From: Candidatus Magasanikiibacteriota bacterium
Lineage (GTDB): Bacteria > Patescibacteriota > Patescibacteriia > Magasanikbacterales > GWA2-37-8
DNA: 64,000 nucleotides
Reading direction: 5' to 3'
NCBI GenBank assembly: GCA_023246655.1
Contig: JAHFHX010000002.1
Coordinates: 31,693-95,692 of the forward strand
In this document: piece after piece, positions 1-64,000 of the stretch
Position numbering within the stretch: position 1 is the first letter of the stretch
How the letters are laid out: each line of letters begins with the position of its first letter
Notes under the pieces: generated by a model
The model's database searches: none
Seen by the model: the letters and a program-made list of their open reading frames with translations, nothing else
Told to the model about the DNA's origin: nothing
Program-made: the position numbers and the translations under genes

Positions 1-921
1 CCACTGTTCTACCGACAGCTCTTGCGCCCGGACTGTTGGTAGGAGGGCAAGTTCATCGACTATTTTGAGGAATTGCGCTTTATTTTTCTTCCCGATGACT
101 GGTTCCAAGTTTTTGCTCAGGAGCTTTCTGCGTTGCGCAAATCCGGCTTTGACAATTTTAAAAAACATCTCGTCAAATTCTTTATTTTTTAATTTTTCTT
201 TTTTAATTTTTATTTTAATCACCGCTGAGTCAACCTGCGGCACGGGCCAGAATGAAGCCCGTGGGACGACTTGGATAATTTTCGCGTCAGTATAATATTG
301 GACGGCGACGGAGAGGAGTGACATATCCCCTGCCTTGGCGCAAATACGTTCGGCCACTTCTTTCTGAACCATAAGGACCATCTCGGTCGGCGGATTTTCT
401 AATTCCAAAAACAACCGGATGACGGGCGAGGTGATTTGATAGGGAAGGTTGGCGACGACTTTGTACCTTGTCATTGCGAGGAGTCCCGATTCGCATCGGG
501 ACGACGCGGCAATCCCGTTGCTTTCAGAATCAGTGTTGTTAAAAAAGTTAGTCCTTGAAACAGGGGGATTGCCACGTCGGTCGTTCCTCCCTCCTCGCAA
601 TGACATAAGTACGTTCCCCCACACAATTTCAATATTTCTATATTTCTCTATTTCTTTTATCTCTGTCCAATACGGCTGGAGTTTTTTCTCAATCTCAAAA
701 GCAATTACTTGTTTTACCTCCGGCGCGAGCACAGCGGTGAGTACGCCGAAACCCGGGCCAACTTCAACAACCATATCATCTTTTTTGAGTTCGGCCGCCG
801 CAACAATTGTCTCAATCACCTCTGGATCAATAAGATAATTCTGCCCATATTTTTTGCTGGGGTGGAGGTTGTATTTTTGGCAAAGGTGGAGGAGGTGAGT
901 GGGGTTGAAGAGGCTTGACAT
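1..921 (-). CDS. rsmA: 16S rRNA (adenine1518/1519-N6)-dimethyltransferase RsmA/KsgA. The C-terminus runs off the window start. It contains an in-frame 135-bp palindromic insert and a Lys-rich low-complexity insert.
   Basis: Minus-strand translation from the ATG at 921 reads MSSLFNPTHLLHLCQKYNLHPSKKYGQNYLIDPEVIETIVAAAELKKDDMVVEVGPGFGVLT (SAM motif), then VVANLPYQITSP. The frame stays open through the 470-605 repeat and to position 1. Confidence 0.8.
   Translation of the reverse strand, partial: MSSLFNPTHLLHLCQKYNLHPSKKYGQNYLIDPEVIETIVAAAELKKDDMVVEVGPGFGVLTAVLAPEVKQVIAFEIEKKLQPYWTEIKEIEKYRNIEIVWGNVLMSLRGGRNDRRGNPPVSRTNFFNNTDSESNGIAASSRCESGLLAMTRYKVVANLPYQITSPVIRLFLELENPPTEMVLMVQKEVAERICAKAGDMSLLSVAVQYYTDAKIIQVVPRASFWPVPQVDSAVIKIKIKKEKLKNKEFDEMFFKIVKAGFAQRRKLLSKNLEPVIGKKNKAQFLKIVDELALLPTVRAQELSVEQW
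470..605. repeat. Family-A palindromic mini-element (GTCATTGCGAGGAG ... GCAATCCCC-loop-GGGGATTGC ... CTCCTCGCAATGAC), inserted in frame in ksgA.
   Basis: Terminal inverted repeats and an internal dyad are visible. Manual translation gives a 45-aa in-frame segment, SLRGGRNDRRGNPPVSRTNFFNNTDSESNGIAASSRCESGLLAMT. Confidence 0.75.
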
Positions 922-965
922 AACGAGCCAAAAGGATAGCACTATAAAAAAATAGAAGGATAATT

Positions 966-1334
966 TTATTTTTGTTTTAGCAACGAACCAATATACAAAT
1001 TCAATTGCATTTTTACTTCTTCATATTTTCTGATGAGGTCAGAACTTGATGCTTTTTCCATATATCCTCTACTCGCTGCGACAATAAGATGACTTTGCAA
1101 TTCTTGTAACTCACCGCGAGCAATATACAACACTCGAACTTTATCTGCATAATGAAATCGCCCATCAGCTTCTGCGAAATTAGCTAGCAAACTATTAGCC
1201 GACCGATTCATCTGGTCAACTAACCCGTATATTTCTGACTTGGGAAAAGTTTGTGACAGAATAAAAATTTTTTTCTGCAATTCATATGCTTTAAGCCACA
1301 GAGGAGCTTCATAAAATTTTTTATACCCTCGCAT
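966..1334 (-). CDS. Four-helix-bundle protein (23S rRNA intervening-sequence protein family).
   Basis: 122 aa. Pattern ...QMNRSANSLLANFAEADGRF...YIARGELQELQSHLIVA is typical of this family. Confidence 0.65.
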   Translation of the reverse strand: MRGYKKFYEAPLWLKAYELQKKIFILSQTFPKSEIYGLVDQMNRSANSLLANFAEADGRFHYADKVRVLYIARGELQELQSHLIVAASRGYMEKASSSDLIRKYEEVKMQLNLYIGSLLKQK

Positions 1335-1365
1335 ATTTTTATCATCTTATCCTTCTATCCTTTTA

Positions 1366-2508
1366 TCATTCGCTTCGCAAACCAGCATCTGTATAACGAT
1401 TAGATGCATTCCACATCAGCCACCCTGCATCAGTATACTTTTCAATCGTTTCAATTTGCGCGCGAATTTTATCACCATCATAGACTGCACCAAGGTTAAA
1501 GGCTTGGATCCAAGGACGAACCTTGGCGCGTTTATCTTTAAATTGAGGCAGGCCAAGTTCTAAGCCATGTTCAAAAATTCGTGCAGGAAAATCAGCCGGA
1601 TTTTTGAGCCCCAGGTGACCGCGAGGATAATGAGATGGGTACATCATCGGGCACACATAATCCACCGTGTTAACAGCATCAACTAGACGCTGCCCAATAT
1701 TCATATCATTAGTGCCCTTGGTTTCCATCACCAAACCGAACATATCAAATGAAGTCCAAACCGGCACCGTGGCCATACTGGAACTAACGAAGTTATAAAA
1801 ATCATGCATAATGTGATGTTTTGGTTTTTGGCCATTGCTATATACCACTGCGCTCATATCCCCATCAGAGGGAAAACGAACATAATCAAAATTAATTTCA
1901 TCGAACCCTAGAGCCGCGACTTCTTTGGCAATGGCTATATTATATTGCCACACTTCTTTACGTGTAGCATCCACCCAGGACAGGCCTTTTTTATCGCGCC
2001 ACACTCCCCCACGCTTATCTTTAATTGCCCATTCGGGCCTAGCTGCTGCCAGTGCCGGATCCTGAAAAATGGTTTGACGGGCAATTGAATAAATTTTGTG
2101 TTCATGTAATTTTTTGACCAACGTTAGAACATTGCCTAGGCGATTGTCTTTGAGATGAAATTGATTGACCAACGGAAGGTGGGAGTCGTAAAGCACAAGA
2201 CCACTATAATCTTTGATATCGATAACGGCAGCGTTGAGTTCAGTTTTGTCGATTAGTTTGATAATTTCATCAAGCTTTTTTGGATTACCAGCAGAATAGG
2301 CGGTGAGATACAGACCTTTGACGGTTTGCTTGGGTGGTTTTTCTTTTTTGGCTCGACTAACTATTATTTCTCTATGGAGCAAGGATGCGTTAGCAGCCTC
2401 AAAGCCACCTTCTACGGCTTGCCATTGTTGCCACACAAAAAATCCTGCTGCTCCAGCTACGCTTATCACAAGCAACCAATTTAAGAGTTGAATAATTTTA
2501 GTATTCAT
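1366..2508 (-). CDS. Membrane-anchored putative glycoside-hydrolase-like protein (DUF4015/GHL-type).
   Basis: 380 aa with an N-terminal TM helix and the EINFDYVRFPSDGD motif. Confidence 0.45.
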   Translation of the reverse strand: MNTKIIQLLNWLLVISVAGAAGFFVWQQWQAVEGGFEAANASLLHREIIVSRAKKEKPPKQTVKGLYLTAYSAGNPKKLDEIIKLIDKTELNAAVIDIKDYSGLVLYDSHLPLVNQFHLKDNRLGNVLTLVKKLHEHKIYSIARQTIFQDPALAAARPEWAIKDKRGGVWRDKKGLSWVDATRKEVWQYNIAIAKEVAALGFDEINFDYVRFPSDGDMSAVVYSNGQKPKHHIMHDFYNFVSSSMATVPVWTSFDMFGLVMETKGTNDMNIGQRLVDAVNTVDYVCPMMYPSHYPRGHLGLKNPADFPARIFEHGLELGLPQFKDKRAKVRPWIQAFNLGAVYDGDKIRAQIETIEKYTDAGWLMWNASNRYTDAGLRSE

Positions 2509-2534
2509 ATTACTCCCTACTTCTTACTCACTAC

Positions 2535-3227
2535 TCACTGAACTACAACTTCTCCTTGTCTTATAATTTCTAACTTACTACTGACCGCACTTACAATCGT
2601 TGTTGGCTTGTGCCGAGGCAGTTCGCCATAATTCAAAATAATATCTGGTTGTACTTCCCTATTTTCAAATTGTGCAATAATCTCAGCTGCAGTATAGATA
2701 TCCCCCGTATCGGCAATATTCCCTGACGTTGCGACAAGTGGCCGACCCAATTTTTCGGTGATGGATTTGAGGAGCGGGTGGGCGGTGACACGGATGGCGA
2801 GGGTGTTGTCCTGGGAGACGACGCCGGCGACTAACGTGTCATTGCGAGGAGCCCGATTCGCATCGGGCGACGTGGCAATCCCCCTGCTTTCAGAGCCAAT
2901 TGCCATAACGGGGAGATTGCTTCGCTTCGCTCGCAATGACAGGTATTCCCCCACCACCGTCACCGCCCCCGGCCAATACTTACTCGCAATTTTCTCCAAG
3001 AGCTCATTCCACATCACATATCGCCTCGCCATCTCCACCGTGGGAACGACAACAAGCAGCGGTTTATTGTTCCGCCGGCCTTTGATCTTGAAGATTCTAT
3101 CAACAGCTTCTTGATTCGTGGCGTCACAACCCAAGCCGTAGGAAGTTTCGGTAGGGAAAACGAGAGTTTTGCCGTTAAGGAGCTCGGAGACGATTTGGGC
3201 AAGGTTACACTCGGTGATAATCTGCAT
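2535..3227 (-). CDS. tsaC: L-threonylcarbamoyladenylate synthase TsaC/YrdC/Sua5 family, with an in-frame family-A insert.
   Basis: LVFPTETSYGLGCDATNQEAVDRIFKIKGR...LVATSGNIAD. The insert peptide is SLRAKRSNLPVMAIGSESRGIATSPDANRAPRNDTLV. Confidence 0.75.
   Translation of the reverse strand: MQIITECNLAQIVSELLNGKTLVFPTETSYGLGCDATNQEAVDRIFKIKGRRNNKPLLVVVPTVEMARRYVMWNELLEKIASKYWPGAVTVVGEYLSLRAKRSNLPVMAIGSESRGIATSPDANRAPRNDTLVAGVVSQDNTLAIRVTAHPLLKSITEKLGRPLVATSGNIADTGDIYTAAEIIAQFENREVQPDIILNYGELPRHKPTTIVSAVSSKLEIIRQGEVVVQ
2838..2941. repeat. Family-A palindromic element, in frame in tsaC.
   Basis: gtcattgcgaggagcccgattcgcatcggg...gcaatccccc...ggggagattgc...ctcgcaatgaca. Confidence 0.75.
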
Positions 3228-3228
3228 A

Positions 3229-3338
3229 AAATTTTTAATTTACAATTTTCAATTTATACTGAATTTTCAATGTCTCAATTTTCATTGAAAATTAGTAAAT
3301 TGAATCATTGATTGAAAATTAAAAATTAGAAATTGAAA
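3229..3338. repeat. AT-rich dyad element (family D; TTTTCAAT x3 ... ATTGAAAA x4) between tsaC and prfB.
   Basis: The words caattttcaatt and attgaaaattaaaaatt recur at 29733-29800 and 21285-21303. Confidence 0.45.
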
Positions 3339-3339
3339 A

Positions 3340-4416
3340 TTATTTTTTAATCCACCTCAAATACGCCTCGCACAATGGCATTAAGTCTCCTTCTAAAACT
3401 TCTTCTGGATTCGTGGCCTTGTATTCCATGCGATGATCATTAACCATGTGATACGGATGCAACACGTATGAGCGAATCTGGTTTCCCCATTCTGCAGACT
3501 TGTATTCGCCACGTAACTCTTGCCGTTCTTTCGCCATTTTTTCTTCTTCGAGACGATGTAATTTGGCTTTCAGAACTTTCATAGCGACTTCTTTGTTTTG
3601 GGTTTGCGAGCGTTCGTTTTGGCATTGGACGGTGAGGCCGGTGGGAATGTGGACGATGCGGACGGCCGAGTAAGTAGTGTTCACACTCTGCCCACCTTTA
3701 CCGCCACTCATAAAAGTATCAACTCTCAAATCTTCTGGCTTGATCTCAATTTTGATCTCATCACTAAGCTCGGGCAAAACTTCAATGAGTGCAAATGACG
3801 TGTGCCTCATCTTCTCCGCGTCAAACGGAGAAATGCGAACTAAACGATGTACGCCATGTTCAGATTTTAAATAACCAAAAGCATAGCGGCCTTTCACTTC
3901 AAACATCACAGATTTATAACCCGCTTCCTGCCCACGCGATTCGTCAATAATACGCGTTGACCAGCCTTGCTTTTCACAAAACCTCATTACCATTCGAAGC
4001 AACATCTCCGCCCAATCTTGGGCCTCGGTACCACCACTGCCAGCGTGGATAGCCACGATGGCGCTGTTTTTGTCGTATGGCCCATTAAGGAGAAGAAAAA
4101 ATTCGTAGTCGGTAAATTGCTTTTCCAATTCAGCAGTTTGTTTTTCAATTTCGGTAGTGAGCGATGCATCACCAGACTTATCTAGCTCAATTAACTCGTC
4201 TACTTGTTTGCTTAGAGCATCCCATTTTTCTACTTCACTTTTGATATCTTGATAATCCTGAGAAACTGTTTGCGCGTTTTCAGGATTACCCCAAAAATTG
4301 GGCTGGTTCATTTCATCCCCGAGCTGTTGTAATTTATTTCTTAAACTATCAATCTTGAGAAGCTGGGTTGTTTGTTGAATTTTCTCTTTTAATAAATTCA
4401 ATCGTTCAATCGTCAT
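3340..4416 (-). CDS. prfB: Peptide chain release factor 2.
   Basis: GGQ motif (SGGKGGQSVNTT) and the RF2-specific SPF motif (RISPFDAEK). The 358-aa ORF is contiguous. Confidence 0.9.
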   Translation of the reverse strand: MTIERLNLLKEKIQQTTQLLKIDSLRNKLQQLGDEMNQPNFWGNPENAQTVSQDYQDIKSEVEKWDALSKQVDELIELDKSGDASLTTEIEKQTAELEKQFTDYEFFLLLNGPYDKNSAIVAIHAGSGGTEAQDWAEMLLRMVMRFCEKQGWSTRIIDESRGQEAGYKSVMFEVKGRYAFGYLKSEHGVHRLVRISPFDAEKMRHTSFALIEVLPELSDEIKIEIKPEDLRVDTFMSGGKGGQSVNTTYSAVRIVHIPTGLTVQCQNERSQTQNKEVAMKVLKAKLHRLEEEKMAKERQELRGEYKSAEWGNQIRSYVLHPYHMVNDHRMEYKATNPEEVLEGDLMPLCEAYLRWIKK

Positions 4417-4471
4417 ATTATTATCAATTTACCAATTCCCTCTCCTCAAAGAGAGGGGGACCTTTGATAAT

Positions 4472-4957
4472 TCAAAAAATCCTCACCACCCCCACCGTCG
4501 CCAAAAGTACAATACTGTTTCCAATTACCACCCCCGCAAATAAATACGGTAGCGACTTGTGCATGGGGTAGCCGAGAATAAAGGCAATAAGAGAAGCCGA
4601 GAAAGCACCATTGACTGGTGAGGGAATACTCAAAAATAATAGGAGGCCGATGAGCCCATATTTTTCGTAGCGGGCGAATTTTTTTTGAGCATGATCAATG
4701 GACTTTATCCAACCGCGAGCGAAAAAATGGTCATGGGTGGAAATCCAATTATGAAATTTTTCGGCAAGGAGCGTAATTGCCACCACTGGAACCATATTCC
4801 CAAGCACCACCAACAAAAACGCTTCCCAGGCAGGAAGATGGAAACCAGCGATGGCAACTGGTAAAGCGAACCGTTCCACCAAGGGCAACGTAGCCATAAG
4901 AAGTGTGCCAATAACAGGCGGGAAAGTTTCCAAAAAATGAATGAGTGCTTGCAACAT
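4472..4957 (-). CDS. Small polytopic membrane protein (putative small multidrug-export-like family).
   Basis: 161 aa with 4 hydrophobic segments. Confidence 0.4.
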   Translation of the reverse strand: MLQALIHFLETFPPVIGTLLMATLPLVERFALPVAIAGFHLPAWEAFLLVVLGNMVPVVAITLLAEKFHNWISTHDHFFARGWIKSIDHAQKKFARYEKYGLIGLLLFLSIPSPVNGAFSASLIAFILGYPMHKSLPYLFAGVVIGNSIVLLATVGVVRIF

Positions 4958-4998
4958 ATTTGGTGTTTCGCACAGTATGATACTCCCTTTTTATTCCC

Positions 4999-5027
4999 TT
5001 GACAAATGGATTTTTTTATGCTAAATT
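4999..5027 (+). promoter_or_regulatory. Sigma70-like promoter TTGACA-N17-TAAATT upstream of the GC-rich SDR gene.
   Basis: cccTTGACAaatggatttttttatgcTAAATT, followed by attAGGAGGggtccATG at 5113-5131. Confidence 0.5.
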
Positions 5028-5128
5028 TTTTAGTTGGTTTGCATTAATGTGGGAAAAAAGATGGCGACTTATCGCTTTCTCTTTCCCCACATTAAGCGCC
5101 ACATAACCGGCGCGATTAGGAGGGGTCC

Positions 5129-5935
5129 ATGGACGCACAACAGCAACTCCGCCGGAAATATGCCGGCAAAACGATCGTCGTAACAGGCGCCACGTCCGGC
5201 AACGGGCAGGCACTGGCCAACCTGCTGCTCGCCCTGGGAGCAGTGGTCATCGGCCTCGGACGGAACGTCGCCCGCCTCGCGGAGTTGGAATGCCGCGGAG
5301 GCATTCCGTACCAGCTCGACCTCAGCGACTTCGCGGCCATCGACGAATTCGTCACGTGGTTTGATTTGCATTATGAGCGATGCGATGGTCTCTTCCATCT
5401 GGCCGGGACGACGCTGGTGGGAGAGGCTGGTGCGGCTGAATTCCAGGCTTTCAAGGCAGCGGACCTGGATGGCCCCGTCCGCCTGGCGGAGGGGTTCTTA
5501 AGCACTATGAACCGCGGCGCAACTGTGGCGATGGTTTCGTCAATCGCCGCAGCTGTGCCCGAAGCGCATGGCCTCCGCCAGTATGCGGAGGTGAAAGGCG
5601 CTGTCGCGAGCTGGTGCGGGCAAAATCGCGCGCGGTTCACGGCGTCAGGCGCAAACCTGATGCTTATCGCAATGGGGGCGATCGCGACCAACGTTGGCCG
5701 CAGTGCCGGGTTGGGCGGCGCCTTTAACCGCGCAGCTGAAATGCTGCTGCCGCCCCCGGAGCGGTACTCGCCGCAAATTCTCAAGGACGCCGCCGCGGGC
5801 AAGCCTGCCAGCTTCCCCGGCCGCTTCGCAAGCCTGACCACCTACCAGAACGGCACCTGCCAAGTACGGGTCGGGCGCAAAGCGCTCGTTCTGGCACTCG
5901 AAGCAGGCGTTTGGTTCGCGCACCTCGGCAAGTAG
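5129..5935 (+). CDS. Short-chain dehydrogenase/reductase (SDR) encoded in a about 65% GC islet.
   Basis: TGATSGNGQA Rossmann motif, catalytic Ser (MVSS) and YAEVK (YxxxK). GC content contrasts with the neighbouring sequence. Confidence 0.75.
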   Translation: MDAQQQLRRKYAGKTIVVTGATSGNGQALANLLLALGAVVIGLGRNVARLAELECRGGIPYQLDLSDFAAIDEFVTWFDLHYERCDGLFHLAGTTLVGEAGAAEFQAFKAADLDGPVRLAEGFLSTMNRGATVAMVSSIAAAVPEAHGLRQYAEVKGAVASWCGQNRARFTASGANLMLIAMGAIATNVGRSAGLGGAFNRAAEMLLPPPERYSPQILKDAAAGKPASFPGRFASLTTYQNGTCQVRVGRKALVLALEAGVWFAHLGK

Positions 5936-6043
5936 GCACCCACTTGCGCAAGCAACAAACCAGCCCACAATGTCCTTAACGCAAGATTAATTAAAAACTC
6001 TTGCTCTGAGGACAGGGCTGGTTTTTTGATCTAGATACCAAAA

Positions 6044-6080
6044 TCCCCTCGCAACTACGAGGGGATTTTATTATTGTTTT
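6044..6080. terminator. Bidirectional intrinsic terminator.
   Basis: aaaatCCCCTCGcaactaCGAGGGGatttt is flanked by A and T runs and lies between a convergent gene pair. Confidence 0.6.
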
Positions 6081-6202
6081 TATCAGACCACCACAACTCT
6101 TGTCACAATCTAACTTGATCATGCTGAGAGTTGTGCGTGGTGGTCTGATTCCAGATTGCTCGCCCCCCGTCACTATTAACGGGGGGCACTGGTGCGGGCC
6201 GC

Positions 6203-6364
6203 CTAGCGGTGCGGCTGCGGGTGGTGGGTGGCGAACAGCCAACCCAACGCCGCCAGCCCGCCTACCGCCAACAGCCCGCCGGCCACGTTGTGGCCGGAAA
6301 GCCCCACGATGGGGCCGGACGCGGCGACGACCGCCGCGACCGTAATGCCAACGATGCGCTTCAT
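6203..6364 (-). CDS. Small hydrophobic peptide (about 53 aa) in the GC-rich islet.
   Basis: GGAGGAGGtgcccATG precedes MKRIVGITVAAVVAASGPIVGLSGHNVAGGLLAVGGLAALGWLFATHHPQPHR. Confidence 0.4.
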   Translation of the reverse strand: MKRIVGITVAAVVAASGPIVGLSGHNVAGGLLAVGGLAALGWLFATHHPQPHR

Positions 6365-6598
6365 GGGCACCTCCTCCCCCGCTTGCAAACAGCCTTTTGG
6401 CTGTATACCGCATAAGGAGGGGGGATCCCACACGGCAAGCAGAACATCTCTTAAAGATAGGCTACTTGCCGAGAAGGAATTACATTTAAAAAGAACTTAT
6501 TTTCTTTTATAACTATACAGAATAGCATAAAATTTTATTTTTGTCAAGTATTATTTACTCATTGAGTGATTTGTGTGGATAACTAATACCTTATATTA

Positions 6599-6627
6599 TT
6601 GACATAAAATGCGCTTTTACTTATACT
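6599..6627 (+). promoter_or_regulatory. Near-consensus sigma70 promoter TTGACA-N17-TATACT for the Met-rich gene.
   Basis: TTGACAtaaaatgcgcttttactTATACT. A structured about 80-nt leader follows. Confidence 0.55.
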
Positions 6628-6713
6628 TTAGCAAAGGTCGATGTAAAGTAAACTTTACTTTTTACTACCAAACCCTGGCACACAACCGTGCTTGGGTTTA
6701 AAAAATCACCTCT

Positions 6714-6980
6714 ATGATGAACAATGCCATGGGCGCTATGCCGATGATGGATGACGCCATGATGGTGGATATGATGAAAAAAAGCGGCATGCCGGCCGAC
6801 GACAAAATGATGATGGGCATGATGAAGGACATGATGATGGGTATGAACAAGATGACGATGCACATGAAGAAGAACTGCGGGATGAAGGATGAAGAGTGTA
6901 TGAAGTGCATGAATGCTTGCATGTCCATGATGATGGACCCCAAGATGATGGATGGAATGATGATGGACAAAACCATGTAA
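6714..6980 (+). CDS. Methionine-rich small protein (88 aa, 36 Met, 4 Cys).
   Basis: MMNNAMGAMPMMDDAMMVDMMKK...CGMKDEECMKCMNACMSMMMD. It has its own promoter upstream and a terminator downstream. The antisense His-rich ORF is the codon mirror of this gene. Confidence 0.6.
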   Translation: MMNNAMGAMPMMDDAMMVDMMKKSGMPADDKMMMGMMKDMMMGMNKMTMHMKKNCGMKDEECMKCMNACMSMMMDPKMMDGMMMDKTM

Positions 6981-7017
6981 TATGGCGCGGCGTTTTGAGC
7001 CACGTTTTTTAACATCA

Positions 7018-7047
7018 AAAAATCCCGAGTGTGCTCGGGATTTTTGT
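7018..7047 (+). terminator. Intrinsic terminator after the Met-rich gene.
   Basis: aaaaATCCCGAGtgtgCTCGGGATtttt. Confidence 0.65.
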
Positions 7048-7058
7048 TTCTTTGATAA

Positions 7059-7562
7059 TTAATTGCGAGCGCGTTTTTGTGGATCACGAAATATGCCGGG
7101 TAACGCTACATCTGACGGGACTATATAATTCAAACGGTCAATAAATGCCTGCCATTGGTCTGGCGCTTGTTCGGCAAAGGCAGTGTTAAAGGCATTCTGT
7201 AACGCCGCTTGGACCTCGGGAGCAGTTCGGAATCTCTCCACCCGCTTACGAATCGATGACAAAATTTCAGATCCCTCGATATGATCGAATGGTTTCGATT
7301 TAAGTCTAGAAAATGCGCGCGCGTTATCAAACGCAGCCACTTCCCCATTAGGGGCAACGAGAAAATTTGACTCACTACGATCGCAATTTAATGTTACCGC
7401 ATCAAGTAACGCAATTTTTTGGAGATCTTCTTTCGTAGCTTGCTTTTCCCAATGGATTCGAAGTGCTCGGTCGCCCTCTTTAATCCTGCACGGAACCAAA
7501 ACCATCTGGCCCATCACGAACAATTGTGGGCGGCACAATGTCGAGCTGTAAGGCTTTATCAA
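7059..7562 (-). CDS. Protein-kinase-like fold C-terminal fragment (DxxxxN ... FD catalytic-loop pattern). Possibly the frameshifted 3' part of 7480-8406.
   Basis: LDAVTLNCDRSESNFLVAPNGEVAAFDNARAF. It overlaps the upstream ORF by 83 nt in another frame and has a TTG start. Confidence 0.35.
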   Translation of the reverse strand: MIKPYSSTLCRPQLFVMGQMVLVPCRIKEGDRALRIHWEKQATKEDLQKIALLDAVTLNCDRSESNFLVAPNGEVAAFDNARAFSRLKSKPFDHIEGSEILSSIRKRVERFRTAPEVQAALQNAFNTAFAEQAPDQWQAFIDRLNYIVPSDVALPGIFRDPQKRARN

Positions 7563-8406
7563 TCTGGTAAGTTAGCCATTCGGGAAAAACACTCGCGCCT
7601 CGCACATCTTTTTTAAAATCAAAATTTTCCCGTTCACGGCGCGCCGCCTTATATATCCCCGGAATATTTCTCCCCTCAAAAATAAGAAATTGCGGCAGAC
7701 TCGCGGTTGTTCCTAATGAACCAATTTTTCTTATTGTCCCACGAAGTTCTTGCTCTATCTTTGCCCGTAAACGTTCTCGCGGCACCCGATCTGGCCACGC
7801 GCGCTCAGTCGCTAACAATAATTCCTGCTCAATGGTACGCGTTTCGGCAACCAATTCAACCGCACCATCCTGTTCAAAGGCCTCCTCTTGGCCTCTGTGC
7901 TCTGCTAACGTTTTACCAATTGTATCGGTGGGGATATCAAATTCCCGAGCAATAAGTGTTTTTTCGGCACCAACGCTTCGCTCAAATATTTCACGGATTG
8001 CATCACTCGAAAATTGTAACCCTCTCATTACACGCACCAATATTGCTGGATTGCCTCGAGCAATGTCAAAGGCTAAGGCCTGTTTTTCTTCGTCACAAAA
8101 ATCAATTTGCGCGTGTTCCTGAAATTTAAAAAATAGCTCCAGATTTTCTCGAGCAATAGAGAGACCGACTGATAATTTTTCTACCGGGGAGAACCCCATC
8201 GCTTCCAAGGAGGCCGCAATTGCTGGCATCCGCTCGCACACTGCTTTTACAAGCAACAGTCGTTCCGCATCATATGGTTCTTTTTTGAGCGCGGCTTCGA
8301 GTGCGAGCGTAATAAGAGAAGATGGCGGCGTTTTTTGTTCCCTATCTTTTTTGTCTCTTCTAAAAAAACTATCAACCATCCAGGCTACACGTTCTCTAAT
8401 ATTCAT
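7480..8406 (-). CDS. Hypothetical protein (possible N-terminal portion of a kinase-like protein).
   Basis: 308-aa ORF with no recognisable motif. Confidence 0.4.
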   Translation of the reverse strand: MNIRERVAWMVDSFFRRDKKDREQKTPPSSLITLALEAALKKEPYDAERLLLVKAVCERMPAIAASLEAMGFSPVEKLSVGLSIARENLELFFKFQEHAQIDFCDEEKQALAFDIARGNPAILVRVMRGLQFSSDAIREIFERSVGAEKTLIAREFDIPTDTIGKTLAEHRGQEEAFEQDGAVELVAETRTIEQELLLATERAWPDRVPRERLRAKIEQELRGTIRKIGSLGTTASLPQFLIFEGRNIPGIYKAARRERENFDFKKDVRGASVFPEWLTYQIDKALQLDIVPPTIVRDGPDGFGSVQD

Positions 8407-8424
8407 ACTCGGACTATCCCGTTT

Positions 8425-8718
8425 CTAAATTAGCTTCGGAGAAGCTACGACGAAATCGTTTACAACCTCTTCTTCCTGTACCGGCGTTGCAAATAGGTAC
8501 GCATTGTGAAAATGCCGTGATATCGCCTGCAAAAATACTTCACCGTCTTTTGGCAACACAGGAAGAGCGTTATCTTGAGATATTCCTTTTTCTAAAAGAT
8601 TGACTACCAATTCCTCTCCGGAACAGCGAACGGATCCATTTTCAAAAATACACCGTGCAACCACAGTGCCGCTCCATACAATAGCATTGAAACTAATTAT
8701 GTCTACCCATTTAGTCAT
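8425..8718 (-). CDS. Hypothetical small protein.
   Basis: 97-aa ORF positioned between the kinase-like gene and msrB. Confidence 0.3.
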   Translation of the reverse strand: MTKWVDIISFNAIVWSGTVVARCIFENGSVRCSGEELVVNLLEKGISQDNALPVLPKDGEVFLQAISRHFHNAYLFATPVQEEEVVNDFVVASPKLI

Positions 8719-8823
8719 ACTTCTTCGTTAAAATTGGTTTGTCCTTTACTACTGATCTAACTGCTTAAAATGTTAACACGTTTCACCTTTGCCAACAAAT
8801 TCATTTGCATCAAAAACTCTCCG

Positions 8824-9243
8824 TCATGGAGAGCTTTTGATTACTTGTGTATCTTTTTTCTTAAAATCCAGCGACGCCGAATTGATGCAAAACCGTTGGC
8901 CGGTGGGTTTAGGGCCGTCGTCAAACACGTGGCCGAGGTGGCCGCCACACCGGTTGCACATTACTTCGGTCCTTATCATGCCGTAGGTTGTATCGGAATC
9001 CATCATCACATTCTCCTTGGCTACTGGAGCATAAAAGCTGGGCCAACCGGTGCCAGAATCAAATTTGGTATCGGAGGAGAATAGCTCATTGTCGCAAGCG
9101 GCGCAGACGTACATCCCGGCATCGTGGTTATCCCAGTACTTGCCGGTAAAGGCGGCTTCGGTGCCTTTCTCAAATAGTACGTGCTTTTGTTGTGCGGTGA
9201 GAGTAACCATTTTTTGTGAATTGATATTAGGAGATATTTTCAT
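8824..9243 (-). CDS. msrB: Peptide-methionine (R)-S-oxide reductase MsrB.
   Basis: CAACDNELF...GTGWPSF...[21 protein letters not shown] (SelR fold, both CxxC pairs). Confidence 0.9.
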
Positions 9244-9286
9244 AGGACTATACTAAAACGGCGAGGCTGTTAGGATATTTTGTAGT

Positions 9287-9640
9287 TTAGTTTGGAATTT
9301 TTTTTACATAACCTTTCTTAAAATCCTCGATAAGGAATGACTTGGTTCCTTCGCCTTCATACACAACCCTCATGAGTTCATATGGAGTTTTGCCGAACGT
9401 GTTATAATCTAGCATAATAAAATCTTCTACCTCCCCCACTTTTCTTCCGTACTCTGTTTCAATTTCGACCCGATCACCTACTTTAAAACCAAGCTCGTTA
9501 AATTTCTGCTCCGCGGCCTTATTCGCTTCTTCGAATGATTTGTAATCTGGCAGCATTTCCCCCGCAAAAACTGCTCCATCATCACCAGGTGGGGGGGCGA
9601 CTCCTTTTTTACCTTCTTTGAAGAATCCAAACATATACAT
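9287..9640 (-). CDS. Hypothetical protein.
   Basis: 117-aa ORF embedded between msr genes. Confidence 0.35.
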   Translation of the reverse strand: MYMFGFFKEGKKGVAPPPGDDGAVFAGEMLPDYKSFEEANKAAEQKFNELGFKVGDRVEIETEYGRKVGEVEDFIMLDYNTFGKTPYELMRVVYEGEGTKSFLIEDFKKGYVKKIPN

Positions 9641-9676
9641 TTTTATATAATAAATCGAAACTTACATTATGAACGG

Positions 9677-10303
9677 TTAACGTTTGCGTTTGCTAGCGTT
9701 CACCGCATCCGGAATAAAAATAAGGGCGGCGCCGTTCATGCAGTAGCGTTTGCCGGTGGGGAGCGGGCCGTCGTCAAAGACGTGACCAAGGTGACCACCA
9801 CATTTAGATATTACCTCAACTCTGGTTTCAAAGGCAAGGGAGTGATCTTCTTTTATAACCACTGCGTCTGGTTTAATCGGCGCCCAAAAACTCGGCCAGC
9901 CGGTGCCGGAATCATATTTCTGCTCGGAGCGAAATAGTGGTTCACCACAATCGGCGCTCACGTAGGTGCCCGGACGCGTTTCAAAATCCAGGGGGCTACT
10001 AAACGGGCGCTCCGTTCCCTTTTGACGAAGAATATAATACTGCTCGGGCGTAAGTTTGCGCCGCCACTCAGCGTCGGTTATGCTGATGGTGGCAATGGGA
10101 GTGGAAGAAGCACGCATCTCGAAAGTGCTTTTACGACGAGCATCTAAATTTTGTCCGACACGAAACGCCCAACCAATTTGGCCAATCGCAAGAGCAAAGC
10201 TCAGCACTACGGTGATGACGAGGATAATGAGAATGATTTTATACGAATGGGACATGATGTGATGGTTGGAAATTATGTAAAGAGGTCTGGCTTCTTTACA
10301 CAT
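9677..10303 (-). CDS. msrB: MsrB with an N-terminal transmembrane anchor (likely extracytoplasmic).
   Basis: [21 protein letters not shown] helix, then ADCGEPLF...GTGWPSF...[15 protein letters not shown]. Confidence 0.85.
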
Positions 10304-10784
10304 GACACGTTCCTAACCCGCGTTTGTGCAAATACTGCTGGTGATATTCTTCCGCGCGGTAGAATGGCTCGGCGGGAACAATTTGGGTGACAATTGGATT
10401 TTTGAATTTGCCGGACTTATCCATCATTTCTTTAGACGCGCGAGCCACTTGTTCTTGCTCGGGAGTGTAGAAAAAAATGACCGAGCGATATTGACTGCCA
10501 TAATCTGGTCCCTGGCGATTCATGGTGGTGGGGTTGTGGTTTTCCCAAAAAAGTTTTAATAATTGTTCATAGCTAACCCTGCTAGGATCATATGTAATGT
10601 GCACAACTTCAGCATGACCAGTATCATCGCTGCAGACATTTTCATAACTTGGATTTTTCTTGGTACCGCCCATAAAGCCTGCGGCGGTTTCTACCACACC
10701 GGGAATGACACGAAATAATTCCTCTACTCCCCAAAAACAGCCGGCGCCAAAGGTGGCTTCTTGTGACTTTATTGAATTTTCCAT
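10296..10784 (-). CDS. msrA: Peptide-methionine (S)-S-oxide reductase MsrA.
   Basis: [15 protein letters not shown] active-site motif. The stop overlaps the downstream msrB start. Confidence 0.9.
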
Positions 10785-10944
10785 AAAAAATGTATATACT
10801 AGACTAAAGAAGTCAGCAAGGACCGGCTTCTGTTAAAATCAGTATATTATATTTAAAACTATATGTCAAGTATACTTGACATAGATAATTAATTTAAGTT
10901 ACAATTAGTGGGCTTACACGTTTGGCATAATTGTCCTCCCCTTA

Positions 10945-11050
10945 CGAAGGGGAAGTACGGAGGGGTCAACGCTTTGTGGCGATGCAACGTAGACCACCCC
11001 ACGCCCCTTCCTTCGGCAAGCTCAGGACAGGCTCTTCTTAAGGAGGGGAC
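10945..11050. repeat. Family-C GC-rich hairpin element (CCTCCCC-loop-GGGGA...) in the intergenic region.
   Basis: tcCTCCCCttacgaaGGGGAagtacGGAGGGGtc...ccccacgcccc... Confidence 0.4.
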
Positions 11051-11089
11051 AAACACGAAGATCTTCATCAATTTAACTCTCAACAACTT

Positions 11090-11452
11090 ATGCAATTCAA
11101 CAAGCTCACCCCCGAAGAAGAAGCTATCATTATTCATAAAGGCACCGAACGCCGCGGCAAGGGCGAATATACTGATACATTTGTGGAAGGCACCTATGTA
11201 TGCCGTCAGTGCAATACGCCGCTCTACACCTCGGACAGCAAATTCCACTCCAATTGCGGCTGGCCAAGCTTTGACCAGGAAATTCCTGGCGCCGTTAAAC
11301 GCACACTGGATGCGGACGGCTCACGCACCGAGATTACGTGTAACGCCTGTGGCGGCCACTTGGGCCATGTGTTTGTAGGCGAAGAATATACTCCAAAAAA
11401 TACTCGCCACTGCGTAAACTCACTCTCATTAAAATTTATTCCGAAAAAATGA
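11090..11452 (+). CDS. msrB: MsrB (third paralog).
   Basis: [24 protein letters not shown]...[14 protein letters not shown]. Confidence 0.9.
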
Positions 11453-11465
11453 ACACGATTTTAGT

Positions 11466-11726
11466 TTAAACCCCCAGAGCCTGATCAATTTTTACTTTGT
11501 CAAATCCTATAATAATCGTACCGTTGATATCAATAACTGGTACCCCCATCTGGCCGGATTTGTGAACCATCTCCTCAGCTTTTGTCTGATCCTCAGCTAC
11601 ATTATAATCCGTAAAGGCAATATTTTTAGATTTAAGATAATCCTTAACTTTATGACACCACGGACACACCGGCGTGGAATAAATAATCACTGACGAATTT
11701 GCCATTGTATTTTGCATACAATACAT
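11466..11726 (-). CDS. Glutaredoxin-like protein (NrdH/YruB type).
   Basis: VIIYSTPVCPWCHKVKDYL...GVPVIDINGTIIIGF. Confidence 0.8.
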   Translation of the reverse strand: MYCMQNTMANSSVIIYSTPVCPWCHKVKDYLKSKNIAFTDYNVAEDQTKAEEMVHKSGQMGVPVIDINGTIIIGFDKVKIDQALGV

Positions 11727-11845
11727 AATTAATAATGAATTATAAATATAGTATATAATGCAATTTTAAAAAAGTCAAATTGACTTTACTCTTGCTTTAA
11801 AATACCTGTTGACAATATGCTCTGGTTCTACTACTATTTAGTAAT

Positions 11846-12058
11846 ATGAAAGAAACTATTCGTAATCGCGTCAACGAACTACGAACTGCTAATGCTATTA
11901 CCCAAGAGGTGCTCGCCGAGTCGGTGGGAGTAACCCGCCAGACTATTATTGCAATTGAAAAAGGTAATTATATCCCTTCAGTTTTATTAGCTTTAAAAAT
12001 TGCACGTTTTTTTAAGAAATCAACAGAAGATATGTTTTCTATTATTTATGAAAAATAA
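11846..12058 (+). CDS. XRE-family HTH transcriptional regulator.
   Basis: VLAESVGVTRQTIIAIEKGNYIPSVLLALKIARFF. A TTGACA-N17-TACTAT promoter lies at 11809-11837. Confidence 0.8.
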   Translation: MKETIRNRVNELRTANAITQEVLAESVGVTRQTIIAIEKGNYIPSVLLALKIARFFKKSTEDMFSIIYEK

Positions 12059-12419
12059 ACGACTGTGGAATGAAGCAACTTTATCGGTTCTGCTTATTGC
12101 TCTGGCTTCCCTCTGTTTAAAACCCTTAGAACAAATGTGGATGCCGAGTATGTATTCCTCACTCATACTTATTGCTTTAGCGGTTGTTTTTATTTTCTTA
12201 GCTATTTTTATTTGGAAAGAAAATGTACGAGATGAGCGCGAAAATCAACACCGCTTAATGGCCGGCCGATTTGGTTTTTTGGTGGGGGCAGGCACGCTGG
12301 TGGCCGGGATTATCATCCAAACCCTCCATGAACAACTAGACTCATGGCTTTTGGTAGCGCTCATCGCCATGATTATTGCTAAAATTGGAGGGCATGTGTA
12401 TTACCAATCTAAAAATTAA
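12047..12419 (+). CDS. Small membrane protein partner of the XRE regulator.
   Basis: The ATG overlaps the regulator stop. It has 3 hydrophobic segments. Confidence 0.45.
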
Positions 12420-12518
12420 GCGCGGTGATCTTATCCACATTGCAAGGTGTAAAGTTTACTTTACACCTTTTTTAATTGTGATATACTACCATTCAATTAG
12501 ACTTAACTTCACAACACT

Positions 12519-13103
12519 ATGCGCAAAACATCTCGTTCGCTCGCAGCGCTGGCTGTCGCGTTCATGACGCTGGGCGCTGGCTGTGCCCAGGCTCCGCAAG
12601 CCGCAGTCCAACCGGCCGCGGAACAAACCGAAAGCACGGCGATGGAACAAACAGTGCCAGGCTCTACCGAAGGCGTGATGGAAAAAAAAACCGAAGCCAC
12701 AATGCAGCGGCAGGAACCGGCGATGGCACAATTCACCGGGACGGTGCTGGCTGGAAAATCCGTCCCGCTTTTGGACTTTAACAAAAGCGATTATGACATG
12801 GCTATAAAATCGGACAAACTCGTGGTGCTTTATTTTTACGCTTCATGGTGCCCGGAGTGCCAAATCGAGTTCCCTAAAATGCAAGCCGCGTTTAACGGGC
12901 TCACCGGCGACAAGGTGGTTGGCTTCCGCGTAAACTTTAATGATTCCGATACCGATGACACTGAACAATCCCTGGCACGCGAATTTGGTGTGGCCTACCA
13001 GCATACCAAAGTGTTTGTGAAAAATGGGACGCGTGTCCTTAAGGCACCGGATTCGTGGGATACGGAGCGGTATATGACTGAAATCGCGAAAGCGATACAA
13101 TAA
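12519..13103 (+). CDS. Thioredoxin-fold lipoprotein (TlpA/ResA-like redoxin).
   Basis: Signal peptide plus lipobox LGAGCAQ, and the YASWCPECQ CxxC motif. Confidence 0.75.
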   Translation: MRKTSRSLAALAVAFMTLGAGCAQAPQAAVQPAAEQTESTAMEQTVPGSTEGVMEKKTEATMQRQEPAMAQFTGTVLAGKSVPLLDFNKSDYDMAIKSDKLVVLYFYASWCPECQIEFPKMQAAFNGLTGDKVVGFRVNFNDSDTDDTEQSLAREFGVAYQHTKVFVKNGTRVLKAPDSWDTERYMTEIAKAIQ

Positions 13104-13108
13104 TTTTG

Positions 13109-13221
13109 TGTCATTGCGAGCGAAACGGAGAGTGAAGCGAAGCAATCTCCCTGTTTAAGTAATTCTCAAATCCAGGGGATTGCCACGTCGTTCGCCGCGA
13201 GGCTCACTCCTCGCAATGACA
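13109..13221. repeat. Family-A palindromic element (intergenic).
   Basis: gtcattgcgagcgaaacggag...gcaatctccc...ggggattgcc...ctcctcgcaatgaca. Confidence 0.7.
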
Positions 13222-13257
13222 CACTACCACCTACAACCTAATTCTTAATTCCTCATT

Positions 13258-13968
13258 ATGTCCCCCACCAACCTCATTTTCTCTTTCACCGCCGGGCTCG
13301 TGTCGTTTTTGGCGCCGTGCGTCCTCCCCATTATTCCGGGCTTTTTGGCCTACCTCGCGGGGGCGTCCTTGGCGGACAGCACGGGGTCAAAGCGCAAAGA
13401 CGTGTTTATCAATAGCGTATTTTTTGTGCTGGGATTTTCGCTGGTATTTGCGGCACTCGGAGTGCTTTTGAATTCGGTACTGGAACGGGTGGCGTATGAT
13501 GTGCAAATTTGGCTGGGGCGCGTTGGGGGCCTCATTATTATTTTCTTTGGGCTGTATTTGACGGGGCTTATTAAAATTGGATTTTTAGAGAAAGAGTATA
13601 AGTTTAAAGTCACCACGAAATTCAAATCAAAATATCTTACGTCGCTTTTGTTTGGCGCGGCGTTTGCAGCCGGGTGGACGCCGTGCGTGGGGGCGGTCTT
13701 GGGCGGCATTCTGGCGCTCGCAGCCTCACAGCCCGGCTCGGCTTTTGCTCTCCTGCTTTCGTATTCACTAGGCCTGGGAGTACCCTTTCTGATTGTGGGG
13801 TTATTTGCCGCGCCAGCTTCGCGCCTCATCAATCGTTACGCCGGCGCCCTTAAGTACGTTAACTTTATCTTTGGGCTCATCCTCATCGCACTCGGAGTTT
13901 TGATTTTTACGAACAGTTTAAGTTTGGTTGCGAACTTTTCTTTGTTGAATAAGTTTTTGTTGAAATAA
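13258..13968 (+). CDS. ccdA: Cytochrome c-type biogenesis / thiol-disulfide transporter CcdA (DsbD core).
   Basis: FLAPCVLPIIPGFLAYLAG and GWTPCVGAVLGGILALA, the two conserved Cys-containing TM motifs. Confidence 0.85.
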   Translation: MSPTNLIFSFTAGLVSFLAPCVLPIIPGFLAYLAGASLADSTGSKRKDVFINSVFFVLGFSLVFAALGVLLNSVLERVAYDVQIWLGRVGGLIIIFFGLYLTGLIKIGFLEKEYKFKVTTKFKSKYLTSLLFGAAFAAGWTPCVGAVLGGILALAASQPGSAFALLLSYSLGLGVPFLIVGLFAAPASRLINRYAGALKYVNFIFGLILIALGVLIFTNSLSLVANFSLLNKFLLK

Positions 13969-13991
13969 TTAATCTTATAATCTTTCGTCTT

Positions 13992-14159
13992 ATGTTCTCT
14001 AGCCGACAAGTTACCTTCATCGTTCTCATTGGCGCTATCATCGCCGCGATTGCCTATCTGCAATTCCGTCAGCCGGTACGTCGCATTACTTCGTCGGCGC
14101 CTTCAATCGCGGTTGACCCGTACGCCAACCAACCTCCCCAACACCAACTGAAGAGGTGA
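13992..14159 (+). CDS. Small TM-helix ORF, a possible frameshifted N-terminal anchor of the next redoxin.
   Basis: MFSSRQVTFIVLIGAIIAAIAYLQF... The 14156 ORF frame is open upstream (PTSPTPTEEVTT) and joins at the ccaaccaacctcccc tract. Confidence 0.3.
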   Translation: MFSSRQVTFIVLIGAIIAAIAYLQFRQPVRRITSSAPSIAVDPYANQPPQHQLKR

Positions 14160-15244
14160 CTACGACCGCGCCAGAAAATGGCGCGATGATGAAAAAAGAA
14201 ACTCTCATCGTTAAACCAGCGATTAAACCAGCGGCTCAACCAGTGGCACCAACCCCTCAGGTATTGGTGAATAAAGCTAATAAATATCCAGCTGCCCGTG
14301 AGCTCGTGAGCCCAAGCGGATTTATTAATACGCCGCCGTTCACTCTCAAGAACCTGGTGGGCAAGAAAGTAATTCTCGTGGATTTTTGGACCTACAGTTG
14401 CATCAACTGTCAACGGACGCTCCCCTACCTTAACGCTTGGTACGATAAGTATAAAAACAAAGGATTGGAGATTGTGAGCATTCACACCCCGGAATTTGAT
14501 TTTGAGAAAAAATACGACAATGTGCAGGCGGCAGTACAAAAATACGGCATCAAATATCCAGTTGTAATGGATAACGATTATGCCACTTGGGACGCGTATC
14601 AAAATCGCTACTGGCCGCGCAAATATCTGGTGGATGTGGACGGCTACATTGTGTATGATCACATCGGCGAGGGCGGTTACGAAGAAACCGAGGCCAAAAT
14701 TCAGGAGCTCTTGGAAGAAAAAATGGCGCGCGAAGGCAAAAAAGATACGGTGGTGGACGGCTATGTAAAACCCTCCGGCGCCGTGACGATTGAAGCGGGA
14801 AGCCCGGAGACCTACTTTGGTTCCGCGCGCAATACCTACCTCGCGAACGGGGACGCGGGCAAGGCTGGCGAACAAAAGCTGACTGAACCATCCAACCTGA
14901 ATTTAAACGAGCTCAACCTCGCTGGCACCTGGAACTTTGCCCCCGAGTATGCCGAAAACACCACCGCCGGCGCTAAAATTATCTATCGCTACCAAGCAAA
15001 GGGCGTGTACTTGGTAGGCAGCGCAGTGAACGGCGTCCGGGCGCGCGTGCTACGCGACGGCAAACCGTTGACGAGTGCTGAAGCCGGCGAAGATGTCATT
15101 CTCAAAGACGGCCAAAGCTATGTGACGTTTAAGGAAGATCGCCTCTATAAAATTATCCAAGACAAAAACGGCGCCGGCGAACATACGCTTGAAATTATTA
15201 TTGAAGCGCCCGGCCTTAAAGCATTCGCGTTTACGTTTGGATGA
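14156..15244 (+). CDS. Thioredoxin-like redoxin (TlpA family) with a C-terminal extension.
   Basis: VILVDFWTYSCINCQRTLPYL...YPVVMDNDYATWDAYQNRYWPRKYLVD. Confidence 0.75.
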   Translation: MTTTAPENGAMMKKETLIVKPAIKPAAQPVAPTPQVLVNKANKYPAARELVSPSGFINTPPFTLKNLVGKKVILVDFWTYSCINCQRTLPYLNAWYDKYKNKGLEIVSIHTPEFDFEKKYDNVQAAVQKYGIKYPVVMDNDYATWDAYQNRYWPRKYLVDVDGYIVYDHIGEGGYEETEAKIQELLEEKMAREGKKDTVVDGYVKPSGAVTIEAGSPETYFGSARNTYLANGDAGKAGEQKLTEPSNLNLNELNLAGTWNFAPEYAENTTAGAKIIYRYQAKGVYLVGSAVNGVRARVLRDGKPLTSAEAGEDVILKDGQSYVTFKEDRLYKIIQDKNGAGEHTLEIIIEAPGLKAFAFTFG

Positions 15245-15308
15245 ATGAATTTAGATAGATCCGCCTGCCAGCAGGCAGTGAGTGAAGATCAAAAGTTACC
15301 AAAGACGC

Positions 15309-15340
15309 CCACTGTGGAGGGCGTCTTTTAATTTATTATT
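15309..15340. terminator. Bidirectional intrinsic terminator between convergent genes.
   Basis: aaGACGCCCactgtggaGGGCGTCtttt. Confidence 0.6.
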
Positions 15341-15349
15341 GCGATATTT

Positions 15350-17050
15350 CTACATCCCTTCCGCCGGCGTACACACCCCACCCAGTGCAACTGTTCCCTG
15401 TGGGCACACACAAGCGTTGCCATTCCATACAAAGGTGGCGGAACAGCTTTGCGGTGTTTCAGGACTCGCCGCTTTGAACCGGAGAGGTATAAACTCTGAT
15501 CTAACTAGAAATTCAGACTTGCTGGTATAACCGGAGGCGGCGCGGCCATCATTGGCTTTGGCTTCGATATACCAGGCATAATTACTGTCCCACTTGAGAT
15601 TACCGGCTGGAACCGTTGCCCAACTACAAACCCAGTGATTGGCGGCATCGGTACAATTTTTATCGACAGTTTCGCCTTTGTCCCAATCGCGTTCCCAAAC
15701 TTTTTGATTGGAGTCAGTATCGATAACGTACCAACGAAAGTAGGCTTTAATATTTTGGGGATAGGTCCAGATTAAGACTGGGTTCAAGGTATTAACCGTA
15801 ACGCTGTCGGTTGGGCTCGTAATGGTTGGTTTCGGGGCCTTGGCGGCTTCACAGCGCTGAATGGGCTCGGGTTGGTTTTGTTGGAGAATAATTACCCATT
15901 CACAGCCCATGAGATTGGCTTGACAATCAAACTTGTCGGTGAGTCGTTCACACTGCTTGTAGAAGCATTTACCCTCTCGTTTGGGATTATCAATGTCTTT
16001 TGGATCAGTCCATTTCCATTCACAGATGGGGGCAACGTTGCAAAAATCTTCCTTGACAATATCTTTACAGTTGGGAAGAGGTTTATCTTTACCCGGGTTC
16101 CAAGTGGCGGTGTTATTATTGGTGTTGTTCTCTTGGGTAATGCTTTTGATGGTCATGCCGAGGGAGAAGATGTCGTTTTTCCTGCCCGGTATGCGCCAAC
16201 TTTGGTAGGTAATTCCCCCAGCTGAGAGCGAGATATTAACAGAACTAGAAACAATCATGCTCTTCGGTGGGGTGGAAAGGTCAGAGCGAATGAGGACGTT
16301 TTCAAAACCACCTTTGGCTTCGGCTTTGCCGTTGTTATTAACACTGTAGATAACCAGAGTTTCGTTGGTCATGCGAGGGAGAAGGAAAACATCCCCAAAA
16401 GCAAGGTCGGGAGCGGGAGGGGCAATCTCAACGAAAAGAGGTTTGAGTTCTATTGGCTTAAGCATCATAACTTTGGGTTTACCTGGGACGGTGAAACACC
16501 CACCAATCAATCTCCAACTACAATCATTCCTGAGAATACAAACATTTTTATCGGAGAGTTTTTCACAGGCCGTATTCTGGGCCACTTCCAAAATAGTGCT
16601 GTTGTTATTTTCATCCCTTTCTATCACTTGGTTATTGCTGTCTACCAATATACTCACCTGCTGAACAGTGCCGACACTGTTAACCAATTTTTGAGAAAAA
16701 ACTGGAGTGTAGAAAACTTCTCTGCCAGCCTCAAAACCATCAACTTCAATTTTACTAATAAATACGGTGTTTTTATCACCCTGTAAAATGGTTTTGAGCG
16801 TAAAGGAAGTGGTAGGCAGATTGCCATCATTGCGCGCTTTAAAATTAACTACCATATCACCATTTTTATTGATGAGGAGGCTGACATTTTTGTCTACCAA
16901 TAAATCGGCTTGAAAGGCGAAAATTTTTTTGGTTTGGAACTGCATTTTTTGTACGGCTCTGGCCGTGTTGGTCATCCCCAATCCGAAAATAACTCCACAC
17001 AAAACTATCAAGCTAATTCGCCAGACATAATTGTGAATAGTGGTACGCAT
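15350..17050 (-). CDS. Secreted cysteine-rich surface protein with a CARDB-like domain.
   Basis: Signal peptide, ...IERDENNNSTILEV (CARDB C-terminal signature) and several Cys-rich modules. Confidence 0.55.
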   Translation of the reverse strand: MRTTIHNYVWRISLIVLCGVIFGLGMTNTARAVQKMQFQTKKIFAFQADLLVDKNVSLLINKNGDMVVNFKARNDGNLPTTSFTLKTILQGDKNTVFISKIEVDGFEAGREVFYTPVFSQKLVNSVGTVQQVSILVDSNNQVIERDENNNSTILEVAQNTACEKLSDKNVCILRNDCSWRLIGGCFTVPGKPKVMMLKPIELKPLFVEIAPPAPDLAFGDVFLLPRMTNETLVIYSVNNNGKAEAKGGFENVLIRSDLSTPPKSMIVSSSVNISLSAGGITYQSWRIPGRKNDIFSLGMTIKSITQENNTNNNTATWNPGKDKPLPNCKDIVKEDFCNVAPICEWKWTDPKDIDNPKREGKCFYKQCERLTDKFDCQANLMGCEWVIILQQNQPEPIQRCEAAKAPKPTITSPTDSVTVNTLNPVLIWTYPQNIKAYFRWYVIDTDSNQKVWERDWDKGETVDKNCTDAANHWVCSWATVPAGNLKWDSNYAWYIEAKANDGRAASGYTSKSEFLVRSEFIPLRFKAASPETPQSCSATFVWNGNACVCPQGTVALGGVCTPAEGM

Positions 17051-17073
17051 ACAAGAAAAAATGTAAAAAATAA

Positions 17074-19392
17074 TTACTGATTCTGAATATCAATAGTGAC
17101 TTCGGTCATATTCTGAGCTTCGCTCTTGGAAATTTTAATCTGATAGGTTTTTTCTTGTTGTGCTTTGAGACCAACTTTTTCACTAACCGCATATTGTTTG
17201 AGCTGGCCTTGAGGAGAATTGAGAGAAACCGTGGCATTAAAGCCGGCCGTTGGTAATAATAGACTATCGTTCTTTACCGAAAATACTAACCGATACTCAA
17301 AACCTTTGCCCTTACCAACAGGGACAACCTTTCTCGCGACATGAGGGGTTTGGTTAATCACCACGCCTCCATCGAGTGAGATCTCAAAAACATTATTATT
17401 CTCGTCGCTTTCGAATACCTGATCGACAGAATCAATTTTAACTCTCACTTTAGATACCGTATCACCCGCTTGCTTCAATGCTTCCAGTACATTGCTAACC
17501 GGCATATAAAAAATTTCTGGTTGGAGCTGGTTATGCCCGCGCACCTCTTTAGCACAAAATTTTGGCTTCGGATTTCCTAAGTAGTCGGTATAGTCCACCA
17601 CCTTGCCATCCTTAAGCACAAATTCTACGCTACAGTATACCCTTCCAAGGATGGGAAAAGGAAAGGTGCTCGAAAAACTCACTTCCGATACGGAGGGAGG
17701 CCCGGCATGCTTGAACAAATCAACTCCCAGTATTTTAAAGTCTCCTGGCACCGGCACCTCAACCATATTATTCTCCGGGTGCTTATCCTCGGCGTAGGTT
17801 TTTACATTAACTGAAAACCGAACGCTTTTTACTTGACCGCGGGTTTTTTGGAGGGCCAGCGGCAAATTAGGCACTTTGATGTACAATGGTTTCTTAAAGG
17901 GAAGATTTGGATAATAATTGGTGGGCACATTGCGGTAAATACATTCTTTTTGTTTATCTTTATCTAAGTAGTTTATATAATCAGCGGTTCTACCGTCATT
18001 AAACATAAGCTGCGCGTCACATTTTACCCATTCTAATGGGTACGGAAAAGAATTAGTAAAAGCAATCTCCGAAGATGGTTCGGCATCCGGTCCTTTAAAT
18101 AAATCTACTTCCACTACTTCCAAATCTCCCGTCAGGGGAATTTCAATAACATTATTATTTTCATTGGTTTCACTTACACTGTCCTCTTCAGTTCCATCCG
18201 ACTGTTTAATTTTTGGATCAATGGTAAATCGCATTTTAGCGGCAACACCGCTCATTACTTTTAACGCCTCGCCAAATCTAGGAACAATCAGCGTTAACCG
18301 ATCGGGGTTAACAATCATGCCGCTACAAGCGTTATACAAAAATTTATCAACTAGTACCTCCGCGTAATTTCTAATTTTGCCATCAGCATACACAAACTCA
18401 GCCTTACAACTGAGGCCTCGAGGAATGGGAAACGTACTCTCTACAGTAATTTTGGCTGATTTCTGAAAAGCTTTGTCAATAATACCCTCAGTCTCCACTT
18501 TTACTAATTTAAAATCACCTGTTGTGGATATTTCATACCCATTGTTGGTTTCGTCACTTTCAAATACCATGTTAGTATCATCGATAGTAAACTTAATTTT
18601 AGTAGCATGGCCGCCTATATTCCCGCCGAGGAGTAGGTTAGGGAGATAGCGAACGTAAAAATAGATTTCTTTGGGATTACTGCTGTCGACAATACACTTT
18701 GCTTCTTTTTTTAATGATAACCCCTCTACCGTGGTCATGCCGCCAAATAAGGAAGCGTAATTAACCACGGTAGTGGTTGTCATACCACCAAGTTTTTGGG
18801 AATATTTGTAGACGGACTCAATTTCTACTTTGCAGGTTACATTTTGATTGATAGGCTCCCCAAACGTGCTGGCAACCGTAATTTTTCCGGCGGGAATAGG
18901 TTTATTAGTGGTATTATCGGTATTCCACAATTCTACCCGCTTAATTGATAAATCACCGGCGTAGCTTACCGAGCGATTATCGTTTTCATCACTTTCGGTA
19001 ATGGCGTCCAGGTTGTCGGCTTTTATTTCAATACGGGCCACATCTTTATAGGCAGCGGCTACGTTCCGAGTAACAGCTCGCTGAGCGTTAACCTTAAGAC
19101 TCCCCACTTTTTCCGTGAAAACAATATTCTTGCCATTCCTTAAAACAACCGTTTCGGCAACCTGAAAAGCGGTAGCATCAAAGTCGGTGCTCGAAAGAAT
19201 ATAACTATAGGTAAATGATGGGTCATTAAGATTTACAACCGCGCTTTTTACTCCTTGAGAGAAGACAATATTAGGAAATTTTTGTTGTTTTTCAGCCACT
19301 TCGCCTTTTTTAGGCGCGGCCATGGCTGGTACAACACTTAAAAAAAGAGCCACAATAATAGCCGCGGGAAATGATTTTTTTATAGTGCGCAT
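17074..19392 (-). CDS. Secreted multi-CARDB-domain protein (about 6 tandem about 110-aa repeats).
   Basis: Signal peptide. Repeats each end in an E(S)DExNN motif (ESDENDNRSV, ESDETNNGYE, ETNENNNVIE, EDKHPENNMVE, ESDENNNVFE). Confidence 0.6.
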   Translation of the reverse strand: MRTIKKSFPAAIIVALFLSVVPAMAAPKKGEVAEKQQKFPNIVFSQGVKSAVVNLNDPSFTYSYILSSTDFDATAFQVAETVVLRNGKNIVFTEKVGSLKVNAQRAVTRNVAAAYKDVARIEIKADNLDAITESDENDNRSVSYAGDLSIKRVELWNTDNTTNKPIPAGKITVASTFGEPINQNVTCKVEIESVYKYSQKLGGMTTTTVVNYASLFGGMTTVEGLSLKKEAKCIVDSSNPKEIYFYVRYLPNLLLGGNIGGHATKIKFTIDDTNMVFESDETNNGYEISTTGDFKLVKVETEGIIDKAFQKSAKITVESTFPIPRGLSCKAEFVYADGKIRNYAEVLVDKFLYNACSGMIVNPDRLTLIVPRFGEALKVMSGVAAKMRFTIDPKIKQSDGTEEDSVSETNENNNVIEIPLTGDLEVVEVDLFKGPDAEPSSEIAFTNSFPYPLEWVKCDAQLMFNDGRTADYINYLDKDKQKECIYRNVPTNYYPNLPFKKPLYIKVPNLPLALQKTRGQVKSVRFSVNVKTYAEDKHPENNMVEVPVPGDFKILGVDLFKHAGPPSVSEVSFSSTFPFPILGRVYCSVEFVLKDGKVVDYTDYLGNPKPKFCAKEVRGHNQLQPEIFYMPVSNVLEALKQAGDTVSKVRVKIDSVDQVFESDENNNVFEISLDGGVVINQTPHVARKVVPVGKGKGFEYRLVFSVKNDSLLLPTAGFNATVSLNSPQGQLKQYAVSEKVGLKAQQEKTYQIKISKSEAQNMTEVTIDIQNQ

Positions 19393-19622
19393 AAATTTAG
19401 TCTAACAACAGAAATATAAACCCTTATTTATAATACCATACACCTGCTAAAATAATGAAGTCACTTGGGGACTTTTTCCAATTTCTTAGCCAAATTGTAC
19501 GATATAGTATCAGACGTATAAAGAGGCTTTTTCTTACTTCAAAGGGAAATAAAAAAACGCCCCAACTGACTCGGGACGTCTTTTTTTGCTTAGTACTTAG
19601 AACTTATTTGCTTAGTACTGGT

Positions 19623-21296
<1,674 letters not shown>

Positions 21297-21303
21297 TTAG
21301 AAA

Positions 21304-21408
21304 TTGTCATTCCGAGGAGCGAGGAACAAGTGACGTGGCGATCTCCCCGACATGAGACATCGACGGGGAGATTGCTTCGTCGTCGTGCGAGCTCCTTCTC
21401 GCAATGAC
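21304..21408. repeat. Family-A palindromic element inserted between groES and groEL.
   Basis: gtcattccgaggagcgagg...gatctcccc...ggggagattgc...ttctcgcaatgaca. Confidence 0.7.
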
Positions 21409-21410
21409 AG

Positions 21411-21689
21411 TTATTTGACGACAGCAAGAATATCCCCTTGCGACACAATCTTATATTCCTCTTTCTCGAGTTCGACCTTATCCCCCCCCCAGCTCTTGAG
21501 CAAAACTACATCGCCTGCCTTTACATCCATTGCTTGGCGCTTGCCATCATCCATCATTTTGCCAGGGCCGACTGCTACGACTTCGGCTTCGGGCAACTCT
21601 TTTTCATTGGTGAGAATGATGCCGGATTTAGTTTTTTCCTCTTTTTTTTGTTTGACGAGAACGTTATCTCCGAGTGGTTGTATATTCAT
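21411..21689 (-). CDS. groS: Co-chaperonin GroES.
   Basis: MNIQPLGDNVLVKQ...AVGPGKMMDDGKRQAMDVKAGDVVL. Confidence 0.95.
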   Translation of the reverse strand: MNIQPLGDNVLVKQKKEEKTKSGIILTNEKELPEAEVVAVGPGKMMDDGKRQAMDVKAGDVVLLKSWGGDKVELEKEEYKIVSQGDILAVVK

Positions 21690-21801
21690 AAATTTAAAAA
21701 ATATTTAATTGTTAAAAATGTGCGAACGTACGAATGGTACGAAATTTACGAAAGCTTCGTCTCTTTCGTATTTTTCGTAATTTCGCACATAATTTCGACC
21801 T

Positions 21802-21828
21802 TTATCACTCTTATTATTTGAGTGCTAA
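21802..21828. promoter_or_regulatory. CIRCE heat-shock operator (HrcA binding site) upstream of groES.
   Basis: TTATCACTC-N9-GAGTGCTAA versus the consensus TTAGCACTC-N9-GAGTGCTAA. Confidence 0.75.
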
Positions 21829-21873
21829 TGCGTATGCATTTTACTCTAAAATCAAAAACTGTCAAGAGAGCTC

Positions 21874-22467
21874 TTGAGTAAATTTATCCACAAGAAAATT
21901 TCGCTCAAAATATTGTTTTATGAGCCCAAAGCTGCTATGCTGATAATACTTATTTCCTCCATATTTATGGACCGACACCCTGCACTACAACTTGAAAAAA
22001 CTGAGGCTGAGCACCATTTAGAATATGAAAGATGCTGGCAAAAATTAGTAACTGCTGCCCAAGAAGAGCGTCAGCATAGTGAATCGCATCGTAGCTTTAA
22101 GGTTGGTTGTGCAATGCTCGCCTGGAATGGAAAACGATATGAAATTTTTGCTGGGTCCAACTTTAAACCTCATAAAAACGACAAAACTGTCTGCGCAGAA
22201 AAAGAAGCGCTGAGGAAAATTCGTGAAAATGGTTTTGAACGGGTGATAGCGATTGTAGTTGTTTCCCAACACTCTCATACTGAGCCAACCCAAGAAGACT
22301 CAACCAAAACTCTGTCTCCGTGTGCGGAATGTCAACAGATGTTTCGAGACGCTCAGGAAATTAAACCGACCACAATACTTACTACCATCAACGATTCGAA
22401 CATGGACACTGCAAATCAGAGTGGTGGTATTATTCAAGAACGGACCGTGGCTGATGTAATAAAGTAG
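21874..22467 (+). CDS. Cytidine/deoxycytidylate-deaminase-family zinc protein.
   Basis: CAEKEAL (C/H-A-E) and SPCAECQQM (PCxxC) zinc motifs. Confidence 0.5.
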   Translation: MSKFIHKKISLKILFYEPKAAMLIILISSIFMDRHPALQLEKTEAEHHLEYERCWQKLVTAAQEERQHSESHRSFKVGCAMLAWNGKRYEIFAGSNFKPHKNDKTVCAEKEALRKIRENGFERVIAIVVVSQHSHTEPTQEDSTKTLSPCAECQQMFRDAQEIKPTTILTTINDSNMDTANQSGGIIQERTVADVIK

Positions 22468-23881
22468 AGCTCAAAGTCATCGCGAGCACAACCGTCCCCA
22501 TTATATGCCCCACATACATACTCCAGAGCCAGTGGTCAAAAAGACCGAGGATGAAGATTGAAATTAAAATTGGAAGAAAGAAACGGTTATGTTTCCAAAG
22601 CGCAGTAGCGCAGTAAGATAGTAGCGCGGTAGCAACGATTAAACCAATGATGCCGAGCTCGGCGAGAATTAGTAGATATATATTATGAATCGGCTGATAC
22701 TGCCATACGGGCAGTTTTTTGTTTTCTGAATAAAGAGCGTATGTATAGGCACCGGGGCCGACGCCAAGGAGCGGATGCGTTGTAATTATTTTTTTAAAAT
22801 TATGATATTGCTGGATGCGAGATGCTAGTGACATGTGTTCGAGACGGCCAAGGCTTTCCGTGCGGACGAGAAAGAGGGGTTTGAGAGCAAGAAATAAAAC
22901 GACGACTACGGCGGCGGAAAATAAGAGTGGACGAACCAACCCCCCCCCTTCATCCCTCCCCTTGTTGGGGAGGGCAACGTTCTCGTGCGGTTCTCCTACC
23001 CCTATCCCGCCGCAGCGGGACCCCGCCTCGATGGCGGTGGTAAGGGGGAGGGCGCAGGAGGGGGTTTTGTTGCGCCTCATTACAACTAACAACGTAATGA
23101 TCCCTACTACTACAGTTATCCACGCCGCCCGAGAGAATGATAACAGCAAGCCTGCTGTGACGAATAACTGGCTGACTATGAGGCCAACGCGTTTCCAGCT
23201 AGGCGGAGTTTTAAGATACACGATCAACCCAACGAGAAAAATAATCGCTAAAAATCCTCCCAAAATATTTGGTGATCCAAAACTACCGTAAGCCCGGAGC
23301 CAACGTTGATCACCAACCTCAATGACAAACGTGCCGAGTTCTTGCGCGGTGTGCGGGGCGATTCCCGAAAATGGGAGGTGAGAAATTGATTGAGTAAAAA
23401 ATTGCCAACATGCGAGGAGACCTTGCACGACACCGCCGAGCCAGAATGCGAAGAGAAGCGACGAAACGTTTCCCCTCTCCCCCGGGGAGAGGGACGGAGG
23501 GTGAGGGTTCGCCGTTCGCATCAACATAACACACAAACACGCCGCCCCAATTAATCGAAAAACAAAATTAAATGAAACACTTGGACTCAAACTATGAAAA
23601 ATTTCCAATATCAAATATCCAATAACTAATATCCCAATTGCTACATTTCGCTTATTCCCCTGCCCTGCTTTGACGCGTTGCCAAAATTCTTTTTGTCGGA
23701 ATAAATCGATCGCCGACAAGATGATAATTATCCAGAGCAGAATTTCTGTCGCGTACCAACTTCCACTTCCATATTCCCAAAATCCACTGTTTAAAAAACG
23801 TGGCTCATAGACGAAGCGGGTTTGCCATGGCAAGAGAAACAGAAACAGTATCAATAAATATTGGATTATTTTTTTGAGCAT
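22430..23881 (-). CDS. O-antigen-ligase/polymerase-like polytopic membrane protein with two in-frame GC-rich inserts.
   Basis: 483 aa with about 10 TM segments. Inserts at about 22925-23075 and 23455-23515 are CCCTCCCCttgttGGGGAGGG-type hairpins. Confidence 0.45.
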   Translation of the reverse strand: MLKKIIQYLLILFLFLLPWQTRFVYEPRFLNSGFWEYGSGSWYATEILLWIIIILSAIDLFRQKEFWQRVKAGQGNKRNVAIGILVIGYLILEIFHSLSPSVSFNFVFRLIGAACLCVMLMRTANPHPPSLSPGERGNVSSLLFAFWLGGVVQGLLACWQFFTQSISHLPFSGIAPHTAQELGTFVIEVGDQRWLRAYGSFGSPNILGGFLAIIFLVGLIVYLKTPPSWKRVGLIVSQLFVTAGLLLSFSRAAWITVVVGIITLLVVMRRNKTPSCALPLTTAIEAGSRCGGIGVGEPHENVALPNKGRDEGGGLVRPLLFSAAVVVVLFLALKPLFLVRTESLGRLEHMSLASRIQQYHNFKKIITTHPLLGVGPGAYTYALYSENKKLPVWQYQPIHNIYLLILAELGIIGLIVATALLSYCATALWKHNRFFLPILISIFILGLFDHWLWSMYVGHIMGTVVLAMTLSSTLLHQPRSVLE

Positions 23882-23965
23882 AGATTTGGGCGGGCGCTCC
23901 CAACTGTCATTTCGACTGAAAGGAGAAATCTTTCGAAGTGCTGATCTTGAAATTTATAAATAATA

Positions 23966-25072
23966 CTAAAATTGCCTCTCCGAAAGATCTCTCACGTTCG
24001 TTCGAGATGACAATTGTTGTATTTTCTCTAACCACTTATTTCTAATCGCAAGCCTTGTGTCATTCTCATGAAATTTTAATACCCCGTCCGCGATGACGAC
24101 TCCGTGGTCGTTTCGCTTGGCTTTTTCTTTAAGCGAAAATTTCATTTTCGTCAGTTGTAATTTTTTGGCTTCATTTTCAACTACATTACCATAACTCCCC
24201 TGCCACATTGCTTCCCAGGCACGTTTCCAGAGGCGACCGAGCCGAGTGTCAGCAACATTATTCTTGTCATTTCGAACACGTTCACTGCGTTCAGTGTAAA
24301 CTCCGTGAGAAATCTCTGGCTCACTCGACGACGGACAGAGATTTCTCCCGCCAGAGGCGGGTAGGCGTCGCGCTGTGTCCGCCTTTGGCGGAAGGCTCGC
24401 TCGGAATGACAAATTGGGTAAATATCGTTCTACCCATCGATTGGCCTGTAGAAATTTTTCATAATAATTTTCCGGATCATACACCGGCGTCATCATATTA
24501 AGCCAATAGGCAAAGTGGATGTCATCATCAGCGATTCTCCATGGAGCCAAATTGAGATGATCGATATCCACATAGAATGAGAGACAAATTCGATCAGCTT
24601 GATGTGCACCGTATGTCCTAAGACCAAACAGGCGTAAAATGAGATTAGTAAAAAACCGCACAATCCAAATTCGATTTTTATCACTCACTATAAAAAAATC
24701 AATATCACTCTCAGCTCGGGCCATAGCCGCACCAACGGAATTACAAACAAAAATTGCTTTGAGAAATGGTACAGAACGAATGAATTTAACAGCGCGGCGG
24801 GCAATAATTAATTTTTGGTCGGTAATTTCTGCGGCGCGTTGACGCTCAGCAATTAAATTCTCACGGCCGGGGAGAAAATAGTAACCACAGCCGAGTTTGT
24901 AGTTCATAGCTTTTAGTTCATAATTTGTCTCACCACAAGTGCTCATAAATTCTGCATGACCTATTCTGGGCGGCGTCCATAAATAGCAAAACAGCTCCTC
25001 GTGCATCAAAGGGAAATTAATAAGATCAAAATAAGTTAACGTTTTTACTATTGATTGATCTAATGGTTTCAT
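23966..25072 (-). CDS. Nucleotidyltransferase-domain protein with an in-frame family-B insert.
   Basis: GAAMARAESDIDFFIV (GS...SDxD minimal NTase motif). The insert reads PPKADTARRLPASGGRNLCPSS. Confidence 0.45.
   Translation of the reverse strand: MKPLDQSIVKTLTYFDLINFPLMHEELFCYLWTPPRIGHAEFMSTCGETNYELKAMNYKLGCGYYFLPGRENLIAERQRAAEITDQKLIIARRAVKFIRSVPFLKAIFVCNSVGAAMARAESDIDFFIVSDKNRIWIVRFFTNLILRLFGLRTYGAHQADRICLSFYVDIDHLNLAPWRIADDDIHFAYWLNMMTPVYDPENYYEKFLQANRWVERYLPNLSFRASLPPKADTARRLPASGGRNLCPSSSEPEISHGVYTERSERVRNDKNNVADTRLGRLWKRAWEAMWQGSYGNVVENEAKKLQLTKMKFSLKEKAKRNDHGVVIADGVLKFHENDTRLAIRNKWLEKIQQLSSRTNVRDLSERQF
24264..24412. repeat. Family-B palindromic element (GTCATYYCGA ... GAAATCTCTG ... 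CAGAGATT ... GCTCGCTCGGAATGAC).
   Basis: It shares the core gagaaatctctggctcac.gacgacggacagagat with elements at 36287, 37812, 41199 and 49720. Confidence 0.7.
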
Positions 25073-25106
25073 AGTTCCTTATCAGTATACTGTACTGAGA
25101 AAATTA

Positions 25107-25133
25107 AAAAAAGCCCTGCAAGGGCTTCTTTAG
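25107..25133 (-). terminator. Intrinsic terminator (GCCCTTGCAGGGC + T-run on the minus strand).
   Basis: aaaaaaaGCCCTGCAAGGGCttcttt. Confidence 0.55.
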
Positions 25134-25930
25134 TTTGAGAGCGATTCAGCACTCTTAACCGCCACATTTGATTCCTTTCCCGTAGTGTCCTTCTTCGGTA
25201 TGTGTTCGGCAGGTTGAACATTATACAGAAAAGCCATTCTCACCCCACCTAATTCAGTTTGGAATCCTTCGCAAGTTGATAAAGCGATAACGCGATGCTG
25301 ATTTTCTTTAAATAATTTCTCTATTTCTCCGCCTTTATGGGGCGTGACTACAAAACAATACTCGGTTCCAATATTGGTTGGATCAGTATGAATAGGACTA
25401 CGATTGAGTTGCTCACCTTTGAGTTCAGTTTGATGACGATTGATAATGTATTTTCCGGCTTGCTGCGGTTCCAATACAAATATTTCCGGCGTTTTGCTTA
25501 GAATGCCCGAATAAATGGCATCGTACAGCTTATTTAAGAATTCCAATTCACCCCGAACCGAGAATGACGTCTCAAGCACCGCCTGCCGCGCGGGCTCACC
25601 AATATTCTGCACTATCTGCTGTTCACTCGCTCCGCCCTTTGGTAAATTTTCAGCCACTTTGGATTCACGGTGTTCAACAACGAGCTTAACCGCTCCGGCA
25701 ATCCAAGAAATATCTTTACTTGTTATCGGTCGCACTCCTACCTCGTCAATGACATTCATTGTTCCGCCTTCTTTGCCAATAAAGGCTTTCCAATTTCCAA
25801 AGATATCAAGAAAAGCAGCTTCCTGTTCTTCTAATGAAGAACGATGCTCGGCGGTTTCTTTTTCTCCTATTATGTCTTTTTGCCTTTCTAAAGATCGGCT
25901 GGCCGAATCAATGCTATGTGCGAGTGACAT
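25130..25930 (-). CDS. Hypothetical protein downstream of yidC (Jag/KhpB-like position by synteny only).
   Basis: 266-aa ORF with no clear motif. Confidence 0.35.
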   Translation of the reverse strand: MSLAHSIDSASRSLERQKDIIGEKETAEHRSSLEEQEAAFLDIFGNWKAFIGKEGGTMNVIDEVGVRPITSKDISWIAGAVKLVVEHRESKVAENLPKGGASEQQIVQNIGEPARQAVLETSFSVRGELEFLNKLYDAIYSGILSKTPEIFVLEPQQAGKYIINRHQTELKGEQLNRSPIHTDPTNIGTEYCFVVTPHKGGEIEKLFKENQHRVIALSTCEGFQTELGGVRMAFLYNVQPAEHIPKKDTTGKESNVAVKSAESLSN

Positions 25931-25971
25931 ACGAACAATATACCATAAAGGAATTTACTCCTAGCTGCTCC

Positions 25972-26769
25972 TTATTTAACTATTTCTCCTTCAATTACTG
26001 TGCCACTTGATGGCGGAGTGTGAGTAGATTTTTTAGTAATGATAAGTTGTTGCAGCACCATGAGTGCCGTACTCAAAAACCAATAGAGCGTCAGCCCTGC
26101 CGGAAATCTAATACCAATAATAGCGGTCATAACTGGCATCATATACAGCATTTGCTTGTTCATCATGGCCGCCATGCCTTCGTCTTTTCCGCCTTCACCC
26201 GCTTCCTTCGGTGGCTGTTTTCGACTTAAGGTCTTAGCTTGGAAGAATTGGGCCACACCAGCGAGTAGTGCCAACACAATGCTGGGTTTAGCTAAATTAA
26301 TAAATCCGAGTGACATGGCATTAATAGTACCAGGGTTATGCACAAATGAGTATAGGTTCTCGCCTAACTTATTGGAGGCAAGCCCATCTCGGAGAACCCA
26401 AAAAAGAGCCAGGAGAATAGGAAGTTGAATAAGCATGGGCAGACAGGAACTCAGTGGGTTAATTTTATGCTTTTTATACAATTCCATTGTGGCTTGGGCC
26501 TGCTTTTGTTTATCATTGACGTATTCTTTTTGAATGTGCTGGAGCTTTGGCTGAAGCTCAGCCATGGATTTTTGGGCTCTGATGGAAGAGTTAGTTAGTG
26601 GATATAAGACAAGCCGTATCAACACCGTCACCACAAAAATTACTATACCCACATCGTGACCAGGAAGAATGTTGTACAACTCAACAAAAAGATTGAAGAT
26701 GGGCTTATAGAGAACGAGATGGAAGAGAGAAGAGATCATAACGAAAAAATGACAAATAACAAATTTCAA
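25972..26769 (-). CDS. yidC: Membrane protein insertase YidC (short form).
   Basis: ...KINPLSSCLPMLIQLPILLALFWVL...YMMPVMTAIIGIRFPAGLTLYWFLS. Confidence 0.85.
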   Translation of the reverse strand: MKFVICHFFVMISSLFHLVLYKPIFNLFVELYNILPGHDVGIVIFVVTVLIRLVLYPLTNSSIRAQKSMAELQPKLQHIQKEYVNDKQKQAQATMELYKKHKINPLSSCLPMLIQLPILLALFWVLRDGLASNKLGENLYSFVHNPGTINAMSLGFINLAKPSIVLALLAGVAQFFQAKTLSRKQPPKEAGEGGKDEGMAAMMNKQMLYMMPVMTAIIGIRFPAGLTLYWFLSTALMVLQQLIITKKSTHTPPSSGTVIEGEIVK

Positions 26770-26857
26770 ATGTCAAATAAAATTCAAAATCCAAAAATCA
26801 AATTTTGACATTTGAGTTTTGGGCTTGATTTGATATTTGTCATTTGGATTTTTGGAA

Positions 26858-28072
26858 TTAAACTTCAGTTTTAGGTGTTTCCTCGGCTGGCACTGCAACT
26901 TCTTCAATAGCTGCCGCTTCTGCCTCCTGGGCAGGCGCTCCCTCTTGCGCCACGTTGAGTTTCCATCCGGTAAGTTCGGAAGCGAGGCGGACATTTTGAC
27001 CACCCCGGCCAATGGCGAGGGAGTATTGCTCAGGAGCAACCAAGACGCGCGCAGTTTTTTCCGTTTCATTGAGCTCAACCTTCAGTACTTTTGCCGGCGA
27101 CAGAGCTTTGCTAATATACCCAGCGGCGTCGTCAGTATATTGGATTACATCAATTTTCTCGCCTCCCAGCTCGGTGATGATTGTGGTGATGCGACTACCG
27201 CGCTGCCCGATGCATGAGCCAATGGGGTCGATGGATTCATCACTGGTTGCCACCGCCACTTTGGAACGGAAGCCAGCGTCGCGTGCAATACCTTTAATTT
27301 CAATACGACCGTCGGCGACCTCGGGAATTTCTTCGGCAAAAATAGCTTTAACCATACCAGGGTGAGCACGGGACAAAATAATTTCTGGACCACGACTGCT
27401 CATTTCCACCGACACCACATACATTTTCATTCGTGCGCCCGGGCGATATCGTTCGGTATGAATTTGATGATCAGAGGGCATGATGCCAGTAATTTTACCC
27501 AGGTCAACTAAAACTTTCCGTCCTTCTACTCGTTGGATGGTCCCCATGATAACTTGGCCTTCTTGTGCTTTGAAATCACCAAACACCATGTTCCGTTCAG
27601 CCTCGCGAATTTTTTGGATAATAACTTGTTTGGCAGTCTGAGCGGCCATACGACCAAACTCGTGGGTAATTTCGAGCGGCATTTCTAAAACATCCCCGAG
27701 TTTGGCTTTTTTATTAAACGCAATAGCTCCTGCCAGCATCAACTCCAATTTTGGATTAAATCGTGGCAAATCCGCCGTTTCCTCATCAGTTAGTTCGCGC
27801 TCCTCCTCACGCGCTTTTTCTCGACGGACAGCTAATTCTTCCTGGGCTTTCTCCAGTACCTCCGGATCGATATCTGCCACCACGGTCTTAACATCCCAAG
27901 CTTGCATATCTCCTGTTTCCGGATCGAATTTAACTTTAATATTCTGCTGCTTGTTGCCAAAATCTTTACGGTATGCAGCCGCGAGCGCTGCTTCGATGGT
28001 TTCCATTACAGCCTCATACGATAAATTTTTTTCATCGCAGAGTGCTTGGATAGCTTTGGTGATCTCGGACAT
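26858..28072 (-). CDS. nusA: Transcription termination/antitermination factor NusA.
   Basis: S1 and KH regions (GIARDAGFRSKVAV, GRGGQNVRLASELTGWKLNV). Confidence 0.9.
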   Translation of the reverse strand: MSEITKAIQALCDEKNLSYEAVMETIEAALAAAYRKDFGNKQQNIKVKFDPETGDMQAWDVKTVVADIDPEVLEKAQEELAVRREKAREEERELTDEETADLPRFNPKLELMLAGAIAFNKKAKLGDVLEMPLEITHEFGRMAAQTAKQVIIQKIREAERNMVFGDFKAQEGQVIMGTIQRVEGRKVLVDLGKITGIMPSDHQIHTERYRPGARMKMYVVSVEMSSRGPEIILSRAHPGMVKAIFAEEIPEVADGRIEIKGIARDAGFRSKVAVATSDESIDPIGSCIGQRGSRITTIITELGGEKIDVIQYTDDAAGYISKALSPAKVLKVELNETEKTARVLVAPEQYSLAIGRGGQNVRLASELTGWKLNVAQEGAPAQEAEAAAIEEVAVPAEETPKTEV

Positions 28073-28344
28073 AACGTTAAGTGAAAAAATTAAAAATCAA
28101 AAAGAAAAATTATGGAGCCTGCCCACTGGCAGACAAATCGCTATGCAACAGTATTATAATCGATTTGCCAAGCAAACACAATTATTTTACATTTTGAATT
28201 TTTCTTTTTGATTCTTTATTAAGAAAGAGCACTCTTTTCAAAGTGCTCATGTTGCTTATCAATGATATCATGCATTCATTGTTCTTGTCAAGAACGTTTA
28301 ACAAGGATGACATACGGGTTATTTTTGAAATTGACGTAGCGGGA

Positions 28345-28983
28345 TTAAGTGGTTTGGGATGTTTCCAAATTCTTTCTATTTATCTGTGTTTGTTCAGGTT
28401 CTCTCATAATACCAAGATCGGCTAGATCAATGTGCCGTCGTCCCAGACGTTCTGCTAATTTGTTGCGGCCATGAAATAATCTAGACATAACTGTACCAAG
28501 TGGTATATCAAGCTTTTCAGCAATCTCCTTATATGAATTGCCGGCGGCTAATAAGCTTACCACCTCACGGAGAGCAGGTTTTAATGCACTGATTGCTGTA
28601 ATTATTTCTTGCCGCAATAATAAATCAGAGCGATCCGTAGTTTTTTTATCCAACGTCCCAGCTAATACAAATTCAGGATCGTCAACATTAGAGCGATGCT
28701 TTTGCCTACGTAAATAATCTATGATTGCATTCTCAGCTATCCTATATAACCAAGTTTTCACCCCACTTCCTTGTCTAAATGATTCTCGGGCTTCAAGCGC
28801 TTTGATGGTGGTTTCCTGCGCGATATCCTTGGAAAACTGGCCGCTGCGATCCTCAATTCTGTATTTATGCACCATTGCCTTGATCCTGCGCAAAAGTTCG
28901 GGAAATTCCTGGGCAATGGCCTCTGCGGACAATTGCTCCGGAGCTGAGACAGCAATATCGCTAATGGCTGGTCTTTCTAACAT
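28345..28983 (-). CDS. ECF-type RNA polymerase sigma factor.
   Basis: Region 2 KTWLYRIAENAIIDYLRRQ, and region 4 SYKEIAEKLDIPLGTVMSRLFHGRNKL. Confidence 0.85.
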   Translation of the reverse strand: MLERPAISDIAVSAPEQLSAEAIAQEFPELLRRIKAMVHKYRIEDRSGQFSKDIAQETTIKALEARESFRQGSGVKTWLYRIAENAIIDYLRRQKHRSNVDDPEFVLAGTLDKKTTDRSDLLLRQEIITAISALKPALREVVSLLAAGNSYKEIAEKLDIPLGTVMSRLFHGRNKLAERLGRRHIDLADLGIMREPEQTQINRKNLETSQTT

Positions 28984-29104
28984 ATAATTATTCCTCTTTA
29001 AATAGGTAACTAGACTTTCGACCCGGTCAATTATGTAATTATCATCAATACCTCCTAACTTGTCAAGATTACCAACTATAATATAACGCGATACTTTTAA
29101 ACTT

Positions 29105-29731
29105 TTAAATTTTACTCAATATCTTTAAAGGCGTTTTTCCAAAAATTTTTACCTTGTCTCCCACATCTAAAAATTTATACAATTTTTCGGCATTTTTGTA
29201 GGCAATGTTGACGCAACCATGGCTCATGGGACGCTTACCAAATTGGTTATGCCAATAGGCACCATGAAGATAGAACCCGGGCTTAAACTGAAGATTCCAT
29301 TTGGTATTGGGTAAATCATACCCTGGGCCAACATAATGAACGATCGGACGTTTCCTTTGAATGGAAAATTCGCCAATCGGAGTTGGGAGCTTGGAGATGC
29401 CACTTGAGATTGGAATCGTTCCAATTTTTACATTATTTAAAAAATAACTCATTTGTTGAGTCGCTAAATCAACTGCCACATAACGCGGGAGGCTGCGGTC
29501 ACGGTTGGCTTTTAGCGGATTGAAACCATTTTTAACTTCAATGCCGTCCGGATAGCCATCGGTGTCAGTATCGGAATTATGGGGGTCAGTGCCAAGCTGG
29601 GTTTCAATGGTATCGGAGAGACCGTCGTGATCGGAATCAAGTTCTTGAGCATGAGCAAAGAGAGGGCTTATCATCCAAATGGAAACAAATATATAAATAA
29701 TGACCTTTTTAAGCTGCATAATAATTTTCAA
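29105..29731 (-). CDS. Secreted L,D-transpeptidase (YkuD) with Asp-rich calcium-binding-type repeats.
   Basis: Signal peptide, DSDHDGLSDT.../DTDTDGYPDGIE repeats, and the catalytic HGCVNIAYKNAEKL. Confidence 0.8.
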   Translation of the reverse strand: MKIIMQLKKVIIYIFVSIWMISPLFAHAQELDSDHDGLSDTIETQLGTDPHNSDTDTDGYPDGIEVKNGFNPLKANRDRSLPRYVAVDLATQQMSYFLNNVKIGTIPISSGISKLPTPIGEFSIQRKRPIVHYVGPGYDLPNTKWNLQFKPGFYLHGAYWHNQFGKRPMSHGCVNIAYKNAEKLYKFLDVGDKVKIFGKTPLKILSKI

Positions 29732-29732
29732 T

Positions 29733-29800
29733 TTTTAATTTACAATCAAGCACCAATGTTCCAATGATCAATTGAAAATTAAAAATTGTAAATTGAGAAT
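29733..29800. repeat. AT-rich near-perfect inverted repeat (family D).
   Basis: aattttcaatttttaatttacaat ... attgtaaattaaaaattgaaaa orientation pair. The words are shared with 3229-3338. Confidence 0.5.
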
Positions 29801-29801
29801 T

Positions 29802-30788
29802 TCACTGCACTACTATATCACCAATCTGGTCCGTTCGCAAAATATCCGCCCCCGTGCGTTCGAGTCGCTTGAACACGCGGTGTGATGGATGGCCATATTT
29901 ATTTTTACCAACTGAGACGATGGCAGTTTTTGCCCGCACAATACTTAAAAATTCTTCACTGCTCCCCGAATCACTGCCATGGTGACCGACTTTGAGAGTG
30001 TCGGCGTGGAGGGCGGGGCAGGTGCCGACGCGCTCCCGCGCTCCCATTTGCGAGTCCTCCCCCTGCCCCCTCCCCTGCGGTGGAGGGGTGACGTTAGCTC
30101 CCCTCCCCACCGCAGGCCGTAGGTCCTCCGAGGAGGGTGGGAGGGTTAGGGAGAGGTCTGGCGTTGTCGTTCCACAATACTTCTCCATCAACACATCCTC
30201 CAACGGCACCTCCATATCGCCCGTGAATAAAAATCTTTCATTTCCGTGCGTCAGTTTAAAAACAATGGAGTAGTTATTACTATCGGCCGCGGCAACGTCC
30301 AAGTGGAGCGCCGGGTCGGGTGAAATAAATTGGAGTGTATCGCTGGCAATCGTCCAAGTCGTGGGCGACGCCATCGTAATAATCTTAGCCCCCGCTTCCT
30401 CATGCATCATTTTATTCCATTCTTGCCAATACGGATCATATTTTTTCTCGTGCCCATTCACAATAATATTTTTTACATTGTAGCGTTGCAGCACATCAAC
30501 ACACCCACCGTAGTGGTCCAGGTCCGGATGGGTGGCAACCACATAATCAATAGTGCGATTGTAAAATGGCAAATGGCGACCGAGTGCACTGAGCACGATT
30601 TTATTCGGTCCACAGTCTACCAGCATCTTTTGTCCATTTTCAAACTTGATGAGCGCACTATCCCCTTGGCCGATGTTGAGGAAGTCGACTTCGAAGTGGT
30701 GGGGGCGGTGGGAATCAAAATAAACATACAGGAGCATCCCTCCCGCTAATATCAAGCTTAGAATAATAACTACAATAATTTTTTTCAT
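29802..30788 (-). CDS. ComEC-type metallo-beta-lactamase domain protein (detached C-terminal ComEC module) with an in-frame GC-rich insert.
   Basis: FLNIGQGDSALIKF...VATHPDLDHYGG...LKVGHHGSDSGS...VSVGKNKYGHPS. Confidence 0.75.
   Translation of the reverse strand: MKKIIVVIILSLILAGGMLLYVYFDSHRPHHFEVDFLNIGQGDSALIKFENGQKMLVDCGPNKIVLSALGRHLPFYNRTIDYVVATHPDLDHYGGCVDVLQRYNVKNIIVNGHEKKYDPYWQEWNKMMHEEAGAKIITMASPTTWTIASDTLQFISPDPALHLDVAAADSNNYSIVFKLTHGNERFLFTGDMEVPLEDVLMEKYCGTTTPDLSLTLPPSSEDLRPAVGRGANVTPPPQGRGQGEDSQMGARERVGTCPALHADTLKVGHHGSDSGSSEEFLSIVRAKTAIVSVGKNKYGHPSHRVFKRLERTGADILRTDQIGDIVVQ
30040..30160. repeat. Family-C GC-rich hairpin insert.
   Basis: cCTCCCCtgcggtggaGGGGtg ... cCCTCCCCaccgcaggccgtaggtcctccgaggaGGGTGGGAGGG. 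Confidence 0.45.
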
Positions 30789-30863
30789 TGTTATTTTTTT
30801 GTAAAAAAATTATTGACAAACAAAAATCTTTATAGTACTGTCTACGACAGAGGAGGACCCCCC

Positions 30864-31298
30864 ATGAAAAAGCAGGCTCTTTTTTTCGTGGCCCATGATG
30901 ACCACTTAACTCGCTCTCTCATCAACGAGGGTCTCAAGCGCGCCTTCCCCGGGTGCGTTGTTCGCGAATTCAAAAGCGAGCGAGAGCTGCGCGAGCGGCT
31001 CTTTGAGCCGGGCATCACAGGCGTCATAATGGGCGCCTGCCTGCGCTGGTGCTTCCCCAGCGCGAACATGGCGATCCCGCCTGATCTGGCAGAGACGGGC
31101 TACGCCAAGGGAGCTGCTTGGCGCTGCTGGCAGATGCTCCGCGCGAACCCCGCCACGGCGCAAACGCCGTTGCTTGTGTGGGAGTTTTCGACCCTCATGT
31201 TCCGGGCAACCCCACCCGAAGACCGCGCGACGACGTACCTCGACTACAGAGTTGAGTGTCTGCTTGAGGCCATCTCGATCTCGTCCGCCCCGCTCTAA
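30864..31298 (+). CDS. Hypothetical protein in a about 60% GC islet (possible receiver-like fold).
   Basis: GAGGAGGaccccccATG, with a TTGACA at 30814. MKKQALFFVAHDDHLTRSLINEGLK... Confidence 0.35.
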   Translation: MKKQALFFVAHDDHLTRSLINEGLKRAFPGCVVREFKSERELRERLFEPGITGVIMGACLRWCFPSANMAIPPDLAETGYAKGAAWRCWQMLRANPATAQTPLLVWEFSTLMFRATPPEDRATTYLDYRVECLLEAISISSAPL

Positions 31299-31471
31299 AA
31301 ATTCTCTCCGAATACGTGCTCGTGCGAGGCGTATTCGACAGATAGACACGCAAGCAAGCAACCCCACTCGCACCAATGCAAAAACAGCTTTTTATAAGGC
31401 TGTTTTTGTTTTAAACAATTAAAAAAATGAAAAGATAAAAATTACAATTCAAAATTTTATATTTTGCTCTT

Positions 31472-32083
31472 TTATTTTTTAACTACAAGTATCTGATTCA
31501 CCTGCACCTCATTCTCTTTTACAAAAATCTCTTCTTCAATTCCAAACGCCAACGACTCTAAAACTTCCCGAATACGCTCTGGCCGATGATAAAATGATTC
31601 AATAATAATTTCTCCATCTTTTGTTTTGACGAGCGGCGGGGTTTTTTGATTAATATTGGTGACGACGAATAATCCCCCATCTTTGAGCACACGGTAGACT
31701 TCATCAAAAAATTTTGTTGTATCTTTCAAGTGGACGACGAGAAACGCGGCGGCTACGATATCGAACGTTTCTTTTTCAAACGGCAAGTTTTCGGCGTCGC
31801 CAATAACTGTTTCGATCCTAATCTCAGTCTTAATCTTAATTTTCTTCAACATCTCTTCAGATATATCCAACGCCGTAACTTTCGCCCCACGTTTCGCCAA
31901 CGCCAAACTCAACCGTCCCGTCCCGGCACCAATATCCAATATCTTAATATCTCTAATATCTCCGAGTAACGGCAATAATCTCCCCTGCTCAAAACTATTT
32001 AAATATTTTTCTTTTTCGTCGTAAAACTCCGCGGCGAGGTTGTAGCCGGCTTCGGAGTTTAGGATTTTTATTTTCTTTTTCAT
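31472..32083 (-). CDS. Class I SAM-dependent methyltransferase.
   Basis: ILDIGAGTGRLSLALAKRGAKVTALDISEEML. The annotated upstream MLRRFTPRNDN comes from the adjacent repeat half, so the start is taken at MKKKIKIL. Confidence 0.8.
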   Translation of the reverse strand: MKKKIKILNSEAGYNLAAEFYDEKEKYLNSFEQGRLLPLLGDIRDIKILDIGAGTGRLSLALAKRGAKVTALDISEEMLKKIKIKTEIRIETVIGDAENLPFEKETFDIVAAAFLVVHLKDTTKFFDEVYRVLKDGGLFVVTNINQKTPPLVKTKDGEIIIESFYHRPERIREVLESLAFGIEEEIFVKENEVQVNQILVVKK

Positions 32084-32086
32084 ATT

Positions 32087-32514
32087 GTCATTGCGAGGAG
32101 TGAAACGACGAAGCAATCTCCCCTCTCTGGTTCAGCTAACTAAATTGCGATTTCGTTATACAAATCTTTCCATTCGGGATTTGATTGATTAACAAGTTCT
32201 AATTTTTGCTTTCTCGAGCCGCCTTTCAATTGTTTTTCTCGCACGATGGCGTCTCTGATATCAGAATATTCCTCAAGATACACTAGTTTATTAATTTTAT
32301 ACTTCTTTGTAAAACTTGTTTGTGTACCGGCTCCATCTTTATGTTCTCTTACACGCCGAGCCAAATTGTTAGTGACACCAATATAAAGGGCATTGTTATA
32401 TTGATTGCTAAGAATATAAACGTGGTATTTGTATTCCTTGCTCATACGCGATCGTTTGTTTTTCCGCAGAGGGGGGATTGCTTCGTCGTCGCTTTGCTCC
32501 TCCTCGCAATGACA
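32087..32514. mobile_element. Composite element: family-A left arm (32087-32130) + GIY-YIG gene + family-A right arm (32472-32514).
   Basis: The two arms are reverse-complementary (tgaaacgacgaagcaatctcccc versus gggggattgcttcgtcgtcgcttt). The gene occupies the position of the short loop seen in about 100-bp copies. Confidence 0.4.
32143..32445 (-). CDS. GIY-YIG (URI-domain, YhbQ-like) nuclease.
   Basis: MSKEYKYHVYILSNQYNNALYIGVTNNLARRVREHKDG... (101 aa). Confidence 0.75.
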
Positions 32515-34358
32515 ATGATGAACCCCACATACATCCCCGCCATCCCCCACCACGGCACTTGGAATTGCACCGCTGACCACGGTTGGTTTCCAAACCATTC
32601 TACCACCATTATAACATATCGCAATCCAAAATAAGCGATCCAGGCGACGAGCTGGCCGAGCGGAAAAAAAATGAATCCAAAAATGATGGCGGTGAACCCG
32701 ATGAGCATGAGCCACGGTACCGTCCATAATATGAGAACGTTGACGAGTGGGGCGACGATGGAGAGGCGGCCGAATTGGTAGAGGATGATGGGGAGGGTGG
32801 CGAGGATGGCAGAGAGGGTTTGGAGGAGTGGTTCGCGGATGAAGTTCCATGCCGAATGAAACGCTTGTCCCACGTTGTCATTGCGAGGAGCGAACGAAGT
32901 GAGCGACGCGGCAATCTCCCCTTGGTGGTCATGATGGGGGGATTGCTTCGTCGTTTCACTCCTCGCAATGACAGATTCGAGCACCGGCGAAATATAAACG
33001 AGCCCCAGTGTCGCCAAAAATGATAATTGGAACCCCGCGTCCCACACCAGCACATACGGATTCGCGATGGTCATTACTGCGGCAGTAAAAACCAGCACGT
33101 TGCCAATGCGCGAGAGCCTGCCAAGCTGCTGCGCTGTGAGAACAAGAAAACCCATAATTCCCGCACGCACCACTGAACCAGTAGCGCCCGTAAAAATAAT
33201 GAATAAGATAATAAACCCAACCACCGCCCAATACGCGTGCTGACGCCAGAGGCCCAGACGGATGAGCATGAACATGAGCGCTGTTACGATGATGGTGATG
33301 TTAAAACCGGAGACAGCGATGATGTGCGAGACGCCGGTTTTATTAAAGTCGTCGATAATTTCTTTGGGTAAACCACTTTTGCTTCCATATAATAATCCTT
33401 GCATTAAACTACTTTCCGGTTCACTCCAGAGATTTTCGATTTTAGATTGTATGTGAGATTTGAGGAGGAAGATTTTTTTTATAACCCACACCTTAGGCGC
33501 CAAACTGTCATTGCGAGGAGGGAGCCTCGCGGCGACCGACGTGGCAATCTCCCCGTTTTGCTCTTGTCGGAGGGATTGCCGCGCTCGTTCCTCGCTCGCA
33601 ATGACAATTGACTTAGGAAAACTACACACCGCCCAAATCCCCTCTTTCGCCAAATATTTATCATACCTAAAACTACTCCCATCCAAATTCTCCGGCGCAC
33701 GCAGTTGGCAGTCAAATTTGATCTGGTCGCCGTAATTAAATGTAGGATATAACCGCGAGATGACGAGAACTTTCCCACTCACATCTTTAGCCAACTGCCC
33801 TTCTTTGATATTGGAAATTGAAACAACATATTTTGCATTCGTCATACTGGTGTCTGGTTCGGCCGTTATGACACCGGCCGCTTGGACATGTTTACCAACA
33901 TAATATTCAATTCGGTCTGGTGTGATGTTGGGAATGGTGATGACAAATCGCCAGACGCCGAGGAGAAGGGATAAGGAACAAAGAACAAGAAAACGGATCT
34001 TTGGTTTGTGCCAAAATAAAATAGCTGATGATATAAGGATAAAAAATGATATGTAGAGATAAAGAGATATTGATACAGCGAACGAAACCCCTCTCTCTGT
34101 CTCTCCCCTTATAGGGGAGAGTAGCGCTGTTGATTGGCTCCCTCCCCCTATAAGGGGGAGGACGGAGGAGGGGGTTTTCGCCACCCAATCACCCAGCGAC
34201 GCCACACCCGCCCCCGCCATAAAACAAAAACAAAACGCGAGGAACGTTTTGCTTTTTGAGTTTACCACGCGAGACATAAGGTCTTTTACGTGGGTGATAA
34301 TTTTTTGCAGACCCTCCCCTAGCATAATTTTACACTTCGATACTTTTTCCCTCCTCAA
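32442..34358 (-). CDS. comEC: Competence protein ComEC/Rec2 membrane channel (no MBL domain) with several in-frame repeat inserts.
   Basis: DUF4131-like N-terminus. Competence domain GVSHIIAVSGFNITIIVTALMF... Inserts are ASEERARQSLRQEQNGEIATSVAARLPPRNDS, ARSETTKQSPHHDHQGEIAASLTSFAPRNDN and a GC-rich one. The C-terminal tail is repeat-derived. Confidence 0.8.
   Translation of the reverse strand: MRREKVSKCKIMLGEGLQKIITHVKDLMSRVVNSKSKTFLAFCFCFMAGAGVASLGDWVAKTPSSVLPLIGGGSQSTALLSPIRGETERGVSFAVSISLYLYISFFILISSAILFWHKPKIRFLVLCSLSLLLGVWRFVITIPNITPDRIEYYVGKHVQAAGVITAEPDTSMTNAKYVVSISNIKEGQLAKDVSGKVLVISRLYPTFNYGDQIKFDCQLRAPENLDGSSFRYDKYLAKEGIWAVCSFPKSIVIASEERARQSLRQEQNGEIATSVAARLPPRNDSLAPKVWVIKKIFLLKSHIQSKIENLWSEPESSLMQGLLYGSKSGLPKEIIDDFNKTGVSHIIAVSGFNITIIVTALMFMLIRLGLWRQHAYWAVVGFIILFIIFTGATGSVVRAGIMGFLVLTAQQLGRLSRIGNVLVFTAAVMTIANPYVLVWDAGFQLSFLATLGLVYISPVLESVIARSETTKQSPHHDHQGEIAASLTSFAPRNDNVGQAFHSAWNFIREPLLQTLSAILATLPIILYQFGRLSIVAPLVNVLILWTVPWLMLIGFTAIIFGFIFFPLGQLVAWIAYFGLRYVIMVVEWFGNQPWSAVQFQVPWWGMAGMYVGFIIVIARRSKATTKQSPLCGKTNDRV
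32876..32974. repeat. Family-A element, in frame in comEC.
   Basis: gtcattgcgaggagcgaacgaagtgagcgacgcggcaatctcccc ttggtggtcatgatg gggggattgcttcgtcgtttcactcctcgcaatgaca. Confidence 0.75.
33506..33606. repeat. Family-A element, in frame in comEC.
   Basis: gtcattgcgaggagggagcctcgcgg...ggcaatctcccc...ggagggattgcc...ctcgctcgcaatgaca. Confidence 0.75.
34070..34200. repeat. Family-C GC-rich double-hairpin insert in comEC.
   Basis: CTCTCCCCttataGGGGAGAG ... CTCCCCCtataaGGGGGAG. Confidence 0.45.
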
Positions 34359-34968
34359 TAACCAGCCACTTAATTTCCGGATTCAAAAGTTTTTCTGGCA
34401 TTAAATAAAATGGACCAGTAATTTTGAGGAAAGCATCGTGCACGGGGAAACAAATTTTTGGCTTAATAGCGTTAGCATAATCAATTGTCTGCGCTACACG
34501 CATCCAAGGTGCGACTGCGGGGTAGGCCAGCACTTCACACTCCACAACGTTGTCGAGCGAGTCCCCACCGTAGAAAAACTTTTTGGCAATGCGATAGCCA
34601 GTGTTGTGAACGCGCGGGAAGGTAGGATAAATTTCAGCGTGCATTTGGCCAAAGCCTTCGATGAGGACGCCGTTGACCGTGATGCTTTGGCTGTCACCGA
34701 GCACGTCGAATACTACATTTGCTTCCACGAGTTTTTGCCCAACGCCAGGGTTGGTAAAAATGTGAGTTTTGGGATTTTTAGCAAGAATAGCTTGGAGAGA
34801 ATCAAGATCACAATGATCCTGATGTTCGTGCGTGATCAGGATTGCATCGAGATTTTCGACGTTATTCTGCAGAGTCGAATATTTGCCCGGATCGAGAAGG
34901 ATGCGAGCACTTCCCTCTTCGATGAGTAAACACGAGTGCCCAAACTTAGTGATACGCATATTATTCAA
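34330..34968 (-). CDS. MBL-fold metallo-hydrolase.
   Basis: ILITHEHQDHCD and downstream His/Asp ligands. Confidence 0.8.
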   Translation of the reverse strand: MNNMRITKFGHSCLLIEEGSARILLDPGKYSTLQNNVENLDAILITHEHQDHCDLDSLQAILAKNPKTHIFTNPGVGQKLVEANVVFDVLGDSQSITVNGVLIEGFGQMHAEIYPTFPRVHNTGYRIAKKFFYGGDSLDNVVECEVLAYPAVAPWMRVAQTIDYANAIKPKICFPVHDAFLKITGPFYLMPEKLLNPEIKWLVIEEGKSIEV

Positions 34969-35383
34969 TTTTTATATTTGGATTCCGACTGAATAAATCT
35001 GTCAACGCACCTTCTTTATTTTCTATTTTCTGTAACTCATCGAGCGTAACCCATCTAGAATCATCTGCTTCGTCTGGATCTAAAACTACGTCATCCTGCG
35101 TCTTCACATGAAAAAACATAAGCAAGCGAGAGGTCTGATAATTTTCTTTAAAGTGGAATTGTTGATCCTGACCCCAGCCAATAAACTTAGGATTATCAAA
35201 CTGTACCCCGGTTTCTTCCTTCATCTCTCGCAATAATGTATCTTCAATTTTTTCTCCATGTTCAGCGCGCCCACCAGGAACACGCCACACTTTAAAACGT
35301 GGGCACAGAACAATTAAAAACTTTCCTTCTTTTTCTATAAAGGCACTGCACACTACTTGATGGCCTCGAATTGGATGATCCAT
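34961..35383 (-). CDS. NUDIX hydrolase.
   Basis: Nudix box GRAEHGEKIEDTLLREMKEETGV. Confidence 0.85.
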   Translation of the reverse strand: MDHPIRGHQVVCSAFIEKEGKFLIVLCPRFKVWRVPGGRAEHGEKIEDTLLREMKEETGVQFDNPKFIGWGQDQQFHFKENYQTSRLLMFFHVKTQDDVVLDPDEADDSRWVTLDELQKIENKEGALTDLFSRNPNIKIE

Positions 35384-35384
35384 A

Positions 35385-38300
35385 CTACACTACTATACTT
35401 ATTAATTTCCCCCTCACATAAATCACCTTCTTCGGCTCTTTACCATCCAGCCACTTCTGAATTTTTTCGCTCGCGAGCGCTTGGTTTTTAATTTCGTCTT
35501 CGGATATATCAGCTGGCACCTCAAGCTGCTCACGCACTTTGCCATTTACTTGAACAACAATGGTGATCATGGACTCTTTGGCGAGCTCGGGATCAAACTT
35601 TGGCCAAGGGGAATACGCTAATATCTCTTTATCTCCATATAACTCCCATAATTCCTCCGCAATATGTGGGGCAAAAGGTGAGAGAAGTTGAATTAATATT
35701 TGATATTGGATATTAGATATTTTTTCTTCTTTCATCATTTCATTCGTGAGTTCCATCAGCTTCGCAATGGCAGTATTAAAATGCATTGCTTCGATATCAT
35801 CGGAGACTTTTTTGATGGTTTGATGAAGAAGGGTCGTTATCTTGTCATTGCGAGGAGCCGAAGGCGACGCGGCAATCTCCCCTTTTGACTCTTGTCGGGG
35901 GGATTGCTTCGCTCGTTCCTCGCTCGCAATGACACGTTCTTGAAGTGACCATACCCGATCCAAAAATCTCCGCACGCCAACCAACCCATTCGTATCCCAC
36001 TTCACCGCCTGATCAAACGGCCCCATGAAACCAATATACGCGCGAAAAGCATCCGTACCAAATTGTTCAATCATTTCATCGGGGTTGATAACATTCCCGC
36101 GGCTCTTACTCATTTTCTCACCATCCGGACCCAAAATCATGCCATGACTGGTACGTTTTTTATATGGCTCGCGCGTAGGCACTACGCCAATGTCGTATAA
36201 AAATTGATTCCAGAAACGGGAATACAATAAGTGAAGCACCGTGTGTTCCATGCCGCCGTTATACCAATCAACACCACCCCCGCGTTTGTCATCCCGAGCG
36301 AGGCTCGCGCCGACGAGGGATCTCTGTCCGTCGGTTGGTGAGTGAGCCAGAGATTCCTCCTTCGTCGTCGGAGTGACAGGATTACCATCCATCCAGTACC
36401 GCAGCTTCTCCATTGATGCAAATTCTTTATCGTTATTCGGATCCGCGTATCTTAAGAAATACCAAGAAGAACCGGCCCAATTCGGCATAGTATCAGTTTC
36501 CCGTTTCGCTGGTCCGCCACAACGTGGGCAGGTGGTGTTCACCCAATCACTCATCGCCGAGAGCGGACTTTCGCCCGTGTCGGTTGGTTCGTATTTTTCT
36601 ACTTTGGGGAGTTTGAGTGGGAGTTCGGACTCGGGAAGCGGGATCCAGCCGGTTTGTTCTAATGCTTTGAGAATTTCTGGTTCCTGGCCATCATTGGTAA
36701 AATGTTGGGCAACTGGTTCCACGAATTGAGCTGAAGCGTGCATTGCTTTCATCATTTCTCGTGCCTGATTTTCTGGAATTACTGGAAAATTTTTATCAAC
36801 TACAAGCACAATTTCTTTCGCGTTTTTTTTAATTTTCTCAAAATTAAATTGCCAATTGAAACTTTGCTCAACTTCCGGTCGTGCGCGATCAGCAAATTCG
36901 GGACGAATAAAACAATCAACCAAAACAAGTTTCGCGATTGTTTTTTTTAAATGTTCTACCAAATTCATGGCTACAGCTCCACCAAGGCTCGTGGCAACAA
37001 TAACAGTGTTTTCGTTTATTTCTGTTTTTTCCAATACCGATTTTACTTGTTCCTCAATATTTGGCTGCATCGGGTTTGGGAGGTCTGGTGCAAATACCGT
37101 ATGACCTTGTTTTTCTAGTTCTTCTTTAAGCCGCGGGAAAAATATTCCTTGAGAGCTGCCTTTGAATCCATGAAGTAAAATATAGTTATATTTTTTCTTT
37201 CTGCAATTCTCACATTTTACGAGGGGAATCGGTTCGCCCCAGTAGCGCTGACGAGAGAAAACCCAATCGCGGAGTTTGAAATTAATCTGCCGACGAGCCA
37301 TTCCTTTTTGCTCTAACCAAGGTAAAATCTTTTCGCGCGCTTCCGCAGAAGTTAAACCATCAAACTGACCGGAGTTAACCAGAGTGCCTTCACTGGGGAA
37401 GCACTCTTCTAACTTTTGCACGCGCTCCCACAGCGCATCGTCGGCTGGTCGGATAGAAACTTTGAGCGGCAGGCTATATTTTTTAGCCATAGCAAAATCG
37501 CGCTCGTCGTGGGCATCGGCAAATACCGCGCCAGTGCCGTACTGAGCTAACACAAAATCGGCAATCCAAATAGGCATTTTGTCGCCGGTTGCTGGGTTCA
37601 GTGCATACGATCCGGTGAAGACCCCCGACTTGTCCTTTTCTTCAGCAGTACGTTCGATGTCAGTTTTTTGCGCAGTCTCCTGAACATATTTTTCAACCGC
37701 TTTTTTCTGTTCGGGAGTAGCTAATTGTTTTACGAGCGGGTGTTCAGGTGCAATGACTAAGAATGTACCCGAAAAAATGGTGTCGAGTCGGGTGGTGAAG
37801 ACTTCGATTGGTTGAGACAGGGATTCCTCGTCGGCGCGAGCCTCGCTCGGAATGACAGTAAAACGGACGACAGCCCCTTCCGAGCGCCCAATCCAATTTT
37901 CCTGTTGCACGCGCGCGGGAGTAATATAGTTAACTTCTTTGAGACCGTCGAGGAGTTTATCGGCATATTTGGTAATGGCAAGCATCCACTGCTCTTTATC
38001 TCGTTTTTCCACGGGCGTGCCACAACGTTCACAACAGCCGTCCACCACCTCTTCATTAGCGAGGCCAGTCTTATCTTTCGGACACCAATTAACAGGCTGA
38101 TTTTTTTTGTAAGCTAACCCGTGTTTATATAATTGTAAAAAAATCCACTGCGTCCATTTGTAATATGTGGGATCGGTGGTATCAACAGCGCGCGACCAAT
38201 CAAAACTATAGCCCAACGCTTTAAGCTGGCGGGTGAAATTGGCAATATTCTCGGCCGTAACTTCCGCGGGTGGGCGACCGGTTTTAATCGCAAAATTTTC

Positions 38301-38558
38301 GGTGGGGAGTCCGAAGGCATCAAAACCAATTGGATACAAAACATTAAAACCTTCCATTCTTTTTTTGCGTGAAATTACATCCATGGCAGTGAAAGGACGC
38401 GGGTGGCCGACGTGCAAGCCGACGCCAGAGGGATATGGGAATTCGATGAGGGAATAAAATTTTTGCTTCTTGGTGTCTTCTTTGACCTCAAAGGTTTTAT
38501 TTTTCTCCCAATATTTTTGCCATTTTTTTTCAATTGATTTGGGGTCGTATTTTTTCAT
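35385..38558 (-). CDS. leuS: Leucyl-tRNA synthetase with intact CP1 editing motifs, an inserted alpha/beta-hydrolase domain and three repeat inserts.
   Basis: HVGHPRP (HIGH), KMSKS, TTRLDT and AHDERD (CP1). The ORF spans 1057 aa versus about 800-880 aa typical. Confidence 0.9.
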   Translation of the reverse strand: MKKYDPKSIEKKWQKYWEKNKTFEVKEDTKKQKFYSLIEFPYPSGVGLHVGHPRPFTAMDVISRKKRMEGFNVLYPIGFDAFGLPTENFAIKTGRPPAEVTAENIANFTRQLKALGYSFDWSRAVDTTDPTYYKWTQWIFLQLYKHGLAYKKNQPVNWCPKDKTGLANEEVVDGCCERCGTPVEKRDKEQWMLAITKYADKLLDGLKEVNYITPARVQQENWIGRSEGAVVRFTVIPSEARADEESLSQPIEVFTTRLDTIFSGTFLVIAPEHPLVKQLATPEQKKAVEKYVQETAQKTDIERTAEEKDKSGVFTGSYALNPATGDKMPIWIADFVLAQYGTGAVFADAHDERDFAMAKKYSLPLKVSIRPADDALWERVQKLEECFPSEGTLVNSGQFDGLTSAEAREKILPWLEQKGMARRQINFKLRDWVFSRQRYWGEPIPLVKCENCRKKKYNYILLHGFKGSSQGIFFPRLKEELEKQGHTVFAPDLPNPMQPNIEEQVKSVLEKTEINENTVIVATSLGGAVAMNLVEHLKKTIAKLVLVDCFIRPEFADRARPEVEQSFNWQFNFEKIKKNAKEIVLVVDKNFPVIPENQAREMMKAMHASAQFVEPVAQHFTNDGQEPEILKALEQTGWIPLPESELPLKLPKVEKYEPTDTGESPLSAMSDWVNTTCPRCGGPAKRETDTMPNWAGSSWYFLRYADPNNDKEFASMEKLRYWMDGNPVTPTTKEESLAHSPTDGQRSLVGASLARDDKRGGGVDWYNGGMEHTVLHLLYSRFWNQFLYDIGVVPTREPYKKRTSHGMILGPDGEKMSKSRGNVINPDEMIEQFGTDAFRAYIGFMGPFDQAVKWDTNGLVGVRRFLDRVWSLQERVIASEERAKQSPRQESKGEIAASPSAPRNDKITTLLHQTIKKVSDDIEAMHFNTAIAKLMELTNEMMKEEKISNIQYQILIQLLSPFAPHIAEELWELYGDKEILAYSPWPKFDPELAKESMITIVVQVNGKVREQLEVPADISEDEIKNQALASEKIQKWLDGKEPKKVIYVRGKLISIVV
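35843..35934. repeat. Family-A element, in frame in leuS (residues about 875-905).
   Basis: The peptide is ASEERAKQSPRQESKGEIAASPSAPRNDK. Confidence 0.75.
36287..36378. repeat. Family-B element, in frame in leuS (residues about 727-757).
   Basis: gtcatcccgagcgaggctcgcgccgacgagggatctctgtccgtcg...gagccagagattcctc. Confidence 0.7.
36675..37196 (-). other. YdeN/RBBP9-like serine-hydrolase (alpha/beta-hydrolase) domain inserted inside LeuRS, about residues 455-628.
   Basis: YILLHGFKGSS...LPNPMQP...ENTVIVATSLGGAVAM...FNFEKIKKNAKEIVLVVDKNFPVIP...HF, flanked by CENC (res 449-452) and CPRC (677-680). Confidence 0.6.
37812..37857. repeat. Partial family-B element, in frame in leuS (residues about 234-249).
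   Basis: gagacagggattcctcgtcggcgcgagcctcgctcggaatgacag. Confidence 0.6.
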
Positions 38559-38585
38559 AACACAGATTACGCTGATTAAATTGGA

Positions 38586-38969
38586 TTACGCAGATTTGTG
38601 ATAGTAAACTACGCGTTGGAATTCTAGACTTGGATTTCCGAAGTTGAGAATTAAACCAATTTCTAATTCCGATGCCTTTAAATAAGAGACGAGTTGAGCT
38701 TGAAATATTTTTGGCATTTTTCCTGAAATAGCTTTAATTTCTATGACTACTTTTTTATCAACAATGAGATCGACTCTAAAATCGCCAATTTTAATCTTTT
38801 TCCAGTATACTTTAAAAGGTTGTTCTGTTTCAACTTTATTACCAGCTTCTTCAAGGATTGCAATCATTCCCTTGTGATAAATAATTTCCTTAAAACCTGG
38901 ACCCAATTCCGTGTGCAGCTTCATTGCCAGACCAATAATTTGTCGAGTTAACGTCTCCTCCTTAAACAT
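38586..38969 (-). CDS. GxxExxY protein (PD-(D/E)XK-like).
   Basis: ELGPGFKEIIYHKGM matches GxxExxY. Confidence 0.7.
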   Translation of the reverse strand: MFKEETLTRQIIGLAMKLHTELGPGFKEIIYHKGMIAILEEAGNKVETEQPFKVYWKKIKIGDFRVDLIVDKKVVIEIKAISGKMPKIFQAQLVSYLKASELEIGLILNFGNPSLEFQRVVYYHKSA

Positions 38970-39060
38970 ACTACACTGATTACGCAGATTATTAAAGATT
39001 ACGCTGATTTTTTAGTCGTTGGAATCTGCGAAATCCACAAAAATCTGCATAATCTGTGTT

Positions 39061-39876
39061 TTATTTCAACAAATCTAAAAGTTTAGAATGTAATTCCGGA
39101 TTAGTAATAACGATATCGCGCCGACCACGTTTCCACGGGGCGCCATCACAGTTGGTTACCAAGGCTCCGGCTTCGGGTGCAATCGTGGCGATGGCAGCGT
39201 AATCATGATCAAAGCCGCAATTGCCAACATAAAAATCGGCTCCGCCACTCGCCACATAACAAGAACTTAACATGGTTCCAAAATTGTGCATCCAAACCGT
39301 GGTCTCATTGGTTAGATGATCCAAAAAGCGACGGTAACGACTCTCGTGCACGGTGTTAACACCGCGAACGCAAATGCCGAAGCCATGGTCGAGCGACGCT
39401 ACCTGATTAACGTGGATGGGCAGGCCGTTCAAAGTCGCGCCTTCACCTACTTTGGCAAAAAATAATTCATTCGCCAACGGATTGTAAATGGCGGCGGCGT
39501 AGGGTTCGGCGCGCTCATAGAGTGCCACCATGGTGCACCACATTCCGATACCAAAAGCAAAATTACGCGTGCCATCAATGGGGTCAATAATCCACTCGTA
39601 CTCCGCACCTTCCGTGCCTTCAGGTGGAGCCTCTTCACTGACAATGCGATGAAGCGGGAAACGTTCCTTTATTTTGTTAATCAAAAATGTATTAACGGCC
39701 ACGTCAGCCTCGGTAACTAAATCACCAAGATGGGCTTTACTTTTAAAGCTTACCCCTTTTAGAAAAAAATCTTTAGCGATGTTGCCGCCCTCAACAATAA
39801 TTTGTTGTAAAAATTCATGCATAGAGCCCTCTGCATTATAAGCGCCCTGTTGCCCTAAGAAAATCGTCCACAGCAA
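39061..39876 (-). CDS. Inositol-monophosphatase family protein.
   Basis: EWIIDPIDGTRNF motif. Confidence 0.85.
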   Translation of the reverse strand: MLWTIFLGQQGAYNAEGSMHEFLQQIIVEGGNIAKDFFLKGVSFKSKAHLGDLVTEADVAVNTFLINKIKERFPLHRIVSEEAPPEGTEGAEYEWIIDPIDGTRNFAFGIGMWCTMVALYERAEPYAAAIYNPLANELFFAKVGEGATLNGLPIHVNQVASLDHGFGICVRGVNTVHESRYRRFLDHLTNETTVWMHNFGTMLSSCYVASGGADFYVGNCGFDHDYAAIATIAPEAGALVTNCDGAPWKRGRRDIVITNPELHSKLLDLLK

Positions 39877-40081
39877 CTTGCGCTTGATCTAAAATTCCGC
39901 GAACCGTACCAGGCGCCAACTCACTATGGTCGGGGACAATTGTGGTCGCTATTCTCCCTGGGCTACTACAACGAATTTTAATATGACTGCCTTTTTGCGA
40001 AACAAAAAAGAAACCAAAATGTTTCTGGAGGATACGAATAATATCTTGGCCAGAAAAATTTGCCAAGCGTGTCATAGACAA
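39836..40081 (-). CDS. hicA: HicA-family toxin (mRNA interferase).
   Basis: SGQDIIRILQKHFGFFFVSQKGSHIKIR...TTIVPDHSELAPGTVRGIL. Confidence 0.65.
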   Translation of the reverse strand: MSMTRLANFSGQDIIRILQKHFGFFFVSQKGSHIKIRCSSPGRIATTIVPDHSELAPGTVRGILDQAQVAVDDFLRATGRL

Positions 40082-40300
40082 TTAGGCTGATTCCAAATCG
40101 AGGGTTTTGATGAGCGGATGCTCGGCAAACCGAGTTCGCTCTTCGGCTGGCACGTCTTCCAAATACAACTCCATTGCCTCGCGTAAATTACGTTCGGCAG
40201 CTTCCAGCGTTTCACCTTGTGAAGTTACGCCTAACTCGGCACAATGCGCCACAAACCATTTGCCGTCGCGTTGGAATGTGGTAGTAAATTTCATGGTCAT
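40082..40300 (-). CDS. hicB: HicB-family antitoxin.
   Basis: 72 aa. TTFQRDGKWFVAHCAELGVTSQGETLEAAERNLREAMELYLE (UPF0150 fold). Confidence 0.65.
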   Translation of the reverse strand: MTMKFTTTFQRDGKWFVAHCAELGVTSQGETLEAAERNLREAMELYLEDVPAEERTRFAEHPLIKTLDLESA

Positions 40301-40359
40301 ATGTTGGTAGTATAGCTATTTTATTGAAAAAAATCAAGCCTTTATAAAGAACGTTGAAA

Positions 40360-40460
40360 CCCCACCCTGCGTCCCTCCCCTTGTTGGGGAGGGGAATCGT
40401 CAGCCAACGGCCATTGACTCTCTCCCCTATGAGGGGAGAAACGTAGAGAGGGGTTTGGTC
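40360..40460. repeat. Family-C GC-rich double hairpin (intergenic).
   Basis: cCCTCCCCttgttGGGGAGGGg ... TCTCCCCtatgaGGGGAGA. Confidence 0.45.
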
Positions 40461-40470
40461 GTTCGCGCTA

Positions 40471-41499
40471 TCATCGCTGACATTTTGGACAATAATGCGT
40501 CCCCCGCCCTGCCGCCTTAATTTTCTTAATCACTATCCCACATTGCTTGCACGGCTGCCCGTCACGATCGTAAACTTTAAGGAAATCTGTGTAATTACCT
40601 TTTTTACCAGAGCTGTCAAGAAAATTTCGGAAGGTTGTGCCGCGATGTTTGAGGGCTTCCTGAAGAATTACAGGAATAGCGTGGAATAATTTTTTTTGCT
40701 CTTCTTTTGTCACGGAACCAACACGACGATTGGGACGAACGCCAGCCCGAAAGCAGGCTTCATCAACATAGATGTTGCCTAAGCCCGCGATGAGTTCTTG
40801 ATTGAGGAGCAATGCTTTGAGATTAGTATTTTTTCTTTTTTTGAAGAGGGAGGAGAAATAGTCAAAACTAAATTCCTGGGAACGAGCCCTCACCCTGCGT
40901 CCCTCTCCCGCAGGGCGAGGAAGCGAAATGGGTTCAGGGCCATATTTTTTAAGCACTCTTTCAACTTCAGTTTGAGAAGCTAATTTCATATACCCAAACA
41001 GGCGGAGGTCATTAAAAAATAACTCTCCCCCATCGGCAAACACAAAAACAATTCTGGTCCACTGATTTGGCAAACATTCAATATCTTTTTCCGAAAGTTT
41101 ATGGCCGCCCGCGACTATCTCGATTTCATTTTTTATTTTCTTCTCATAAATAAGCTGGCCGGTCATTTTGAGGTGGACGAGCAAAGCGCCGACTTTTTTG
41201 TCATTTCGAATCCCCCGTCGCAGGGGGTGAGAAATCTCTGGCTCACCGACGACGGACAGAGATTCCTCGTCGCCGCGAGTCTCGCTCGGAATGATAATTG
41301 AACGCTTGAGATACCAAATCATCAGTTTGCCACGGCGCTCAATTTTAGTAATAGCGTTACCGGTGAGTGCGTGAACAAATTTTGTACTCATGCCGCCGAC
41401 ACTCTTTTTATTACGTACCTCAACGTGAACAATTTTCTTGTTCAAGATCTTTTTTTCTAAATCGCGGCGGATGGTTTCAACTTCGGGGAGCTCGGGCAT
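40471..41499 (-). CDS. mutM: Formamidopyrimidine-DNA glycosylase MutM/Fpg with in-frame family-B and family-C inserts.
   Basis: True N-terminus is MPELPEVETIRRDL. C-terminal zinc finger CKQCG...CPKCQ. Confidence 0.85.
   Translation of the reverse strand: MPELPEVETIRRDLEKKILNKKIVHVEVRNKKSVGGMSTKFVHALTGNAITKIERRGKLMIWYLKRSIIIPSETRGDEESLSVVGEPEISHPLRRGIRNDKKVGALLVHLKMTGQLIYEKKIKNEIEIVAGGHKLSEKDIECLPNQWTRIVFVFADGGELFFNDLRLFGYMKLASQTEVERVLKKYGPEPISLPRPAGEGRRVRARSQEFSFDYFSSLFKKRKNTNLKALLLNQELIAGLGNIYVDEACFRAGVRPNRRVGSVTKEEQKKLFHAIPVILQEALKHRGTTFRNFLDSSGKKGNYTDFLKVYDRDGQPCKQCGIVIKKIKAAGRGTHYCPKCQR
41199..41297. repeat. Family-B element, in frame in fpg.
   Basis: gtcatttcgaatcccccgtcgcagggggtgagaaatctctggctcaccgacgacggacagagattcctc...ctcgctcggaatga. 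Confidence 0.7.
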
Positions 41500-41661
41500 A
41501 GAAGTACAGTTAGTGGTGAGATTAATTCCATTGCAATGTACGAAATTACGAACTTTACGAAAATACGAAAACAATTTTATTTTATCTCAACTTACTGCTT
41601 TAAACAAGATAAGACGCCCTTTGAGGGCGTCTGCTGTTTACTCTTATCTATTTTCTGTTTA

Positions 41662-41982
41662 TTAAATATTCTTCTCCATCATCGCCTTTAATTTCTCTTT
41701 CTGTGTGCCGCCAATAAATTGATCGACCATTTGTCCGCCTTTAAAGATAAGGAAGGTTGGAATACTCATCACATTAAATTGTCCGGCGGTATTTGGGTTC
41801 TCATCTACATTGAGTTTGCCAATTTTAATATTTTTGCCAGCCATTTCTTTAGCCAGTTCCTCTACAATTGGCCCCATCATGCGGCACGGGCCGCACCAGG
41901 GTGCCCAGAAATCGACGAATACAGGTTTGTCAGACTTTAATACTTCTTGGTCAAAATTTTGGTCGGTTAAAATTAGCTCCAT
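41662..41982 (-). CDS. trxA: Thioredoxin.
   Basis: [14 protein letters not shown]...[12 protein letters not shown]. Confidence 0.9.
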
Positions 41983-42081
41983 ATGTTTAATTTTAGGATT
42001 ACACGAATGGGCCTTGAGGCCCCACGAATAACACGGATACAATTGTATTCGCACGATTCGTGGCGCCGCAGCGCATTCGTG

Positions 42082-44103
42082 TTATCCCAATATCAACTTC
42101 TTCTCTTTTGTTTCTTCCTTATACGCCTCGAGTACATCACCAACTTCTAATTTTAACTTGCCCTCAAATTGTAATCCACATTCGCTGCCGCCTGGCACTT
42201 CATTCATAGTTTGTTTGCCAATTTGGAGCTGGCTGATTTTACCGCGACCAATGAGCTCATTCCCGCGTTTTACCCGCACCAAAATATTTTTGTAGAGTTT
42301 ACCAGATTCCACGCGGCCACCCACTACCATAAGATTTTTTTCGGTTCGGAAAATAGCAACCAATTTAAAGTTACCAAGTTCAGTTGTTATTACCTCGGGC
42401 ACTAAGAGCTTTTCCATCTCGGCCTTTACCATATCCAGGAGGTTGTAAATGATGTGATATTGTTCAAAATGGGTATGAGCGGTTTGGATCATCTCCTGAG
42501 ATACCGGAGTAGTAGACACATTAAAACCTACCAAAATAGCATTCGCCGTTTGCGCTAGGGAGACATCGTCTGCCGATATATTGCCAAGACCTTTGCCAAC
42601 AACTTTGACACCAACTTCTTCATGCTTAAGATTGGCCAACGAACCCAAAATTGCCTCCAGCGAACCAAGCGCATCGGCTTTAATGAGGAGATTCAACCAT
42701 TTCTTCTTTTCTTCGCCCTCAGTGGTTTCGGCTGGTACGGACACTGTGGATTTTTCGGCACCGGTCTGCTCGGAACGTTTACTGCGGACATCAACTTTTC
42801 CGGCCGATTCGGCTTTACCAACATCAAGCACATCACCAACCCGGGGGGCAATTTTAAAACCAAGAATACGAGCCGGGCAGCTTGGTGGTGCTTCGGCAAT
42901 TGATTCACCGCGATGGTTTTTAAGCGCCTTCACTTTGCCATAAATTTCCCCGTTGATGACCAACGGATCGTTCGTATGAAGAGTCCCTGTTTGCACTAAA
43001 ATAGTGGCAACTGGTCCGGCTGCTTTATCCACATGTGCTTCAATTACGGTGCCCGCGGCTGCTCGATTGGGGTTGGCTTTAATGCTTTCCCCCCGCACTT
43101 CGGCCACCACCAGCAAGGTGTCGAGTAGCTTATCAATATTTTTATTTTCTTTCGCGGAAATTTCTACCACCGGCACATCCCCGCCCCAATCTTCGGAAAT
43201 AATATCGTGCTGTCCCAAGTCGCTCCTCACACGCTGCACATCAGCGCCGGGTTTATCAATTTTGTTAATAGCAACAACAAACGGAAGCTTAGCAGCTTTA
43301 ATAATATTTATCGCTTCCACTGTCTGGGGCTTCACACTGTCATCAGCTGCAACAACCAGAATGGCAATATCCGCCACTTTGGCACCGCGACTACGCATAA
43401 CGGTAAAGGCTTCGTGGCCTGGTGTATCAATAAATGTTAATGGACTATTGGCTTTTGTTTTTGGATTTTTCCAAATTACTTGATAGGCACCAATGTGCTG
43501 AGTAATGCCACCGGCTTCACCTTCCATAACGTTGGTGTGGCGAATGGCGTCGAGCAATCGCGTTTTGCCATGATCAACATGGCCCATTACTACAATCACA
43601 GGCGGCCGTGCCGATCCACCTTCGGCCGCAAGCGCGGTGGCCAAATCCTGCACGTGTGATGTTGTTTCCACACTCTCCCCACTTGCTTTTTCTTCCTCCA
43701 CTCCAAAACCTAATTCCTCAGCAATAAGCATGGCGGTGTCATGATCAATATTTTCATTCTGCGCTGCCAAAATACCATTTTTCATTAGTTCCACAATCAG
43801 TTTGTTGATCGGAATTTGCAATCGATCGGCCAGCTCGCGTACCGTCAATACCGCGGGAATCATTACTTTGGCACCACTGGCCTTACGCGCTTCTTTTTCT
43901 AGTTCTCGCTGTTTAACTTTTTCGGTTTGCTCGCGCTGCTCGAGCACAAATTTAATGCGGCGCCAATCTTTTTGGATTTGTTGCCCTACCCGATCATCAA
44001 TTTTTACTGCCTTTGCGCCAATATCAAAACCAAACTCAGGCAAAATTTGCAAAAGCTTTACAGGATGGATGCGGAGTTGGCGAGCGAGTTCGGAGACATT
44101 CAT
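42082..44103 (-). CDS. infB: Translation initiation factor IF-2.
   Basis: True start is MNVSELARQL. G-domain VVMGHVDHGKTRLLD, DTPGHEAF, NKID. Confidence 0.9.
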   Translation of the reverse strand: MNVSELARQLRIHPVKLLQILPEFGFDIGAKAVKIDDRVGQQIQKDWRRIKFVLEQREQTEKVKQRELEKEARKASGAKVMIPAVLTVRELADRLQIPINKLIVELMKNGILAAQNENIDHDTAMLIAEELGFGVEEEKASGESVETTSHVQDLATALAAEGGSARPPVIVVMGHVDHGKTRLLDAIRHTNVMEGEAGGITQHIGAYQVIWKNPKTKANSPLTFIDTPGHEAFTVMRSRGAKVADIAILVVAADDSVKPQTVEAINIIKAAKLPFVVAINKIDKPGADVQRVRSDLGQHDIISEDWGGDVPVVEISAKENKNIDKLLDTLLVVAEVRGESIKANPNRAAAGTVIEAHVDKAAGPVATILVQTGTLHTNDPLVINGEIYGKVKALKNHRGESIAEAPPSCPARILGFKIAPRVGDVLDVGKAESAGKVDVRSKRSEQTGAEKSTVSVPAETTEGEEKKKWLNLLIKADALGSLEAILGSLANLKHEEVGVKVVGKGLGNISADDVSLAQTANAILVGFNVSTTPVSQEMIQTAHTHFEQYHIIYNLLDMVKAEMEKLLVPEVITTELGNFKLVAIFRTEKNLMVVGGRVESGKLYKNILVRVKRGNELIGRGKISQLQIGKQTMNEVPGGSECGLQFEGKLKLEVGDVLEAYKEETKEKKLILG

Positions 44104-44235
44104 AAATATAAACAAAATCCAGATATACGGATGCATCCGGATTGCGGATATACGGATATAGTGTTTATCCGGATCGTGATTGGTATCCGTAGATCTGGAT
44201 AGATCTGTAGATCCGGATTTGATTTCATTAGTATA
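44104..44235 (-). promoter_or_regulatory. Highly palindromic infB leader built from TACGGAT / ATCCGGA / AGATCT words.
   Basis: cggatgcatccg, atccggat and agatct palindromes lie within about 130 nt. Confidence 0.4.
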
Positions 44236-44272
44236 CAAGAAAAAATTAAATTGGTCAATTATTGATTTTTTG

Positions 44273-44301
44273 ATTGACAAAACCTGTTGTATCTGCTAAA
44301 C
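44273..44301 (+). promoter_or_regulatory. Sigma70-like promoter TTGACA-N17-TAAACT at the start of a GC-rich islet.
   Basis: TTGACAaaacctgttgtatctgcTAAACT, then AAGGAGAcccaaATG. Confidence 0.5.
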
Positions 44302-44346
44302 TCCGGCTATCTTCCTGGTGGAAGAAAAGAGACAAGGAGACCCAAA

Positions 44347-44717
44347 TGAGCCGTTTCGCCAAGTTTCTCAGCCTTCTCTTCCGCGCCTTTCTCGCCCTCT
44401 TCTTGAAGGCAAAAGAAAGGCCGGTCCTCATCATCGGGTCGCGGTGCTGGCGCATGCACCCCCGGTGTTTCGGGATGCGCTTCCTCGCGCCGCTGTGCCG
44501 CAGCACCGCGGCTGGGCTCGCCGGCTACAGCGTGCAGGAGCAAGATCTGCCGGCGGGGGCAACGCAGCAACCCATCTTCAGCCTGGCTGGGTTCGCCTGG
44601 CAGGGAGACATCAGCGCTGTGCGGACTGTACTCCCGCACCTGCCGGAACAAATCCAGCACGACCTCGCCAAGCTCATGATGCAGCGGCTCGCCGTCGAGG
44701 CCTCGCCGATGCAGTAG
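44347..44717 (+). CDS. Hypothetical protein in a about 65% GC islet.
   Basis: SD plus ATG. 123 aa, MSRFAKFLSLLFRAFLALFLKAKERPVLIIG... Confidence 0.35.
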
Positions 44718-45013
44718 GCCCCGATTCGTGGGGCAACGCAGACAACCGCACCTACGCGGCTCGTCTCGGACTATGTCCTTGATGGCGAGCCGCTTCCCAA
44801 ATTCCGTACAACGGATTTTTTTGTTTTTAAGACCCACCTAATCTAAGAGGGTTTATCCACACTGGACAAAATCACAGAAATGATGTAGGGTGATGGGTGG
44901 TTCTTTTTTGTTTGTTAAAACAAACCCGAGCGACTATTGTGCTGAGAAACCTATTTATCAGCAGACTGGTCGCCCGGTTTTTGTGGGGCGATACTTGAAC
45001 GGAGGTCTAAGCG

Positions 45014-45208
45014 ATGCGAAACCCCCAGGCGGGCCCCAAAGGGCCCAACAACAGCAACCTCCAGCAACAGGGCGGCAAACGGCGGTTCGAACCGCCGCCC
45101 CGGGACATCTCGGCGCCCGCTCAGCGCCGCTTCGGCAACGGCGACGCCGGCCACCAGGCCTGGCGGACGACCGTTCGGCGGGCCGGCAGCCCGCAGAAGG
45201 GGGGCTAG
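45014..45208 (+). CDS. Hypothetical small Arg/Gly-rich protein (GC-rich islet).
   Basis: GGAGGtctaagcgATG. 64 aa. Confidence 0.3.
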   Translation: MRNPQAGPKGPNNSNLQQQGGKRRFEPPPRDISAPAQRRFGNGDAGHQAWRTTVRRAGSPQKGG

Positions 45209-45211
45209 GAC

Positions 45212-45346
45212 CATGGACGCAGAAGAACGACCGAAGAGCTGCTGCCCGACGGACGAGGAGCTCATGGCGCTGATGCCTGCGCTCCTGCTCCAGCGAAAGC
45301 TGGACCTCACCCTCAAGAGCGTTCGGCTCCCGCCGCCCGCCCGCTG
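45212..45346 (+). CDS. Hypothetical 44-aa ORF (GC-rich islet).
   Basis: AAGGGGGGctaggaccATGG. MDAEERPKSCCPTDEELMALMPALLLQRKLDLTLKSVRLPPPAR. Confidence 0.25.
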
Positions 45347-45642
45347 AACGCGGCCCGGCCAACCTGCTGCAACTCCCCGCCCCCCCCCCGCGATCGCGCC
45401 CACTACAACGATCTCGCCTGGCCGAAGTGACCGCTGCACGCGTGTCCACGGCCAGGCCACCCAATTCAGGCTTAGGTCTGTTTTTTTATTTCAATCCCAG
45501 CATTCAATTGTTATATTATCTCCGTATTGATACAGTATATTTCATAGCGATCTCACACAACAACAAATGTTGTACTAATCATAAGTGAGACAGAGATTCC
45601 TTGCTATGGCTAGGAATGATAATTAAATGCAGCCAATAATAT

Positions 45643-46317
45643 ATGTTCTTGTTCATAAATAAACCTACCGGTTGGACTAGTTTTGATGTAGTGGCGTATA
45701 TACGAAAGAGGGAAGTGGCGAAAATGCGACAACAAGGTGTGGAACGAGCAAAAATTCGCGTTGGCCATGCTGGAACCTTGGACCCGTTTGCTACCGGGCT
45801 CCTCATTATTGGGGTGGGGCGTGATACTACAAAACGACTGGACGAATTTAAAAAACTGCCAAAGACGTACGTGGCGACCATTCACCTGGGTGCGGTGAGT
45901 GATACGTATGACAAGACTGGAACCATACATGATATATACACATTGTATCGTGATAAACCACCATCGGAGCAACTGGTTTTAGAAATACTTCAAACATTTA
46001 AAGGTAAGCAAAGGCAAATCCCTCCAATGTATTCTGCTAAAAAAATAAATGGGCAACGGCTGTATACGCTGGCCCGGCAAGGGATAGAAATTGAACGTAA
46101 TCCGGTAGCTATTGAAATATATACTATAAAACTGGTAGAATATACATGGCCTTTTTTAAAAATTGAAGTGCAATGCTCAACAGGAACCTACATCCGGAGC
46201 CTCGCGCATGATATTGGACAAAAGTTAGGGGTGGGAGCATATTGCGAGGAATTAACACGTACAAAAATTGGCGAGTACGTTTTAAAGGATGCCGCAATAC
46301 TTAAAAAATTAATTTAA
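45643..46317 (+). CDS. truB: tRNA pseudouridine(55) synthase TruB.
   Basis: INKPTGWTSFDVV...VGHAGTLDPFATGLLIIGVG. Confidence 0.9.
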   Translation: MFLFINKPTGWTSFDVVAYIRKREVAKMRQQGVERAKIRVGHAGTLDPFATGLLIIGVGRDTTKRLDEFKKLPKTYVATIHLGAVSDTYDKTGTIHDIYTLYRDKPPSEQLVLEILQTFKGKQRQIPPMYSAKKINGQRLYTLARQGIEIERNPVAIEIYTIKLVEYTWPFLKIEVQCSTGTYIRSLAHDIGQKLGVGAYCEELTRTKIGEYVLKDAAILKKLI

Positions 46318-46327
46318 ATAAATCTCT

Positions 46328-46792
46328 ATGCCAAGAATATCACCGTCTGAAAGACAGGCTGTTGATCCACAATGGATAATAAATCAAATTCAAGAAAAAG
46401 AAAAAAGGGAAAGAGAAGAAGCTGAACGCGATAATGAGCGACCACGTAAGTATATCTATGATGATGAACCACCTGCACCCCCTACTCCAGGGCCTGGGGA
46501 GACTTATGATGAACCGGCAGAATCTGATGATTCCACTGATCCTACTCTTCCTTCCGGAAAACGACGTCGGCCTGATCGGAAAAAGCCCGAAGAACCTGGA
46601 GGAAGTGGGGTTACTATTATTGAACGCCCTGACAGCCCTTCTGATGAAGATGCATTGCCCCCAACCGAGCCAGAACAACCGTTTGTTATTAAAATAGGAC
46701 CCCAGGTAGAAGATGGTGTGGTATCTGAAGATACGGGATTTGACAACGGCATAATATCTGATGGTAATGTAAAAATAATAGATGATAAATAA
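46328..46792 (+). CDS. Acidic, Pro/Glu-rich low-complexity protein.
   Basis: 154 aa and probably disordered. Confidence 0.4.
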   Translation: MPRISPSERQAVDPQWIINQIQEKEKREREEAERDNERPRKYIYDDEPPAPPTPGPGETYDEPAESDDSTDPTLPSGKRRRPDRKKPEEPGGSGVTIIERPDSPSDEDALPPTEPEQPFVIKIGPQVEDGVVSEDTGFDNGIISDGNVKIIDDK

Positions 46793-47122
46793 TGAATTGG
46801 CTTGAATTGAAATCCATATAACATATTTTGTTGACACAAGTCGGTTTTAATGCTACAGTAATCTCAGTGTTAACTATTAATCGATCTTTGAGGCTATTAC
46901 TCGCAGGAAAGATGCTAAAGTGAGCTTAACTGTTCGTTGTTTTTCACTTTATCTATGTTACCTAAGCACTTCGTGGAAACTTATCTTCAGGCTTCTTTAA
47001 GCCTTATTTTAAATTGTTCCCATACCTAAAGTGGCTTAGTTTTTCTTTCTTTTGCAGTGTCACTAGTTTATTGCTATTCTTAAAAATGAGAGTTGCAATG
47101 CTGCCCTGGCACATAACAAGTA

Positions 47123-48706
47123 ATGTCCTCAGATCCATGGGGATTTTTTAATTATATGCTTGGAAATCTTAGTTTCATTGCTAAACTATTTATTGTCCTG
47201 GCCGCCGTGTTTGGTACCGGTGGCGCCGGAGTAGCCATTGGTTACTTTCTCCGTAAAAAAGTTGCCCAGGCTCAAGTTAATTCGTTGGAGGCAAAAGCGG
47301 AGCAAATTTTAATTGAGGCCAAAAATAAACAACAGGGCTTAATTCTTGATGCCCAAGGAAAGGCGGTACGACTTATTGAAAATGCTAAACAAGAAGAAGT
47401 GCGCCTGCGCCAAGATGTGCAAAGTGAAAAACAGCGTTTAGAACGACGCGAAAATGTTTTTGATCAAAAATTATTGGAGTTTCAAGATAAACAACAAAAA
47501 TTCCAAGAAAAGGTGGAGCGAGTCCAACAAGTGAAGCAGGAAATTGAACAGATCCGCGACCAACAAATTACCAAACTCCAAGAGGTTGCCTCCCTTACCC
47601 GAGAAGAAGCTAAAGAGCTGCTGTTGAAGCGCGTGGAGGAAAATAATAAAACTGACCTCATGGGCCGTATTATTAAATTGGATAAAGAAGCTACCGAGGT
47701 ATATGAAGAAAAAGCTCGCGAATTAGTGGTAGGAGCCTTGCACCGCTGCGCTTCTTCACATGCCGCCGAGAATACTTCGACCATGATTACTATCCCCAAC
47801 GAAGAAATGAAGGGGCGTATTATTGGTAAGGAAGGGCGGAACATTAAGACGATTGAAAAATTAACTGGCTGTGAAATTGTTATTGATGACAGCCCGGATT
47901 CCATTGTTATTTCTGGATTCTCCATGATTCGTCGCCAAATTGCCAAGCTGGCACTTGAAAAACTTATTGCCGATGGCCGTATTCAACCGGCGCGGATTGA
48001 AGAATTTGTGGACAAAGCTAAACAAGATCTGGCCCTTGATATTAAAAAAGCTGGAGAAGAAGCCTTATATAAAATGGGCATTACGGGCATTGATCCAAAA
48101 CTCGTCAACATTGTTGGCCGGTTAAAATTCCGCACCAGCTACGGACAGAATGTTATTAACCATTCGATGGAAGTAGGGTACCTGTCTGCCCTCTTGGCCG
48201 AAGAACTTGGTCTTAACGCCACGCTCGCCAAAAAATGTGGATTCTTTCATGACATCGGCAAGGCGGTGGACCACGAAACCCAAGGTTCACACCCAGAGAT
48301 TGGCCATATGATTCTTAAAAAATTCAACATGGATGAGGATATTTGCCAAGCAGCCCTCACCCACCACCATGATAAACCATATAATGTCTACTCCTCGGTG
48401 GCCAAGGCAGCCGATGCGATTTCGGCTTCGCGGGTTGGTGCTCGACGCGATACCTATGAACAATATGTGGCTCGCCTGGAAGATTTAGAGCAAACCGCCA
48501 GTGGTTTTCCTGGAATTGAAAAAGTCTATGCTATTCAAGCTGGCCGAGAGGTTCGCGTGTTTGTGCGACCAAACGACGTTGACGATTACTCCGCCTTCCA
48601 ACTTGCTAAAGACATTGCCCATAAAATAGAACAGGAACTAAAATATCCCGGTGAAATTCGTGTTACCTTGATTCGAGAGACCAGAGTGGTGGAGTACGCC
48701 AAGTAA
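47123..48706 (+). CDS. rny: Ribonuclease Y.
   Basis: N-terminal TM, coiled coil, KH domain (KGRIIGKEGRNIKTIEKLTG) and HD domain. Confidence 0.9.
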   Translation: MSSDPWGFFNYMLGNLSFIAKLFIVLAAVFGTGGAGVAIGYFLRKKVAQAQVNSLEAKAEQILIEAKNKQQGLILDAQGKAVRLIENAKQEEVRLRQDVQSEKQRLERRENVFDQKLLEFQDKQQKFQEKVERVQQVKQEIEQIRDQQITKLQEVASLTREEAKELLLKRVEENNKTDLMGRIIKLDKEATEVYEEKARELVVGALHRCASSHAAENTSTMITIPNEEMKGRIIGKEGRNIKTIEKLTGCEIVIDDSPDSIVISGFSMIRRQIAKLALEKLIADGRIQPARIEEFVDKAKQDLALDIKKAGEEALYKMGITGIDPKLVNIVGRLKFRTSYGQNVINHSMEVGYLSALLAEELGLNATLAKKCGFFHDIGKAVDHETQGSHPEIGHMILKKFNMDEDICQAALTHHHDKPYNVYSSVAKAADAISASRVGARRDTYEQYVARLEDLEQTASGFPGIEKVYAIQAGREVRVFVRPNDVDDYSAFQLAKDIAHKIEQELKYPGEIRVTLIRETRVVEYAK

Positions 48707-48913
48707 AAGTCTGAAAGTTAAAAGTCCTTAAAGTCTATTAAAGTAATTAATTGGCGACTTTACGACTTTTGACTTTCAACTTTATGGACTTCATAAGGGT
48801 GTGGATAAGTGGTTTGTGCTAACTGTAGCTAAAAAATATAGAAGTGCTATAATTACTAACGTAAATTAGCCAAAAAAATTACTTTAGACTTTAATTAATT
48901 AAGTACGTTCACT

Positions 48914-49192
48914 ATGAACAAAGCTGAATTGGCGCAAGCCTTAGCAGAAAAGTTAAACGTCTCCAAACGAGAGGCAGAAGACATGCTTAACATGTTTGTA
49001 GACATGGTTACCGCTGAACTCAAAAAGGGTGGCGAGGTAGTTCTTACTGGTTTTGGCGCTTTCAGCGTCAAGGCTCGGGCCGCTCGCATGGGTGTTAATC
49101 CGCAGAATCCTTCCCAGAAAATACAAATTCCAGCTGTTAAGGTTCCAAAATTTAAAGCCGGCAAGGCGCTTAAGGATGCCTTGAAGGCATAG
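48914..49192 (+). CDS. hup: HU-family DNA-binding protein.
   Basis: MNKAELAQALAEKLNVSKREAEDMLN...GFGAFSVKARAARMGVNPQN. Confidence 0.9.
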   Translation: MNKAELAQALAEKLNVSKREAEDMLNMFVDMVTAELKKGGEVVLTGFGAFSVKARAARMGVNPQNPSQKIQIPAVKVPKFKAGKALKDALKA

Positions 49193-49224
49193 GCGAAGTT
49201 CTTAGTTCACAAAAAATTAAAAAC

Positions 49225-49252
49225 GATCCCGACTCAGTCGGGATCGTTTTCT
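49225..49252. terminator. Bidirectional terminator hairpin nested inside a 13-bp outer inverted repeat, between convergent hup genes.
   Basis: AACGATCCCGACTcaGTCGGGATCGTT, flanked by agttcttagttca ... tgaactaagaact. Confidence 0.65.
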
Positions 49253-49273
49253 GTCTACTATGAACTAAGAACT

Positions 49274-49555
49274 TTACAGTACTGCCTCTTTCGCGGCCTT
49301 AGCGACACGGAATTTTACCACTGTCTTAGCGGGAATCTGAATTGAGGCGCCAGTTGCCGGGTTACGCCCCATGCGAGCCGCGCGGTGTACTTTTACCAAT
49401 TTGCCAAGACCTGGCAATACAAACACACCACTCTTTTTTACTTCCTTGTACGCCATTTCGACAACGGCGTCCATGAATCCCCCTACGTCTTTTTTGCTCA
49501 TGCCAGTTTTTTCTGCGAGCGCAGAAACAACGGCTGATTTAGTCATACCTGCCAT
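49274..49555 (-). CDS. hup: HU-family DNA-binding protein (second paralog).
   Basis: MAGMTKSAVVSALAEKTGMSKKDVGGFMDAVVEM...VHRAARMGRNPATG. Confidence 0.9.
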   Translation of the reverse strand: MAGMTKSAVVSALAEKTGMSKKDVGGFMDAVVEMAYKEVKKSGVFVLPGLGKLVKVHRAARMGRNPATGASIQIPAKTVVKFRVAKAAKEAVL

Positions 49556-49719
49556 ACGTTTTGTAGGCTTAAGAATAAAATGTTAATTAACGACCTGTGG
49601 ATAGTATACACCTTCTACCAAAAACATGCAATAATGGGCTGTTTTTGTTTGTGGAATTTGATATACTGCTATCACGTTTATCCTTATCCTCAAAGCTATA
49701 AATTACAGAATACCCGTTT

Positions 49720-49860
49720 TGTCATCCCGAGGAGCCTTCCGCCAAAGGCGGACACAGCGCGAGGCCTGCCCGCCTCTGGCGGGAGGGATCTCTCTGTCCG
49801 TCGTTGGTTGATTGAGACAGAGATTCCTCACCCCCTGTGACGGGGGATTCGGAATGACAA
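49720..49860. repeat. Family-B palindromic element (intergenic, extended).
   Basis: gtcatcccgaggagccttccgccaaaggcggacacagcgcgaggcctgcccgcctctggcgggagggatctctctgtccgtcg...gacagagattcctc...ggaatgacaa. Confidence 0.7.
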
Positions 49861-49908
49861 TTGATTTTTTTGATTCAAAGCTCTAAGGAGAGAGTATTGC
49901 TATAGCAT

Positions 49909-50853
49909 ATGTCTGAAAAACTTTCTCAACCACAAATCAACATTTTCCGCCGTACTATCTACTCCTACTACAAAAAATATGGTCGTATTTTGCCGTGGCG
50001 CCAGACGCATGACCCCTACAAAATTATAGTCTCGGAAATTATGCTCCAACAAACGCAGGTGGACAGGGTGATTCCAAAATATGAACGCTGGATAAAAATC
50101 TTTCCTGATTTTCTTACCCTCGCCAAGGCACCGCTTAAAAAAATACTAAAAGAATGGCGGGGTTTGGGGTATAATCGGCGGGCGATTAATTTAAAAAGGT
50201 TGGCGGAAATTATTGTGAGGGCGTATATCAATACGCCCCTACCGAATGACCCAAAAATCCTCGAAACGCTTCCTGGCATTGGACCACACACCGCCGGCTC
50301 AATTGCGGCATTTGCGTTTAACCAACCAGTGACGTTTATTGAGACGAATATTCGGACAGTCTTTATCCACTATTTTTTTCAAAGCGGACGAGCAAATTCC
50401 CCCCTCGAGGGGGGTAGTGGGGGTGTAAGACTGTTGCGTGGCCGTTTGTCCAACGGTTCGCAACGCAAAGGACTTACACCCCCCGGTGAGCCCCCCTCGA
50501 GGGGGGATTTGGTGAGTGACGCTGACATTATGCCCCTCGTGGAGCAAACCCTGGACCGTAAAGATCCCCGCCGTTGGTATAATGCGCTGATGGACTATGG
50601 GGTATATCTAAAAAAACTTCATAAAAATCCCAGCCGCCGTAGTGCGCATTATATAAAACAAAGCAAATTTGAAGGGTCGAATCGGCAATTACGGGGGATG
50701 ATTTTAAAATGTTTAGTTACTCACAGAAAAATGACTATTCGAGAAATAACATCTGAGATATCTGGAGATAAGGAGATGGTGGAAAAAAATCTGCAGCAAC
50801 TAACTGCAGAAGGATTTTTAAAAATTACTGGAAAAAAATACCAACTAAGCTAG
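49909..50853 (+). CDS. HhH-GPD DNA glycosylase (MutY/Nth-like) lacking the 4Fe-4S Cys cluster, with an in-frame family-C insert.
   Basis: YKIIVSEIMLQQTQVDRVIPKYERWI...WRGLGYNRRA...LPGIGPHTAGSIAAFAF. No Cx6Cx2Cx5C cluster is present. Confidence 0.65.
   Translation: MSEKLSQPQINIFRRTIYSYYKKYGRILPWRQTHDPYKIIVSEIMLQQTQVDRVIPKYERWIKIFPDFLTLAKAPLKKILKEWRGLGYNRRAINLKRLAEIIVRAYINTPLPNDPKILETLPGIGPHTAGSIAAFAFNQPVTFIETNIRTVFIHYFFQSGRANSPLEGGSGGVRLLRGRLSNGSQRKGLTPPGEPPSRGDLVSDADIMPLVEQTLDRKDPRRWYNALMDYGVYLKKLHKNPSRRSAHYIKQSKFEGSNRQLRGMILKCLVTHRKMTIREITSEISGDKEMVEKNLQQLTAEGFLKITGKKYQLS
50395..50520. repeat. Family-C GC-rich palindromic insert (cccctcgagggg x2).
   Basis: ccCCCCTCGAGGGGggtagtggggg...ggtgagCCCCCCTCGAGGGGGGatt. 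Confidence 0.45.
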
Positions 50854-51857
50854 GCGATATGAGTGGTGGCTACATCTAAACCCAAGCGCTCTTCCAAATC
50901 ATACCGGCCATCGCCACCACCGAACATTTTGCCCTGAACAGCATCAAGGAAAAGTAAATAACGACGGGTCTCATCTTCAATTGAGAGCACTGTTGGACCA
51001 GCTAGCCGAAAATAGGGATTATGCAATTCTTTATCAGTTGCCGATAGGCGCCGGGAGTCTTCGTCAAATGCTTTCCAATGAGCCCGCAAGTGTGACGTAT
51101 CGGGTAGCTGGGAAGGTTCCCACCAAAAAGGAACGAGCAGATTGATATCGGCTTCGGCTTGAACGGCGTCGAGTGCTTCAAGCGTGCCGCGTTCAGCGGC
51201 ACGTTCTGTCACTTGCTCAGGGAGATCAAGTAATTCATATGCTCGATCAGGCGGTAATGATGGCAAATGTGGCAGAGCTCTCCGGATAGCCGCAACGGCA
51301 GGGGCAAGTTCCTCGTAAGGTTTGCCGCGAGCGTCCTCGGCGGACCAGTCATAATAGGTGGAAATAAGCGGGCGCCAGTTAAGCTCGCGGAACTGCTGTC
51401 CATGTCGCAGTTCATGCAAAAGATATGCTATCTCGAGCGGAGATTTTAATGGCGGAATAACAATTTCATCCCGGGGAGATTCACCCCATCCGGTTTGCTC
51501 TACAAGCGCATCGATAATTATTGAAATGTTATTGTGGTTAAACCTTTGCAAAAGATCATAAGTTTTAAAAGTCTGTGAATGAACCAACACCACAGCATCA
51601 AGTTGATGACCTTCATAGTGCCCAAGCGCTGGATCGTTTGATTCTACTGGAGTCGGCTCCTCCCGAATATCAACCATGGCCTGACAAATTGGTTCTCCGG
51701 TGTCGCGACGATATTCTCGTAGCTCTCGCCAACAGCGATACTCTTTACCTCGCTCGCCTTTGATTATAAGCTCTTTTTGAATCGGTTCTAAAGAAAAATC
51801 TCGTCGACTCGACTCATGGTGAAATAGGGCGGCCTGTTCGGCCATGCGGGAAGACAT
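50850..51857 (-). CDS. Hypothetical protein with an HExxHxxQ zincin-like motif.
   Basis: EIAYLLHELRHGQQF. About 55% GC. Confidence 0.4.
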   Translation of the reverse strand: MSSRMAEQAALFHHESSRRDFSLEPIQKELIIKGERGKEYRCWRELREYRRDTGEPICQAMVDIREEPTPVESNDPALGHYEGHQLDAVVLVHSQTFKTYDLLQRFNHNNISIIIDALVEQTGWGESPRDEIVIPPLKSPLEIAYLLHELRHGQQFRELNWRPLISTYYDWSAEDARGKPYEELAPAVAAIRRALPHLPSLPPDRAYELLDLPEQVTERAAERGTLEALDAVQAEADINLLVPFWWEPSQLPDTSHLRAHWKAFDEDSRRLSATDKELHNPYFRLAGPTVLSIEDETRRYLLFLDAVQGKMFGGGDGRYDLEERLGLDVATTHIA

Positions 51858-52051
51858 ATGAATAAATAATTTATGCAGCAGCTAAAAGACTTGAACTATT
51901 AAATCATAGAAATTATTTTCTGTAAATAAATCAAATCTTTCTTGACGATTGACTTTATTCTTAGATACGGTATACTATGGGCTATCAAATAATTTAAATT
52001 TTGGATATTATATTAGACATTAAAAATTAGTATCTTGAATTCTTTAACTAT

Positions 52052-52123
52052 GGCCCCATCGTCTAGTGGCTAGGACACCACGCTTTCAATGTGGTAACAC
52101 GAGTTCGATTCTCGTTGGGGCTA
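52052..52123 (+). tRNA. tRNA-Glu (anticodon TTC).
   Basis: GGCCCCATCGTCTAGTGG...anticodon loop CTTTCAA...GGTTCGATTCTCGTTGGGGCTA. The cloverleaf can be folded by eye. Confidence 0.85.
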
Positions 52124-52130
52124 CGAGTAT

Positions 52131-52160
52131 TAAAAAATAGCTAAAGATTAGCTATTTTTT
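52131..52160 (+). terminator. Intrinsic terminator after tRNA-Glu.
   Basis: aaaaaATAGCTAaagatTAGCTATttttt. Confidence 0.55.
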
Positions 52161-52190
52161 AGATTTTGCGAATTTATTTTAATCAATTAG

Positions 52191-53180
52191 CTAACTGCGT
52201 TTTTTTAATTTATCAAAAAATGGGAAATAATGTTTTTCCAAAATCGTAAATACCCATTCATAAAATTCTTCAATTATATTTTTACCACTTGGCCCATTAA
52301 TTGCTAAGGCAGGGCAGCCGGTGGTAACGTCATGCTGAAAAGCCGATGCTTTCAAGGCGGCGAGAACATCTTTATTAATATGAAGTGCAAATGTTGGATG
52401 ACCCTGCCGATCGGTGGTGGTTAAATGAAACTGCCTAAAATCATACTCTTGTCTTTGCTGTTTATCTCGCACCAACATTGTTTCTAACTTTATAAACGTA
52501 TTAATAAACATTGACGCCATTATAATGATCATCCGTCGGCTTTCCAACATTATCGCCCTGGCTTCAGCTGCACTAATGGTTTGTGGATGAAATGCTTCCC
52601 GATATACAGCGGGTATAACCTTGGCAATACCAAGCACTACATTGGTTGCAGTACCAATGCCATTAAATATATGCTCGGCAGGCGAATCAGTTGTACTACC
52701 AGCCAAGTTCCGTTCTCTAATAAAATCCATTAAAGCACCGAATTGTTTGTTTCTTAGAACCTCGTTGCCAGGTACATCAGGTTGAACTGATTGAGATAAT
52801 GATTGCTCACGCTTATGTTGCCAGTTTTGTATTTTCTCTAGCAAAAAATTGTTAATGTCGCCCTCTATTTCTGCTAGAATGTCTTCGGGATACTTTTTAT
52901 CTTCAAAGTCTGCATCTGTCGCTGCGGTGAATATCAGCCCTTGTCCTTCGACAATTCTGCGTACTGGTAATGCCCCGTTATGTTCTCTTATCCACGGTGC
53001 AACTTCTTGCTGCCAGGCTTCGGCTATAAAAATAGCGGTCAAAGCCATAAAGTCGCTTTTATTATCAGCTACCTCAGCACCAGCTGCAAGTTCGTGTACC
53101 CGTGTCCGCAAATTTACTTGGGAACCAATTTCTTTTGTATGAAGAAGACTTCTAATTGTGTCCATACTGTTTGAATTCAT
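52191..53180 (-). CDS. Hypothetical protein (tRNA-bracketed island).
   Basis: 329-aa ORF with no motif recognised. Confidence 0.4.
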   Translation of the reverse strand: MNSNSMDTIRSLLHTKEIGSQVNLRTRVHELAAGAEVADNKSDFMALTAIFIAEAWQQEVAPWIREHNGALPVRRIVEGQGLIFTAATDADFEDKKYPEDILAEIEGDINNFLLEKIQNWQHKREQSLSQSVQPDVPGNEVLRNKQFGALMDFIRERNLAGSTTDSPAEHIFNGIGTATNVVLGIAKVIPAVYREAFHPQTISAAEARAIMLESRRMIIIMASMFINTFIKLETMLVRDKQQRQEYDFRQFHLTTTDRQGHPTFALHINKDVLAALKASAFQHDVTTGCPALAINGPSGKNIIEEFYEWVFTILEKHYFPFFDKLKKRS

Positions 53181-53318
53181 TGCTCATAGTCTAAAGACAA
53201 TAGGAATAATTGTCAACTATCTTAAATTTAAAAAAATCAAACCTATGCTTGCTTTAAATCTTGTTTTATTTTACAATACTCTCAATACAAAATTTTTTTA
53301 AATTAACCACCCACCACT

Positions 53319-54455
53319 ATGGCTGAAGGACGACCGAGAGTTTTTTCGGACATTCCGCGTTGGGCAACCGATGATGTCGAGGAACAAGAAAAATTTTTTC
53401 CCGATGAACCAGCACTTGAAGGCCCGCCAAAAAGTGCCGAGGAATCTTTATTTTTATCGATCCCGGAATTAAGCTATGCTGCTGATATTGTGGTAGCCCT
53501 GAATGCCGCCGAGGGAGCCGCAGAAAAAGCAGCTGTTATCCACCGAACCGTTCAGGATTTTCTAGAAGATCCGCGCCGATTAAGCGATTTTTTTGATGCG
53601 GTTAAGACCTTGCAGGATAGTAAGAAATATCATGGTGCAAAACGAGCGGCAGGCGATATAAAGAAAGCCCTACCTGATGCTTTGTTCGAAACCTTTCCGC
53701 CTTCAACTGCTGCGCTGGAACGCTGGATTACGCTGTATGCCGAGAGTGATGTATACCAAGGGACAGCTGAAAAAATTCTCCATAAGGCAATGGATGCCTG
53801 TGGCAATGTGGAGGCAATGGCGACACTGTGTTATGAATTAGCTTTAGCTGGCCTTAGAAGCAGTAATGACAAGGTGGTTAAAAAGACTTTACAAATTTTA
53901 GGACAATTAACACCAGCGCTTCCCGCTGCCTCAAAAGCAGCAGTTTTATTTGAGTTGGCTAAATTGTCTCCTCATGAAAGCACGTTCTTAAAATTACGAG
54001 AAATTGACGCAGCAGTAGCTGATGTCAGTGCACGCAAAGACCCTAGCATGCGAGGGCGGATAGATGCAGCGGTGGGCAGAACGCAGCGACACCCTGATTA
54101 TAGAACAGAAGTGCAAAAGTTAACAACAACTAACCCTACGTGGGTAGCGGGTATACGTGCTTTTCAGAAAATGCTCGTACGGGGTCCGGCAGAAATGGCA
54201 ACAAAAATTCAAGCAATGCACGACACCTTGAGTGCCGGAGAGGCCTCTGCAGAAGTTGCTGCCGCGATGGATTCACCAGCTGCGCCAGTGCTTGAAGCCT
54301 TGGCTCGGCGTTCTGGACCTCTTAAACGATGGCATGATGATTTATTAGCTGAGTCGCTCCAGACAGAGGGAGTACAGGTGGTTAGCCTCCACTTACCAAA
54401 TTTACACGGTATAATTCCGGCAGAACGTAGAACTTGTTGCTGCTACTATTATTGA
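53319..54455 (+). CDS. Hypothetical Ala-rich helical protein ending in CCCYYY.
   Basis: 378-aa ORF with a C-terminal RTCCCYYY. Confidence 0.4.
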   Translation: MAEGRPRVFSDIPRWATDDVEEQEKFFPDEPALEGPPKSAEESLFLSIPELSYAADIVVALNAAEGAAEKAAVIHRTVQDFLEDPRRLSDFFDAVKTLQDSKKYHGAKRAAGDIKKALPDALFETFPPSTAALERWITLYAESDVYQGTAEKILHKAMDACGNVEAMATLCYELALAGLRSSNDKVVKKTLQILGQLTPALPAASKAAVLFELAKLSPHESTFLKLREIDAAVADVSARKDPSMRGRIDAAVGRTQRHPDYRTEVQKLTTTNPTWVAGIRAFQKMLVRGPAEMATKIQAMHDTLSAGEASAEVAAAMDSPAAPVLEALARRSGPLKRWHDDLLAESLQTEGVQVVSLHLPNLHGIIPAERRTCCCYYY

Positions 54456-54492
54456 TTCCTTAGAGAGCACACCAGAAGAAGGTGCTGCCCCT

Positions 54493-55212
54493 TTGCGTGA
54501 AGCGGGTTACTGGCGAACACTTGGGCACCTTGTGCCTGAAGCAATGGTAGACCCAGACAAAGCCCGCGAAATACGTGACCAACTCCGTTTGGATAATGAG
54601 CGACTCATCCAAGAAATGCGTGATGACTCAATTCATTTTCTGAGTCCGCGTGGTGACCAGATTGATTTTTCTGACCCCATCCTTGCGGACCTGGGATTTA
54701 AAGGCATAACTTTTGAAATGGACCCACGGAACCGTCGTGACACCATTGTTAGTTTAAATGTTGGGAATTTTACTTACCAAGCAGTGCTGGATGAATATTT
54801 TGCTTTGCGTGAAACTGGCCCCGAAGGACGTAGTGTTGTTTTACCAGATGATGGTGAACTATTGCGAAATATTCTCTTAAGCCATCTACATGCCATCCGT
54901 TGCACCGACACAGTTAAAGATACGGAAGCAGCTTTGCCTGGCGAATCAGGGGAACGATCTTTTCGTGGTCGTCGCGCTCATCGACGTATTTTGGCAGAAG
55001 GCTATTCCCCTACCCGTGCCCAAATACTTCTCATTTTAAGAGACTACGATATTGATTTAAACCGTTGGAATGAAGAACGTGCTCGACAAGGAAAAGAGAG
55101 AAGGGTTACCTATGTTAAAGAATCTGAGGCAGATACTAACCAGGGTGCTCCGGTACGCTCGGTAGCTCCGCAAGCCACTAATAAGCTGCGCGCAATTTTA
55201 ACAGCAACTTGA
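54493..55212 (+). CDS. Hypothetical protein.
   Basis: 239-aa ORF. Confidence 0.4.
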   Translation: MREAGYWRTLGHLVPEAMVDPDKAREIRDQLRLDNERLIQEMRDDSIHFLSPRGDQIDFSDPILADLGFKGITFEMDPRNRRDTIVSLNVGNFTYQAVLDEYFALRETGPEGRSVVLPDDGELLRNILLSHLHAIRCTDTVKDTEAALPGESGERSFRGRRAHRRILAEGYSPTRAQILLILRDYDIDLNRWNEERARQGKERRVTYVKESEADTNQGAPVRSVAPQATNKLRAILTAT

Positions 55213-55254
55213 ATGGGTTCGGAATAATGAAGGCTGCTACCAACAAACACAGAA

Positions 55255-55322
55255 AAAACAAAACCACCCGTGTCTCCTACATGAGTATCCAAATACTTAG
55301 ATACTCATGTAGGGTGTGGGTG
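55255..55322. terminator. Long hairpin between convergent genes.
   Basis: aaccacccgtgtcTCCTACATGAGTATCcaaatacttaGATACTCATGTAGGgtgtgggtggtt. It shares the tgtagggtg.gggtggtt motif with 44895-44925. Confidence 0.55.
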
Positions 55323-55395
55323 GTTTTGTTAAACCAGCGCTGCTGACAACGCGGGTGTAGGCAGTTGCTTGCTAAGCTCTCTGGTCCTTTGGACC

Positions 55396-55773
55396 TCAAT
55401 TGCCTCCGCCTCCTTCCTGGCGCCACACCTCGTAGCGCTCCCAGCGGGCGGCCGACATCACCTCGGGCTCGTGCTCCGAGGTTTCCGGGAACTCGCCGGC
55501 CGTGAGCATCTCGAGGGTGGGCTCGAGCTCCTGCTCGAACCGATAGCGGGTGGCCAGCTCCCGCAGCTGACTGAGCGAAAAGAGGATGCACGCTCCCAGC
55601 GGGGCCCGGGTATGGGCCGCACCGACGATGAGCGGCTCTCCGCCTTCCCCGGTTGCCACCACCTGTCCGCTCCACAGGCCGCGGAAGATGGCAACAACTA
55701 CCTCGGAGCCGTTGATGACTACCCAATCAACGGCGCAGACCGTTTCCCAATGCGACGGGATTTTGCCCTGCAT
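55396..55773 (-). CDS. Hypothetical protein in a about 62% GC islet.
   Basis: AGGAGAccacgATG. 125 aa, MQGKIPSHWETVCAVDWVVINGSEVVV... Confidence 0.35.
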   Translation of the reverse strand: MQGKIPSHWETVCAVDWVVINGSEVVVAIFRGLWSGQVVATGEGGEPLIVGAAHTRAPLGACILFSLSQLRELATRYRFEQELEPTLEMLTAGEFPETSEHEPEVMSAARWERYEVWRQEGGGGN

Positions 55774-55944
55774 CGTGGTCTCCTTTCTCCCGAACAATGC
55801 GGGTATAAGGTAGTAGACCATGTTTTAACTCTCTGGTCAAACTGCTATGACCCAATTTAGGAATCACAATTATCTTGCTTTTTATCGGTAAATTTTGTAG
55901 AATGGGATCTTGGAGAAGTTCGTAATACATTATTTGTTTTCACT

Positions 55945-56769
55945 ATGGATTCAGAAGATAAGCGGCGTGCTGCCGAGGCGGCGGCGGAGCAGGAAAATGC
56001 CAAACGTTCGGTTGAGTTAAATCGCGCCGCGCTGGTAGCTTTATTTGCCGAACGACCGAGTATATTTATACGAGCAGTTGATACGGCAAATAGTACTCGT
56101 GGGCAAGTGCAGTTACTCTCTAACAATTCCTTGGTCTTTATTGCTGAAAATGGCGGCACAACCGACATCGCCAACGCTCCACCTGATCGGTTTATTTTAA
56201 CCTCTGATTCTTACAAGTTGATCGATCCTAGATTCAGGCAACAAGAAGCAAACCTGGTAGAAGACAAATTTCCAAACCCTCTCCTGCAAAAACGACCAGG
56301 ACCCGAACTTGTAGAATTATGGGAGGCCGGAGAAGATTTTTCAGTAGCTGGAATTCTTACTGGACCTCCAGCAGCTGAAGGCCGGGAACGAAAACGGCCG
56401 CGGGATATCTTTCAGCAGGAGCTTACGGCAGCCTTTAGAGCGGGAATTGGGAGGTGGTCGTCATCGAAAAAATCCTATTCACTTTCTTGCTCCGATCCCC
56501 ACCATCTTGCCCGATTGGCGGAAAAAGCTAACCTCACTGTTGTTAGAATTCCAATCTCACAATTTGGTGAAATAGAATTCCTTACTGATGGCAATTACTT
56601 TATTGGAAATGCTCTTGATAGATCCGGACGCAATGATATTCGGCACATACTTAGCCAACATGATTCTACAAGAATCCGTGGCGGAATTGGTGGTTTAGTT
56701 TTTGATTTTCACAACGATCGTCTTATTGTGGTAAATGGTGAAAAAGCTTTAGAATTACAACAGAAGTAG
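55945..56769 (+). CDS. Hypothetical protein.
   Basis: 274-aa ORF. Confidence 0.4.
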   Translation: MDSEDKRRAAEAAAEQENAKRSVELNRAALVALFAERPSIFIRAVDTANSTRGQVQLLSNNSLVFIAENGGTTDIANAPPDRFILTSDSYKLIDPRFRQQEANLVEDKFPNPLLQKRPGPELVELWEAGEDFSVAGILTGPPAAEGRERKRPRDIFQQELTAAFRAGIGRWSSSKKSYSLSCSDPHHLARLAEKANLTVVRIPISQFGEIEFLTDGNYFIGNALDRSGRNDIRHILSQHDSTRIRGGIGGLVFDFHNDRLIVVNGEKALELQQK

Positions 56770-56837
56770 ACAATTAAATTGCAGATTGACTTTACTTTTC
56801 TTTTTAGATATCATTCTGGCTAACCGAAATACTATAC

Positions 56838-56911
56838 GTCAGGGTAGCTCAGACGGTTAGAGCGTAGCATTCATAACGCTAAGGTCGAGGGTTCAACTCC
56901 CTCCCCTGACA
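56838..56911 (+). tRNA. tRNA-Met (anticodon CAT, elongator-type; possibly Ile2-lysidine).
   Basis: GTCAGGGTAGCTCAGACGGTTAGAGCG...loop TTCATAA...GGTTCAACTCCCTCCCCTGACA. G1-C72 are paired, and there is no GGG/CCC run in the anticodon stem. Confidence 0.8.
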
Positions 56912-57304
56912 CACGGACGACGCCCAACTTTCGGCGTTGTGGACAACCAATTTGACCGGAATTTATACATAATATAAAATTAATTTAGTTCTTTCACAGT
57001 TTACTATCATGAGCGGTGCGAGGGAATCGGCCCTAAGACCACCCAGCAACCCCAGCTAAGTTTGGGGTGCTAATTCCGACCCTAAAAATAGGATAGGGAA
57101 AGATACGTCCCAATGCAGCTGTTGGAAATTGGCTTACATAAAGGCTCGTAACTCTTCCATCATTTTGGGGTTAGGAGCCTTTTTTGTTTTTAGCGAAAGA
57201 TATAGCACAGTAAATTGGCCGGACGATTGAATGACTTACTATAAGTTATACAACCGTCCGGGCAAAGCTGTTCAACCAAGCCCCGGATAGGATGGAGACC
57301 AGCG

Positions 57305-57496
57305 ATGGTCAGGCGTACCCCCGAGGAGATCGATAAGATCTCCGCCCCCAGCCTCAATTACAACCGCTTCACCACGGAGGAGGATGCCCGGCGCAATCGC
57401 GCCCGGCTCCCGCCGGACCATCCGCTCTATGAGCCCCTCCCGCCTGATGAGGCGTTGCGGGCTCTCTCCCCCACCCGCCCCCGCGCTTGCGCCTAG
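57305..57496 (+). CDS. Hypothetical 63-aa ORF in a about 65% GC islet.
   Basis: GGATGGAGaccagcgATG. Followed by a long hairpin. Confidence 0.3.
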   Translation: MVRRTPEEIDKISAPSLNYNRFTTEEDARRNRARLPPDHPLYEPLPPDEALRALSPTRPRACA

Positions 57497-57542
57497 CACC
57501 CCCAACCCTACTCTTGCGTTCCAAACTCGTAGGAGAGGCCGA

Positions 57543-57606
57543 GACGAGACCGCATCCCAGCTTATGTATTTAAATTTTTAAATACATAAGCTGCGGTCTC
57601 GTTAAT
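57543..57606 (+). terminator. Long imperfect hairpin terminator.
   Basis: gaccgcatcccagcttatgtatttaaa/tttaaatacataagctgcggtc. Confidence 0.5.
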
Positions 57607-57644
57607 TGGGCGCTCTACATCTGCCTACATAAGGCATTTTTTGT

Positions 57645-58937
57645 TTGCAAAAAAAAGATAAATCATGTAACGTGGAACACATGGCGTGTAAACTTACCGA
57701 CAGGTTCCACGTTTCACCTTATACGCTACATAATATGCTCGTTCTCGGTATCGAATCCTCTTGTGATGACACTTCCGTTGCCCTCGTCGACTGCTCCGAT
57801 CGAGGTCATGTTATTATTGCGGAAAAAATGGCGTCACAAATTGATATCCACACAAAATATGGCGGCGTAGTGCCAGAAATTGCCGGCCGGATGCATGCGG
57901 AAAAAATTGTGCCGCTCATTGAGGAGGTGATGAACGAGGGAAATAAGGAAATAAAGAAACAAGGAAATAGTGAGACAGTGGATAAACTAATTCATCCCGA
58001 CGTCATCGCTGTCACCGCCGGGCCGGGGCTCATCACGGGGCTCATTGTTGGGGTGGAGGCAGCGCGGACATTGTCGTATGCTTGGAATATCCCTCTGATT
58101 GCAGTGAACCATATTGAAGGACACATCCACAGCGTGGAAATTTCAAATAACAAATTCCAAATATCTTCCTTTCAATCAGGAAATGCAAATAAAATCCAAA
58201 ATCCAAAATCCAAAAACGATTCGTCTGCTCCCTACTCCCTACTCCCTACTCCCTTAATTGACTTCCCTGCCCTTTGCCTCGTAGTGAGTGGTGGTCACAC
58301 GGAATTAATTTCGATGAAAGATCATGGCGACTACAAAATTCTGGGGAGCACTAAAGATGATGCAGCAGGAGAATGTTTTGATAAGGTGGCTAAGTTACTA
58401 GGTCTCCCCTACCCTGGTGGACCGCAAATTTCACGGCTGGCAATGAGCGGGCGCACTGATGCGATTAATTTTCCGCGACCGATGCTTAAAGAAAAAAATT
58501 TTGATTTTAGTTTCGCTGGACTCAAAACTGCTGCCCTTTATTGGCTACGTGATAATGCGCAAACAGATTCTTCCACCTACCACCTACCACCTACCGGCCT
58601 AGCAGATTTCTGTGCTAGTTTTGAACAAGCTATTGTCGATGTATTAGTTGGTAAAGCCCTGCGCGCAGCTGAGGAAATTAAACCCAAAACGATTATCCTT
58701 GCCGGCGGCGTCGCCGCGAATAAAAAACTTCGCGAAACTCTCGGAGCACATATTCAATATCGTAATTCGGACGAACAGCCGTTTGCCCCTATAATCTACC
58801 TCTTACCAACTACCTCCTACGCCATGGACAACGGCGCAATGATTGCGGTGGCTGGATACTATCATGCCATCAAAAAAGAATTTACTGATTGGGATAAAAT
58901 TACGGTTGATCCAAATTGGAAAATAGAAAAATTATAA
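57645..58937 (+). CDS. tsaD: tRNA N6-adenosine threonylcarbamoyltransferase TsaD with low-complexity inserts.
   Basis: LVLGIESSCDDTSVALV...AVNHIEGHIHS...GGVAANKKLRE. Confidence 0.9.
   Translation: MQKKDKSCNVEHMACKLTDRFHVSPYTLHNMLVLGIESSCDDTSVALVDCSDRGHVIIAEKMASQIDIHTKYGGVVPEIAGRMHAEKIVPLIEEVMNEGNKEIKKQGNSETVDKLIHPDVIAVTAGPGLITGLIVGVEAARTLSYAWNIPLIAVNHIEGHIHSVEISNNKFQISSFQSGNANKIQNPKSKNDSSAPYSLLPTPLIDFPALCLVVSGGHTELISMKDHGDYKILGSTKDDAAGECFDKVAKLLGLPYPGGPQISRLAMSGRTDAINFPRPMLKEKNFDFSFAGLKTAALYWLRDNAQTDSSTYHLPPTGLADFCASFEQAIVDVLVGKALRAAEEIKPKTIILAGGVAANKKLRETLGAHIQYRNSDEQPFAPIIYLLPTTSYAMDNGAMIAVAGYYHAIKKEFTDWDKITVDPNWKIEKL
58191..58253 (+). repeat. Two adjacent 7-bp x3 tandem repeats (aaaatcc x3, then ctcccta x3) inside tsaD.
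   Basis: aaaatccaaaatccaaaatcc...ctccctactccctactccctactccc. The third array ccaccta x3 is at 58574-58596. Confidence 0.7.
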
Positions 58938-58954
58938 TTTATAAACTATAACGT

Positions 58955-59899
58955 ATGGATCTCAAAATTTTTTCCGCCTCAAGCCATCCAGAATTTGCCG
59001 AGGCAATTTGTCGCCATCTTAACTTATCGCTCGGCCACGCGCATAGCCAGGTATTTAGCAATGATAACCGTTTTGTAACGATTAATGAACCGGTTCGGGG
59101 GGCAGATGTATTTATCGTTCAAACAAGCTCGGCTCCGGTTGATAGTAATTTAGTTGAACTTTTAATGTATATTCGAACCCTTCGTGATGCTTCGGCCGGG
59201 CGAATTACCGCGGTGCTCCCCTACTTTCCTTATGTCCGTTCCGACAAAAAAGATCAGCCGCGCGTTTGCATTGCAGCGCGCTTAACGGCGGATTTACTAC
59301 AGACTGCGGGTGCAGATCGGGTGCTTACTATGGACCTCCACTCACCTCAAATTCAAGGTTTCTTTTCTATTCCTTGTGATCATCTGCTCGCGAGTCCCAC
59401 GATTATTAAATACCTCAAAGCGCATTGGAACTTAGAAAACTATGTACTGGTTGCCGGAGATGCCGGGGCAGCAAAAATGCTTAAAATTTATGCCGATGCT
59501 TTAGAACTCCCCGTAGCCATTATGGATAAACGCCGCGAAGGCAATAATGAAAAACCAACTATCAAAGGAGTAATTGGTGACGTGCATGGTAAAAAAGTAC
59601 TTCTCATTGATGATGAAGCCTCAAGTGGGCGTACGCTTATGCGTGACGTAGAATTTTTACTTGAAAAGGCCGAAGCGGTAAGCGCTGACGCCTGCATTGT
59701 GCATGCGGTACTCGGGGATGAAGCCGTGACAGCACTAAATACCTCTGCAATCAACCGTTTTGTTATTACCAACACTTTGCCGACCAATACAAAACCGCTG
59801 AAAAATAAAGAAGTAGTGGATGTAAGTCAGCTTTTTGCCGAGTGTATCCGTCGAATCCATGCCAATGAATCAATTAAGAGTTTAAATGATGTGGCGTAA
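58955..59899 (+). CDS. prs: Ribose-phosphate pyrophosphokinase.
   Basis: DLHSPQIQGFF...VLVAGDAGAAKM...VLLIDDEASSGRTL. Confidence 0.9.
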   Translation: MDLKIFSASSHPEFAEAICRHLNLSLGHAHSQVFSNDNRFVTINEPVRGADVFIVQTSSAPVDSNLVELLMYIRTLRDASAGRITAVLPYFPYVRSDKKDQPRVCIAARLTADLLQTAGADRVLTMDLHSPQIQGFFSIPCDHLLASPTIIKYLKAHWNLENYVLVAGDAGAAKMLKIYADALELPVAIMDKRREGNNEKPTIKGVIGDVHGKKVLLIDDEASSGRTLMRDVEFLLEKAEAVSADACIVHAVLGDEAVTALNTSAINRFVITNTLPTNTKPLKNKEVVDVSQLFAECIRRIHANESIKSLNDVA

Positions 59900-59953
59900 T
59901 AATACTTCATGCTTTTATTACAGTTTCTGCACATAATGAGAGGGGCGTGGCCG

Positions 59954-60385
59954 TTATTTGGAATTGGTAAACAATTTAAATCCGCGCACCCAATCATGGT
60001 GGTCTAAAAAAGCAAGGAGCACGCGCTGTTGCACACTTTCTAATATATCTTCATCATTGATTCGTATTTGCGCATCAGACATACCAGCGTGTCGCCTTGT
60101 TTCCGAATACAGCAACTTTCTTACGCATTCAAGAGTGTTAGCCTCCAACCGACTCCCCCAAATATTTGCTACATACCGTTCAAAATCCAGGTAACTGTTC
60201 AAAAACGCGGCCTGGTCGAGTTCTTGCTCGGTAATGTCTGGTTTAATCATTTCAAAAATTTTTTCGGCCAATTGCCTCCGTTCTTCCTGGCGCTTTTCCT
60301 CTTCCTGGCGTTTTTGCTTCCCGGCCTGGCTTACTGCGCTTTTTTCTTCAAACATATCCAGTGGGGTACCACGGTATCGTTTCAT
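59954..60385 (-). CDS. Hypothetical protein.
   Basis: 143-aa ORF whose stop overlaps the dnaE 3' end. Confidence 0.4.
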   Translation of the reverse strand: MKRYRGTPLDMFEEKSAVSQAGKQKRQEEEKRQEERRQLAEKIFEMIKPDITEQELDQAAFLNSYLDFERYVANIWGSRLEANTLECVRKLLYSETRRHAGMSDAQIRINDEDILESVQQRVLLAFLDHHDWVRGFKLFTNSK

Positions 60386-63300
60386 AATAATGAATTTAAA
60401 GCTGCCCTGACTTTGTCGGGGTCATTTATTTTATAGGTGGTTTTAATTCTCTTTTCTCCAACCTTAAGATATACTGTTTTGTCTCCTGGAGAGTTTCTTA
60501 AAATTTCTTTAATTGCTTCAGCTTTGGTTTTCATCTGTTCTGGCGACAAATTGATTTCAAAATTATTAGTATTTAATTTTTCTGCCACCTCTGGAGCAAC
60601 AAAATTGCGCAATGAACTCCCCCCATTATTAATAGCCAGCTGCTGCACCAAAAGCGGTAAGGTGTCTTTGCTTACAGTGTACGCTTTCTCCACAAATAAT
60701 TTATCATCGCCCTCATCTTCGGAGGTTTTACCTATTACGCAAACTGGTTTGCCTTCCACCCAAACCTCTTTGGTGGCTTCATAGGTGCGGGGAAATACCA
60801 AGAGTTCTAAGCTCGCGGTGGTATCCTGGATGGTGACAAACATCATAGGCTGACTGCTGCGAGTAATTTTCTTTTTGGTACTTTCAATGACACCGCCCAC
60901 TACTACCCACTGACCGCGCCCCTGGGCCCCGAGTTCGGTGATGGGAGTGAGGACAGAATGCAATAACTTTTGATATTCGGCAAACGGGTGGGCCGTGACA
61001 TAGAGACCAAGCAATTCCTTTTCCCACGCCATTTTCTCTTCAGAAGATGCTGGTGGGGCAGCGGTGAGTCGCACGGCATTGCTAAAGCCAACAGCAGTCC
61101 CTGCAAAAAGCGATGCTTGTTTGGTAGTAATTTCCTCGTGGTGACCTTTAATAAACGAAAGCAAATTATCTATATTAAAAAGTAATATTCCCCGATCATA
61201 CCCCAAGCTATCCATGGCGCCACATTTAATTAAACTCTCCAGTGATTTTTTATTAAGATCTTTATCCTGAACACGACTGAGAAAATTCTCTAAATTTGTA
61301 TACCGGCCATGTTCTTTGCGCTCACGATACATAACTTCAGCAATATGTTCCCCAAGATTTTTAATGCCATTGAGACCGAAGCGGATGTGGGCGCCGTTGG
61401 ACGAAATCTCCCTCTGATCTCTTCCTTCACTCCGCTCAGGATGGGCTCTTTGCGAAGGAGAGGCGGCGATGTTCTCCCTCGCCTCCGCAGACCGTAGGCC
61501 CTCCGAGGAGGGTGAGAGGGTGGGGGGAGAGGTCTCGCTCGCCACCATCGCAAAATTTTTAAAACTCTCATTGACATCTGGTGGCAGCACTTTAATTCCC
61601 ATCCGTTCACACTCATGAATAATCGGTGGTACCTTATCCACATCGCCACTTTCGGCAATTAAGACTGCCGTCATGTACTGAATGGGGAAATTAGCTTTCA
61701 AATACGCGGTTTGATACGCCACCACGCCATAGCTCGCCGCGTGGGCTTTGTTAAAACCATACGCCGCAAATGGTTCAATGAGCTCCCACAACCGATGGAT
61801 CTTTAATTCCGAAATTTTACCGTGTTCTTTGCAGCCTTTAAAAAATTTCTCTTTTTGTTTTGCCATCTCAGCCGGAATTTTTTTACCCATGGCTTTGCGA
61901 AATTTATCAGCCTCTTCCCAATTATAACCCGCGAGCTGAATGGCAGTAAGGAGCACATCATCTTGGTATACAATAAGTCCAAGCGACTGATCAAGATAGT
62001 CTTTCATACGGGGATCCAGATACTCAATGAGCTCAGGATGATTTTTACGGCGAATATATTCGGGGATTTGCTCCATAGGCCCCGGACGAAACAGAGCTAC
62101 CATGGCCATAATATCAAAAATAGTGGTAGGCTTAAGTTCTTTAAGATAGCGCGTCATGCCTGAGCCAGCTAATTGGAATACCCCTACGGTTTCCCCGCGT
62201 GCCAGCATGTCGTATGTTTTTTTGTCATCCCAGGGCTGTAAATTATGAATATCAACTTTCTGCCCCGTAGTTTTTTCCACAATCTCCACCGCATGCCCCA
62301 AAATTGAAAGGTTTCTGATGCCTAAAAAATCCATTTTTAATAGCCCGGCTGCTTCCACCGCATGCATTTCATATTGTGTCACAATTTTTTCTCCCCCACT
62401 TTCAAACTGTACGGGTGTAAAATCCGTAAAGGCGGTTGGAGCAATCACCACTCCGGCGGCGTGGATGGAGGTATGACGAGCGCACCCTTCTATCTTTTGA
62501 GCCAAATCAATGAGGCGCTTCACCTGAGGATTTTTTGTATATAATGCTTTTAGATCAGGTTCCAGATCCAGCGCCTTAGCAATGGTCATTTGAAACCCCT
62601 GCGCACCAAACGGAATCATTTTGGAAACCTGGTCACAAAATGAATAACTATACCCCAAGGCCCGGCCCACATCACGGATACTACCCCGGGCAGCCATGGT
62701 ACCAAAGGTTATAATTTGCGCTACTTTATCGGCACCATATTTTTGTGTCACATACGCAATCATTTCATCACGGCGGTCGTCGGCAAAATCAGCATCAATA
62801 TCTGGGGGGCTTGGTCGAAATGGATTAAGAAAACGTTCAAAAGGCAACTTAAAGTGAAGCGGATTAACACTCGTGATTCCCATGGCATAGGAGACAATGG
62901 AACCAGCCCCAGAACCACGCGTGGTTTCAATAATACTGTGGGTGCGAGCGTAATTTACATAATCCGCCACGACCAAAAAGTACGATGAATAACCTTTTTT
63001 GACAATGGTATCAAGTTCGTATTCCACGCGTTTAATTACTTCCTCGGTCATCTCGGTTAAAAGGGGCAGACGGTGGTAAACCTCGTGCCGAAGATACTCA
63101 TCGGCGGTTTGACCAGCGGGAATTTCAATCGCCGGAAAATGCCATTTATTTAATTTAAGTTTTAAATCAATACGCTCCGCAATTTTTACTGTATTTTCCA
63201 GCGCCTCGGGTAGATGTTTAAACCGGGCAGCGATTTCCGCGCCACTCGCCAAAGAATAATCAACTTCTGCCATGGTCGGACGGTTTGGTTCATCTACCGT

Positions 63301-63984
63301 TCGCCCAGCACTAATACACGTTAAAATATCTTGCGCCTCAGCGTCATCAGGATACAGGTAATGAGCGTCGCGAGTGACCACAAGGGGGATCTTGGTATCT
63401 TTGGAAAGTTTAACCAGCTGTGTATTGATCTCAATCTGACCGGAGAGATTTGGTAAATCATTTAATTCCAGATAAAAATTATTTTCCCCAAAGATATTTT
63501 TGTATTCAAGGGCAACCTGTGTCGCTTTGCTATAATTGTTCTCTTTTTTAATGAGCGAGGGAATCTCTCCTTCTAAACATCCGGACAAACCGATAAGACC
63601 TTCATGGTGGTCCTGGATACTTTGTTTGGTAAGAACCGGCTTATCTTTAAGCCCCTTAAGATGCGCGACCGATACTAACTGCAACAAATTTTTATAACCA
63701 GTATAATTCTCTGCCAATACAACCAAGTGGTAATACTTGTGCTCGGTAATATTTTTATCATCCAAATTATAGGGTGTTACATAAATCTCTACACCAATAA
63801 TCGGTTTAATTCCCGCGTCCTCGCATGCTTCATAAAATTCAATTGCCCCATACATATTAGCGTGGTCAGTTAAGGCGAGCGCTGTCATACCTTGGCGCTT
63901 AGCAGCCTTAACCAGCTCATCAATTTTGGGGATGGCATCAAGAAGCGAATAATGCGAGTGAACGTGGAGGTGAACGAAATCCAT
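60382..63984 (-). CDS. dnaE: DNA polymerase III alpha subunit DnaE with an in-frame GC-rich insert.
   Basis: PHP N-terminus MDFVHLHVHSHYSLLDA. 1200 aa. Insert reads SPPTLSPSSEGLRSAEARENIAASPSQRAHPERSEGRDQREISS. Confidence 0.95.
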   Translation of the reverse strand: MDFVHLHVHSHYSLLDAIPKIDELVKAAKRQGMTALALTDHANMYGAIEFYEACEDAGIKPIIGVEIYVTPYNLDDKNITEHKYYHLVVLAENYTGYKNLLQLVSVAHLKGLKDKPVLTKQSIQDHHEGLIGLSGCLEGEIPSLIKKENNYSKATQVALEYKNIFGENNFYLELNDLPNLSGQIEINTQLVKLSKDTKIPLVVTRDAHYLYPDDAEAQDILTCISAGRTVDEPNRPTMAEVDYSLASGAEIAARFKHLPEALENTVKIAERIDLKLKLNKWHFPAIEIPAGQTADEYLRHEVYHRLPLLTEMTEEVIKRVEYELDTIVKKGYSSYFLVVADYVNYARTHSIIETTRGSGAGSIVSYAMGITSVNPLHFKLPFERFLNPFRPSPPDIDADFADDRRDEMIAYVTQKYGADKVAQIITFGTMAARGSIRDVGRALGYSYSFCDQVSKMIPFGAQGFQMTIAKALDLEPDLKALYTKNPQVKRLIDLAQKIEGCARHTSIHAAGVVIAPTAFTDFTPVQFESGGEKIVTQYEMHAVEAAGLLKMDFLGIRNLSILGHAVEIVEKTTGQKVDIHNLQPWDDKKTYDMLARGETVGVFQLAGSGMTRYLKELKPTTIFDIMAMVALFRPGPMEQIPEYIRRKNHPELIEYLDPRMKDYLDQSLGLIVYQDDVLLTAIQLAGYNWEEADKFRKAMGKKIPAEMAKQKEKFFKGCKEHGKISELKIHRLWELIEPFAAYGFNKAHAASYGVVAYQTAYLKANFPIQYMTAVLIAESGDVDKVPPIIHECERMGIKVLPPDVNESFKNFAMVASETSPPTLSPSSEGLRSAEARENIAASPSQRAHPERSEGRDQREISSNGAHIRFGLNGIKNLGEHIAEVMYRERKEHGRYTNLENFLSRVQDKDLNKKSLESLIKCGAMDSLGYDRGILLFNIDNLLSFIKGHHEEITTKQASLFAGTAVGFSNAVRLTAAPPASSEEKMAWEKELLGLYVTAHPFAEYQKLLHSVLTPITELGAQGRGQWVVVGGVIESTKKKITRSSQPMMFVTIQDTTASLELLVFPRTYEATKEVWVEGKPVCVIGKTSEDEGDDKLFVEKAYTVSKDTLPLLVQQLAINNGGSSLRNFVAPEVAEKLNTNNFEINLSPEQMKTKAEAIKEILRNSPGDKTVYLKVGEKRIKTTYKINDPDKVRAALNSLL
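61430..61550. repeat. Family-C GC-rich insert in dnaE.
   Basis: cCCTCCgaggagggtgagaGGGTGGGGGGAGAGG... Confidence 0.45.
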
Positions 63985-64000
63985 ATTGAAAATGTCTAAT

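Follow-up and report, generated by a model that had tools for sequence, protein, structure and literature searches.

Our analysis supports the presence of a genuine methionine-sulfoxide-repair and thiol-redox gene cluster at positions 8824-15244 of the window (the whole 64,000-nucleotide stretch of DNA analysed), within a reduced genome of the candidate phyla radiation (CPR). In a per-domain check against Pfam and NCBIfam profiles, from which the domain assignments derive, we found every gene that a sequence-only reading had listed, intact by domain: three MsrBs, an MsrA, a glutaredoxin, an XRE/membrane-protein pair, an exported redoxin, CcdA and a second redoxin. The features are as follows.

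8824-9243, minus strand: msrB copy 1 (SelR 1-116/116, E 2e-52; TIGR00357 above cut-off)
9287-9640, minus strand: ORFan of 117 aa between two msrB genes, present in the near-identical contigs L001-L003
9677-10303, minus strand: msrB copy 2, predicted to be membrane-anchored or exported, Zn-less, 1-Cys (SelR E 9e-44; N-terminal hydrophobic segment)
10296-10784, minus strand: msrA (PMSR E 2e-65, the domain beginning at residue 9)
10841-10905, no strand: divergent promoter-like region for msrA (minus) and msrB copy 3 (plus), with 11/12 matches on each strand in a consensus scan
11090-11452, plus strand: msrB copy 3 (MsrB E 7e-42; NF004036 201 bits, cut-off 179)
11466-11726, minus strand: small glutaredoxin-like protein, YruB family, CPWC (TIGR02196 104.8 bits, cut-off 88.55)
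11846-12058, plus strand: XRE-family HTH regulator, 70 aa (HTH_3 E 1e-12)
12048-12419, plus strand: small multi-pass membrane protein, partner of the XRE regulator (weak precomputed match to DUF2178)
12519-13103, plus strand: exported thioredoxin (Thioredoxin E 2e-10; lipobox-like LGAGC; WCPEC)
13258-13968, plus strand: CcdA (DsbD_TM E 3e-16; conserved Cys in APCVLP and WTPCVG)
13992-15244, plus strand: DipZ C-terminal-type redoxin (Thioredoxin_10 E 1e-30; Redoxin E 9e-13)
41662-41982, minus strand: classical cytoplasmic thioredoxin (WCGPC in the translation; weak phmmer match to the exported thioredoxin)

The three MsrBs share about 43% pairwise identity, all keep the catalytic Cys and are not pseudogenes. 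Copy 1 aligns with CxxC twice, GTGWPSF and the catalytic RFCIN; it is a cytoplasmic 1-Cys enzyme with the four Zn-ligand Cys, Thr where the resolving Cys usually stands, and no hydrophobic N-terminus. Copy 3 is of the short (120-aa) cytoplasmic type with both Zn site and resolving Cys (NCGWPSF). More than 100 proteins match it at 76-88% identity, the named ones all from CPR bacteria, and it is the ordinary CPR MsrB. This, together with CPR orthologs of each MsrB type in equivalent clusters, removes the ground for calling the set a striking expansion. Orthologs of copy 1 adjoin the anchored MsrB in loci L004 and L005. The MsrA ORF leaves no room for a signal peptide, and the same is true in the CPR loci L004, L005, L017 and L033. 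As MsrA stays cytoplasmic, repair outside the cell would be limited to the R-epimer.

The genes from 11846 onwards form a conserved series. Thioredoxin, CcdA and thioredoxin genes occur in the same order in 80 related metagenomic loci, often with the XRE and membrane-protein genes ahead, and the module is also found in 7 genomic CPR loci. The XRE gene lies upstream of the thioredoxin-CcdA unit in 38 of the 80 metagenomic loci and in the 7 genomic ones, and the membrane protein co-occurs with it in 38/80. The ATG of the latter overlaps the XRE stop by 11 nt, exactly as in L004. This protein matches no Pfam family at cut-off; 42 orthologs share the motifs W-E-x3-DERE-x2-H and GI-x-Q-x3-H-x-D-WL.

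Both redoxins had been described as TlpA-like, the first of them as a lipoprotein with CPEC. The lipobox-like LGAGC and the WCPEC are indeed present in that protein (12519-13103), but it is closer to classical thioredoxins than to TlpA/ResA. A tether of 63 aa separates its anchor from the thioredoxin domain, and its orthologs carry either lipoboxes or signal anchors. Unexpectedly, the tether averages 11% Met across the family, compared with 0.9% in the family's own thioredoxin domain; in the window the enrichment is weak, at 4 Met among the 63 residues. CcdA, a membrane thiol-disulfide electron transporter whose gene directly follows the thioredoxin gene in 76 of the 80 loci, has six helices by hydropathy and charge, with Cys residues in TM1 and TM4; the loops rich in K/R (1, 3 and 5) fall on the inside, and both termini are predicted outside. 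The second redoxin does carry the SCINC motif, but it is of the DipZ C-terminal type (PDB 2hyx, E 6e-55), and its Thioredoxin_10 domain is beta-rich and Cys-free. In fused orthologs this thioredoxin comes after TM6 of the CcdA domain, and since the K/R-rich loops set the CcdA C-terminus outside, it too is placed outside. Every split ortholog has an N-terminal hydrophobic segment of its own.

We treat gene content, intact catalytic motifs, family-wide export-type N-termini, conserved gene order and enriched linkage as observations, and from these we infer an electron path, substrates and regulation. The explanation that we favour, and hold to be fairly probable as a whole, is that the region comprises two functionally linked redox units. 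Unit 1 (8824-11726) would be a methionine sulfoxide repair set, with cytoplasmic MsrA, two cytoplasmic MsrBs (1-Cys and 2-Cys type), the YruB-type glutaredoxin and one exported MsrB held to the membrane through its N-terminal anchor. Unit 2 (11846-15244) is a conserved five-gene module: the overlapping XRE and small membrane-protein genes, the exported thioredoxin with its flexible tether, CcdA and the membrane-anchored DipZ-type thioredoxin. The cluster probably repairs oxidised methionine both in the cell and on its surface, with the surface enzyme drawing electrons through a membrane relay. In such a relay, CcdA would be reduced by cytoplasmic thioredoxin, likely the product of 41662-41982, which we take also to supply the cytoplasmic Msr enzymes. 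Electrons would then cross the membrane via CcdA to one or both exported thioredoxins. Cys172 of the exported MsrB would reduce the methionine-R-sulfoxide of a surface protein and become a sulfenic acid, and the exported thioredoxins would in turn reduce the sulfenic acid on this 1-Cys enzyme.

A surface MsrB fed by CcdA and thioredoxin had been proposed from the sequence, and the support for the relay as its natural electron donor is comparative only. In five genomic CPR loci (L007, L015, L017, L033 and L014) the anchored MsrB gene is the next one after the DipZ-type CcdA-thioredoxin gene; it lies close by in two more (L004 and L011), and in metagenomic loci L110 and L111 it comes directly after the split DipZ-type thioredoxin gene. 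Beside the thioredoxin-CcdA unit we counted 21 msr genes in 337 kb of flanking DNA, i.e. 0.062 per kb, an enrichment of about 15-fold over the ~0.004 per kb expected of a 1-Mb genome with 3-4 msr genes. Electron transfer to a surface Msr, from CcdA via a surface thioredoxin, has been shown in Streptococcus pneumoniae (PMC3914529), Fusobacterium nucleatum (PMC9239216) and S. gordonii (PMC7034828). Among the 80 metagenomic loci with the closest thioredoxin-CcdA units, 12 have any msr gene within reach and 2 the anchored MsrB. The redoxin/CcdA unit is a module that stands by itself and is conserved, with a facultative msr linkage. The anchored MsrB sometimes stands alone, e.g. in L085-L087 and several genomic loci, and together with the 12/80 figure this suggests that the relay probably has other or additional clients. 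In the window itself, about 2.2 kb separates the anchored msrB from the relay genes, and the two share neither strand nor transcription unit.

These figures also bear on another possibility, which we think rather unlikely: that the XRE-membrane protein-thioredoxin-CcdA-thioredoxin module deals mainly with copper/metal or with thiol stress of the envelope in general, much like the ScsBCD system for copper tolerance, and that the msr genes reflect a loose clustering of stress genes, with no dedicated supply to MsrB. Such a role would fit the module's conservation in 68 of the 80 loci with no msr gene in reach, and also the Met-rich thioredoxin tether with its MM repeats, a pattern of Cu(I)-binding periplasmic proteins. 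In the ortholog from L107 the tether even carries CopC and plastocyanin-type copper-binding domains, above Pfam cut-offs. The ~15-fold enrichment of msr genes argues against this role, as does the fact that in several loci the gene for the anchored MsrB comes right after the DipZ-type one. Moreover, the two roles are compatible, as Msr enzymes also act on the methionines that make up Cu-binding sites (PMC9302797).

The repair relay that we favour may also be incomplete in this strain. The TM anchor of the DipZ-type redoxin is encoded by ORF 13992-14159, whereas its thioredoxin (SCINC) and Thioredoxin_10 domains lie in ORF 14156-15244, which lacks an anchor and is in another frame; the two are separated by a 1-nt deletion near 14127. 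Contig L001 (99.95% identical over 7757 nt) has an extra A there and thus a single ORF of 417 aa, and in about 48 orthologs, likewise, one uninterrupted frame encodes the anchor together with both domains. If the frameshift is real and no assembly error, the tethered thioredoxin is the sole possible donor. We consider it rather unlikely that the deletion is real and has partly broken the relay, with a redoxin that is unanchored and cytoplasmic or with none produced (an incipient pseudogene). A real deletion would be consistent with the short run involved (only 2 A instead of 3, no long homopolymer), with the window's own contig being on record with the truncated 362-aa product only, and with three further substitutions between the two assemblies, which indicate different strains. 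On the other hand, the 362 codons downstream form a fully intact frame that keeps every motif, one ORF is seen both in the near-identical contig and in the ~48 orthologs, and single-base indels are frequent assembly errors.

The repair relay further assumes that the anchored MsrB faces outwards, as the sequence-only reading had claimed. It is most likely extracytoplasmic, as export-type N-termini occur in 104 of the 120 homologs closest to it (31 with a lipobox and 73 with another hydrophobic segment). Two starts can be proposed. ATG 10303 (208 aa) has AGGA 7 nt upstream and gives an 8-nt overlap with msrA, which would agree with the translational coupling suggested earlier; gene callers and homolog N-termini instead favour ATG 10255 (192 aa), 40 nt past the msrA stop. 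The 19-residue N-terminal segment has a mean hydropathy of 3.1. C103, C152, C172 and Thr118 do not vary across the 120 homologs, and throughout the family each CxxC has lost its first Cys and kept its second; judged by position, the two invariant Cys that replace the Zn site could form a structural disulfide. The best solved match is human MsrB3 (PDB 6q9v, E 3e-38), also a 1-Cys enzyme without the usual resolving Cys, which retains all four Zn-ligand Cys; of each pair, just the second Cys remains in the exported CPR subfamily. Taken alone, the charge balance at the window's anchor (+1 ahead of it, +2 to +5 behind it) would favour the opposite orientation. An N-out/C-in enzyme that mends membrane-proximal cytoplasmic proteins would need no CcdA relay, and would suit both the larger number of positive charges behind the hydrophobic segment than ahead of it and the cytoplasmic MsrA encoded just upstream. 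We nevertheless regard it as very improbable, given that a lipobox, found in 31/120 homologs, is compatible with export only, that losing the Zn site but keeping a Cys pair suits an oxidising compartment, and that the gene is repeatedly joined in operons with the outward-facing DipZ-type thioredoxin.

Recent horizontal transfer of the redoxin/CcdA segment, suggested earlier from its GC content, is the least credible reading: 12519-15244 is indeed GC-richer (0.507, where 8824-12518 has 0.431 and the window as a whole 0.452, with only 4.2% of equal-sized windows as GC-rich), but its per-gene z-scores of 0.6-1.1 lie within the gene-to-gene scatter, much like groEL (GC 0.50), stronger outliers occur elsewhere (e.g. 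the SDR gene 5129-5935, GC 0.64), the same genes and order recur in the 80 metagenomic loci (61-73% identity) and other CPR genomes, and we found no mobile-element genes or repeats in its flanks.

Instead, we read the cluster as a lineage-typical variant, with no foreign acquisition, of a system known from streptococci and fusobacteria. In S. pneumoniae, CcdA1/Etrx1 and CcdA2/Etrx2 serve MsrAB2 (PMC3914529; related system in S. gordonii, PMC7034828). The likeness lies in a clustered CcdA, two surface thioredoxin-fold proteins, lipoprotein or anchored in both cases, and a membrane-anchored Msr; Etrx2 (PDB 2yp6) matches the DipZ-type thioredoxin with E 4e-9. However, the streptococcal surface enzyme is a fused MsrA-MsrB, whereas the window exports MsrB alone and keeps MsrA cytoplasmic. 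The window also has one CcdA where S. pneumoniae has two, donors that consist of a classical-type thioredoxin on a long tether and a DipZ-type thioredoxin with Thioredoxin_10, and an XRE/membrane-protein pair as regulator, unlike the streptococcal system. The msrAB-trx-ccdA-modRS locus of F. nucleatum, which is peroxide-induced, likewise unites Msr, thioredoxin-like, CcdA and regulatory genes (PMC9239216), but in a diderm, with a two-component regulator and a fused MsrAB.

Other systems resemble single parts. Mycobacterium tuberculosis DipZ (PDB 2hyx, 5cyy) matches the window's thioredoxin and C-terminal beta-rich domain over residues 57-318. The full fused CcdA-thioredoxin-Thioredoxin_10 architecture exists in CPR relatives, while the window and the 80 relatives closest to it have two proteins instead, CcdA and a thioredoxin with an anchor of its own. 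To our knowledge, no physiological client has been established for DipZ. The next-best solved relative is the lumenal thioredoxin-like domain of Arabidopsis SOQ1 (PDB 7djj, E 2e-22). SOQ1 is proposed to use CcdA electrons for methionine sulfoxide reduction in a compartment equivalent to the extracytoplasmic one (bioRxiv 10.1101/2024.11.01.621559); its Msr activity is ascribed to a C-terminal domain that contains Cys, whereas the window has a Cys-free Thioredoxin_10 and a canonical MsrB. In the hypochlorite-scavenging cycle of Azospira suillum MrpX/MsrP (YedY; PMC4436054), a Met-rich polypeptide and a methionine sulfoxide reductase, both extracytoplasmic, are likewise encoded side by side with a dedicated stress regulator. 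MrpX is, however, a free periplasmic protein and not a thioredoxin tether, and MsrP is a molybdoenzyme acting on both epimers where the window has a thiol-dependent MsrB.

Some minor features complete the locus. ORF 8425-8718 matches no family. ORF 9287-9640 belongs to no Pfam family, and when 1.84 billion representatives were searched exhaustively with phmmer, the only matches were the ORF itself and one weak repeat match. Within 10841-10905, two back-to-back TTGACA boxes form a perfect 22-nt palindrome, which is not conserved in relatives. The glutaredoxin had been called NrdH-like, an identity that we reject (42 bits, NrdH cut-off 85.75) in favour of the YruB type; it adjoins the thioredoxin-CcdA module in 9 of the 80 metagenomic loci. 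The host is a tiny-genome, Magasanikbacteria-like groundwater bacterium of the CPR, and its GroEL is 83-86% identical to Magasanikbacteria proteins.

By their arrangement across related loci, the redoxin and CcdA genes of this island are a self-standing conserved module, and their linkage to methionine sulfoxide reductase (msr) genes is real and facultative. The main points of interest are this five-gene module, which comprises an XRE regulator, a small membrane protein, a tethered thioredoxin (Trx) predicted to be exported, CcdA and a DipZ-type thioredoxin, and the methionine-rich tether that most orthologs of the exported thioredoxin carry. Every gene named by the sequence-only reading is present, as established by ORF listing and profile searches. 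Its premise of a reduced genome also holds: GroEL in the window shares 83-86% identity with proteins named Candidatus Magasanikbacteria, and the contig that contains the window is 115.5 kb long. The features of the island are as follows.

Features of the island.
8824-9243, minus strand: msrB copy 1
9287-9640, minus strand: 117-aa ORF
9677-10303, minus strand: msrB copy 2, with an N-terminal hydrophobic segment
10296-10784, minus strand: msrA
11090-11452, plus strand: msrB copy 3 (msrB3), divergent from the msrA side
11466-11726, minus strand: small glutaredoxin, after msrB3
11846-12058, plus strand: XRE regulator
12048 (likely ATG), plus strand: small membrane protein, with an 11-nt overlap with the XRE stop
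12519-13103, plus strand: predicted exported thioredoxin, with a lipobox-like LGAGC and a WCPEC motif
13258-13968, plus strand: CcdA
14156-15244, plus strand: Redoxin plus Thioredoxin_10 protein, with an SCINC motif

MsrA is a full-length PMSR protein (PF01625; 220 bits, model positions 1-153 of 153) whose translation shows the catalytic GCFWG motif within GAGCFWG, and CcdA (PF02683) reaches 59.8 bits (cut-off 27.1). The glutaredoxin had been described as NrdH-like; it falls below the cut-off of that family (TIGR02194; 42.3 bits vs 85.75) and is instead of the YruB type (TIGR02196; 104.8 bits vs 88.55). An hmmscan of 123-aa and 139-aa versions of the small membrane protein gave no DUF2178 (PF09946) match at E <= 0.05, and an identical copy has a precomputed DUF2178 match on record, graded only as 'weak'. 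For the 117-aa ORF within the msr operon, an exhaustive profile-free search of 1.84 billion protein representatives returned only itself. Immediately downstream of the island (15350-19392, minus strand) are genes for two large, secreted-looking proteins of 566 and 772 aa that carry CARDB domains and Cys-rich repeats.

For the comparative analysis, proteins of the window were used as phmmer queries on fetched loci. In seven genomic CPR loci (L004, L005, L007, L011, L015, L017 and L033) the XRE regulator, the membrane protein, the exported thioredoxin, a fused CcdA-Trx-Thioredoxin_10 protein and the anchored MsrB occur together, with MsrA and a cytoplasmic MsrB as frequent companions. The DipZ-MsrB pair is also found in a Kryptoniota locus, and in other loci the anchored MsrB is solitary. 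When metagenomes were scanned with the Trx domain as query, 80 loci at 61-73% identity were retrieved, many of them from groundwater. CcdA lies directly downstream of the Trx gene in 76 of these 80, a split DipZ-type Trx follows CcdA in 50 (contig ends cut most of the others), and the XRE and membrane-protein genes are upstream in 38. Any msr gene at all is present in 12 of the 80, and the anchored MsrB directly follows the DipZ-type Trx in two. In the flanks of the module, msr genes occur at 0.062 per kb, about 15-fold over the density expected if a 1-Mb genome had 3-4 of them. A self-standing module with a facultative msr linkage, seen in the window, the seven genomic CPR loci and 12/80 metagenomic loci, argues against both recent acquisition and unusual expansion. 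The unusual msr expansion that had been proposed is not supported, and the island is ordinary for its lineage.

Acquisition had been suggested on the grounds of GC content, which is 0.507 in the redoxin/CcdA segment vs 0.452 in the window. We reject this, because the genes concerned lie 0.6-1.1 sd above the gene-mean GC, as does groEL, a short-chain dehydrogenase (SDR) gene is more deviant, and the module is conserved in relatives. The island belongs to a known kind of system, in a form typical of the lineage, and was not acquired. The SDR gene (5129-5935, plus strand) stands out more strongly than the redoxin segment, with a GC of 0.64 and a GC3 of 0.74 in a window of 45% GC, and there are more GC-rich ORF-like patches, lacking family matches, at 5991-6431, 30813-31298, 44307-45460 and 55369-55860.

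Some of the compared loci (L005, L006, L008, L010, L011, L015 and L033) come from public MAG records titled 'uncultured Gammaproteobacteria' or 'Pseudomonadales'. By gene content and closest relatives they are CPR-like, and the records are probably mislabelled submissions. L005, the closest genomic relative, has a Trx-only version of the DipZ-type gene, with neither a Thioredoxin_10 domain nor a signal, and between it and msrA lies a gene (3141-3785) for a DM13 ('electron transfer') domain protein that is anchored in the membrane and has a linker rich in Pro.

The two redoxins of the module had both been labelled TlpA-like. Both are there, and the label has to be corrected: the first resembles classical thioredoxins and the second is DipZ-type (M. 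tuberculosis DipZ, PDB 2hyx, E 6e-55), with SCINC in a Redoxin part and a Thioredoxin_10 domain (PF17991; 107 bits, cut-off 27.1) covering model positions 1-142 of 142. An SOQ1-like Msr activity of the latter domain is ruled out, as the domain in the window has no Cys. The ORF at 14156-15244 lacks an anchor; a hydrophobic segment is encoded just upstream, in a different frame, by a 55-aa ORF (13992-14159). DipZ-type orthologs are either fused to a CcdA domain or encoded in one ORF together with an anchor, and in about 48 orthologs the anchor, Trx and Thioredoxin_10 all share a single ORF. An independently assembled contig, L001, matches the window at 99.95% identity over 7757 nt, differing by 3 substitutions and a single gap. 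It carries an additional A near 14127, which fuses both ORFs into a 417-aa protein. The 1-nt deletion in the window reflects either an error of assembly or an inactivation peculiar to this strain. An exact-sequence database look-up of the intact 417-aa redoxin found none, and the sole recorded product is the truncated 362-aa form from the window's own contig.

The three MsrBs match SelR (PF01641/TIGR00357) over its full length (176, 149 and 142 bits vs a cut-off of 24.9; model positions 1-116 of 116), and the catalytic Cys of their R-x-C-x-N motifs (RFCIN, RYCMN and RHCVN) falls in one alignment column. From domain and catalytic motif, all three are predicted methionine-R-sulfoxide reductases. 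A recent msrB duplication is ruled out by their pairwise identity of about 43%, differing Cys architectures and different NCBIfam subfamilies; on the same comparison, the three are old, distinct paralogs. Copy 1 (139 aa, cytoplasmic) has all four Zn-ligand Cys and a Thr at the resolving position, which makes it a 1-Cys type. Copy 3 (120 aa) also has all four, has Cys at the resolving position and reaches the NF004036 cut-off; with 76-88% identity to more than 100 proteins, of which all named ones are from CPR lineages, it is by homology the ordinary CPR MsrB. In copy 2, the anchored MsrB, each CxxC is reduced to its second Cys, and Thr occupies the resolving position. Its 120 closest homologs have all lost the first Cys of both CxxC motifs; they invariably keep the second (C103 and C152), together with Thr118 and the catalytic C172. 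Because C103 and C152 occupy Zn-ligand positions, they should be mutual neighbours, and this positional homology leads us to infer a structural disulfide in place of Zn, in an oxidising compartment. The best solved relative of this enzyme, human MsrB3, is likewise a 1-Cys enzyme.

The anchored MsrB had been described as translationally coupled to msrA. It does have an N-terminal hydrophobic segment; the overlap with the msrA stop holds for a start at ATG 10303 (208 aa), with AGGA 7 nt upstream, and the start is ambiguous. The alternative, ATG 10255, is the gene callers' choice for the identical protein and agrees with homolog N-termini; the form recorded in databases is 192 aa.

Topology was judged from hydropathy, charge, lipobox patterns and orthology. 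For the window copy of the anchored MsrB the charge pattern alone is ambiguous. Among its 120 closest homologs 31 have a lipobox and 73 more an N-terminal hydrophobic segment (104/120 export-type), a distribution that places the subfamily, by prediction, outside the cytoplasm. MsrA has no room for a signal peptide, in the window or in CPR relatives, and therefore Met-R-sulfoxide alone would be repairable outside the cell. CcdA has six hydropathy peaks, with Cys in APCVLP (TM1) and WTPCVG (TM4). Its loops 1, 3 and 5 are K/R-rich, so both termini should lie outside, and since the DipZ-type Trx comes directly after TM6 in the fused CPR orthologs (534-611 aa), it should face outward. Orthologs of the first redoxin have lipoboxes or signal anchors, and by pattern and homology only, it is a predicted extracytoplasmic thioredoxin-fold protein.

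These components suggest a relay, in which we infer all of the electron-transfer steps. CcdA would be reduced by cytoplasmic thioredoxin, for which a classical WCGPC TrxA (41662-41982, minus strand; adjoining infB) is the likely electron source. CcdA would then reduce the exported thioredoxins, and these would recycle the exported MsrB. In the cytoplasm, MsrA and the two cytoplasmic MsrBs would be served by TrxA and possibly the YruB-type glutaredoxin. Systems of this kind are known from S. pneumoniae, where electrons pass from CcdA to Etrx1/2 and on to MsrAB2 (PMC3914529), from S. gordonii (PMC7034828) and from F. nucleatum (PMC9239216). Unlike these, MsrB would be exported here without an exported MsrA and belongs to a Zn-less Cys-pair subfamily, the donor is DipZ-type (split in the window), and the XRE/membrane-protein pair is the presumed regulator. 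The relay from CcdA via exported Trx to exported MsrB is the best-supported reading, and the surface MsrB with its CcdA-Trx supply proposed by the sequence-only reading is plausible. Export-type N-termini, the exported thioredoxin and the msr linkage favour it; MsrA, having no signal, would have no part in it.

In most orthologs of the exported thioredoxin (the metagenomic loci L088-L167, also L004, L011, L015, L017 and L033), the tether that joins the anchor to the Trx domain is strongly Met-rich, with at least 8% Met in 51 of 76 tethers. Across the 65 unique tethers left after filtering, Met accounts for 11.0% of 4222 residues vs 0.9% of their own Trx domains and 1.0% of DipZ-type proteins. 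These tethers contain 151 MM dipeptides; a typical motif is xAMMEKK, and DGTMVKP is also seen. One ortholog (L107) has CopC and plastocyanin-type copper-binding domains inserted in its tether, and others have RskA_C or DUF6799 domains there. The window tether (12585-12770), whose 63 residues include 4 Met, shows the feature only weakly, and that of L005 has 0 Met. Two precedents are relevant: the periplasmic Met-rich protein MrpX is a hypochlorite sink recycled by MsrP (PMC4436054), and oxidised methionines of the copper chaperone CusF are repaired by MsrPQ (PMC9302797). By analogy, the tether may serve in oxidant scavenging, Cu(I) binding or both.

The Met-rich tether and these precedents are the basis of a rival emphasis on copper and envelope stress, and of a broader proposal that we offer tentatively, and with more doubt than confidence. 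The five-gene module would serve envelope defence across the CPR, as a unit not described before, in which the tether is a rechargeable oxidant sink or Cu(I)-binding arm, exported MsrB re-reduces it with electrons from CcdA, and the XRE/membrane-protein pair senses envelope stress. If true, one polypeptide would combine scavenger and electron supply, and the scavenger would be recycled by the exported MsrB.

As tiny episymbionts, CPR bacteria have lost most of their biosynthesis, and the genes they keep are informative about their lifestyle. A conserved, regulator-equipped relay exporting reducing power, often beside an exported MsrB, implies that protection of surface proteins from oxidation, and perhaps also from copper, is a core need; it is with these surface proteins that the cell meets its host. 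Three groups emerge from the comparison: a distinct subfamily of exported MsrBs that lack Zn and have an invariant Cys pair, a split version of DipZ, and a family of Met-rich tethered thioredoxins. We know of no established client of DipZ-type proteins, and MsrB becomes a concrete candidate through the recurrent pairing of DipZ and msrB genes. Full-text literature searches returned no paper linking CPR/Patescibacteria to MsrB or DipZ to methionine sulfoxide, or mentioning DUF2178.

Two palindromes lie in the intergenic regions of the island. The first, a perfect 22-nt palindrome at 10862-10883 (TATGTCAAGTATACTTGACATA), consists of two back-to-back TTGACA boxes, which belong to the promoter-like sites of the divergent msrA and msrB3. 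The second, at 11772-11788 between grx and the XRE gene, is similar (AAAGTCAA-A-TTGACTTT; GTCAA-A-TTGAC). Both were considered as XRE operators. They are back-to-back -35-like hexamers of divergent promoters, and relatives show no conservation of GTCAA...TTGAC at the corresponding positions. We leave them as putative promoter geometry. From its promoter-like site to its start, msrB3 has a GC-rich leader of about 180 nt (10906-11089, plus strand). A hidden RNA element there was rejected, with no Rfam match at E <= 1 across 8300-15500 and a fold z-score of -1.05, no better than shuffles.

Elsewhere in the window, a SAM riboswitch aptamer (57002-57109, plus strand; 57.9 bits) lies 90 nt past a tRNA-Met (56838-56912). 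No convincing ORF follows over about 530 nt up to tsaD at 57645, and the riboswitch therefore appears to be an orphan. Finally, the leucyl-tRNA synthetase (35385-38558, minus strand; 1057 aa) contains an alpha/beta-hydrolase segment (Abhydrolase_1/Ser_hydrolase) at residues 460-614, between its editing and catalytic parts.

Follow-up and report, generated by a model that had tools for sequence, protein, structure and literature searches.

A TACGAA word-array hairpin between CIRCE and groES in a Magasanikbacteria genome, probably a novel form of small dispersed intergenic repeat

In class I heat-shock operons, the CIRCE/HrcA operator lies between a sigma-70-type promoter and groES and consists of an inverted repeat of 9 bp around a spacer of 9 nt. 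REP, BIME and REPIN elements, as well as MITE-like repeats such as Correia, RUP and ERIC, are intergenic, hairpin-capable, multi-copy and genome-specific, are present or absent between close relatives, and occupy 5' UTRs and intra-operon spacers. The sites of ribbon-helix-helix proteins can also form arrays; the omega heptads of pSM19035, the ParG boxes of TP228 and the metboxes of MetJ are short boxes spaced 7-9 bp apart, in direct and inverted orientation, with conserved boxes and free spacers. Direct repeats of the heptamer TAACTGA have been described in intergenic regions of Beggiatoaceae, Cyanobacteria and Bacteroidetes (MacGregor 2015, PMC4679880), with 169 direct sets and one indirect set in the genome described (PMC4679880). 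TIGR arrays, which belong to TIGR-Tas and lie beside a Nop-domain Tas gene, consist of two alternating 8-12-nt repeats (edge and loop) with 9-nt spacers at 36 nt per unit, and have been reported from parasitic bacteria and phages (PMC12045711).

The hairpin described here is built from TACGAA words in the leader of groES, within a stretch of 64,000 nt that was analysed as a whole and is called the window. It shares with the REP and MITE-like repeats all of the properties named above, including the kind of site occupied. It differs from them in that a 6-nt box recurs every 7-9 nt with unconstrained spacers, in place of long unique terminal inverted repeats. No target-site duplication was seen in the flanks of 15 palindromic TACGAA elements, by which a MITE with such a duplication is rejected, and neither a RAYT nor any other transposase turned up among the scanned ORFs of the window or beside the elements at 36 loci. 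The closest published analogue found is the TAACTGA heptamer system (PMC4679880), which likewise consists of a short head-to-tail intergenic word near start codons, but the boxes here stand 1-3 variable bases apart and often form convergent, hairpin-capable pairs. Unlike the ribbon-helix-helix arrays, those described here are chromosomal, lie in transcribed leaders and intra-operon spacers, and comprise many box families per lineage, such that the likeness is a lead only. TIGR arrays and TACGAA arrays both interleave short conserved repeats with variable bases; a TIGR array was nevertheless ruled out by the 6-nt boxes, the 1-3-nt spacers and the lack of a Tas gene. In the literature, no description of CPR intergenic repeats or of TACGAA motifs was found.

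Judged by the relatives of its GroEL and GroES, the window belongs to an uncultured member of Candidatus Magasanikbacteria (CPR/Patescibacteria). L001 (94% identity) and L024 (93%) give the best GroEL matches; the databases hold no relative above about 94% GroEL identity, and the next Wzy_C homologue is 50% identical. An identical leader was found in four other assemblies. Given that groES and groEL lie on the minus strand, the leader runs from 21870 down to 21690, and the features of the operon and its leader are as follows.

19623 to 21275, minus strand: groEL, 550 aa by translation, 94% identical to Magasanikbacteria-type relatives
21306 to 21408, minus strand: dispersed palindromic element GTCATTGCGAG...CTCGGAATGAC in the groES-groEL spacer
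21411 to 21689, minus strand: groES, 92 aa by translation, with a Cpn10 Pfam match for the same protein at the identical locus L081
21690 to 21717, minus strand: AT-rich 28 nt from the hairpin to the groES AUG, lacking a Shine-Dalgarno by direct reading and largely unpaired in the fold
21718 to 21790, minus strand: 73-nt quasi-palindrome of four plus four convergent TACGAA-type boxes spaced 8-9 nt, an inverted repeat and a stem-loop in the 5' UTR
21802 to 21828, minus strand: CIRCE operator, TTAGCACTC-N9-GAGTGATAA on the mRNA strand, the sole match in 64 kb against 0.01 expected
21838 to 21865, minus strand: sigma-70-type promoter of groESL, TTGACA-16 nt-TAAAAT, agreeing with the consensus at 11 of 12 positions
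21884 to 21892, minus strand: TGTGGATAA box, 18 nt 5' of the -35, a DnaA-box consensus read in reverse complement

The groES leaders of 78 relatives were extracted for comparison, and 59 of them carry a CIRCE-like site at this position. In the alignment with relatives (alignment A1) both CIRCE arms and the -35 hexamer of the promoter are invariant, and the -10 is conserved. CIRCE starts about 10 nt past the -10 hexamer, and groES begins at 21689. The operator of the window has one mismatch against the canonical TTAGCACTC-N9-GAGTGCTAA and none against the clade pattern TTAKCACTC-N9-GAGTGMTAA. Most of the clade has the symmetric variant TTATCACTC-N9-GAGTGATAA, whereas the window has a hybrid of one canonical and one variant arm. 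The one-mismatch CIRCE noticed in an earlier, sequence-only reading of the window is therefore borne out, between a strong sigma-70 promoter and groES and conserved in 59 of the 78 relatives. A scan of 40 window ORFs with Pfam did not find an HrcA domain. As judged from the alignment, promoter and CIRCE are the known regulatory content of the leader, ordinary and conserved; this part would be ancestral and would place groESL under standard negative control of the HrcA type.

The same reading had described repeated TACGAA and inverted TTCGTA words before groES that form a long imperfect hairpin, and such a hairpin does span 21718-21790. It follows CIRCE after a linker of 10 nt and has arms of 35 nt that are 77% complementary. 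On the plus strand the boxes read TGCGAA, TACGAA three times, then TTCGTC, TTCGTA twice and TTCGCA; in mRNA sense they read TGCGAA, TACGAA, TACGAA, GACGAA, then TTCGTA three times and TTCGCA. The 159-nt leader RNA is predicted to fold at -38.6 kcal/mol (z = -5.0), and the hairpin folded alone at -29.8 kcal/mol at 37 C. The word arrays are non-random: TACGAA occurs 16 times in the window, seven of these occurrences fall in two 30-nt clusters, and TACGAA-N2-3-TACGAA is matched six times across the window against 0.01 expected. Three or more such words within 80 nt occur in the whole window only in the leaders of groES, fpg and trxA.

Two other identities for the hairpin were set aside. Rfam gave no family for the hairpins at gathering thresholds, by which a known RNA family is rejected; at E <= 1 the only matches were chance-level ones to microRNAs and sRNAs. 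A leader peptide was also considered, given as a 14-codon ORF, MCEITKNTKETKLS, from the first base of the hairpin. By inspection alone this ORF was judged incidental, because its ATG belongs to the palindrome and other members of the family end in GGA...TCC or CTC...GAG.

The two further leaders with such words lie next to each other, and their features are these.

40471 to 41499, minus strand: fpg, an ORF with its true start at ATG 41499 (MPELPEV), whose homologues have the Pfam domains Fapy_DNA_glyco, H2TH and zf-FPG
41539 to 41569, plus strand: four exact TACGAA boxes spaced 8, 9 and 8 nt, read as TTCGTA in fpg mRNA sense, 40-70 nt 5' of the fpg ATG
41612 to 41632, minus strand: intrinsic terminator of trxA
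41662 to 41982, minus strand: trxA, an ORF whose syntenic gene in L205 and L206 has a Thioredoxin Pfam match
41993 to 42090, minus strand: hairpin of about 98 nt from the infB stop codon to trxA, with two CACGAAT and two ATTCGTG words, -51.1 kcal/mol, z = -5.5

The recurrence of the words upstream of fpg, claimed earlier, holds for these four exact boxes, which are direct repeats alone, one-armed and lacking the inverted partner. The claim of related words before trxA holds in part: two CACGAAT and two ATTCGTG are indeed present within the hairpin of about 98 nt, but their kinship with TACGAA is limited to the ACGAA core.

Comparison with the relatives shows the groES hairpin to be an insertion. 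From CIRCE to the ATG, relatives have a median of 37 nt, and the 112 nt of the window are made up of 39 nt plus the 73-nt hairpin, which aligns as a single insertion block (alignment A1). Among the groES leaders compared the window alone has the TACGAA hairpin; neither the closest relatives L001 and L024 nor any of the others compared carry it. Of the CIRCE-bearing leaders, 41 of 59 are short and unstructured, and the other 18 hold assorted, mutually unrelated inserts in the slot occupied by the hairpin. Seven of these 18 inserts belong to the dispersed family GTCATTGCGAG...CTCGCAATGAC (L010, L014, L024, L026, L049, L059 and L068); in the window this GTCATT family occupies the groES-groEL spacer, not the groES leader, and two further sites. 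Other inserts in the groES slot are word hairpins based on CGAAT (L073), CTGCGTA (L071) or GTAAATTAAG (L062).

A similar exchange is seen at two other places. The gene order infB-trxA-fpg is kept in the two closest genomes, L205 and L206, with different hairpin words. L205 has an AAGATTA/TAATCTT hairpin before trxA and an ATTGTTA/TAACAAT hairpin before fpg. L206 has two inverted word arrays around a 23S-rRNA-IVP/bAvd gene 5' of trxA and unrelated hairpins before fpg, and GAACA/ATGTT word hairpins are also among the contents of these slots in L205 and L206. In the Magasanikbacteria-type contig L176 a TACGAA palindrome occupies the argS-pyrD spacer, which in relatives with 80-85% ArgRS identity holds CGGAT or GCTTAAAA arrays instead. 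Presence or absence at orthologous sites, the test for a dispersed repeat, was found for the groES leader, the infB-trxA-fpg spacers and the argS-pyrD spacer. Among close relatives the slots are retained and their contents exchanged. Since the hairpin is missing in close relatives, it looks like a fast-changing intergenic repeat, not like a stress site or thermometer.

Word arrays of this kind are abundant. Defined as a 6-mer repeated at least three times with a spacing of 7-11 nt, and with composition-preserving shuffles as the control, 11 arrays were found in the window against 0.26 in shuffles. The loci of the relatives hold 108 arrays in 662 kb, or 10.4 per 64 kb, and many arrays are paired with an inverted array. 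Arrays of TACGAA itself number two in the 64-kb window and none in the 662 kb of the relatives' groESL loci. Within one genome a word family tends to have several copies, as with TTATCTC, TATCAT and CATCAC in relatives and with TACGAA and AATATC in the window. Two TACGAA elements lie within a few kb of each other in L124 and likewise in L158. The infB leader of the window holds CGGAT words, and intergenic spacers of at least 50 nt are often structured there (28 of 42 fold with z < -2 and 17 of 42 with z < -3). The CGGAT words are one example in the window of an array paired with an inverted one; others are the following.

3230 to 3342 and 29723 to 29801: arrays of the word AATTTTC
48715 to 48790: AAAGTC five times and GACTTT five times, 3' of rny

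At least 120 metagenome loci have three TACGAA boxes set 2-3 nt apart. Among the metagenome matches listed, an inverted array lies downstream of 30 and upstream of one of 126 TACGAA arrays, and the exact arrangement TACGAA-N-TACGAA-N3-TACGAA-N2-TACGAA, a 7-9-8 spacing, was present in 18-19 arrays, with the mirror spacing once. A generic property of tandem repeats is rejected by two controls: none of 120 TACGAA arrays among the listed matches in viral contigs has an inverted partner, and for AAGCAT, used as a control word, partners lie downstream in two and upstream in three of 121 arrays among the viral-contig matches listed. The 7-9-8 signature was likewise not seen among the matches listed in either the viral TACGAA set or the AAGCAT control set. 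With spacings of 8-9-9 (groES) and 8-9-8 (fpg), the copies in the window represent variant forms of this 7-9-8 module.

The TACGAA elements are more than slipped repeats or generic hairpins. When the two arms of 15 palindromic elements are compared, 96% of box positions are complementary, against 33% of spacer positions, which is the chance level; in 14 of 37 spacer pairs the lengths are unequal. Given that the boxes are conserved and the spacers are not, selection or the generating process would act on the boxes and their orientation and not on the whole stem. Such a pattern of nucleotide conservation suggests the signature of a protein-recognised array of sites on duplex DNA. Box conservation, fixed polarity and recurring spacing taken together suggest that the elements may have a function, and an effect on the neighbouring gene is possible.

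The neighbours of TACGAA elements elsewhere, as far as they were identified, are housekeeping genes unrelated to one another. They include prephenate dehydratase/dehydrogenase (pheA/tyrA), an ABC ATPase, NiFe hydrogenase, MraZ, MreB, ArgRS and DHODH (argS/pyrD), and ATP synthase gamma/alpha. In L122 the order of promoter, MraZ boxes, TACGAA palindrome and ATG repeats the layout of the groES leader with another operator. The element itself is not a MraZ operator, a candidate rejected both by L122, where three canonical AAAGTG MraZ boxes are separate and upstream of the element, and by L150, where the element lies 360 nt upstream of mraZ. An all-against-all comparison of the ORFs at 36 loci found no protein family that recurs beside the elements, and a protein gene linked to them is rejected on that account.

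The sequence-only reading had offered two explanations for the words on stress genes, namely a shared regulator site or RNA thermometer-like structures. Hairpins do sit in the 5' UTRs of groES and trxA, but thermometers that open on heat shock and permit translation of the stress genes are, according to the folding models, extremely improbable. The hairpin ends 28 nt 5' of the AUG, which together with the preceding 28 nt lies outside it, and there is no Shine-Dalgarno to mask. When the RNA was folded at 10-80 C, the predicted unpaired probability of the start region (positions -20 to +6) rose just from 0.54 at 10 C to 0.66 at 45 C, and the hairpin remained folded at 80 C in silico, by which a thermometer of the ROSE or fourU type is ruled out in silico. 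Neither is the structure conserved in orthologous leaders. The boxes could also be operators of a species-specific DNA-binding protein, with groES, fpg and perhaps trxA as a recently evolved regulon, and one candidate would be a ribbon-helix-helix-type protein that polymerises along the arrays with a period of less than one helical turn. Conserved boxes with free spacers, convergent fixed polarity with conserved spacing, and a 7-9-bp period like that of the omega, ParG and MetJ operator arrays are consistent with this, as is a word common to two of the 11 window arrays, both in transcribed leaders of stress-related genes. Such a regulon is nonetheless unlikely, since the sites are not kept upstream of orthologous genes; the groES hairpin is missing in L001 and L024, and L205 and L206 have other words before fpg and trxA. 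A shared stress-regulator site is not supported by these comparisons, nor by the elements elsewhere, which lie inside operons or beside unrelated genes, nor by five other redox/repair genes of the window (msrB, thioredoxin-like, dsbD, AhpC/redoxin and an HhH-GPD glycosylase), which have 0-2 words upstream. The proposed search for a cognate DNA-binding protein led to no candidate binder recurring near the elements of the 36 loci, and a genome of about 1 Mb could hardly encode a regulator for each of the many word families.

Rather unlikely, too, is a hairpin kept for a role at the RNA level, be it as an attenuator or terminator, as a site of processing by RNase III or RNase Y, or as a stem-loop that stabilises the mRNA and tunes groESL output. 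The structure is very stable and significant, its 9-bp basal stem runs directly into UUUUU, RNase Y is encoded in the window, and hairpins of differing words recur in the same slots of relatives, as if structure were wanted. Yet the leaders of 41 of the 59 relatives do without structure, the copy before fpg has no second arm, and a strong terminator before an essential chaperone operon would be improbable. Because the spacers between boxes are non-complementary and the arms unequal in length, conservation does not extend to the overall pairing. A wider reading is put forward tentatively, as a rather unlikely possibility: the TACGAA boxes may be a discrete and widespread module (four boxes, often 7-9-8, usually in convergent pairs) that a putative sequence-specific protein of Patescibacteria and other uncultured bacteria would bind, with other families such as CGGAT, AAAGTC and TTATCTC as parallel modules. 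Together these would form an undescribed system of dispersed nucleoprotein elements that either propagate themselves or serve an architectural role, and the non-coding DNA of these reduced genomes would be shaped by it.

The TACGAA hairpin is, on balance, probably a species-specific member of fast-changing intergenic word-array repeats, and its placement at groES and fpg would most likely reflect insertion-tolerant slots and not shared control. In kind it would be a novel form of small dispersed intergenic repeat, beside a CIRCE of known type. The second part of the groES leader is a 73-nt species-specific insertion, a quasi-palindrome of eight TACGAA-type boxes, and would belong to a genome-specific dispersed repeat family with a second, one-armed copy in the fpg leader. 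In Magasanikbacteria genomes, word-array elements would fill the scarce slots that tolerate insertion, namely the stretch of 5' UTR from operator to start codon and the spacers within operons, and close relatives have arrays of other words in the same slots. We infer that the family is spread or maintained through some protein that recognises the 6-bp box. The effect at groES is probably passive, given as a very stable stem-loop 5' of an unstructured, AT-rich stretch for ribosome loading, and any influence on expression would presumably be minor, on mRNA stability or processing at most.

For annotation, the regulating part of the leader (promoter plus CIRCE, with the variant consensus typical of the clade) can be separated from the lineage-specific insert, which should not be annotated as a stress operator or thermosensor. 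Non-coding DNA of CPR bacteria is scarce and almost unstudied, and here most intergenic spacers contain structured, fast-changing arrays of short words. In at least one word family the polarity is fixed, a spacing recurs and the bases between boxes are free, which points either to a way of generating or spreading such repeats that has gone unrecognised or to proteins, as yet undescribed, that bind the boxes.

Several other repeats were noted in passing. The palindromic element bounded by GTCATTGCGAG...CTCGCAATGAC is 100-130 nt long and has three copies in the window, at 469-596, about 13137-13255 and 21306-21408. AT-rich octamer arrays of the AATTCGTA type, often in convergent pairs, occur in GC-rich metagenome contigs (GC 0.60-0.65; L088, L094, L103, L110, L114, L163 and L169), so that such arrays also exist outside CPR genomes. 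Some of these arrays are, by inspection, directly 5' of the start codons of apparent housekeeping genes, rpsC in L103 and a small subunit of acetolactate synthase in L114. Direct repeats of heptamers such as TAGAAAT, AAATAAC, AATTTTC and AAATTAT stand immediately 5' of start codons, that of groEL included, where a Shine-Dalgarno would be expected, and resemble the published TAACTGA repeats. Their positions are these.

21284 to 21305, 26747 to 26802, 29723 to 29746 and 58929 to 58951 in the window: heptamer repeats at start codons
about 3900 to 4000, as locus positions in L023, L024, L049, L056, L059, L066, L073, L078 and L080: heptamer repeats at start codons of relatives

Perfect 7-nt tandem repeats (AAAATCC 3.6 times, CTCCCTA 3.9 times and CCACCTA 3.3 times) were also seen inside the TsaD frame, where the Pfam match is broken into two stretches; either repeats were inserted in frame or the start was miscalled. 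Small genes of the rRNA-intervening-sequence type (23S_rRNA_IVP/bAvd; PDDEXK_3) lie in slots bracketed by word arrays. The IVP gene of L206 stands between the two inverted arrays of the infB-trxA spacer, and in the window a CAGATT/AATCTG hairpin (z = -7.2) stands before the PDDEXK_3 gene and a further AATCTG arm after it.

57645 to 58937 in the window: tsaD ORF, with repeats inside at 58191 to 58254 and 58573 to 58595
966 to 1334 and 38586 to 38969 in the window, minus strand: small genes of the rRNA-intervening-sequence type
3007 to 3384 in L206: small gene of the same type

Upstream of the groESL promoter, the TGTGGATAA box is the reverse complement of the DnaA-box consensus TTATCCACA, and eight exact copies are present in the 64 kb. 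Five of the eight are intergenic and upstream of promoter-like sequence, at 21884-21892 (minus), 6574-6582 (plus), 12431-12439 (minus), 44853-44861 (minus) and 48800-48808 (plus). A TGTGGAWA box lies 5' of the groES -35 in 22 of the 78 relatives (L001, L002, L003, L016, L028 and others), mostly 16-19 nt away and almost always in the same orientation. These boxes may be a positioned promoter-upstream element or a regulatory site of the DnaA type.

Two other structured RNAs were also seen. An unannotated small RNA of about 130 nt, on the strand of groES and 0.1-1 kb upstream of it in 31 of 80 relatives, forms one long hairpin whose loop, CUGACAGGCAUC, is invariant, and its 3' end resembles a terminator. 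It matches no Rfam family, 28 of its 40 predicted pairs show compensatory changes, and a search of the window with a covariance model (R1) gave no copy. Copies are located as follows.

775 to 905 in L026, 3144 to 3274 in L034 and 3006 to 3136 in L029: small RNA of about 130 nt, with copies in 28 further relatives

The second is a SAM (S-box) riboswitch with a score of 57.9 bits at 57002-57109 (plus strand) of the window, within a highly structured non-coding stretch of 875 nt (56770-57644, z = -8.3) that also holds a tRNA.

Follow-up and report, generated by a model that had tools for sequence, protein, structure and literature searches.

The segment at 32086-32515 of the window (the whole stretch of 64,000 nucleotides analyzed here, from a Candidatus Magasanikiibacteriota bacterium) is very likely a cassette of the Ssn type, in which a nuclease gene of the SsnA family would lie between two outward-facing copies of its presumed recognition repeat, and we consider it probable that this Ssn-family cassette was inserted where it now stands, between comEC and a methyltransferase gene. 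The argument is carried by the anatomy of the unit, by the homology of its protein to SsnA, by the association of arms and gene across phyla, by covariation in the arm stems and by which relatives have or lack the elements at orthologous sites. The architecture, the enzyme family and the analogy to the REP/RAYT system have already been published, and this is not a new kind of system. That a GIY-YIG gene lies between inverted arms at this place had been predicted from the DNA and is confirmed by the inverted repeats, the open reading frame and the Pfam match. The unit consists of the following parts:

32086-32126, plus strand: left arm, a sense half-element that reads T and then GTC-ATTGC-GAGGAGTGAAACGACGAA-GCAAT-C-TCCCCTCT.
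32140-32445, minus strand: nuclease coding sequence, stop codon included, for a single-domain GIY-YIG protein of 101 aa assigned to the Ssn family.
32446-32467, minus strand: spacer from the right arm to the nuclease start codon, through which comEC reads in frame.
32468-32516, minus strand: right arm, a sense half-element that reads T and then GTC-ATTGC-GAGGAGGAGCAAAGCGACGACGAA-GCAAT-C-CCCCCTCT.

The description of the Ssn family dates only from 2025; its Neisseria meningitidis member SsnA is a GIY-YIG protein of 94 aa that belongs to CDD family cd10448 (Chenal et al., Nat Commun 2025, PMC11893778). SsnA binds the NTS hairpin repeat (CGTCATTCCCGCGMAVGCGGGAATCYRG) as single-stranded DNA only and cleaves a few nucleotides 5' of it; cleavage is governed by the bases just 5' of the palindrome, the C directly after the palindrome matters most for binding, and cleavage is lost in the mutants Y6A, Y17A and E64A (PMC11893778). 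Related motifs (SRM) flank most SsnA homologs of other bacteria, Rickettsia is among the genera rich in SRM repeats, and the NTS-ssnA-NTS layout has been likened to an insertion sequence and to the REP/RAYT system, with mobility of this kind put forward as a hypothesis only (PMC11893778).

The open reading frame is on the minus strand, where 32143-32445 code for 101 aa and 32140-32142 are the stop codon; PF01541 (GIY-YIG) covers residues 6-81 of the product with E = 2.8e-16. In the Pfam search GIY-YIG and T5orf172 were the only significant matches, the protein being a single domain without an extra DNA-binding domain, and tblastn found one GIY-YIG gene in the 64-kb window. The gene has a G+C content of 34.7% against 45.2% for the window. 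A database search with the 101-aa protein returned 1883 matches at E <= 1e-5; the family is very large, its members being single-domain proteins of 94-100 aa from many phyla. Y10, Y21, G23, R31, H35, E70 and N89 are invariant in the family alignment, and Y10, Y21, R31, H35, E70 and N89 are intact here. The search by tblastn of two N. gonorrhoeae chromosomes (two PLSDB entries filed as plasmids) gave one site in each, with E = 5e-15, and canonical NTS repeats surround the matched gene. The protein encoded there was taken as a stand-in for SsnA of N. meningitidis, since its numbering fits Y6, Y17 and E64, and it shares 41% identity over 91 aa with the window protein (E = 2e-24 in pairwise BLASTP). 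Y10, Y21 and E70 of the latter align with Y6, Y17 and E64 of the N. meningitidis enzyme, which are experimentally essential, and the Neisseria protein is furthermore matched by the window protein and by all of the 80 homologs discussed below with E values of 1e-18 to 1e-34. By the homology criterion used in the Ssn study itself (tblastn E < 1e-10; PMC11893778) the window protein is an SsnA homolog, as far as sequence similarity goes.

Other assignments fit the protein less well. The label YhbQ/URI-like given in the original prediction was imprecise, since similarity to the UPF0213 structures 1ywl and 1zg2 is marginal (E = 1e-3 to 3e-3 only); UPF0213/YhbQ proteins share fold class and size with the window protein but form a different subfamily, and membership is rejected on an E value of about 1e-3 as against 2e-24 for the SsnA ortholog. 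A homing endonuclease of the I-TevI type is likewise rejected, the protein having no added DNA-binding domain and scoring 22.5 bits with TIGR01453 against a cut-off of 56, and PHROG matches span roughly the first 30 residues only. PADLOC gave no significant defense model (best E = 0.005 and 0.0086, each over 20-30 residues), and the searches of PADLOC, PHROGs and NCBIfam with the window protein returned the generic GIY-YIG motif and nothing further. Membership in REP/RAYT, for which an HUH/Y1 transposase of the IS200/IS605 type is diagnostic, is also rejected, since Pfam gives GIY-YIG and T5orf172.

The two arms are related by inverted repeats of 17 nt (32084-32100 with 32500-32516, 100% complementary) and 22 nt (32105-32126 with 32468-32489, 95%), and the interior of the left arm is identical to the right half of a short copy at 32877-32972. 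The terminal 14-mer GTCATTGCGAGGAG has 21 matches at <=3 mismatches in the 64-kb window, ten of them exact, where shuffles lead one to expect 4.3 and none of 100 shuffles reached 21. In their general form the arms are 31-37 nt long and read Y and then GTC-ATTGC-(interior)-GCAAT-C-Y-C, and sister arm families with variant stems are present in the window as well. The arms agree with the functional description of the Ssn repeat as a directional repeat of 20-50 nt with GTC 5' and C 3' of the stem, and as in the NTS their stem opens with ATT and closes with AAT. The published SRM pattern, HGTCWYN(0-2)YYVSBRHN(0-5)WNVSBRGN(0-2)RNCYNB, has no match in the window and matches at 4 of the 80 homolog loci; the arms depart from it at the YY positions and in loop length, and it misses them because their loop is longer. 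Because the NTS consensus likewise has no match in the window, a relaxed arm definition was used instead of these two (GTCA[TC], a 5-nt stem, its complement within 50 nt, and then C). No Rfam family matches the arms.

Under standard nearest-neighbour parameters, one arm of the unit folded as single-stranded DNA reaches -1.5 kcal/mol (z = +1.0) as compared to -9.2 for the Neisseria NTS, and the arm interiors have a median z of -0.4. Since the folding energy is not significant, the claim that the arms form hairpins rests on covariation of the stem and on palindromic upper stems. The lower stem is found as ACTGC/GCAGT, ATCGC/GCGAT, ATTCC/GGAAT, ATTTC/GAAAT, ATCTC/GAGAT and ACCCC/GGGGT, and at stems other than ATTGC the exact complement followed by C is present at 19 of 70 gene-proximal outward sites (27%) against 40 of 1195 sites elsewhere (3%). 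The interiors of many copies are palindromic with a sequence that varies by copy, such as GCCCGATTCGGGC, GTGCAAAGCAC and GCCGCCCAAAGGGCGGC, and they are framed by GAG...CGA modules. The purine modules may form tandem G.A pairs, and the minimal arm would contain the GCGAAGC mini-hairpin, which is known from DNA chemistry; nearest-neighbour parameters would presumably undervalue both the tandem G.A pairs and the GNA mini-hairpins of the arms.

The association between arms and gene extends far beyond this genome: with one genome scanned per species, 80 loci with close homologs (46-62% identity) were obtained from Chloroflexota, Bacteroidota, Cyanobacteria, Planctomycetota, Proteobacteria, Patescibacteria, Atribacterota and other phyla. 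Outward-facing arms are found on both sides of the gene at 44 of these loci and on at least one side at 70, against 0 and 9, respectively, of 269 controls, which were pseudo-genes shifted by 1.5-2.3 kb within the same 80 loci, and the expectation that homologs in other genomes carry flanking arms is thereby borne out. The ATTGC stem occurs in 115 of the 134 arms found, the gaps between gene and arms have medians of 42 and 39 nt, and the unit measures 351-720 bp across the loci with a median of 433, close to the 430 bp of the window unit; four loci have two arms that match each other exactly over 33-37 nt. Conservation on the 5' side of the arms ends at position -1, which is T in 65% and C in 25%, and on the 3' side of GCAATC it goes on as Y and then C. 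That the pyrimidine at position -1 and the trailing C are conserved, alongside the published importance of the bases 5' of the palindrome and of the C after it (PMC11893778), counts in favor of the arms being the cognate repeat of the enzyme. The sequences that flank 8 copies in the window and 226 arms of other genomes contain neither a target-site duplication nor a conserved target beyond position -1. Short convergent arm pairs occur at 26 of the 80 loci, often directly beside the gene, where whole palindromes flank it; the idea that the gene is nested in the loop of a palindrome is correct for the window unit, but this is one of several configurations, with whole palindromes or several arms found elsewhere. 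Homologs with NTS-type arms are few (L035, L065 and L021) and are among those closest to the Neisseria protein, which hints at co-evolution of enzyme and arm. The gene neighborhoods of the 80 loci are unrelated to that of the window, and comEC is beside the gene in none of them.

As had also been foreseen, short copies with the same two arms and a loop exist, the family-A arms forming seven palindromes of 90-135 bp elsewhere in the window:

470-604: inside a long ORF on the minus strand.
2838-2940: right half is the minimal 27-nt arm GTCATTGCGAGCGAAGCGAAGCAATCT.
13110-13220: not crossed by any ORF of 80 aa or more.
21306-21408: left end slightly diverged (GTCATTCCGAGG); likewise not crossed by any ORF of 80 aa or more.
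32877-32972: in frame inside comEC; also present in L083, the closest relative, and absent from L084 and L085.
33507-33605: in frame inside comEC; absent from four aligned orthologs.
35844-35933: inside an ORF of 1066 aa that reads through.

Long ORFs thus read through five of the seven. Stop-free frames make up 18 of the 42 frames of the short elements against 30% in shuffles, and this is too weak to claim that they avoid stop codons. From GCAATC to GATTGC the loops span 24-52 nt in the six copies that were found by a convergent-pair scan, which missed 21306-21408; if the C-run/G-run stem extension is removed, the unpaired loops of all seven are about 14-45 nt by a by-eye estimate, and the loop of 15-25 nt originally proposed holds for most copies but not for all. 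Matches to the half-element number 26 in the 64-kb window, with about 23 in shuffled sequence under a looser scan. Folded as single-stranded DNA, 32877-32972 reaches -32.7 kcal/mol (z = -7.3) and 35844-35933 reaches -29.3 kcal/mol, the two folded palindromes having z = -6 to -7. A short palindrome in single-stranded form would in other words fold arm on arm (about -30 kcal/mol), and such a fold could hide the single hairpins from an enzyme that ignores duplex DNA.

The unit can be recognized as an insertion because its junction is empty in three relatives and holds a gene-less short element in a fourth. A metagenome scan with the neighboring methyltransferase gave seven related contigs (57-75% identity for the methyltransferase), of which five, L083-L087, keep the comEC-methyltransferase synteny, and the GIY-YIG gene is found in none of the five. 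The junction takes these forms:

Window: full arm-gene-arm unit.
L086: short family-A element with a 66-nt loop and boundaries as in the window.
L083: the same upstream arm; nested after it are other arms, among them a canonical NTS-type motif (GTCATTCCCGCCGAAGCGGGAATCC).
L084, L085 and L087: no arms at all.

The ComEC proteins of L083 and L086 are 50-54% identical to that of the window and those of L084, L085 and L087 40-42%, and the simplest history is a single insertion at the end of comEC, in an ancestor common to the window genome and the L083 and L086 contigs, with the gene later lost in these two. The loop of L086 can be aligned colinearly, first with the spacer next to the arm and then with the gene's initial 11 codons (MRKQYNKVYL* as compared to MSKEYKYHVYIL). 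When the loop was shuffled, 13 of 1000 local alignments to the first 90 nt and 67 of 1000 to the whole interior scored at least as high, while a MAFFT global alignment of the L086 junction with the window unit was uninformative, and the resemblance is suggestive only of a loop that may be a remnant of the gene. In the ComEC alignment the insertion at 33507-33605 is absent from all four orthologs and the one at 32877-32972 is common to L083 only. Both the gene-bearing unit and the short palindromes are accordingly polymorphic as insertions. The C-terminal 22 residues of ComEC in the window come from the right arm and the spacer, which replace the native tail (VIARRSKATTKQSP... being supplied by the right arm), the comEC stop codon overlaps the ATG of the nuclease gene (GTATGA; a 4-nt gene overlap in the L001 gene calls), and the left arm ends 2 nt from the start codon of the methyltransferase gene (32081-32083, minus strand). 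Since the nuclease gene is fused to comEC with overlapping codons, it is probably co-expressed with the uptake machinery. With the site empty in three relatives and with comEC beside the gene at none of the 80 loci, the gene is no housekeeping ortholog in a fixed context, in keeping with the original prediction.

If the published enzyme is taken as a guide, the nuclease would bind its arm only in single-stranded DNA, for example during replication, repair or DNA uptake, and its nicks would lie a few nucleotides 5' of GTC, beyond the two ends of the unit and on opposite strands. Because the arms face outward, the nicks are predicted to fall just outside both unit ends, around 32080-32085 on the plus strand and 32516-32520 on the minus strand. 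The enzyme presumably recognizes the ATTGC-type arms, and its nicks may either help the element to be copied or act against incoming DNA that bears arms. The short palindromes would be the same two arms without the gene, and at least some of them are probably internal-deletion derivatives. That cutting by the nuclease spreads or maintains the repeats is a notion that we can put forward tentatively, with the balance somewhat against it. That the arm-gene-arm unit moves as an autonomous element by means of a GIY-YIG single-strand nuclease, with the in-frame palindromes of ~100 bp as its non-autonomous, MITE-like derivatives, appears rather doubtful. To our knowledge no GIY-YIG enzyme transposes by itself.

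The main rival is a role in the control of transformation that serves the host, the nuclease being, as has been suggested for Neisseria, a domesticated restriction enzyme for single-stranded DNA that cuts incoming repeat-bearing strands and thereby tunes natural transformation and recombination, while the repeats spread otherwise, by recombination or by hairpin replication slippage, and their clustering is a by-product or regulatory. This is consistent with the finding that transformation of N. meningitidis with NTS-bearing DNA drops about 5-fold through the action of SsnA (PMC11893778). The gene is here joined to the 3' end of comEC, which encodes the channel for import of single-stranded DNA, with the overlap of stop and start codons described above. 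Transposase-like chemistry is moreover known for no GIY-YIG domain of 100 aa. The adjacency to comEC is however not conserved, as the empty junctions and the 80 loci attest, and a compact unit of constant size with near-identical arm ends in Chloroflexota, Bacteroidota, Cyanobacteria and Patescibacteria has the look of a cassette passed on horizontally and not of a host gene handed down vertically, so that we regard the host-serving role as not very likely.

It may also be proposed that the palindromes came first and that the gene then entered one of them as a cleavage target in the manner of a homing endonuclease, the short copies being empty targets. GIY-YIG enzymes do include classic homing endonucleases, and the window protein has weak PHROG and TIGRFAM matches to such proteins; in addition, the gene sits exactly at the loop position of the short copies, and gene-bearing units are far fewer than short palindromes. 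This explanation is nonetheless made less likely by the position of the Ssn cut, as enzymes of the SsnA type cleave 5' of the motif, a position outside the palindrome and not in its loop (PMC11893778). Neither is it in good agreement with a single domain of 101 aa that lacks the DNA-binding domain of homing endonucleases, nor with the many loci at which the gene lies between complete palindromes instead of inside one, and the colinearity of the L086 loop with the spacer and first 11 codons fits, if weakly, the deletion of a gene-bearing unit; altogether we find a homing-type invader improbable. Finally, two unrelated solo half-elements might bracket an ordinary GIY-YIG gene by chance, and with 26 half-elements in 64 kb, and nearly as many in shuffles by the looser scan, some accidental bracketing is conceivable. 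Outward bracketing in 44 of 80 species against none of 269 shifted controls, the similar spacing on the two sides and the absence of the whole unit from the orthologous site in relatives make this explanation exceedingly improbable, and it is effectively refuted. The reading we prefer remains that of an inserted Ssn-family cassette.

The analysis adds three things to the published picture. The arm type GTCATTGCGAG...CGAAGCAATC dominates among the nearest relatives of the protein in many phyla and escapes the SRM pattern, and because ATTGC-type arms escape it, censuses that use this pattern will undercount Ssn-repeat pairs. The series of occupied and empty sites at the comEC-methyltransferase junction documents insertion and later decay to a gene-less palindrome in a relative, and the gene-less arm pairs, which lie in frame within conserved genes, connect the Ssn system with the long-standing puzzle of in-frame palindromic elements. 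Should the enzyme cut these arms, it would bring a new sequence specificity to the toolbox of single-strand DNA nucleases. If the unit is indeed an autonomous element, it would stand for hairpin-guided transposition or copying of single-stranded DNA without an HUH or DDE enzyme and would furnish an enzyme-level explanation for in-frame palindromes of the kind seen in Rickettsia.

With regard to known systems, MITEs such as the Correia elements and IS-derived MITEs likewise combine many short copies of two ends with a rarer long copy that bears a gene, and L086 may represent an internal-deletion derivative at the same site. The elements described here differ from MITEs in having no DDE transposase and no target-site duplication and in having hairpin motifs as ends rather than simple terminal inverted repeats, and a MITE with an autonomous IS parent is rejected, since Pfam gives no transposase domain and the flanks no target-site duplication. 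The Rickettsia palindromic elements (RPE) are, going by their description, similar in being palindromes of about 100-150 bp that lie in frame in coding genes and are tolerated as peptide segments, but their hosts are Rickettsia and the host here is of a different, uncultured lineage. The literature searched ties no enzyme to the RPEs, and searches for the arm sequence, for a link between RPEs and GIY-YIG and for in-frame palindromes of the Candidate Phyla Radiation returned nothing beyond PMC11893778. REP/REPIN elements and their RAYT enzymes are alike in that short hairpin repeats occur singly or as inverted pairs and flank a single-copy enzyme gene, and in that the enzyme presumably works on hairpins while the DNA is single-stranded; the RAYT enzyme is however an HUH/Y1 transposase with a covalent DNA intermediate, whereas a GIY-YIG nuclease is hydrolytic, and REPs are extragenic, whereas the present elements are also found inside genes. 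The analogy to REP/RAYT drawn in the original prediction had already been made for the Ssn family (PMC11893778). To the Ssn family itself the likeness extends to a single-domain GIY-YIG protein of about 95-100 aa that keeps the essential Tyr, Tyr and Glu, to directional hairpin repeats on both sides that start with (C/T)GTCAT and end with AATC(Y), to many further repeat copies in the genome and to a repeat-gene-repeat layout resembling an insertion sequence. The differences lie in the repeats: the arms have an ATTGC/GCAAT stem and a purine-rich interior of 12-50 nt where the Ssn repeat has an 8-bp stem and a loop of 3-4 nt, the gene-less arms here mostly form convergent pairs and thereby palindromes of roughly 100 bp, and at least five of the seven palindromes are inside ORFs, compared with only 2% of the NTS of N. 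meningitidis inside genes.

The GTCAT...AATC frame is common to family A and to sister repeat families within the window, whose stems are altered in a compensating way (ATTTC/GAAAT, ATCTC/GAGAT, ATCCC/GGGAT and ATTCC/GGAAT) and some of whose copies furthermore contain an inner CCCCC/GGGGG hairpin.

Sister-family copies in the window
23906-24011, sister-family copy
24266-24313, sister-family copy
36288-36321, sister-family copy
37823-37856, minus strand, sister-family copy
41200-41235, sister-family copy
49823-49858, minus strand, sister-family copy

No second GIY-YIG gene to match these families was found within the window. In L083, the closest related metagenome contig, the comEC-methyltransferase junction (L083 positions 2735-2990) holds a nest of four to five arms that differ in stem type. 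Among them is GTCATTCCCGCCGAAGCGGGAATCCAG, a motif of the canonical Neisseria type, which forms a pair with an inverted copy of itself; different arm families thus accumulate at one site. In the gene-bearing unit, the left arm (32087-32123) has the very interior that is present in the right half (32936-32972) of a short palindrome located 360 bp away inside comEC, whereas arm interiors otherwise vary from copy to copy. The two stretches agree at 36 of 37 nucleotides when compared by eye, which suggests recent copying or gene conversion between these neighbouring elements.

A further palindromic family, with the core CCCCTTATAGGGGAGA, is unrelated to family A and is represented by 8 matches in the window where 0.4 would be expected.

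Sites of the CCCCTTATAGGGGAGA family
34085-34177, element
about 40377-40439, further site
about 22958-22973, further site

One copy lies in frame within the N-terminal part of comEC, and the segment holding it is missing from all three orthologs that cover the region (those of the related contigs L083, L084 and L085). Against Rfam, it gave a sub-threshold match to whalefall-1 (23.7 bits; gathering score 37).

Arms also reach into protein databases, since the N-terminal extensions in the gene calls of some nuclease homologs (P0010, P0103 and L-series loci; e.g. LRGRRTKQS and MSLQGEAVAIS) are the translated upstream arm, and the databases are therefore contaminated by arm-derived peptides. The ssnA ortholog of one N. 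gonorrhoeae strain (NZ_CP119142.1, 1880219-1883485) has no in-frame ATG, a nearby ATG being out of frame, and its frame reads IICT upstream of VYILAS; this may mean that the gene has become a pseudogene or that its translation begins at an unusual codon. It should also be mentioned that PLSDB lists two 2.17-Mb N. gonorrhoeae chromosomes as plasmids.

The stop codon of comEC overlaps the nuclease start codon at 32442-32445 (GTATGA), and the inserted gene is for this reason probably co-transcribed with, and possibly translationally coupled to, the gene of the ssDNA-uptake channel. The adjacency of comEC and the nuclease gene is not conserved in the relatives. The overlap is noteworthy, since SsnA, the Neisseria ssDNA nuclease, modulates transformation in that genus (PMC11893778).

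Follow-up and report, generated by a model that had tools for sequence, protein, structure and literature searches.

The leucyl-tRNA synthetase (LeuRS) gene in the 64-kb stretch of DNA analysed here (the window) raises the question of why a synthetase that already has an editing domain should carry a serine hydrolase inside its body, and of what that hydrolase does. The features that bear on this question are listed in Table 1.

Table 1. Positions in the window of the LeuRS gene, its nested hydrolase and the surrounding features
Feature	Position	Strand	Basis
LeuRS gene, complete, 1057 aa	35385..38558	(-)	ORF, profile and AF2 model
CP1 editing domain, intact, aa 220-415	37314..37901	(-)	Pfam PF13603, 200 bits
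First CxxC of second zinc knuckle (C449, C452; CENC 449-452)	37203..37214	(-)	Directly upstream of insert
Inserted YdeN/RBBP9-type alpha/beta serine hydrolase, aa 453-636, 184 codons	36651..37202	(-)	Empty-site comparison, Pfam, PDB profile, AF2
Second CxxC of same knuckle (C677, C680; CPRC 677-680)	36519..36530	(-)	Alignment to T. thermophilus CPKC
H463-G464 codons, 'HG' oxyanion-hole motif	37167..37172	(-)	H in 70/70 copies, G in 67/70
S524 codon, predicted nucleophile	36987..36989	(-)	Elbow A-T-S-L-G-G, variant of G-H-S-L-G-G
D588 codon, probable relocated triad acid	36795..36797	(-)	Acid position counts, subgroup invariance
H619 codon, predicted catalytic histidine	36702..36704	(-)	70/70 copies, 99% of 155
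Palindromic repeat, in frame, aa ~231-247, CP1-hairpin hot spot	37816..37865		Repeat families D14, I6
Palindromic repeat, in frame, aa ~733-757	36286..36359		Repeats I5, I6, D17
Palindromic repeat, in frame, aa ~875-898	35865..35934		Repeat family D2
Free-standing NUDIX hydrolase gene, 140 aa	34961..35383	(-)	Pfam PF00293, 69.6 bits

Profile searches on the whole protein showed that the host is a complete LeuRS, as the initial annotation had stated, with 957.3 bits for TIGR00396 leuS_bact (NCBIfam) against a curated equivalog cut-off of 548.4. The top PDB match was the LeuRS of T. thermophilus (2BTE, E=9e-75), and the AF2 model of the full-length protein had a pLDDT of 87 and a pTM of 0.83. 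All class I motifs were present, HIGH as HVGHP (49-53) and KMSKS at 815-819, and K815, M816, S817, K818 and S819 showed no variation among 120 LeuRS homologues. Both the anticodon-binding and the C-terminal domains were found with Pfam. The canonical CP1 editing motifs, previously reported as retained, were located at 255-260 (TTRLDT) and 349-354 (AHDERD). Residues H350, D351, R353 and D354 were invariant in the 120 LeuRS, insert-bearing or not, and the TTRxDT region was at least 90% conserved in the same set, with or without inserts. The conserved Asp of CP1 binds the substrate amine.

The insert is 552 nt long, in frame, and lies within the second zinc knuckle, between its two CxxC pairs. 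Its ends were set against an empty-site reference, the closest insert-less LeuRS (locus L084), whose flanks share about 79% nucleotide identity with those of the window gene; in the L084 DNA the position matching window 37204 is joined straight to that matching 36652. The segment first proposed (36675-37196, aa 455-628) therefore lies inside the insert, and the true insert is slightly larger. Residues C449 and C452 correspond to C439 and C442 of T. thermophilus LeuRS, and the insertion point maps between C442 and G443 of that enzyme. With the insert removed in silico, a single-residue indel, located downstream of this point, was the only one in the alignment of the region with residues 417-514 of T. 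thermophilus LeuRS, and the approximately 40 residues from the insert end to C677 form the ordinary knuckle loop. All four knuckle cysteines (C449, C452, C677 and C680) were unchanged across the 120 LeuRS, which agrees with the earlier proposal that the insert splits a Cys4 zinc knuckle. The 'ZN domain' of LeuRS described in a 2026 NAR paper is the first zinc module (Cys159/176/179), which is another module. The linkers are very short, with about five residues on the N side of the hydrolase domain, and the insert-LeuRS junctions were modelled by AF2 at a pLDDT of 95-97. Around the insert, the search for target-site duplications and terminal repeats gave short chance matches only, and no flanking mobility gene was found.

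The inserted domain was identified as a YdeN/RBBP9-family alpha/beta hydrolase that folds autonomously, which bears out the family first suggested for it. PF06821 (Ser_hydrolase) scored 38.0 bits on the isolated insert and 33.7 bits within the full protein (cut-off 22), and PF00561 scored 39.5 bits on the isolated insert (cut-off 25.8). The signal for a hydrolase stands far beyond chance. A profile of the LeuRS-resident copies matched YdeN (1UXO, E=4.9e-23) and RBBP9 (2QS9, about 1e-13) in the PDB. The AF2 model of the insert domain reached a pLDDT of 94.9, and its top seven Foldseek matches were 1UXO (TM 0.83) and RBBP9 (TM 0.84-0.85). The motifs quoted earlier were all located at the residues given for them, namely YILLHGFKGSS (459-469), LPNPMQP (493-499), ATSLGG (522-527), FNFEKIKKN (571-579) and QHF (618-620). 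B. subtilis YdeN (1UXO) and human RBBP9 (2QS9, 7OEX), both of PF06821, share with the insert a small fold of about 180 aa (rmsd about 2.5 A) and a motif order in which the HG oxyanion motif precedes the nucleophile elbow and a C-terminal His comes last. Residues that form the substrate cage of RBBP9 have hydrophobic counterparts in the insert. Both enzymes are free-standing, whereas the insert is nested in another enzyme, and identity to it is only 20-25%. No known editing fold (CP1, INS/YbaK, AlaX, N2 or DTD-like) was found in the insert, which matched alpha/beta-hydrolase families only. Pfam and NCBIfam likewise gave no match of the insert to S66, GNAT or HIT, and none was seen in six very long synthetases with nested arrays either. 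A word-index search with the insert alone, of such low sensitivity that the self-match was missed, returned two stand-alone hydrolases only, and no second copy of the hydrolase was found elsewhere within the window.

Residues were counted over the 70 LeuRS copies nested at the knuckle site and over a wider family set of 155 members. A Ser at position 524, which comes right after strand 518-523 in the AF2 model, was present in 70/70 knuckle-site copies and in about 99% of the family members. The acid was found at 588 only in 29 of the 70 copies, at 591 only in 38, at both positions in three and at neither in none. The canonical acid position after strand beta7 (D138 in RBBP9) is occupied by F591 in the window copy, whereas a conserved Asp stands three residues earlier; this residue, D588, is the last of strand 580-588 in the model and occurs without exception in the subgroup of window-type copies. 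Judged by this pattern, D588 probably substitutes for the canonical triad acid. The window copy also departs from the family consensus in its elbow (ATSLGG for GHSLGG), in W476R and in a changed D572, while G526 is kept, and a lowered or altered activity of this copy is possible. The copies that keep the catalytic residues are only 25-47% identical overall, which points to purifying selection on these residues. On these sequence grounds the domain is apparently active and catalytically competent.

A survey of related LeuRS genes for the same insertion found the hydrolase at the same codon position in 70 of the 120 best homologues, and these stem from many assemblies made independently. This excludes the chimeric assembly that had been raised as a separate cause. 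A scan of species genomes gave 451 loci of the hydrolase; among the best 80 of these 451, 77 were inside LeuRS and 2 in ValRS/IleRS-type enzymes, and the LeuRS-nested copies sit mainly at two sites. The same architecture was recovered from dozens of independent assemblies (NCBI, JGI, ENA and Logan), and one such protein is labelled 'leucyl-tRNA synthetase/predicted alpha/beta hydrolase family esterase' by JGI. To call the architecture new was therefore an overstatement, given hundreds of public Patescibacteria LeuRS that have it, although the literature searched held no description of a LeuRS with a nested alpha/beta hydrolase. That synthetases may carry additional domains is already known; no account was found of a bacterial class Ia synthetase that harbours a further hydrolase with an unrelated fold, nor of the pattern that surrounds this nesting, which joins LeuRS hot spots, other essential hosts and strain-level cassette replacement.

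The hydrolase is one of several enzymes that are nested in this way. Four insertion hot spots in LeuRS accept inserts from five or more enzyme families, either one at a time or arrayed in tandem, so that LeuRS proteins of up to 1722 aa occur; the other enzymes nested in related LeuRS were NUDIX, HAD, Ham1 and methyltransferase domains, and a low-molecular-weight phosphatase domain was nested in a ValRS/IleRS-like enzyme. The hydrolase family itself was also found nested in ValRS, GluRS, AlaRS, SecA, UvrA, Der, TsaD and Fmt, and in end-to-end fusions with other small enzymes. The nesting of small single-domain hydrolases in a few permissive loops of large essential proteins is thus a habit found across the Patescibacteria. 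In the window gene, two such hot spots hold palindromic repeats. The CP1-hairpin site carries the hydrolase or Ham1 in other lineages, and the site at aa ~733-757 ('s53x') holds inserts of 170-230 aa in relatives. Residues 728-759 and 889-903 were modelled by AF2 at a pLDDT below 50. The one knuckle codon is shared by two hydrolase lineages that differ in their acid position and have only about 25% identity, which ruled out a single insertion event for all knuckle-site hydrolases. The CP1-hairpin copies form a related set, interleaved with standalone copies and copies from other hosts in the domain tree.

The module is accessory and exchangeable, because it is missing from the nearest LeuRS relatives, has a foreign codon composition and takes part in recombination between alleles. 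At least 27 gains or losses were counted on the host tree, a rough NJ tree built on hits among which insert-bearing proteins are over-represented, and distances between inserts were almost uncorrelated with distances between hosts (rho -0.15). GC3 was 0.28 in the insert and 0.49 in the remainder of the LeuRS gene, and the foreign composition was confined to the insert. Different cassettes were present in alleles whose flanks are 100% identical. In one allele pair with flanks 98-99% identical, DNA breakpoints marked out a tract in which the two swapped cassettes share 88.6% identity, and this recombination tract took in host LeuRS sequence too. The module is thus replaced together with adjoining LeuRS sequence. 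A site-specific mechanism of cassette insertion was weakened by this result, since a tract that includes host sequence fits allelic homologous recombination.

The locus is best explained, with moderate confidence, as a full LeuRS that carries, at the apex of the second Cys4 knuckle, an accessory, exchangeable and catalytically competent hydrolase. The hydrolase would be an independent enzyme that is made and positioned together with LeuRS, and would not be a second tRNA-proofreading site needed for LeuRS function. If it behaves as RBBP9 does, its substrates may be esters, amides or thioesters from which it cleaves an alpha-aminoacyl group whose amine is free. RBBP9 itself is active as an aminopeptidase or amino-acid esterase. 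It requires a free alpha-amine, and the acyl groups that it traps are those of Leu/Ile, Met, Phe, Tyr and Trp (PMC8866121); it is also reported to activate valacyclovir. A different alpha/beta hydrolase, BPHL, is reported to be both a valacyclovirase and a homocysteine thiolactonase (PMC4198189). Action of the module on aminoacyl esters is chemically plausible on the RBBP9 parallel, and candidate substrates would include poisons that resemble aminoacyl-adenylates, by-products of editing (homocysteine thiolactone, for instance) and leucine-supplying peptides.

A tighter functional coupling to LeuRS is a possible, though tentative, alternative. The module would then act in cis as an additional editing or deacylase site, with mischarged tRNA-Leu or misactivated aa-AMP as its substrate, or it would give on-target immunity by hydrolysis of aminoacyl-adenylate-mimic antibiotics, or detoxify editing by-products such as homocysteine thiolactone. 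The fully conserved catalytic residues are consistent with this, and LeuRS as the dominant host (with two more of the best 80 loci in ValRS/IleRS-type enzymes), the two divergent lineages at one knuckle codon and the third group at the CP1 hairpin, beside the editing-site motif, argue for some specific benefit on LeuRS and against a purely incidental passenger. Most of the other hosts (ValRS, AlaRS, GluRS, Fmt and TsaD) handle aminoacyl-tRNA or an adenylate-like intermediate, but SecA, UvrA and Der are hosts as well. The preference of RBBP9 for free-amine aminoacyl groups with a hydrophobic side chain, Leu/Ile included, and the two activities described for BPHL also favour coupling, and the fast turnover of alleles fits a conflict-driven trait. 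However, CP1 is intact in 120/120 LeuRS, which leaves no editing deficit to offset, and the nearest relatives manage without the insert. Nor do the nested NUDIX, HAD, Ham1, methyltransferase and phosphatase domains show an obvious tie to aminoacyl-ester hydrolysis. The extra proof-reading or deacylase module suggested at first was therefore unsupported: the CP1 editing residues are invariant with or without the insert, the insert is absent from the closest relatives and swapped between near-identical alleles, unrelated enzymes are nested alike, the hydrolase itself is also carried by SecA, UvrA, Der, TsaD and Fmt, and the window copy has Phe in place of the canonical catalytic Asp, a detail that the initial annotation had missed.

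The CP1 domain of LeuRS, IleRS and ValRS is, like the insert, a hydrolytic domain within the catalytic body of the same enzyme, but CP1 is universal, essential for fidelity and of an unrelated fold, whereas the nested hydrolase is optional and polymorphic. The INS domain of ProRS and the free-standing YbaK/ProXp proteins offer another likeness, an inserted hydrolytic domain that also stands alone and is patchily distributed; INS has the YbaK fold, which is unrelated to that of the insert, and its editing role is proven. Likewise, an NCBIfam model exists for IleRS with an N-acetyltransferase domain (NF040702, 'ileS_w_GNAT'), in which a class Ia synthetase bears an extra small enzyme. As for immunity, agrocin 84 targets LeuRS (3ZGZ, 5AH5), and known resistance to aminoacyl-adenylate mimics is given by hydrolases and GNATs (PMC7157772). 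The same study tested HIT-type resistance homologues from Parcubacteria, of which one apparently gave resistance and one was inactive. MccE, MccF and MccH of microcin C-type immunity act on aminoacyl-nucleotides with a free alpha-amine, but the insert has no GNAT, S66 or HIT relationship, and this lack of homology to MccF, MccE and MccH, as to known editing folds, weighs against coupling. A link of the insert to antibiotic immunity is offered as a hypothesis only.

An on-enzyme role in protection or quality control is rather unlikely as a full account of the accessory hydrolase. In this novel kind of system, an aminoacyl hydrolase of alpha/beta-hydrolase fold, fixed to LeuRS, would destroy aminoacyl-adenylate-mimic toxins, mis-made aminoacyl species or reactive by-products of editing where these bind or arise. 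The NUDIX, HAD and Ham1 modules that relatives nest beside it might share this role. The swapping of cassettes between strains would be driven by a chemical conflict in which ultra-small episymbiotic bacteria and their neighbours take part. If the module does act on aminoacyl compounds, it would establish a new class of factors for quality control in translation or for immunity.

That the insert is a selfish or neutral in-frame hitch-hiker, an intein analogue without splicing that gives no benefit to the cell, appears improbable. Sheltered by an essential gene, in which only precise deletion is tolerated, it would spread by homologous recombination in the conserved LeuRS flanks; the patchy distribution, the incongruent phylogenies of insert and host, the mosaic tracts and the foreign GC3 are in keeping with this, as are the essential and conserved nature of the host genes, the in-frame palindromic repeats taken up by the same loops, and a nearby ComEC competence gene. 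Inteins, too, are in frame at conserved sites of essential genes, patchy, and spread by recombination at the homologous site, but they have a Hint domain, junction residues and a homing endonuclease, whereas the insert, a conserved enzyme, has none of these and is predicted to remain part of the mature protein. It starts with R453-K-K-K and ends in Q-T-G636 with W638 after it, and no Hint or intein Pfam match was found at E<=1, so that the initial annotation was right to see no intein signatures. A functionless cassette should, moreover, shed its catalytic residues, but the Ser, the His and the oxyanion His were kept in 70/70 copies and an acid always, and neither a mobility gene nor target-site duplications or terminal repeats were found at the insert. 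If the module is a passenger after all, essential genes would provide genome-reduced Patescibacteria with an unusual vehicle in which accessory enzymes are kept and traded.

It is very unlikely that the domain is catalytically dead and that its fold alone is retained in a structural or regulatory role, for example as a binding platform. The Phe at the canonical acid, the A-T-S-L-G elbow and the changed W476 and D572 of the window copy would suit such a role, but Ser524, His619, H463-G464 and G526 are kept, and D588, which is fixed in its subgroup and mutually exclusive with D591 in all but 3/70 copies, shows the pattern of a relocated acid. An artefact, be it an assembly chimera or a segment (intein or intron) that is excised before the protein matures, is extremely improbable, for beyond the compositional discontinuity at the insert nothing was found in its favour, and against it stand the architecture shared by dozens of independent assemblies, the continuous reading frame, an insert that begins with Arg and has Gly-Trp after its end in place of intein junction residues, the missing Hint domain and the well-modelled junctions.

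Apart from what the accessory hydrolase does, the insertions provide natural maps of permissive sites in LeuRS, SecA, UvrA and other proteins, which may be of use in protein engineering. Downstream of LeuRS, the NUDIX gene of the window begins 1 nt past the LeuRS stop codon, and in relatives a NUDIX domain is nested inside CP1. An origin of this gene by fission or fusion of the nested NUDIX of relatives was considered and dropped, since the gene is only about 30-37% identical to the nested domains and is not clearly their orthologue. The ComEC competence gene lies two genes away from the LeuRS locus.

In a profile search the whole leucyl-tRNA synthetase (LeuRS) of the window reached 957 bits, where the equivalog model for bacterial LeuRS has a cut-off of 548. 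The enzyme is intact, and Pfam recognised the class I catalytic core, the anticodon-binding domain and the LeuRS editing domain (CP1; aa 220-415, 200 bits), CP1 being invariant across the LeuRS compared (n=120). The motifs quoted in the initial annotation were all present at their residue numbers in the ORF translation. The full-length AF2 model of the 1057-aa protein, computed from the alignment of the 120 LeuRS, had a mean pLDDT of 87 and a pTM of 0.83, with the hydrolase insert and both of its junctions at pLDDT 94-98.

The nearest LeuRS without the insert was P0004 from a Candidatus Magasanikbacteria MAG (DNA locus L084). The L084 DNA was approximately 79% identical to the window up to 37204 and resumed at 36652, and since both points are adjacent in L084 the insertion is 552 nt long. 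The extent of 36675-37196 proposed initially was right as to place and slightly too narrow, the L084 comparison giving 36651-37202. The insert is flanked by 'CENC' (C449, C452) and 'GWIPLPESELP...CPRC' (C677, C680), the second Cys4 zinc module of LeuRS. After deletion of the insert in silico, the region aligned with T. thermophilus LeuRS 417-514, and the sole indel, of one residue, lay downstream of the insertion point, which falls between C442 and G443 of that enzyme. The four knuckle cysteines (4/4) were invariant in 120 related LeuRS with the insert present or absent. This knuckle is not the 'ZN domain', which in E. coli LeuRS uses Cys159/176/179, as a recent E. coli study describes. The features of the window are listed in the table.

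Coordinates of features in the window and of insertion hot spots in its LeuRS
Feature	Position	Strand	Remarks
LeuRS ORF	35385-38558	-	1057 aa
Hydrolase insert	36651-37202	-	552 nt = 184 codons, aa 453-636; empty-site DNA comparison with L084
Hot spot, CP1 hairpin	aa ~235-250		directly before TTRxDT motif
Hot spot, loop in C-terminal part of CP1	aa ~365-392
Hot spot, zinc knuckle	aa 452/453
Hot spot, loop preceding VDWYNGG motif	aa ~722-763
NUDIX hydrolase gene	34961-35383	-	140 aa; starts 1 nt past LeuRS stop codon
Small PD-(D/E)XK_3 nuclease-family gene	38586-38969	-	low GC (0.34)
Inositol-monophosphatase-family gene	39061-39876
Metallo-beta-lactamase-fold gene	34330-34968
ComEC-like ORF	32442-34358
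Palindromic elements, first set	563-605, 2836-2894, 13164-13222, 21379-21412, 32086-32131, 32472-32514, 32904-32973, 33506-33608, 35865-35934
Palindromic elements, second subfamily	24307-24398, 36286-36359, 37816-37865, 41198-41304, 49732-49860
DnaE (Pol III alpha) ORF	60382-63984	-	1200 aa
76-nt repeat	61451-61526, 30076-30151		first copy inside DnaE
Two large ORFs	15350-17050 and 17074-19392	-	566 and 772 aa; CARDB-type domain the sole one recognised

Assignment of the insert to the YdeN/RBBP9 family, as first annotated, was confirmed. Abhydrolase_1 and Ser_hydrolase (PF06821) matched at approximately aa 460-614 of the full protein, and the isolated segment passed both hydrolase models (39.5 bits, cut-off 25.8, and 38.0 bits, cut-off 22). 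The best solved relatives of a profile of LeuRS-resident copies were B. subtilis YdeN (1UXO, E=4.9e-23) and human RBBP9 (~1e-13). The domain-only AF2 model (pLDDT 94.9) superposed on YdeN and RBBP9 with TM 0.83-0.85 and an rmsd of ~2.5 A, and its top seven Foldseek matches were structures of these two proteins. An intein and a known editing fold were both rejected for the insert.

Catalytic residues were checked in the 70 hydrolases located at the knuckle site, all of which (70/70) kept S524, H619, H463 (oxyanion 'HG') and G526. Only 39/70 had Asp in the canonical acid column (RBBP9 D138, F591 in the window). In the subgroup that includes the window copy, residue 591 is Phe or Tyr and residue 588 an invariant Asp, which lies at the end of strand 580-588 in the AF2 model. 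An acid was present at 588 only in 29 copies, at 591 only in 38, at both in 3 and at neither in none. This distribution suggests that D588 is a relocated triad acid rather than a sign of decay. The insert is a PF06821 member without one defining feature, the canonical Asp, and the window copy is somewhat atypical also in having ATSLGG for GHSLGG, W476R and D572N.

The view that the architecture is new did not hold, as 70 of the 120 best LeuRS matches carried a hydrolase at the same knuckle position, in a list that favours insert-bearing proteins because the query includes the insert. The carriers were Patescibacteria wherever named. Comparison with an insert-less reference showed four insertion hot spots in LeuRS, which by precomputed Pfam labels house Ham1/ITPase, NUDIX, HAD and methyltransferase domains besides the hydrolase. 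When the insert alone was searched exhaustively with HMMER, 1024 matches passed E<=1e-3, the closest being 40-49% identical and mostly embedded in LeuRS, many at the CP1 hairpin and not the knuckle. Scanning a single genome for each species yielded 451 hydrolase loci; among the best 80, 77 were inside LeuRS (~19 at the knuckle, the rest mostly at the CP1 hairpin), a further 2 lay in ValRS/IleRS-like enzymes and 1 was free-standing. Further hosts of nested family members were ValRS, GluRS (together with a HAD domain), AlaRS, UvrA, SecA, TsaD, Der and Fmt, and the family also formed end-to-end fusions with inositol monophosphatase, glyoxalase, peptidase S51, riboflavin kinase and nucleotidyltransferase. 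Giant class Ia synthetases occurred in other Patescibacteria (L031 4198-9363, L076 4060-8733, L080 4771-9636): two LeuRS of 1722 and 1558 aa had NUDIX matches (three stretches) and the hydrolase, with HAD in one, and in a 1622-aa ValRS/IleRS-like protein a low-molecular-weight phosphatase adjoins the hydrolase.

A few hydrolase-bearing MAGs carry DPANN archaea or Gammaproteobacteria labels. At the DPANN-labelled loci (Woesearchaeota, Pacearchaeota, Iainarchaeum, Nanoarchaeia; L029, L030, L033, L036, L037, L044, L047) the hydrolase was in a bacterial-type LeuRS except at L044, where it was free-standing. These are either mis-binned Patescibacteria contigs or transfers between two groups of ultra-small organisms.

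The hydrolase is dispensable and exchanged between lineages. On a rough neighbour-joining tree of LeuRS bodies its presence or absence at the knuckle changed at least 27 times, and the state of the CP1 C-terminal loop at least 37 times. Insert identity and host distance were almost uncorrelated (Spearman -0.15), and the inserts most similar to that of the window (56-58%) are carried by two LeuRS that rank among the most distant ones. The LeuRS proteins P0063 and P0067 are 100% identical on both sides, with NUDIX in the CP1 of one and HAD in the other, and the hydrolases of the pair share only 26-78% identity (60-aa windows); the pair P0033/P0041 showed the same pattern. At the genome loci L081 and L083 the flanking DNA agrees at 98-99% identity, the two cassettes do not align and the LeuRS stretch between them is 88.6% identical, with a metallo-beta-lactamase-fold gene downstream of LeuRS in one only. 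Homologous recombination with a diverged LeuRS allele, rather than site-specific insertion, appears to have brought in the central tract; strains may be merged in metagenome assemblies, and each allele type is on record from more than one source.

GC3 in the window fell to 0.23-0.35 exactly across the insert against ~0.45-0.6 in the flanks (overall, 0.28 for the insert and 0.49 for the rest of the gene), a sign that the insert is of recent foreign origin. Two hydrolase lineages only ~25% identical to each other share the knuckle site, the window type (D588, Q504) and the canonical type (D591, W504). On a rough neighbour-joining tree limited to the closer members of the family, knuckle copies of the window type formed a single block adjoining the CP1-hairpin copies, which were interleaved with a few free-standing proteins and copies from other hosts.

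The insert is predicted to be an active hydrolase that LeuRS would bear as an accessory module. To our knowledge, RBBP9 is its sole biochemically defined relative. The RBBP9 Ser is acylated with Leu/Ile, Met, Phe, Tyr or Trp, for which the alpha-amine must be free (PMC8866121), and a reference title reports RBBP9 as an activator of valacyclovir, a valine ester. Positions aligned to the RBBP9 cage are hydrophobic in the insert, and copies of the window-type subgroup also conserve an acid close by, D557; the alignment there runs through a loop and provides weak evidence. Given the RBBP9 chemistry and these cage positions, an alpha-aminoacyl ester, amide or thioester hydrolase would be the best guess.

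Such an enzyme may serve in immunity against aminoacyl-adenylate mimics, a candidate role comparable to MccF/MccE/MccH and Parcubacteria HIT homologues (PMC7157772), LeuRS being the target of agrocin 84. It may also remove by-products of the homocysteine thiolactone type, for which BPHL (PMC4198189) offers a comparison, and release of leucine from peptides is a further candidate. A purely incidental passenger is not a satisfying explanation, as LeuRS is the dominant host and independent hydrolase lineages converge on it. The dedicated second proofreading site raised by the initial annotation is unlikely, because CP1 is invariant, close relatives do not have the insert and the same loops hold unrelated enzymes.

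In concept the architecture comes closest to CP1 itself, to the ProRS INS domain and its stand-alone YbaK relatives, and to the 'IleRS with GNAT' arrangement modelled by NCBI. No solved LeuRS with such an insert was seen among the 50 best Foldseek matches listed, where LeuRS chains had at most 876 residues, and a full-text literature search found no description of a LeuRS with a nested alpha/beta hydrolase. Insert-bearing LeuRS sequences have been public for years, partly auto-annotated; the individual gene is ordinary for its clade, and the interest lies in the phenomenon across the clade.

The small accessory genes near LeuRS shift between genomes. The PD-(D/E)XK_3 gene lies upstream of LeuRS in the window and downstream in the closest relative (L084 7754-8164), and the inositol-monophosphatase-family gene is absent at the L084 locus. 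Many relatives have a NUDIX domain nested in the LeuRS CP1 that is only 30-37% identical to the free-standing NUDIX product of the window, too little to establish a common origin. The metallo-beta-lactamase-fold gene found between LeuRS and ComEC in only one of L081 and L083 (L081 7455-8090) has a homologue in the window and gave faint or weak precomputed matches to the anti-Pycsar Apyc1 family. The two large ORFs with a CARDB-type domain probably encode cell-surface proteins.

The window also contains a dispersed family of GC-rich palindromic (REP/MITE-like) elements of 40-70 nt with the core TGTCATTGCGAGGAG...GGCAATCTCCCC. Several are in frame within coding sequence, three in LeuRS and at least two in the ComEC-like ORF, and yield low-confidence loops in AF2 such as 'EERAKQSPRQESKGEIAASPSAPRNDK'. 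At two of their three sites in LeuRS the elements coincide with hot spots that hold whole enzyme domains in other lineages. The HHH_6 domain of DnaE is stretched (136 residues for 87 profile positions) and contains one copy of the 76-nt repeat, probably a further in-frame repeat insertion in an essential gene.
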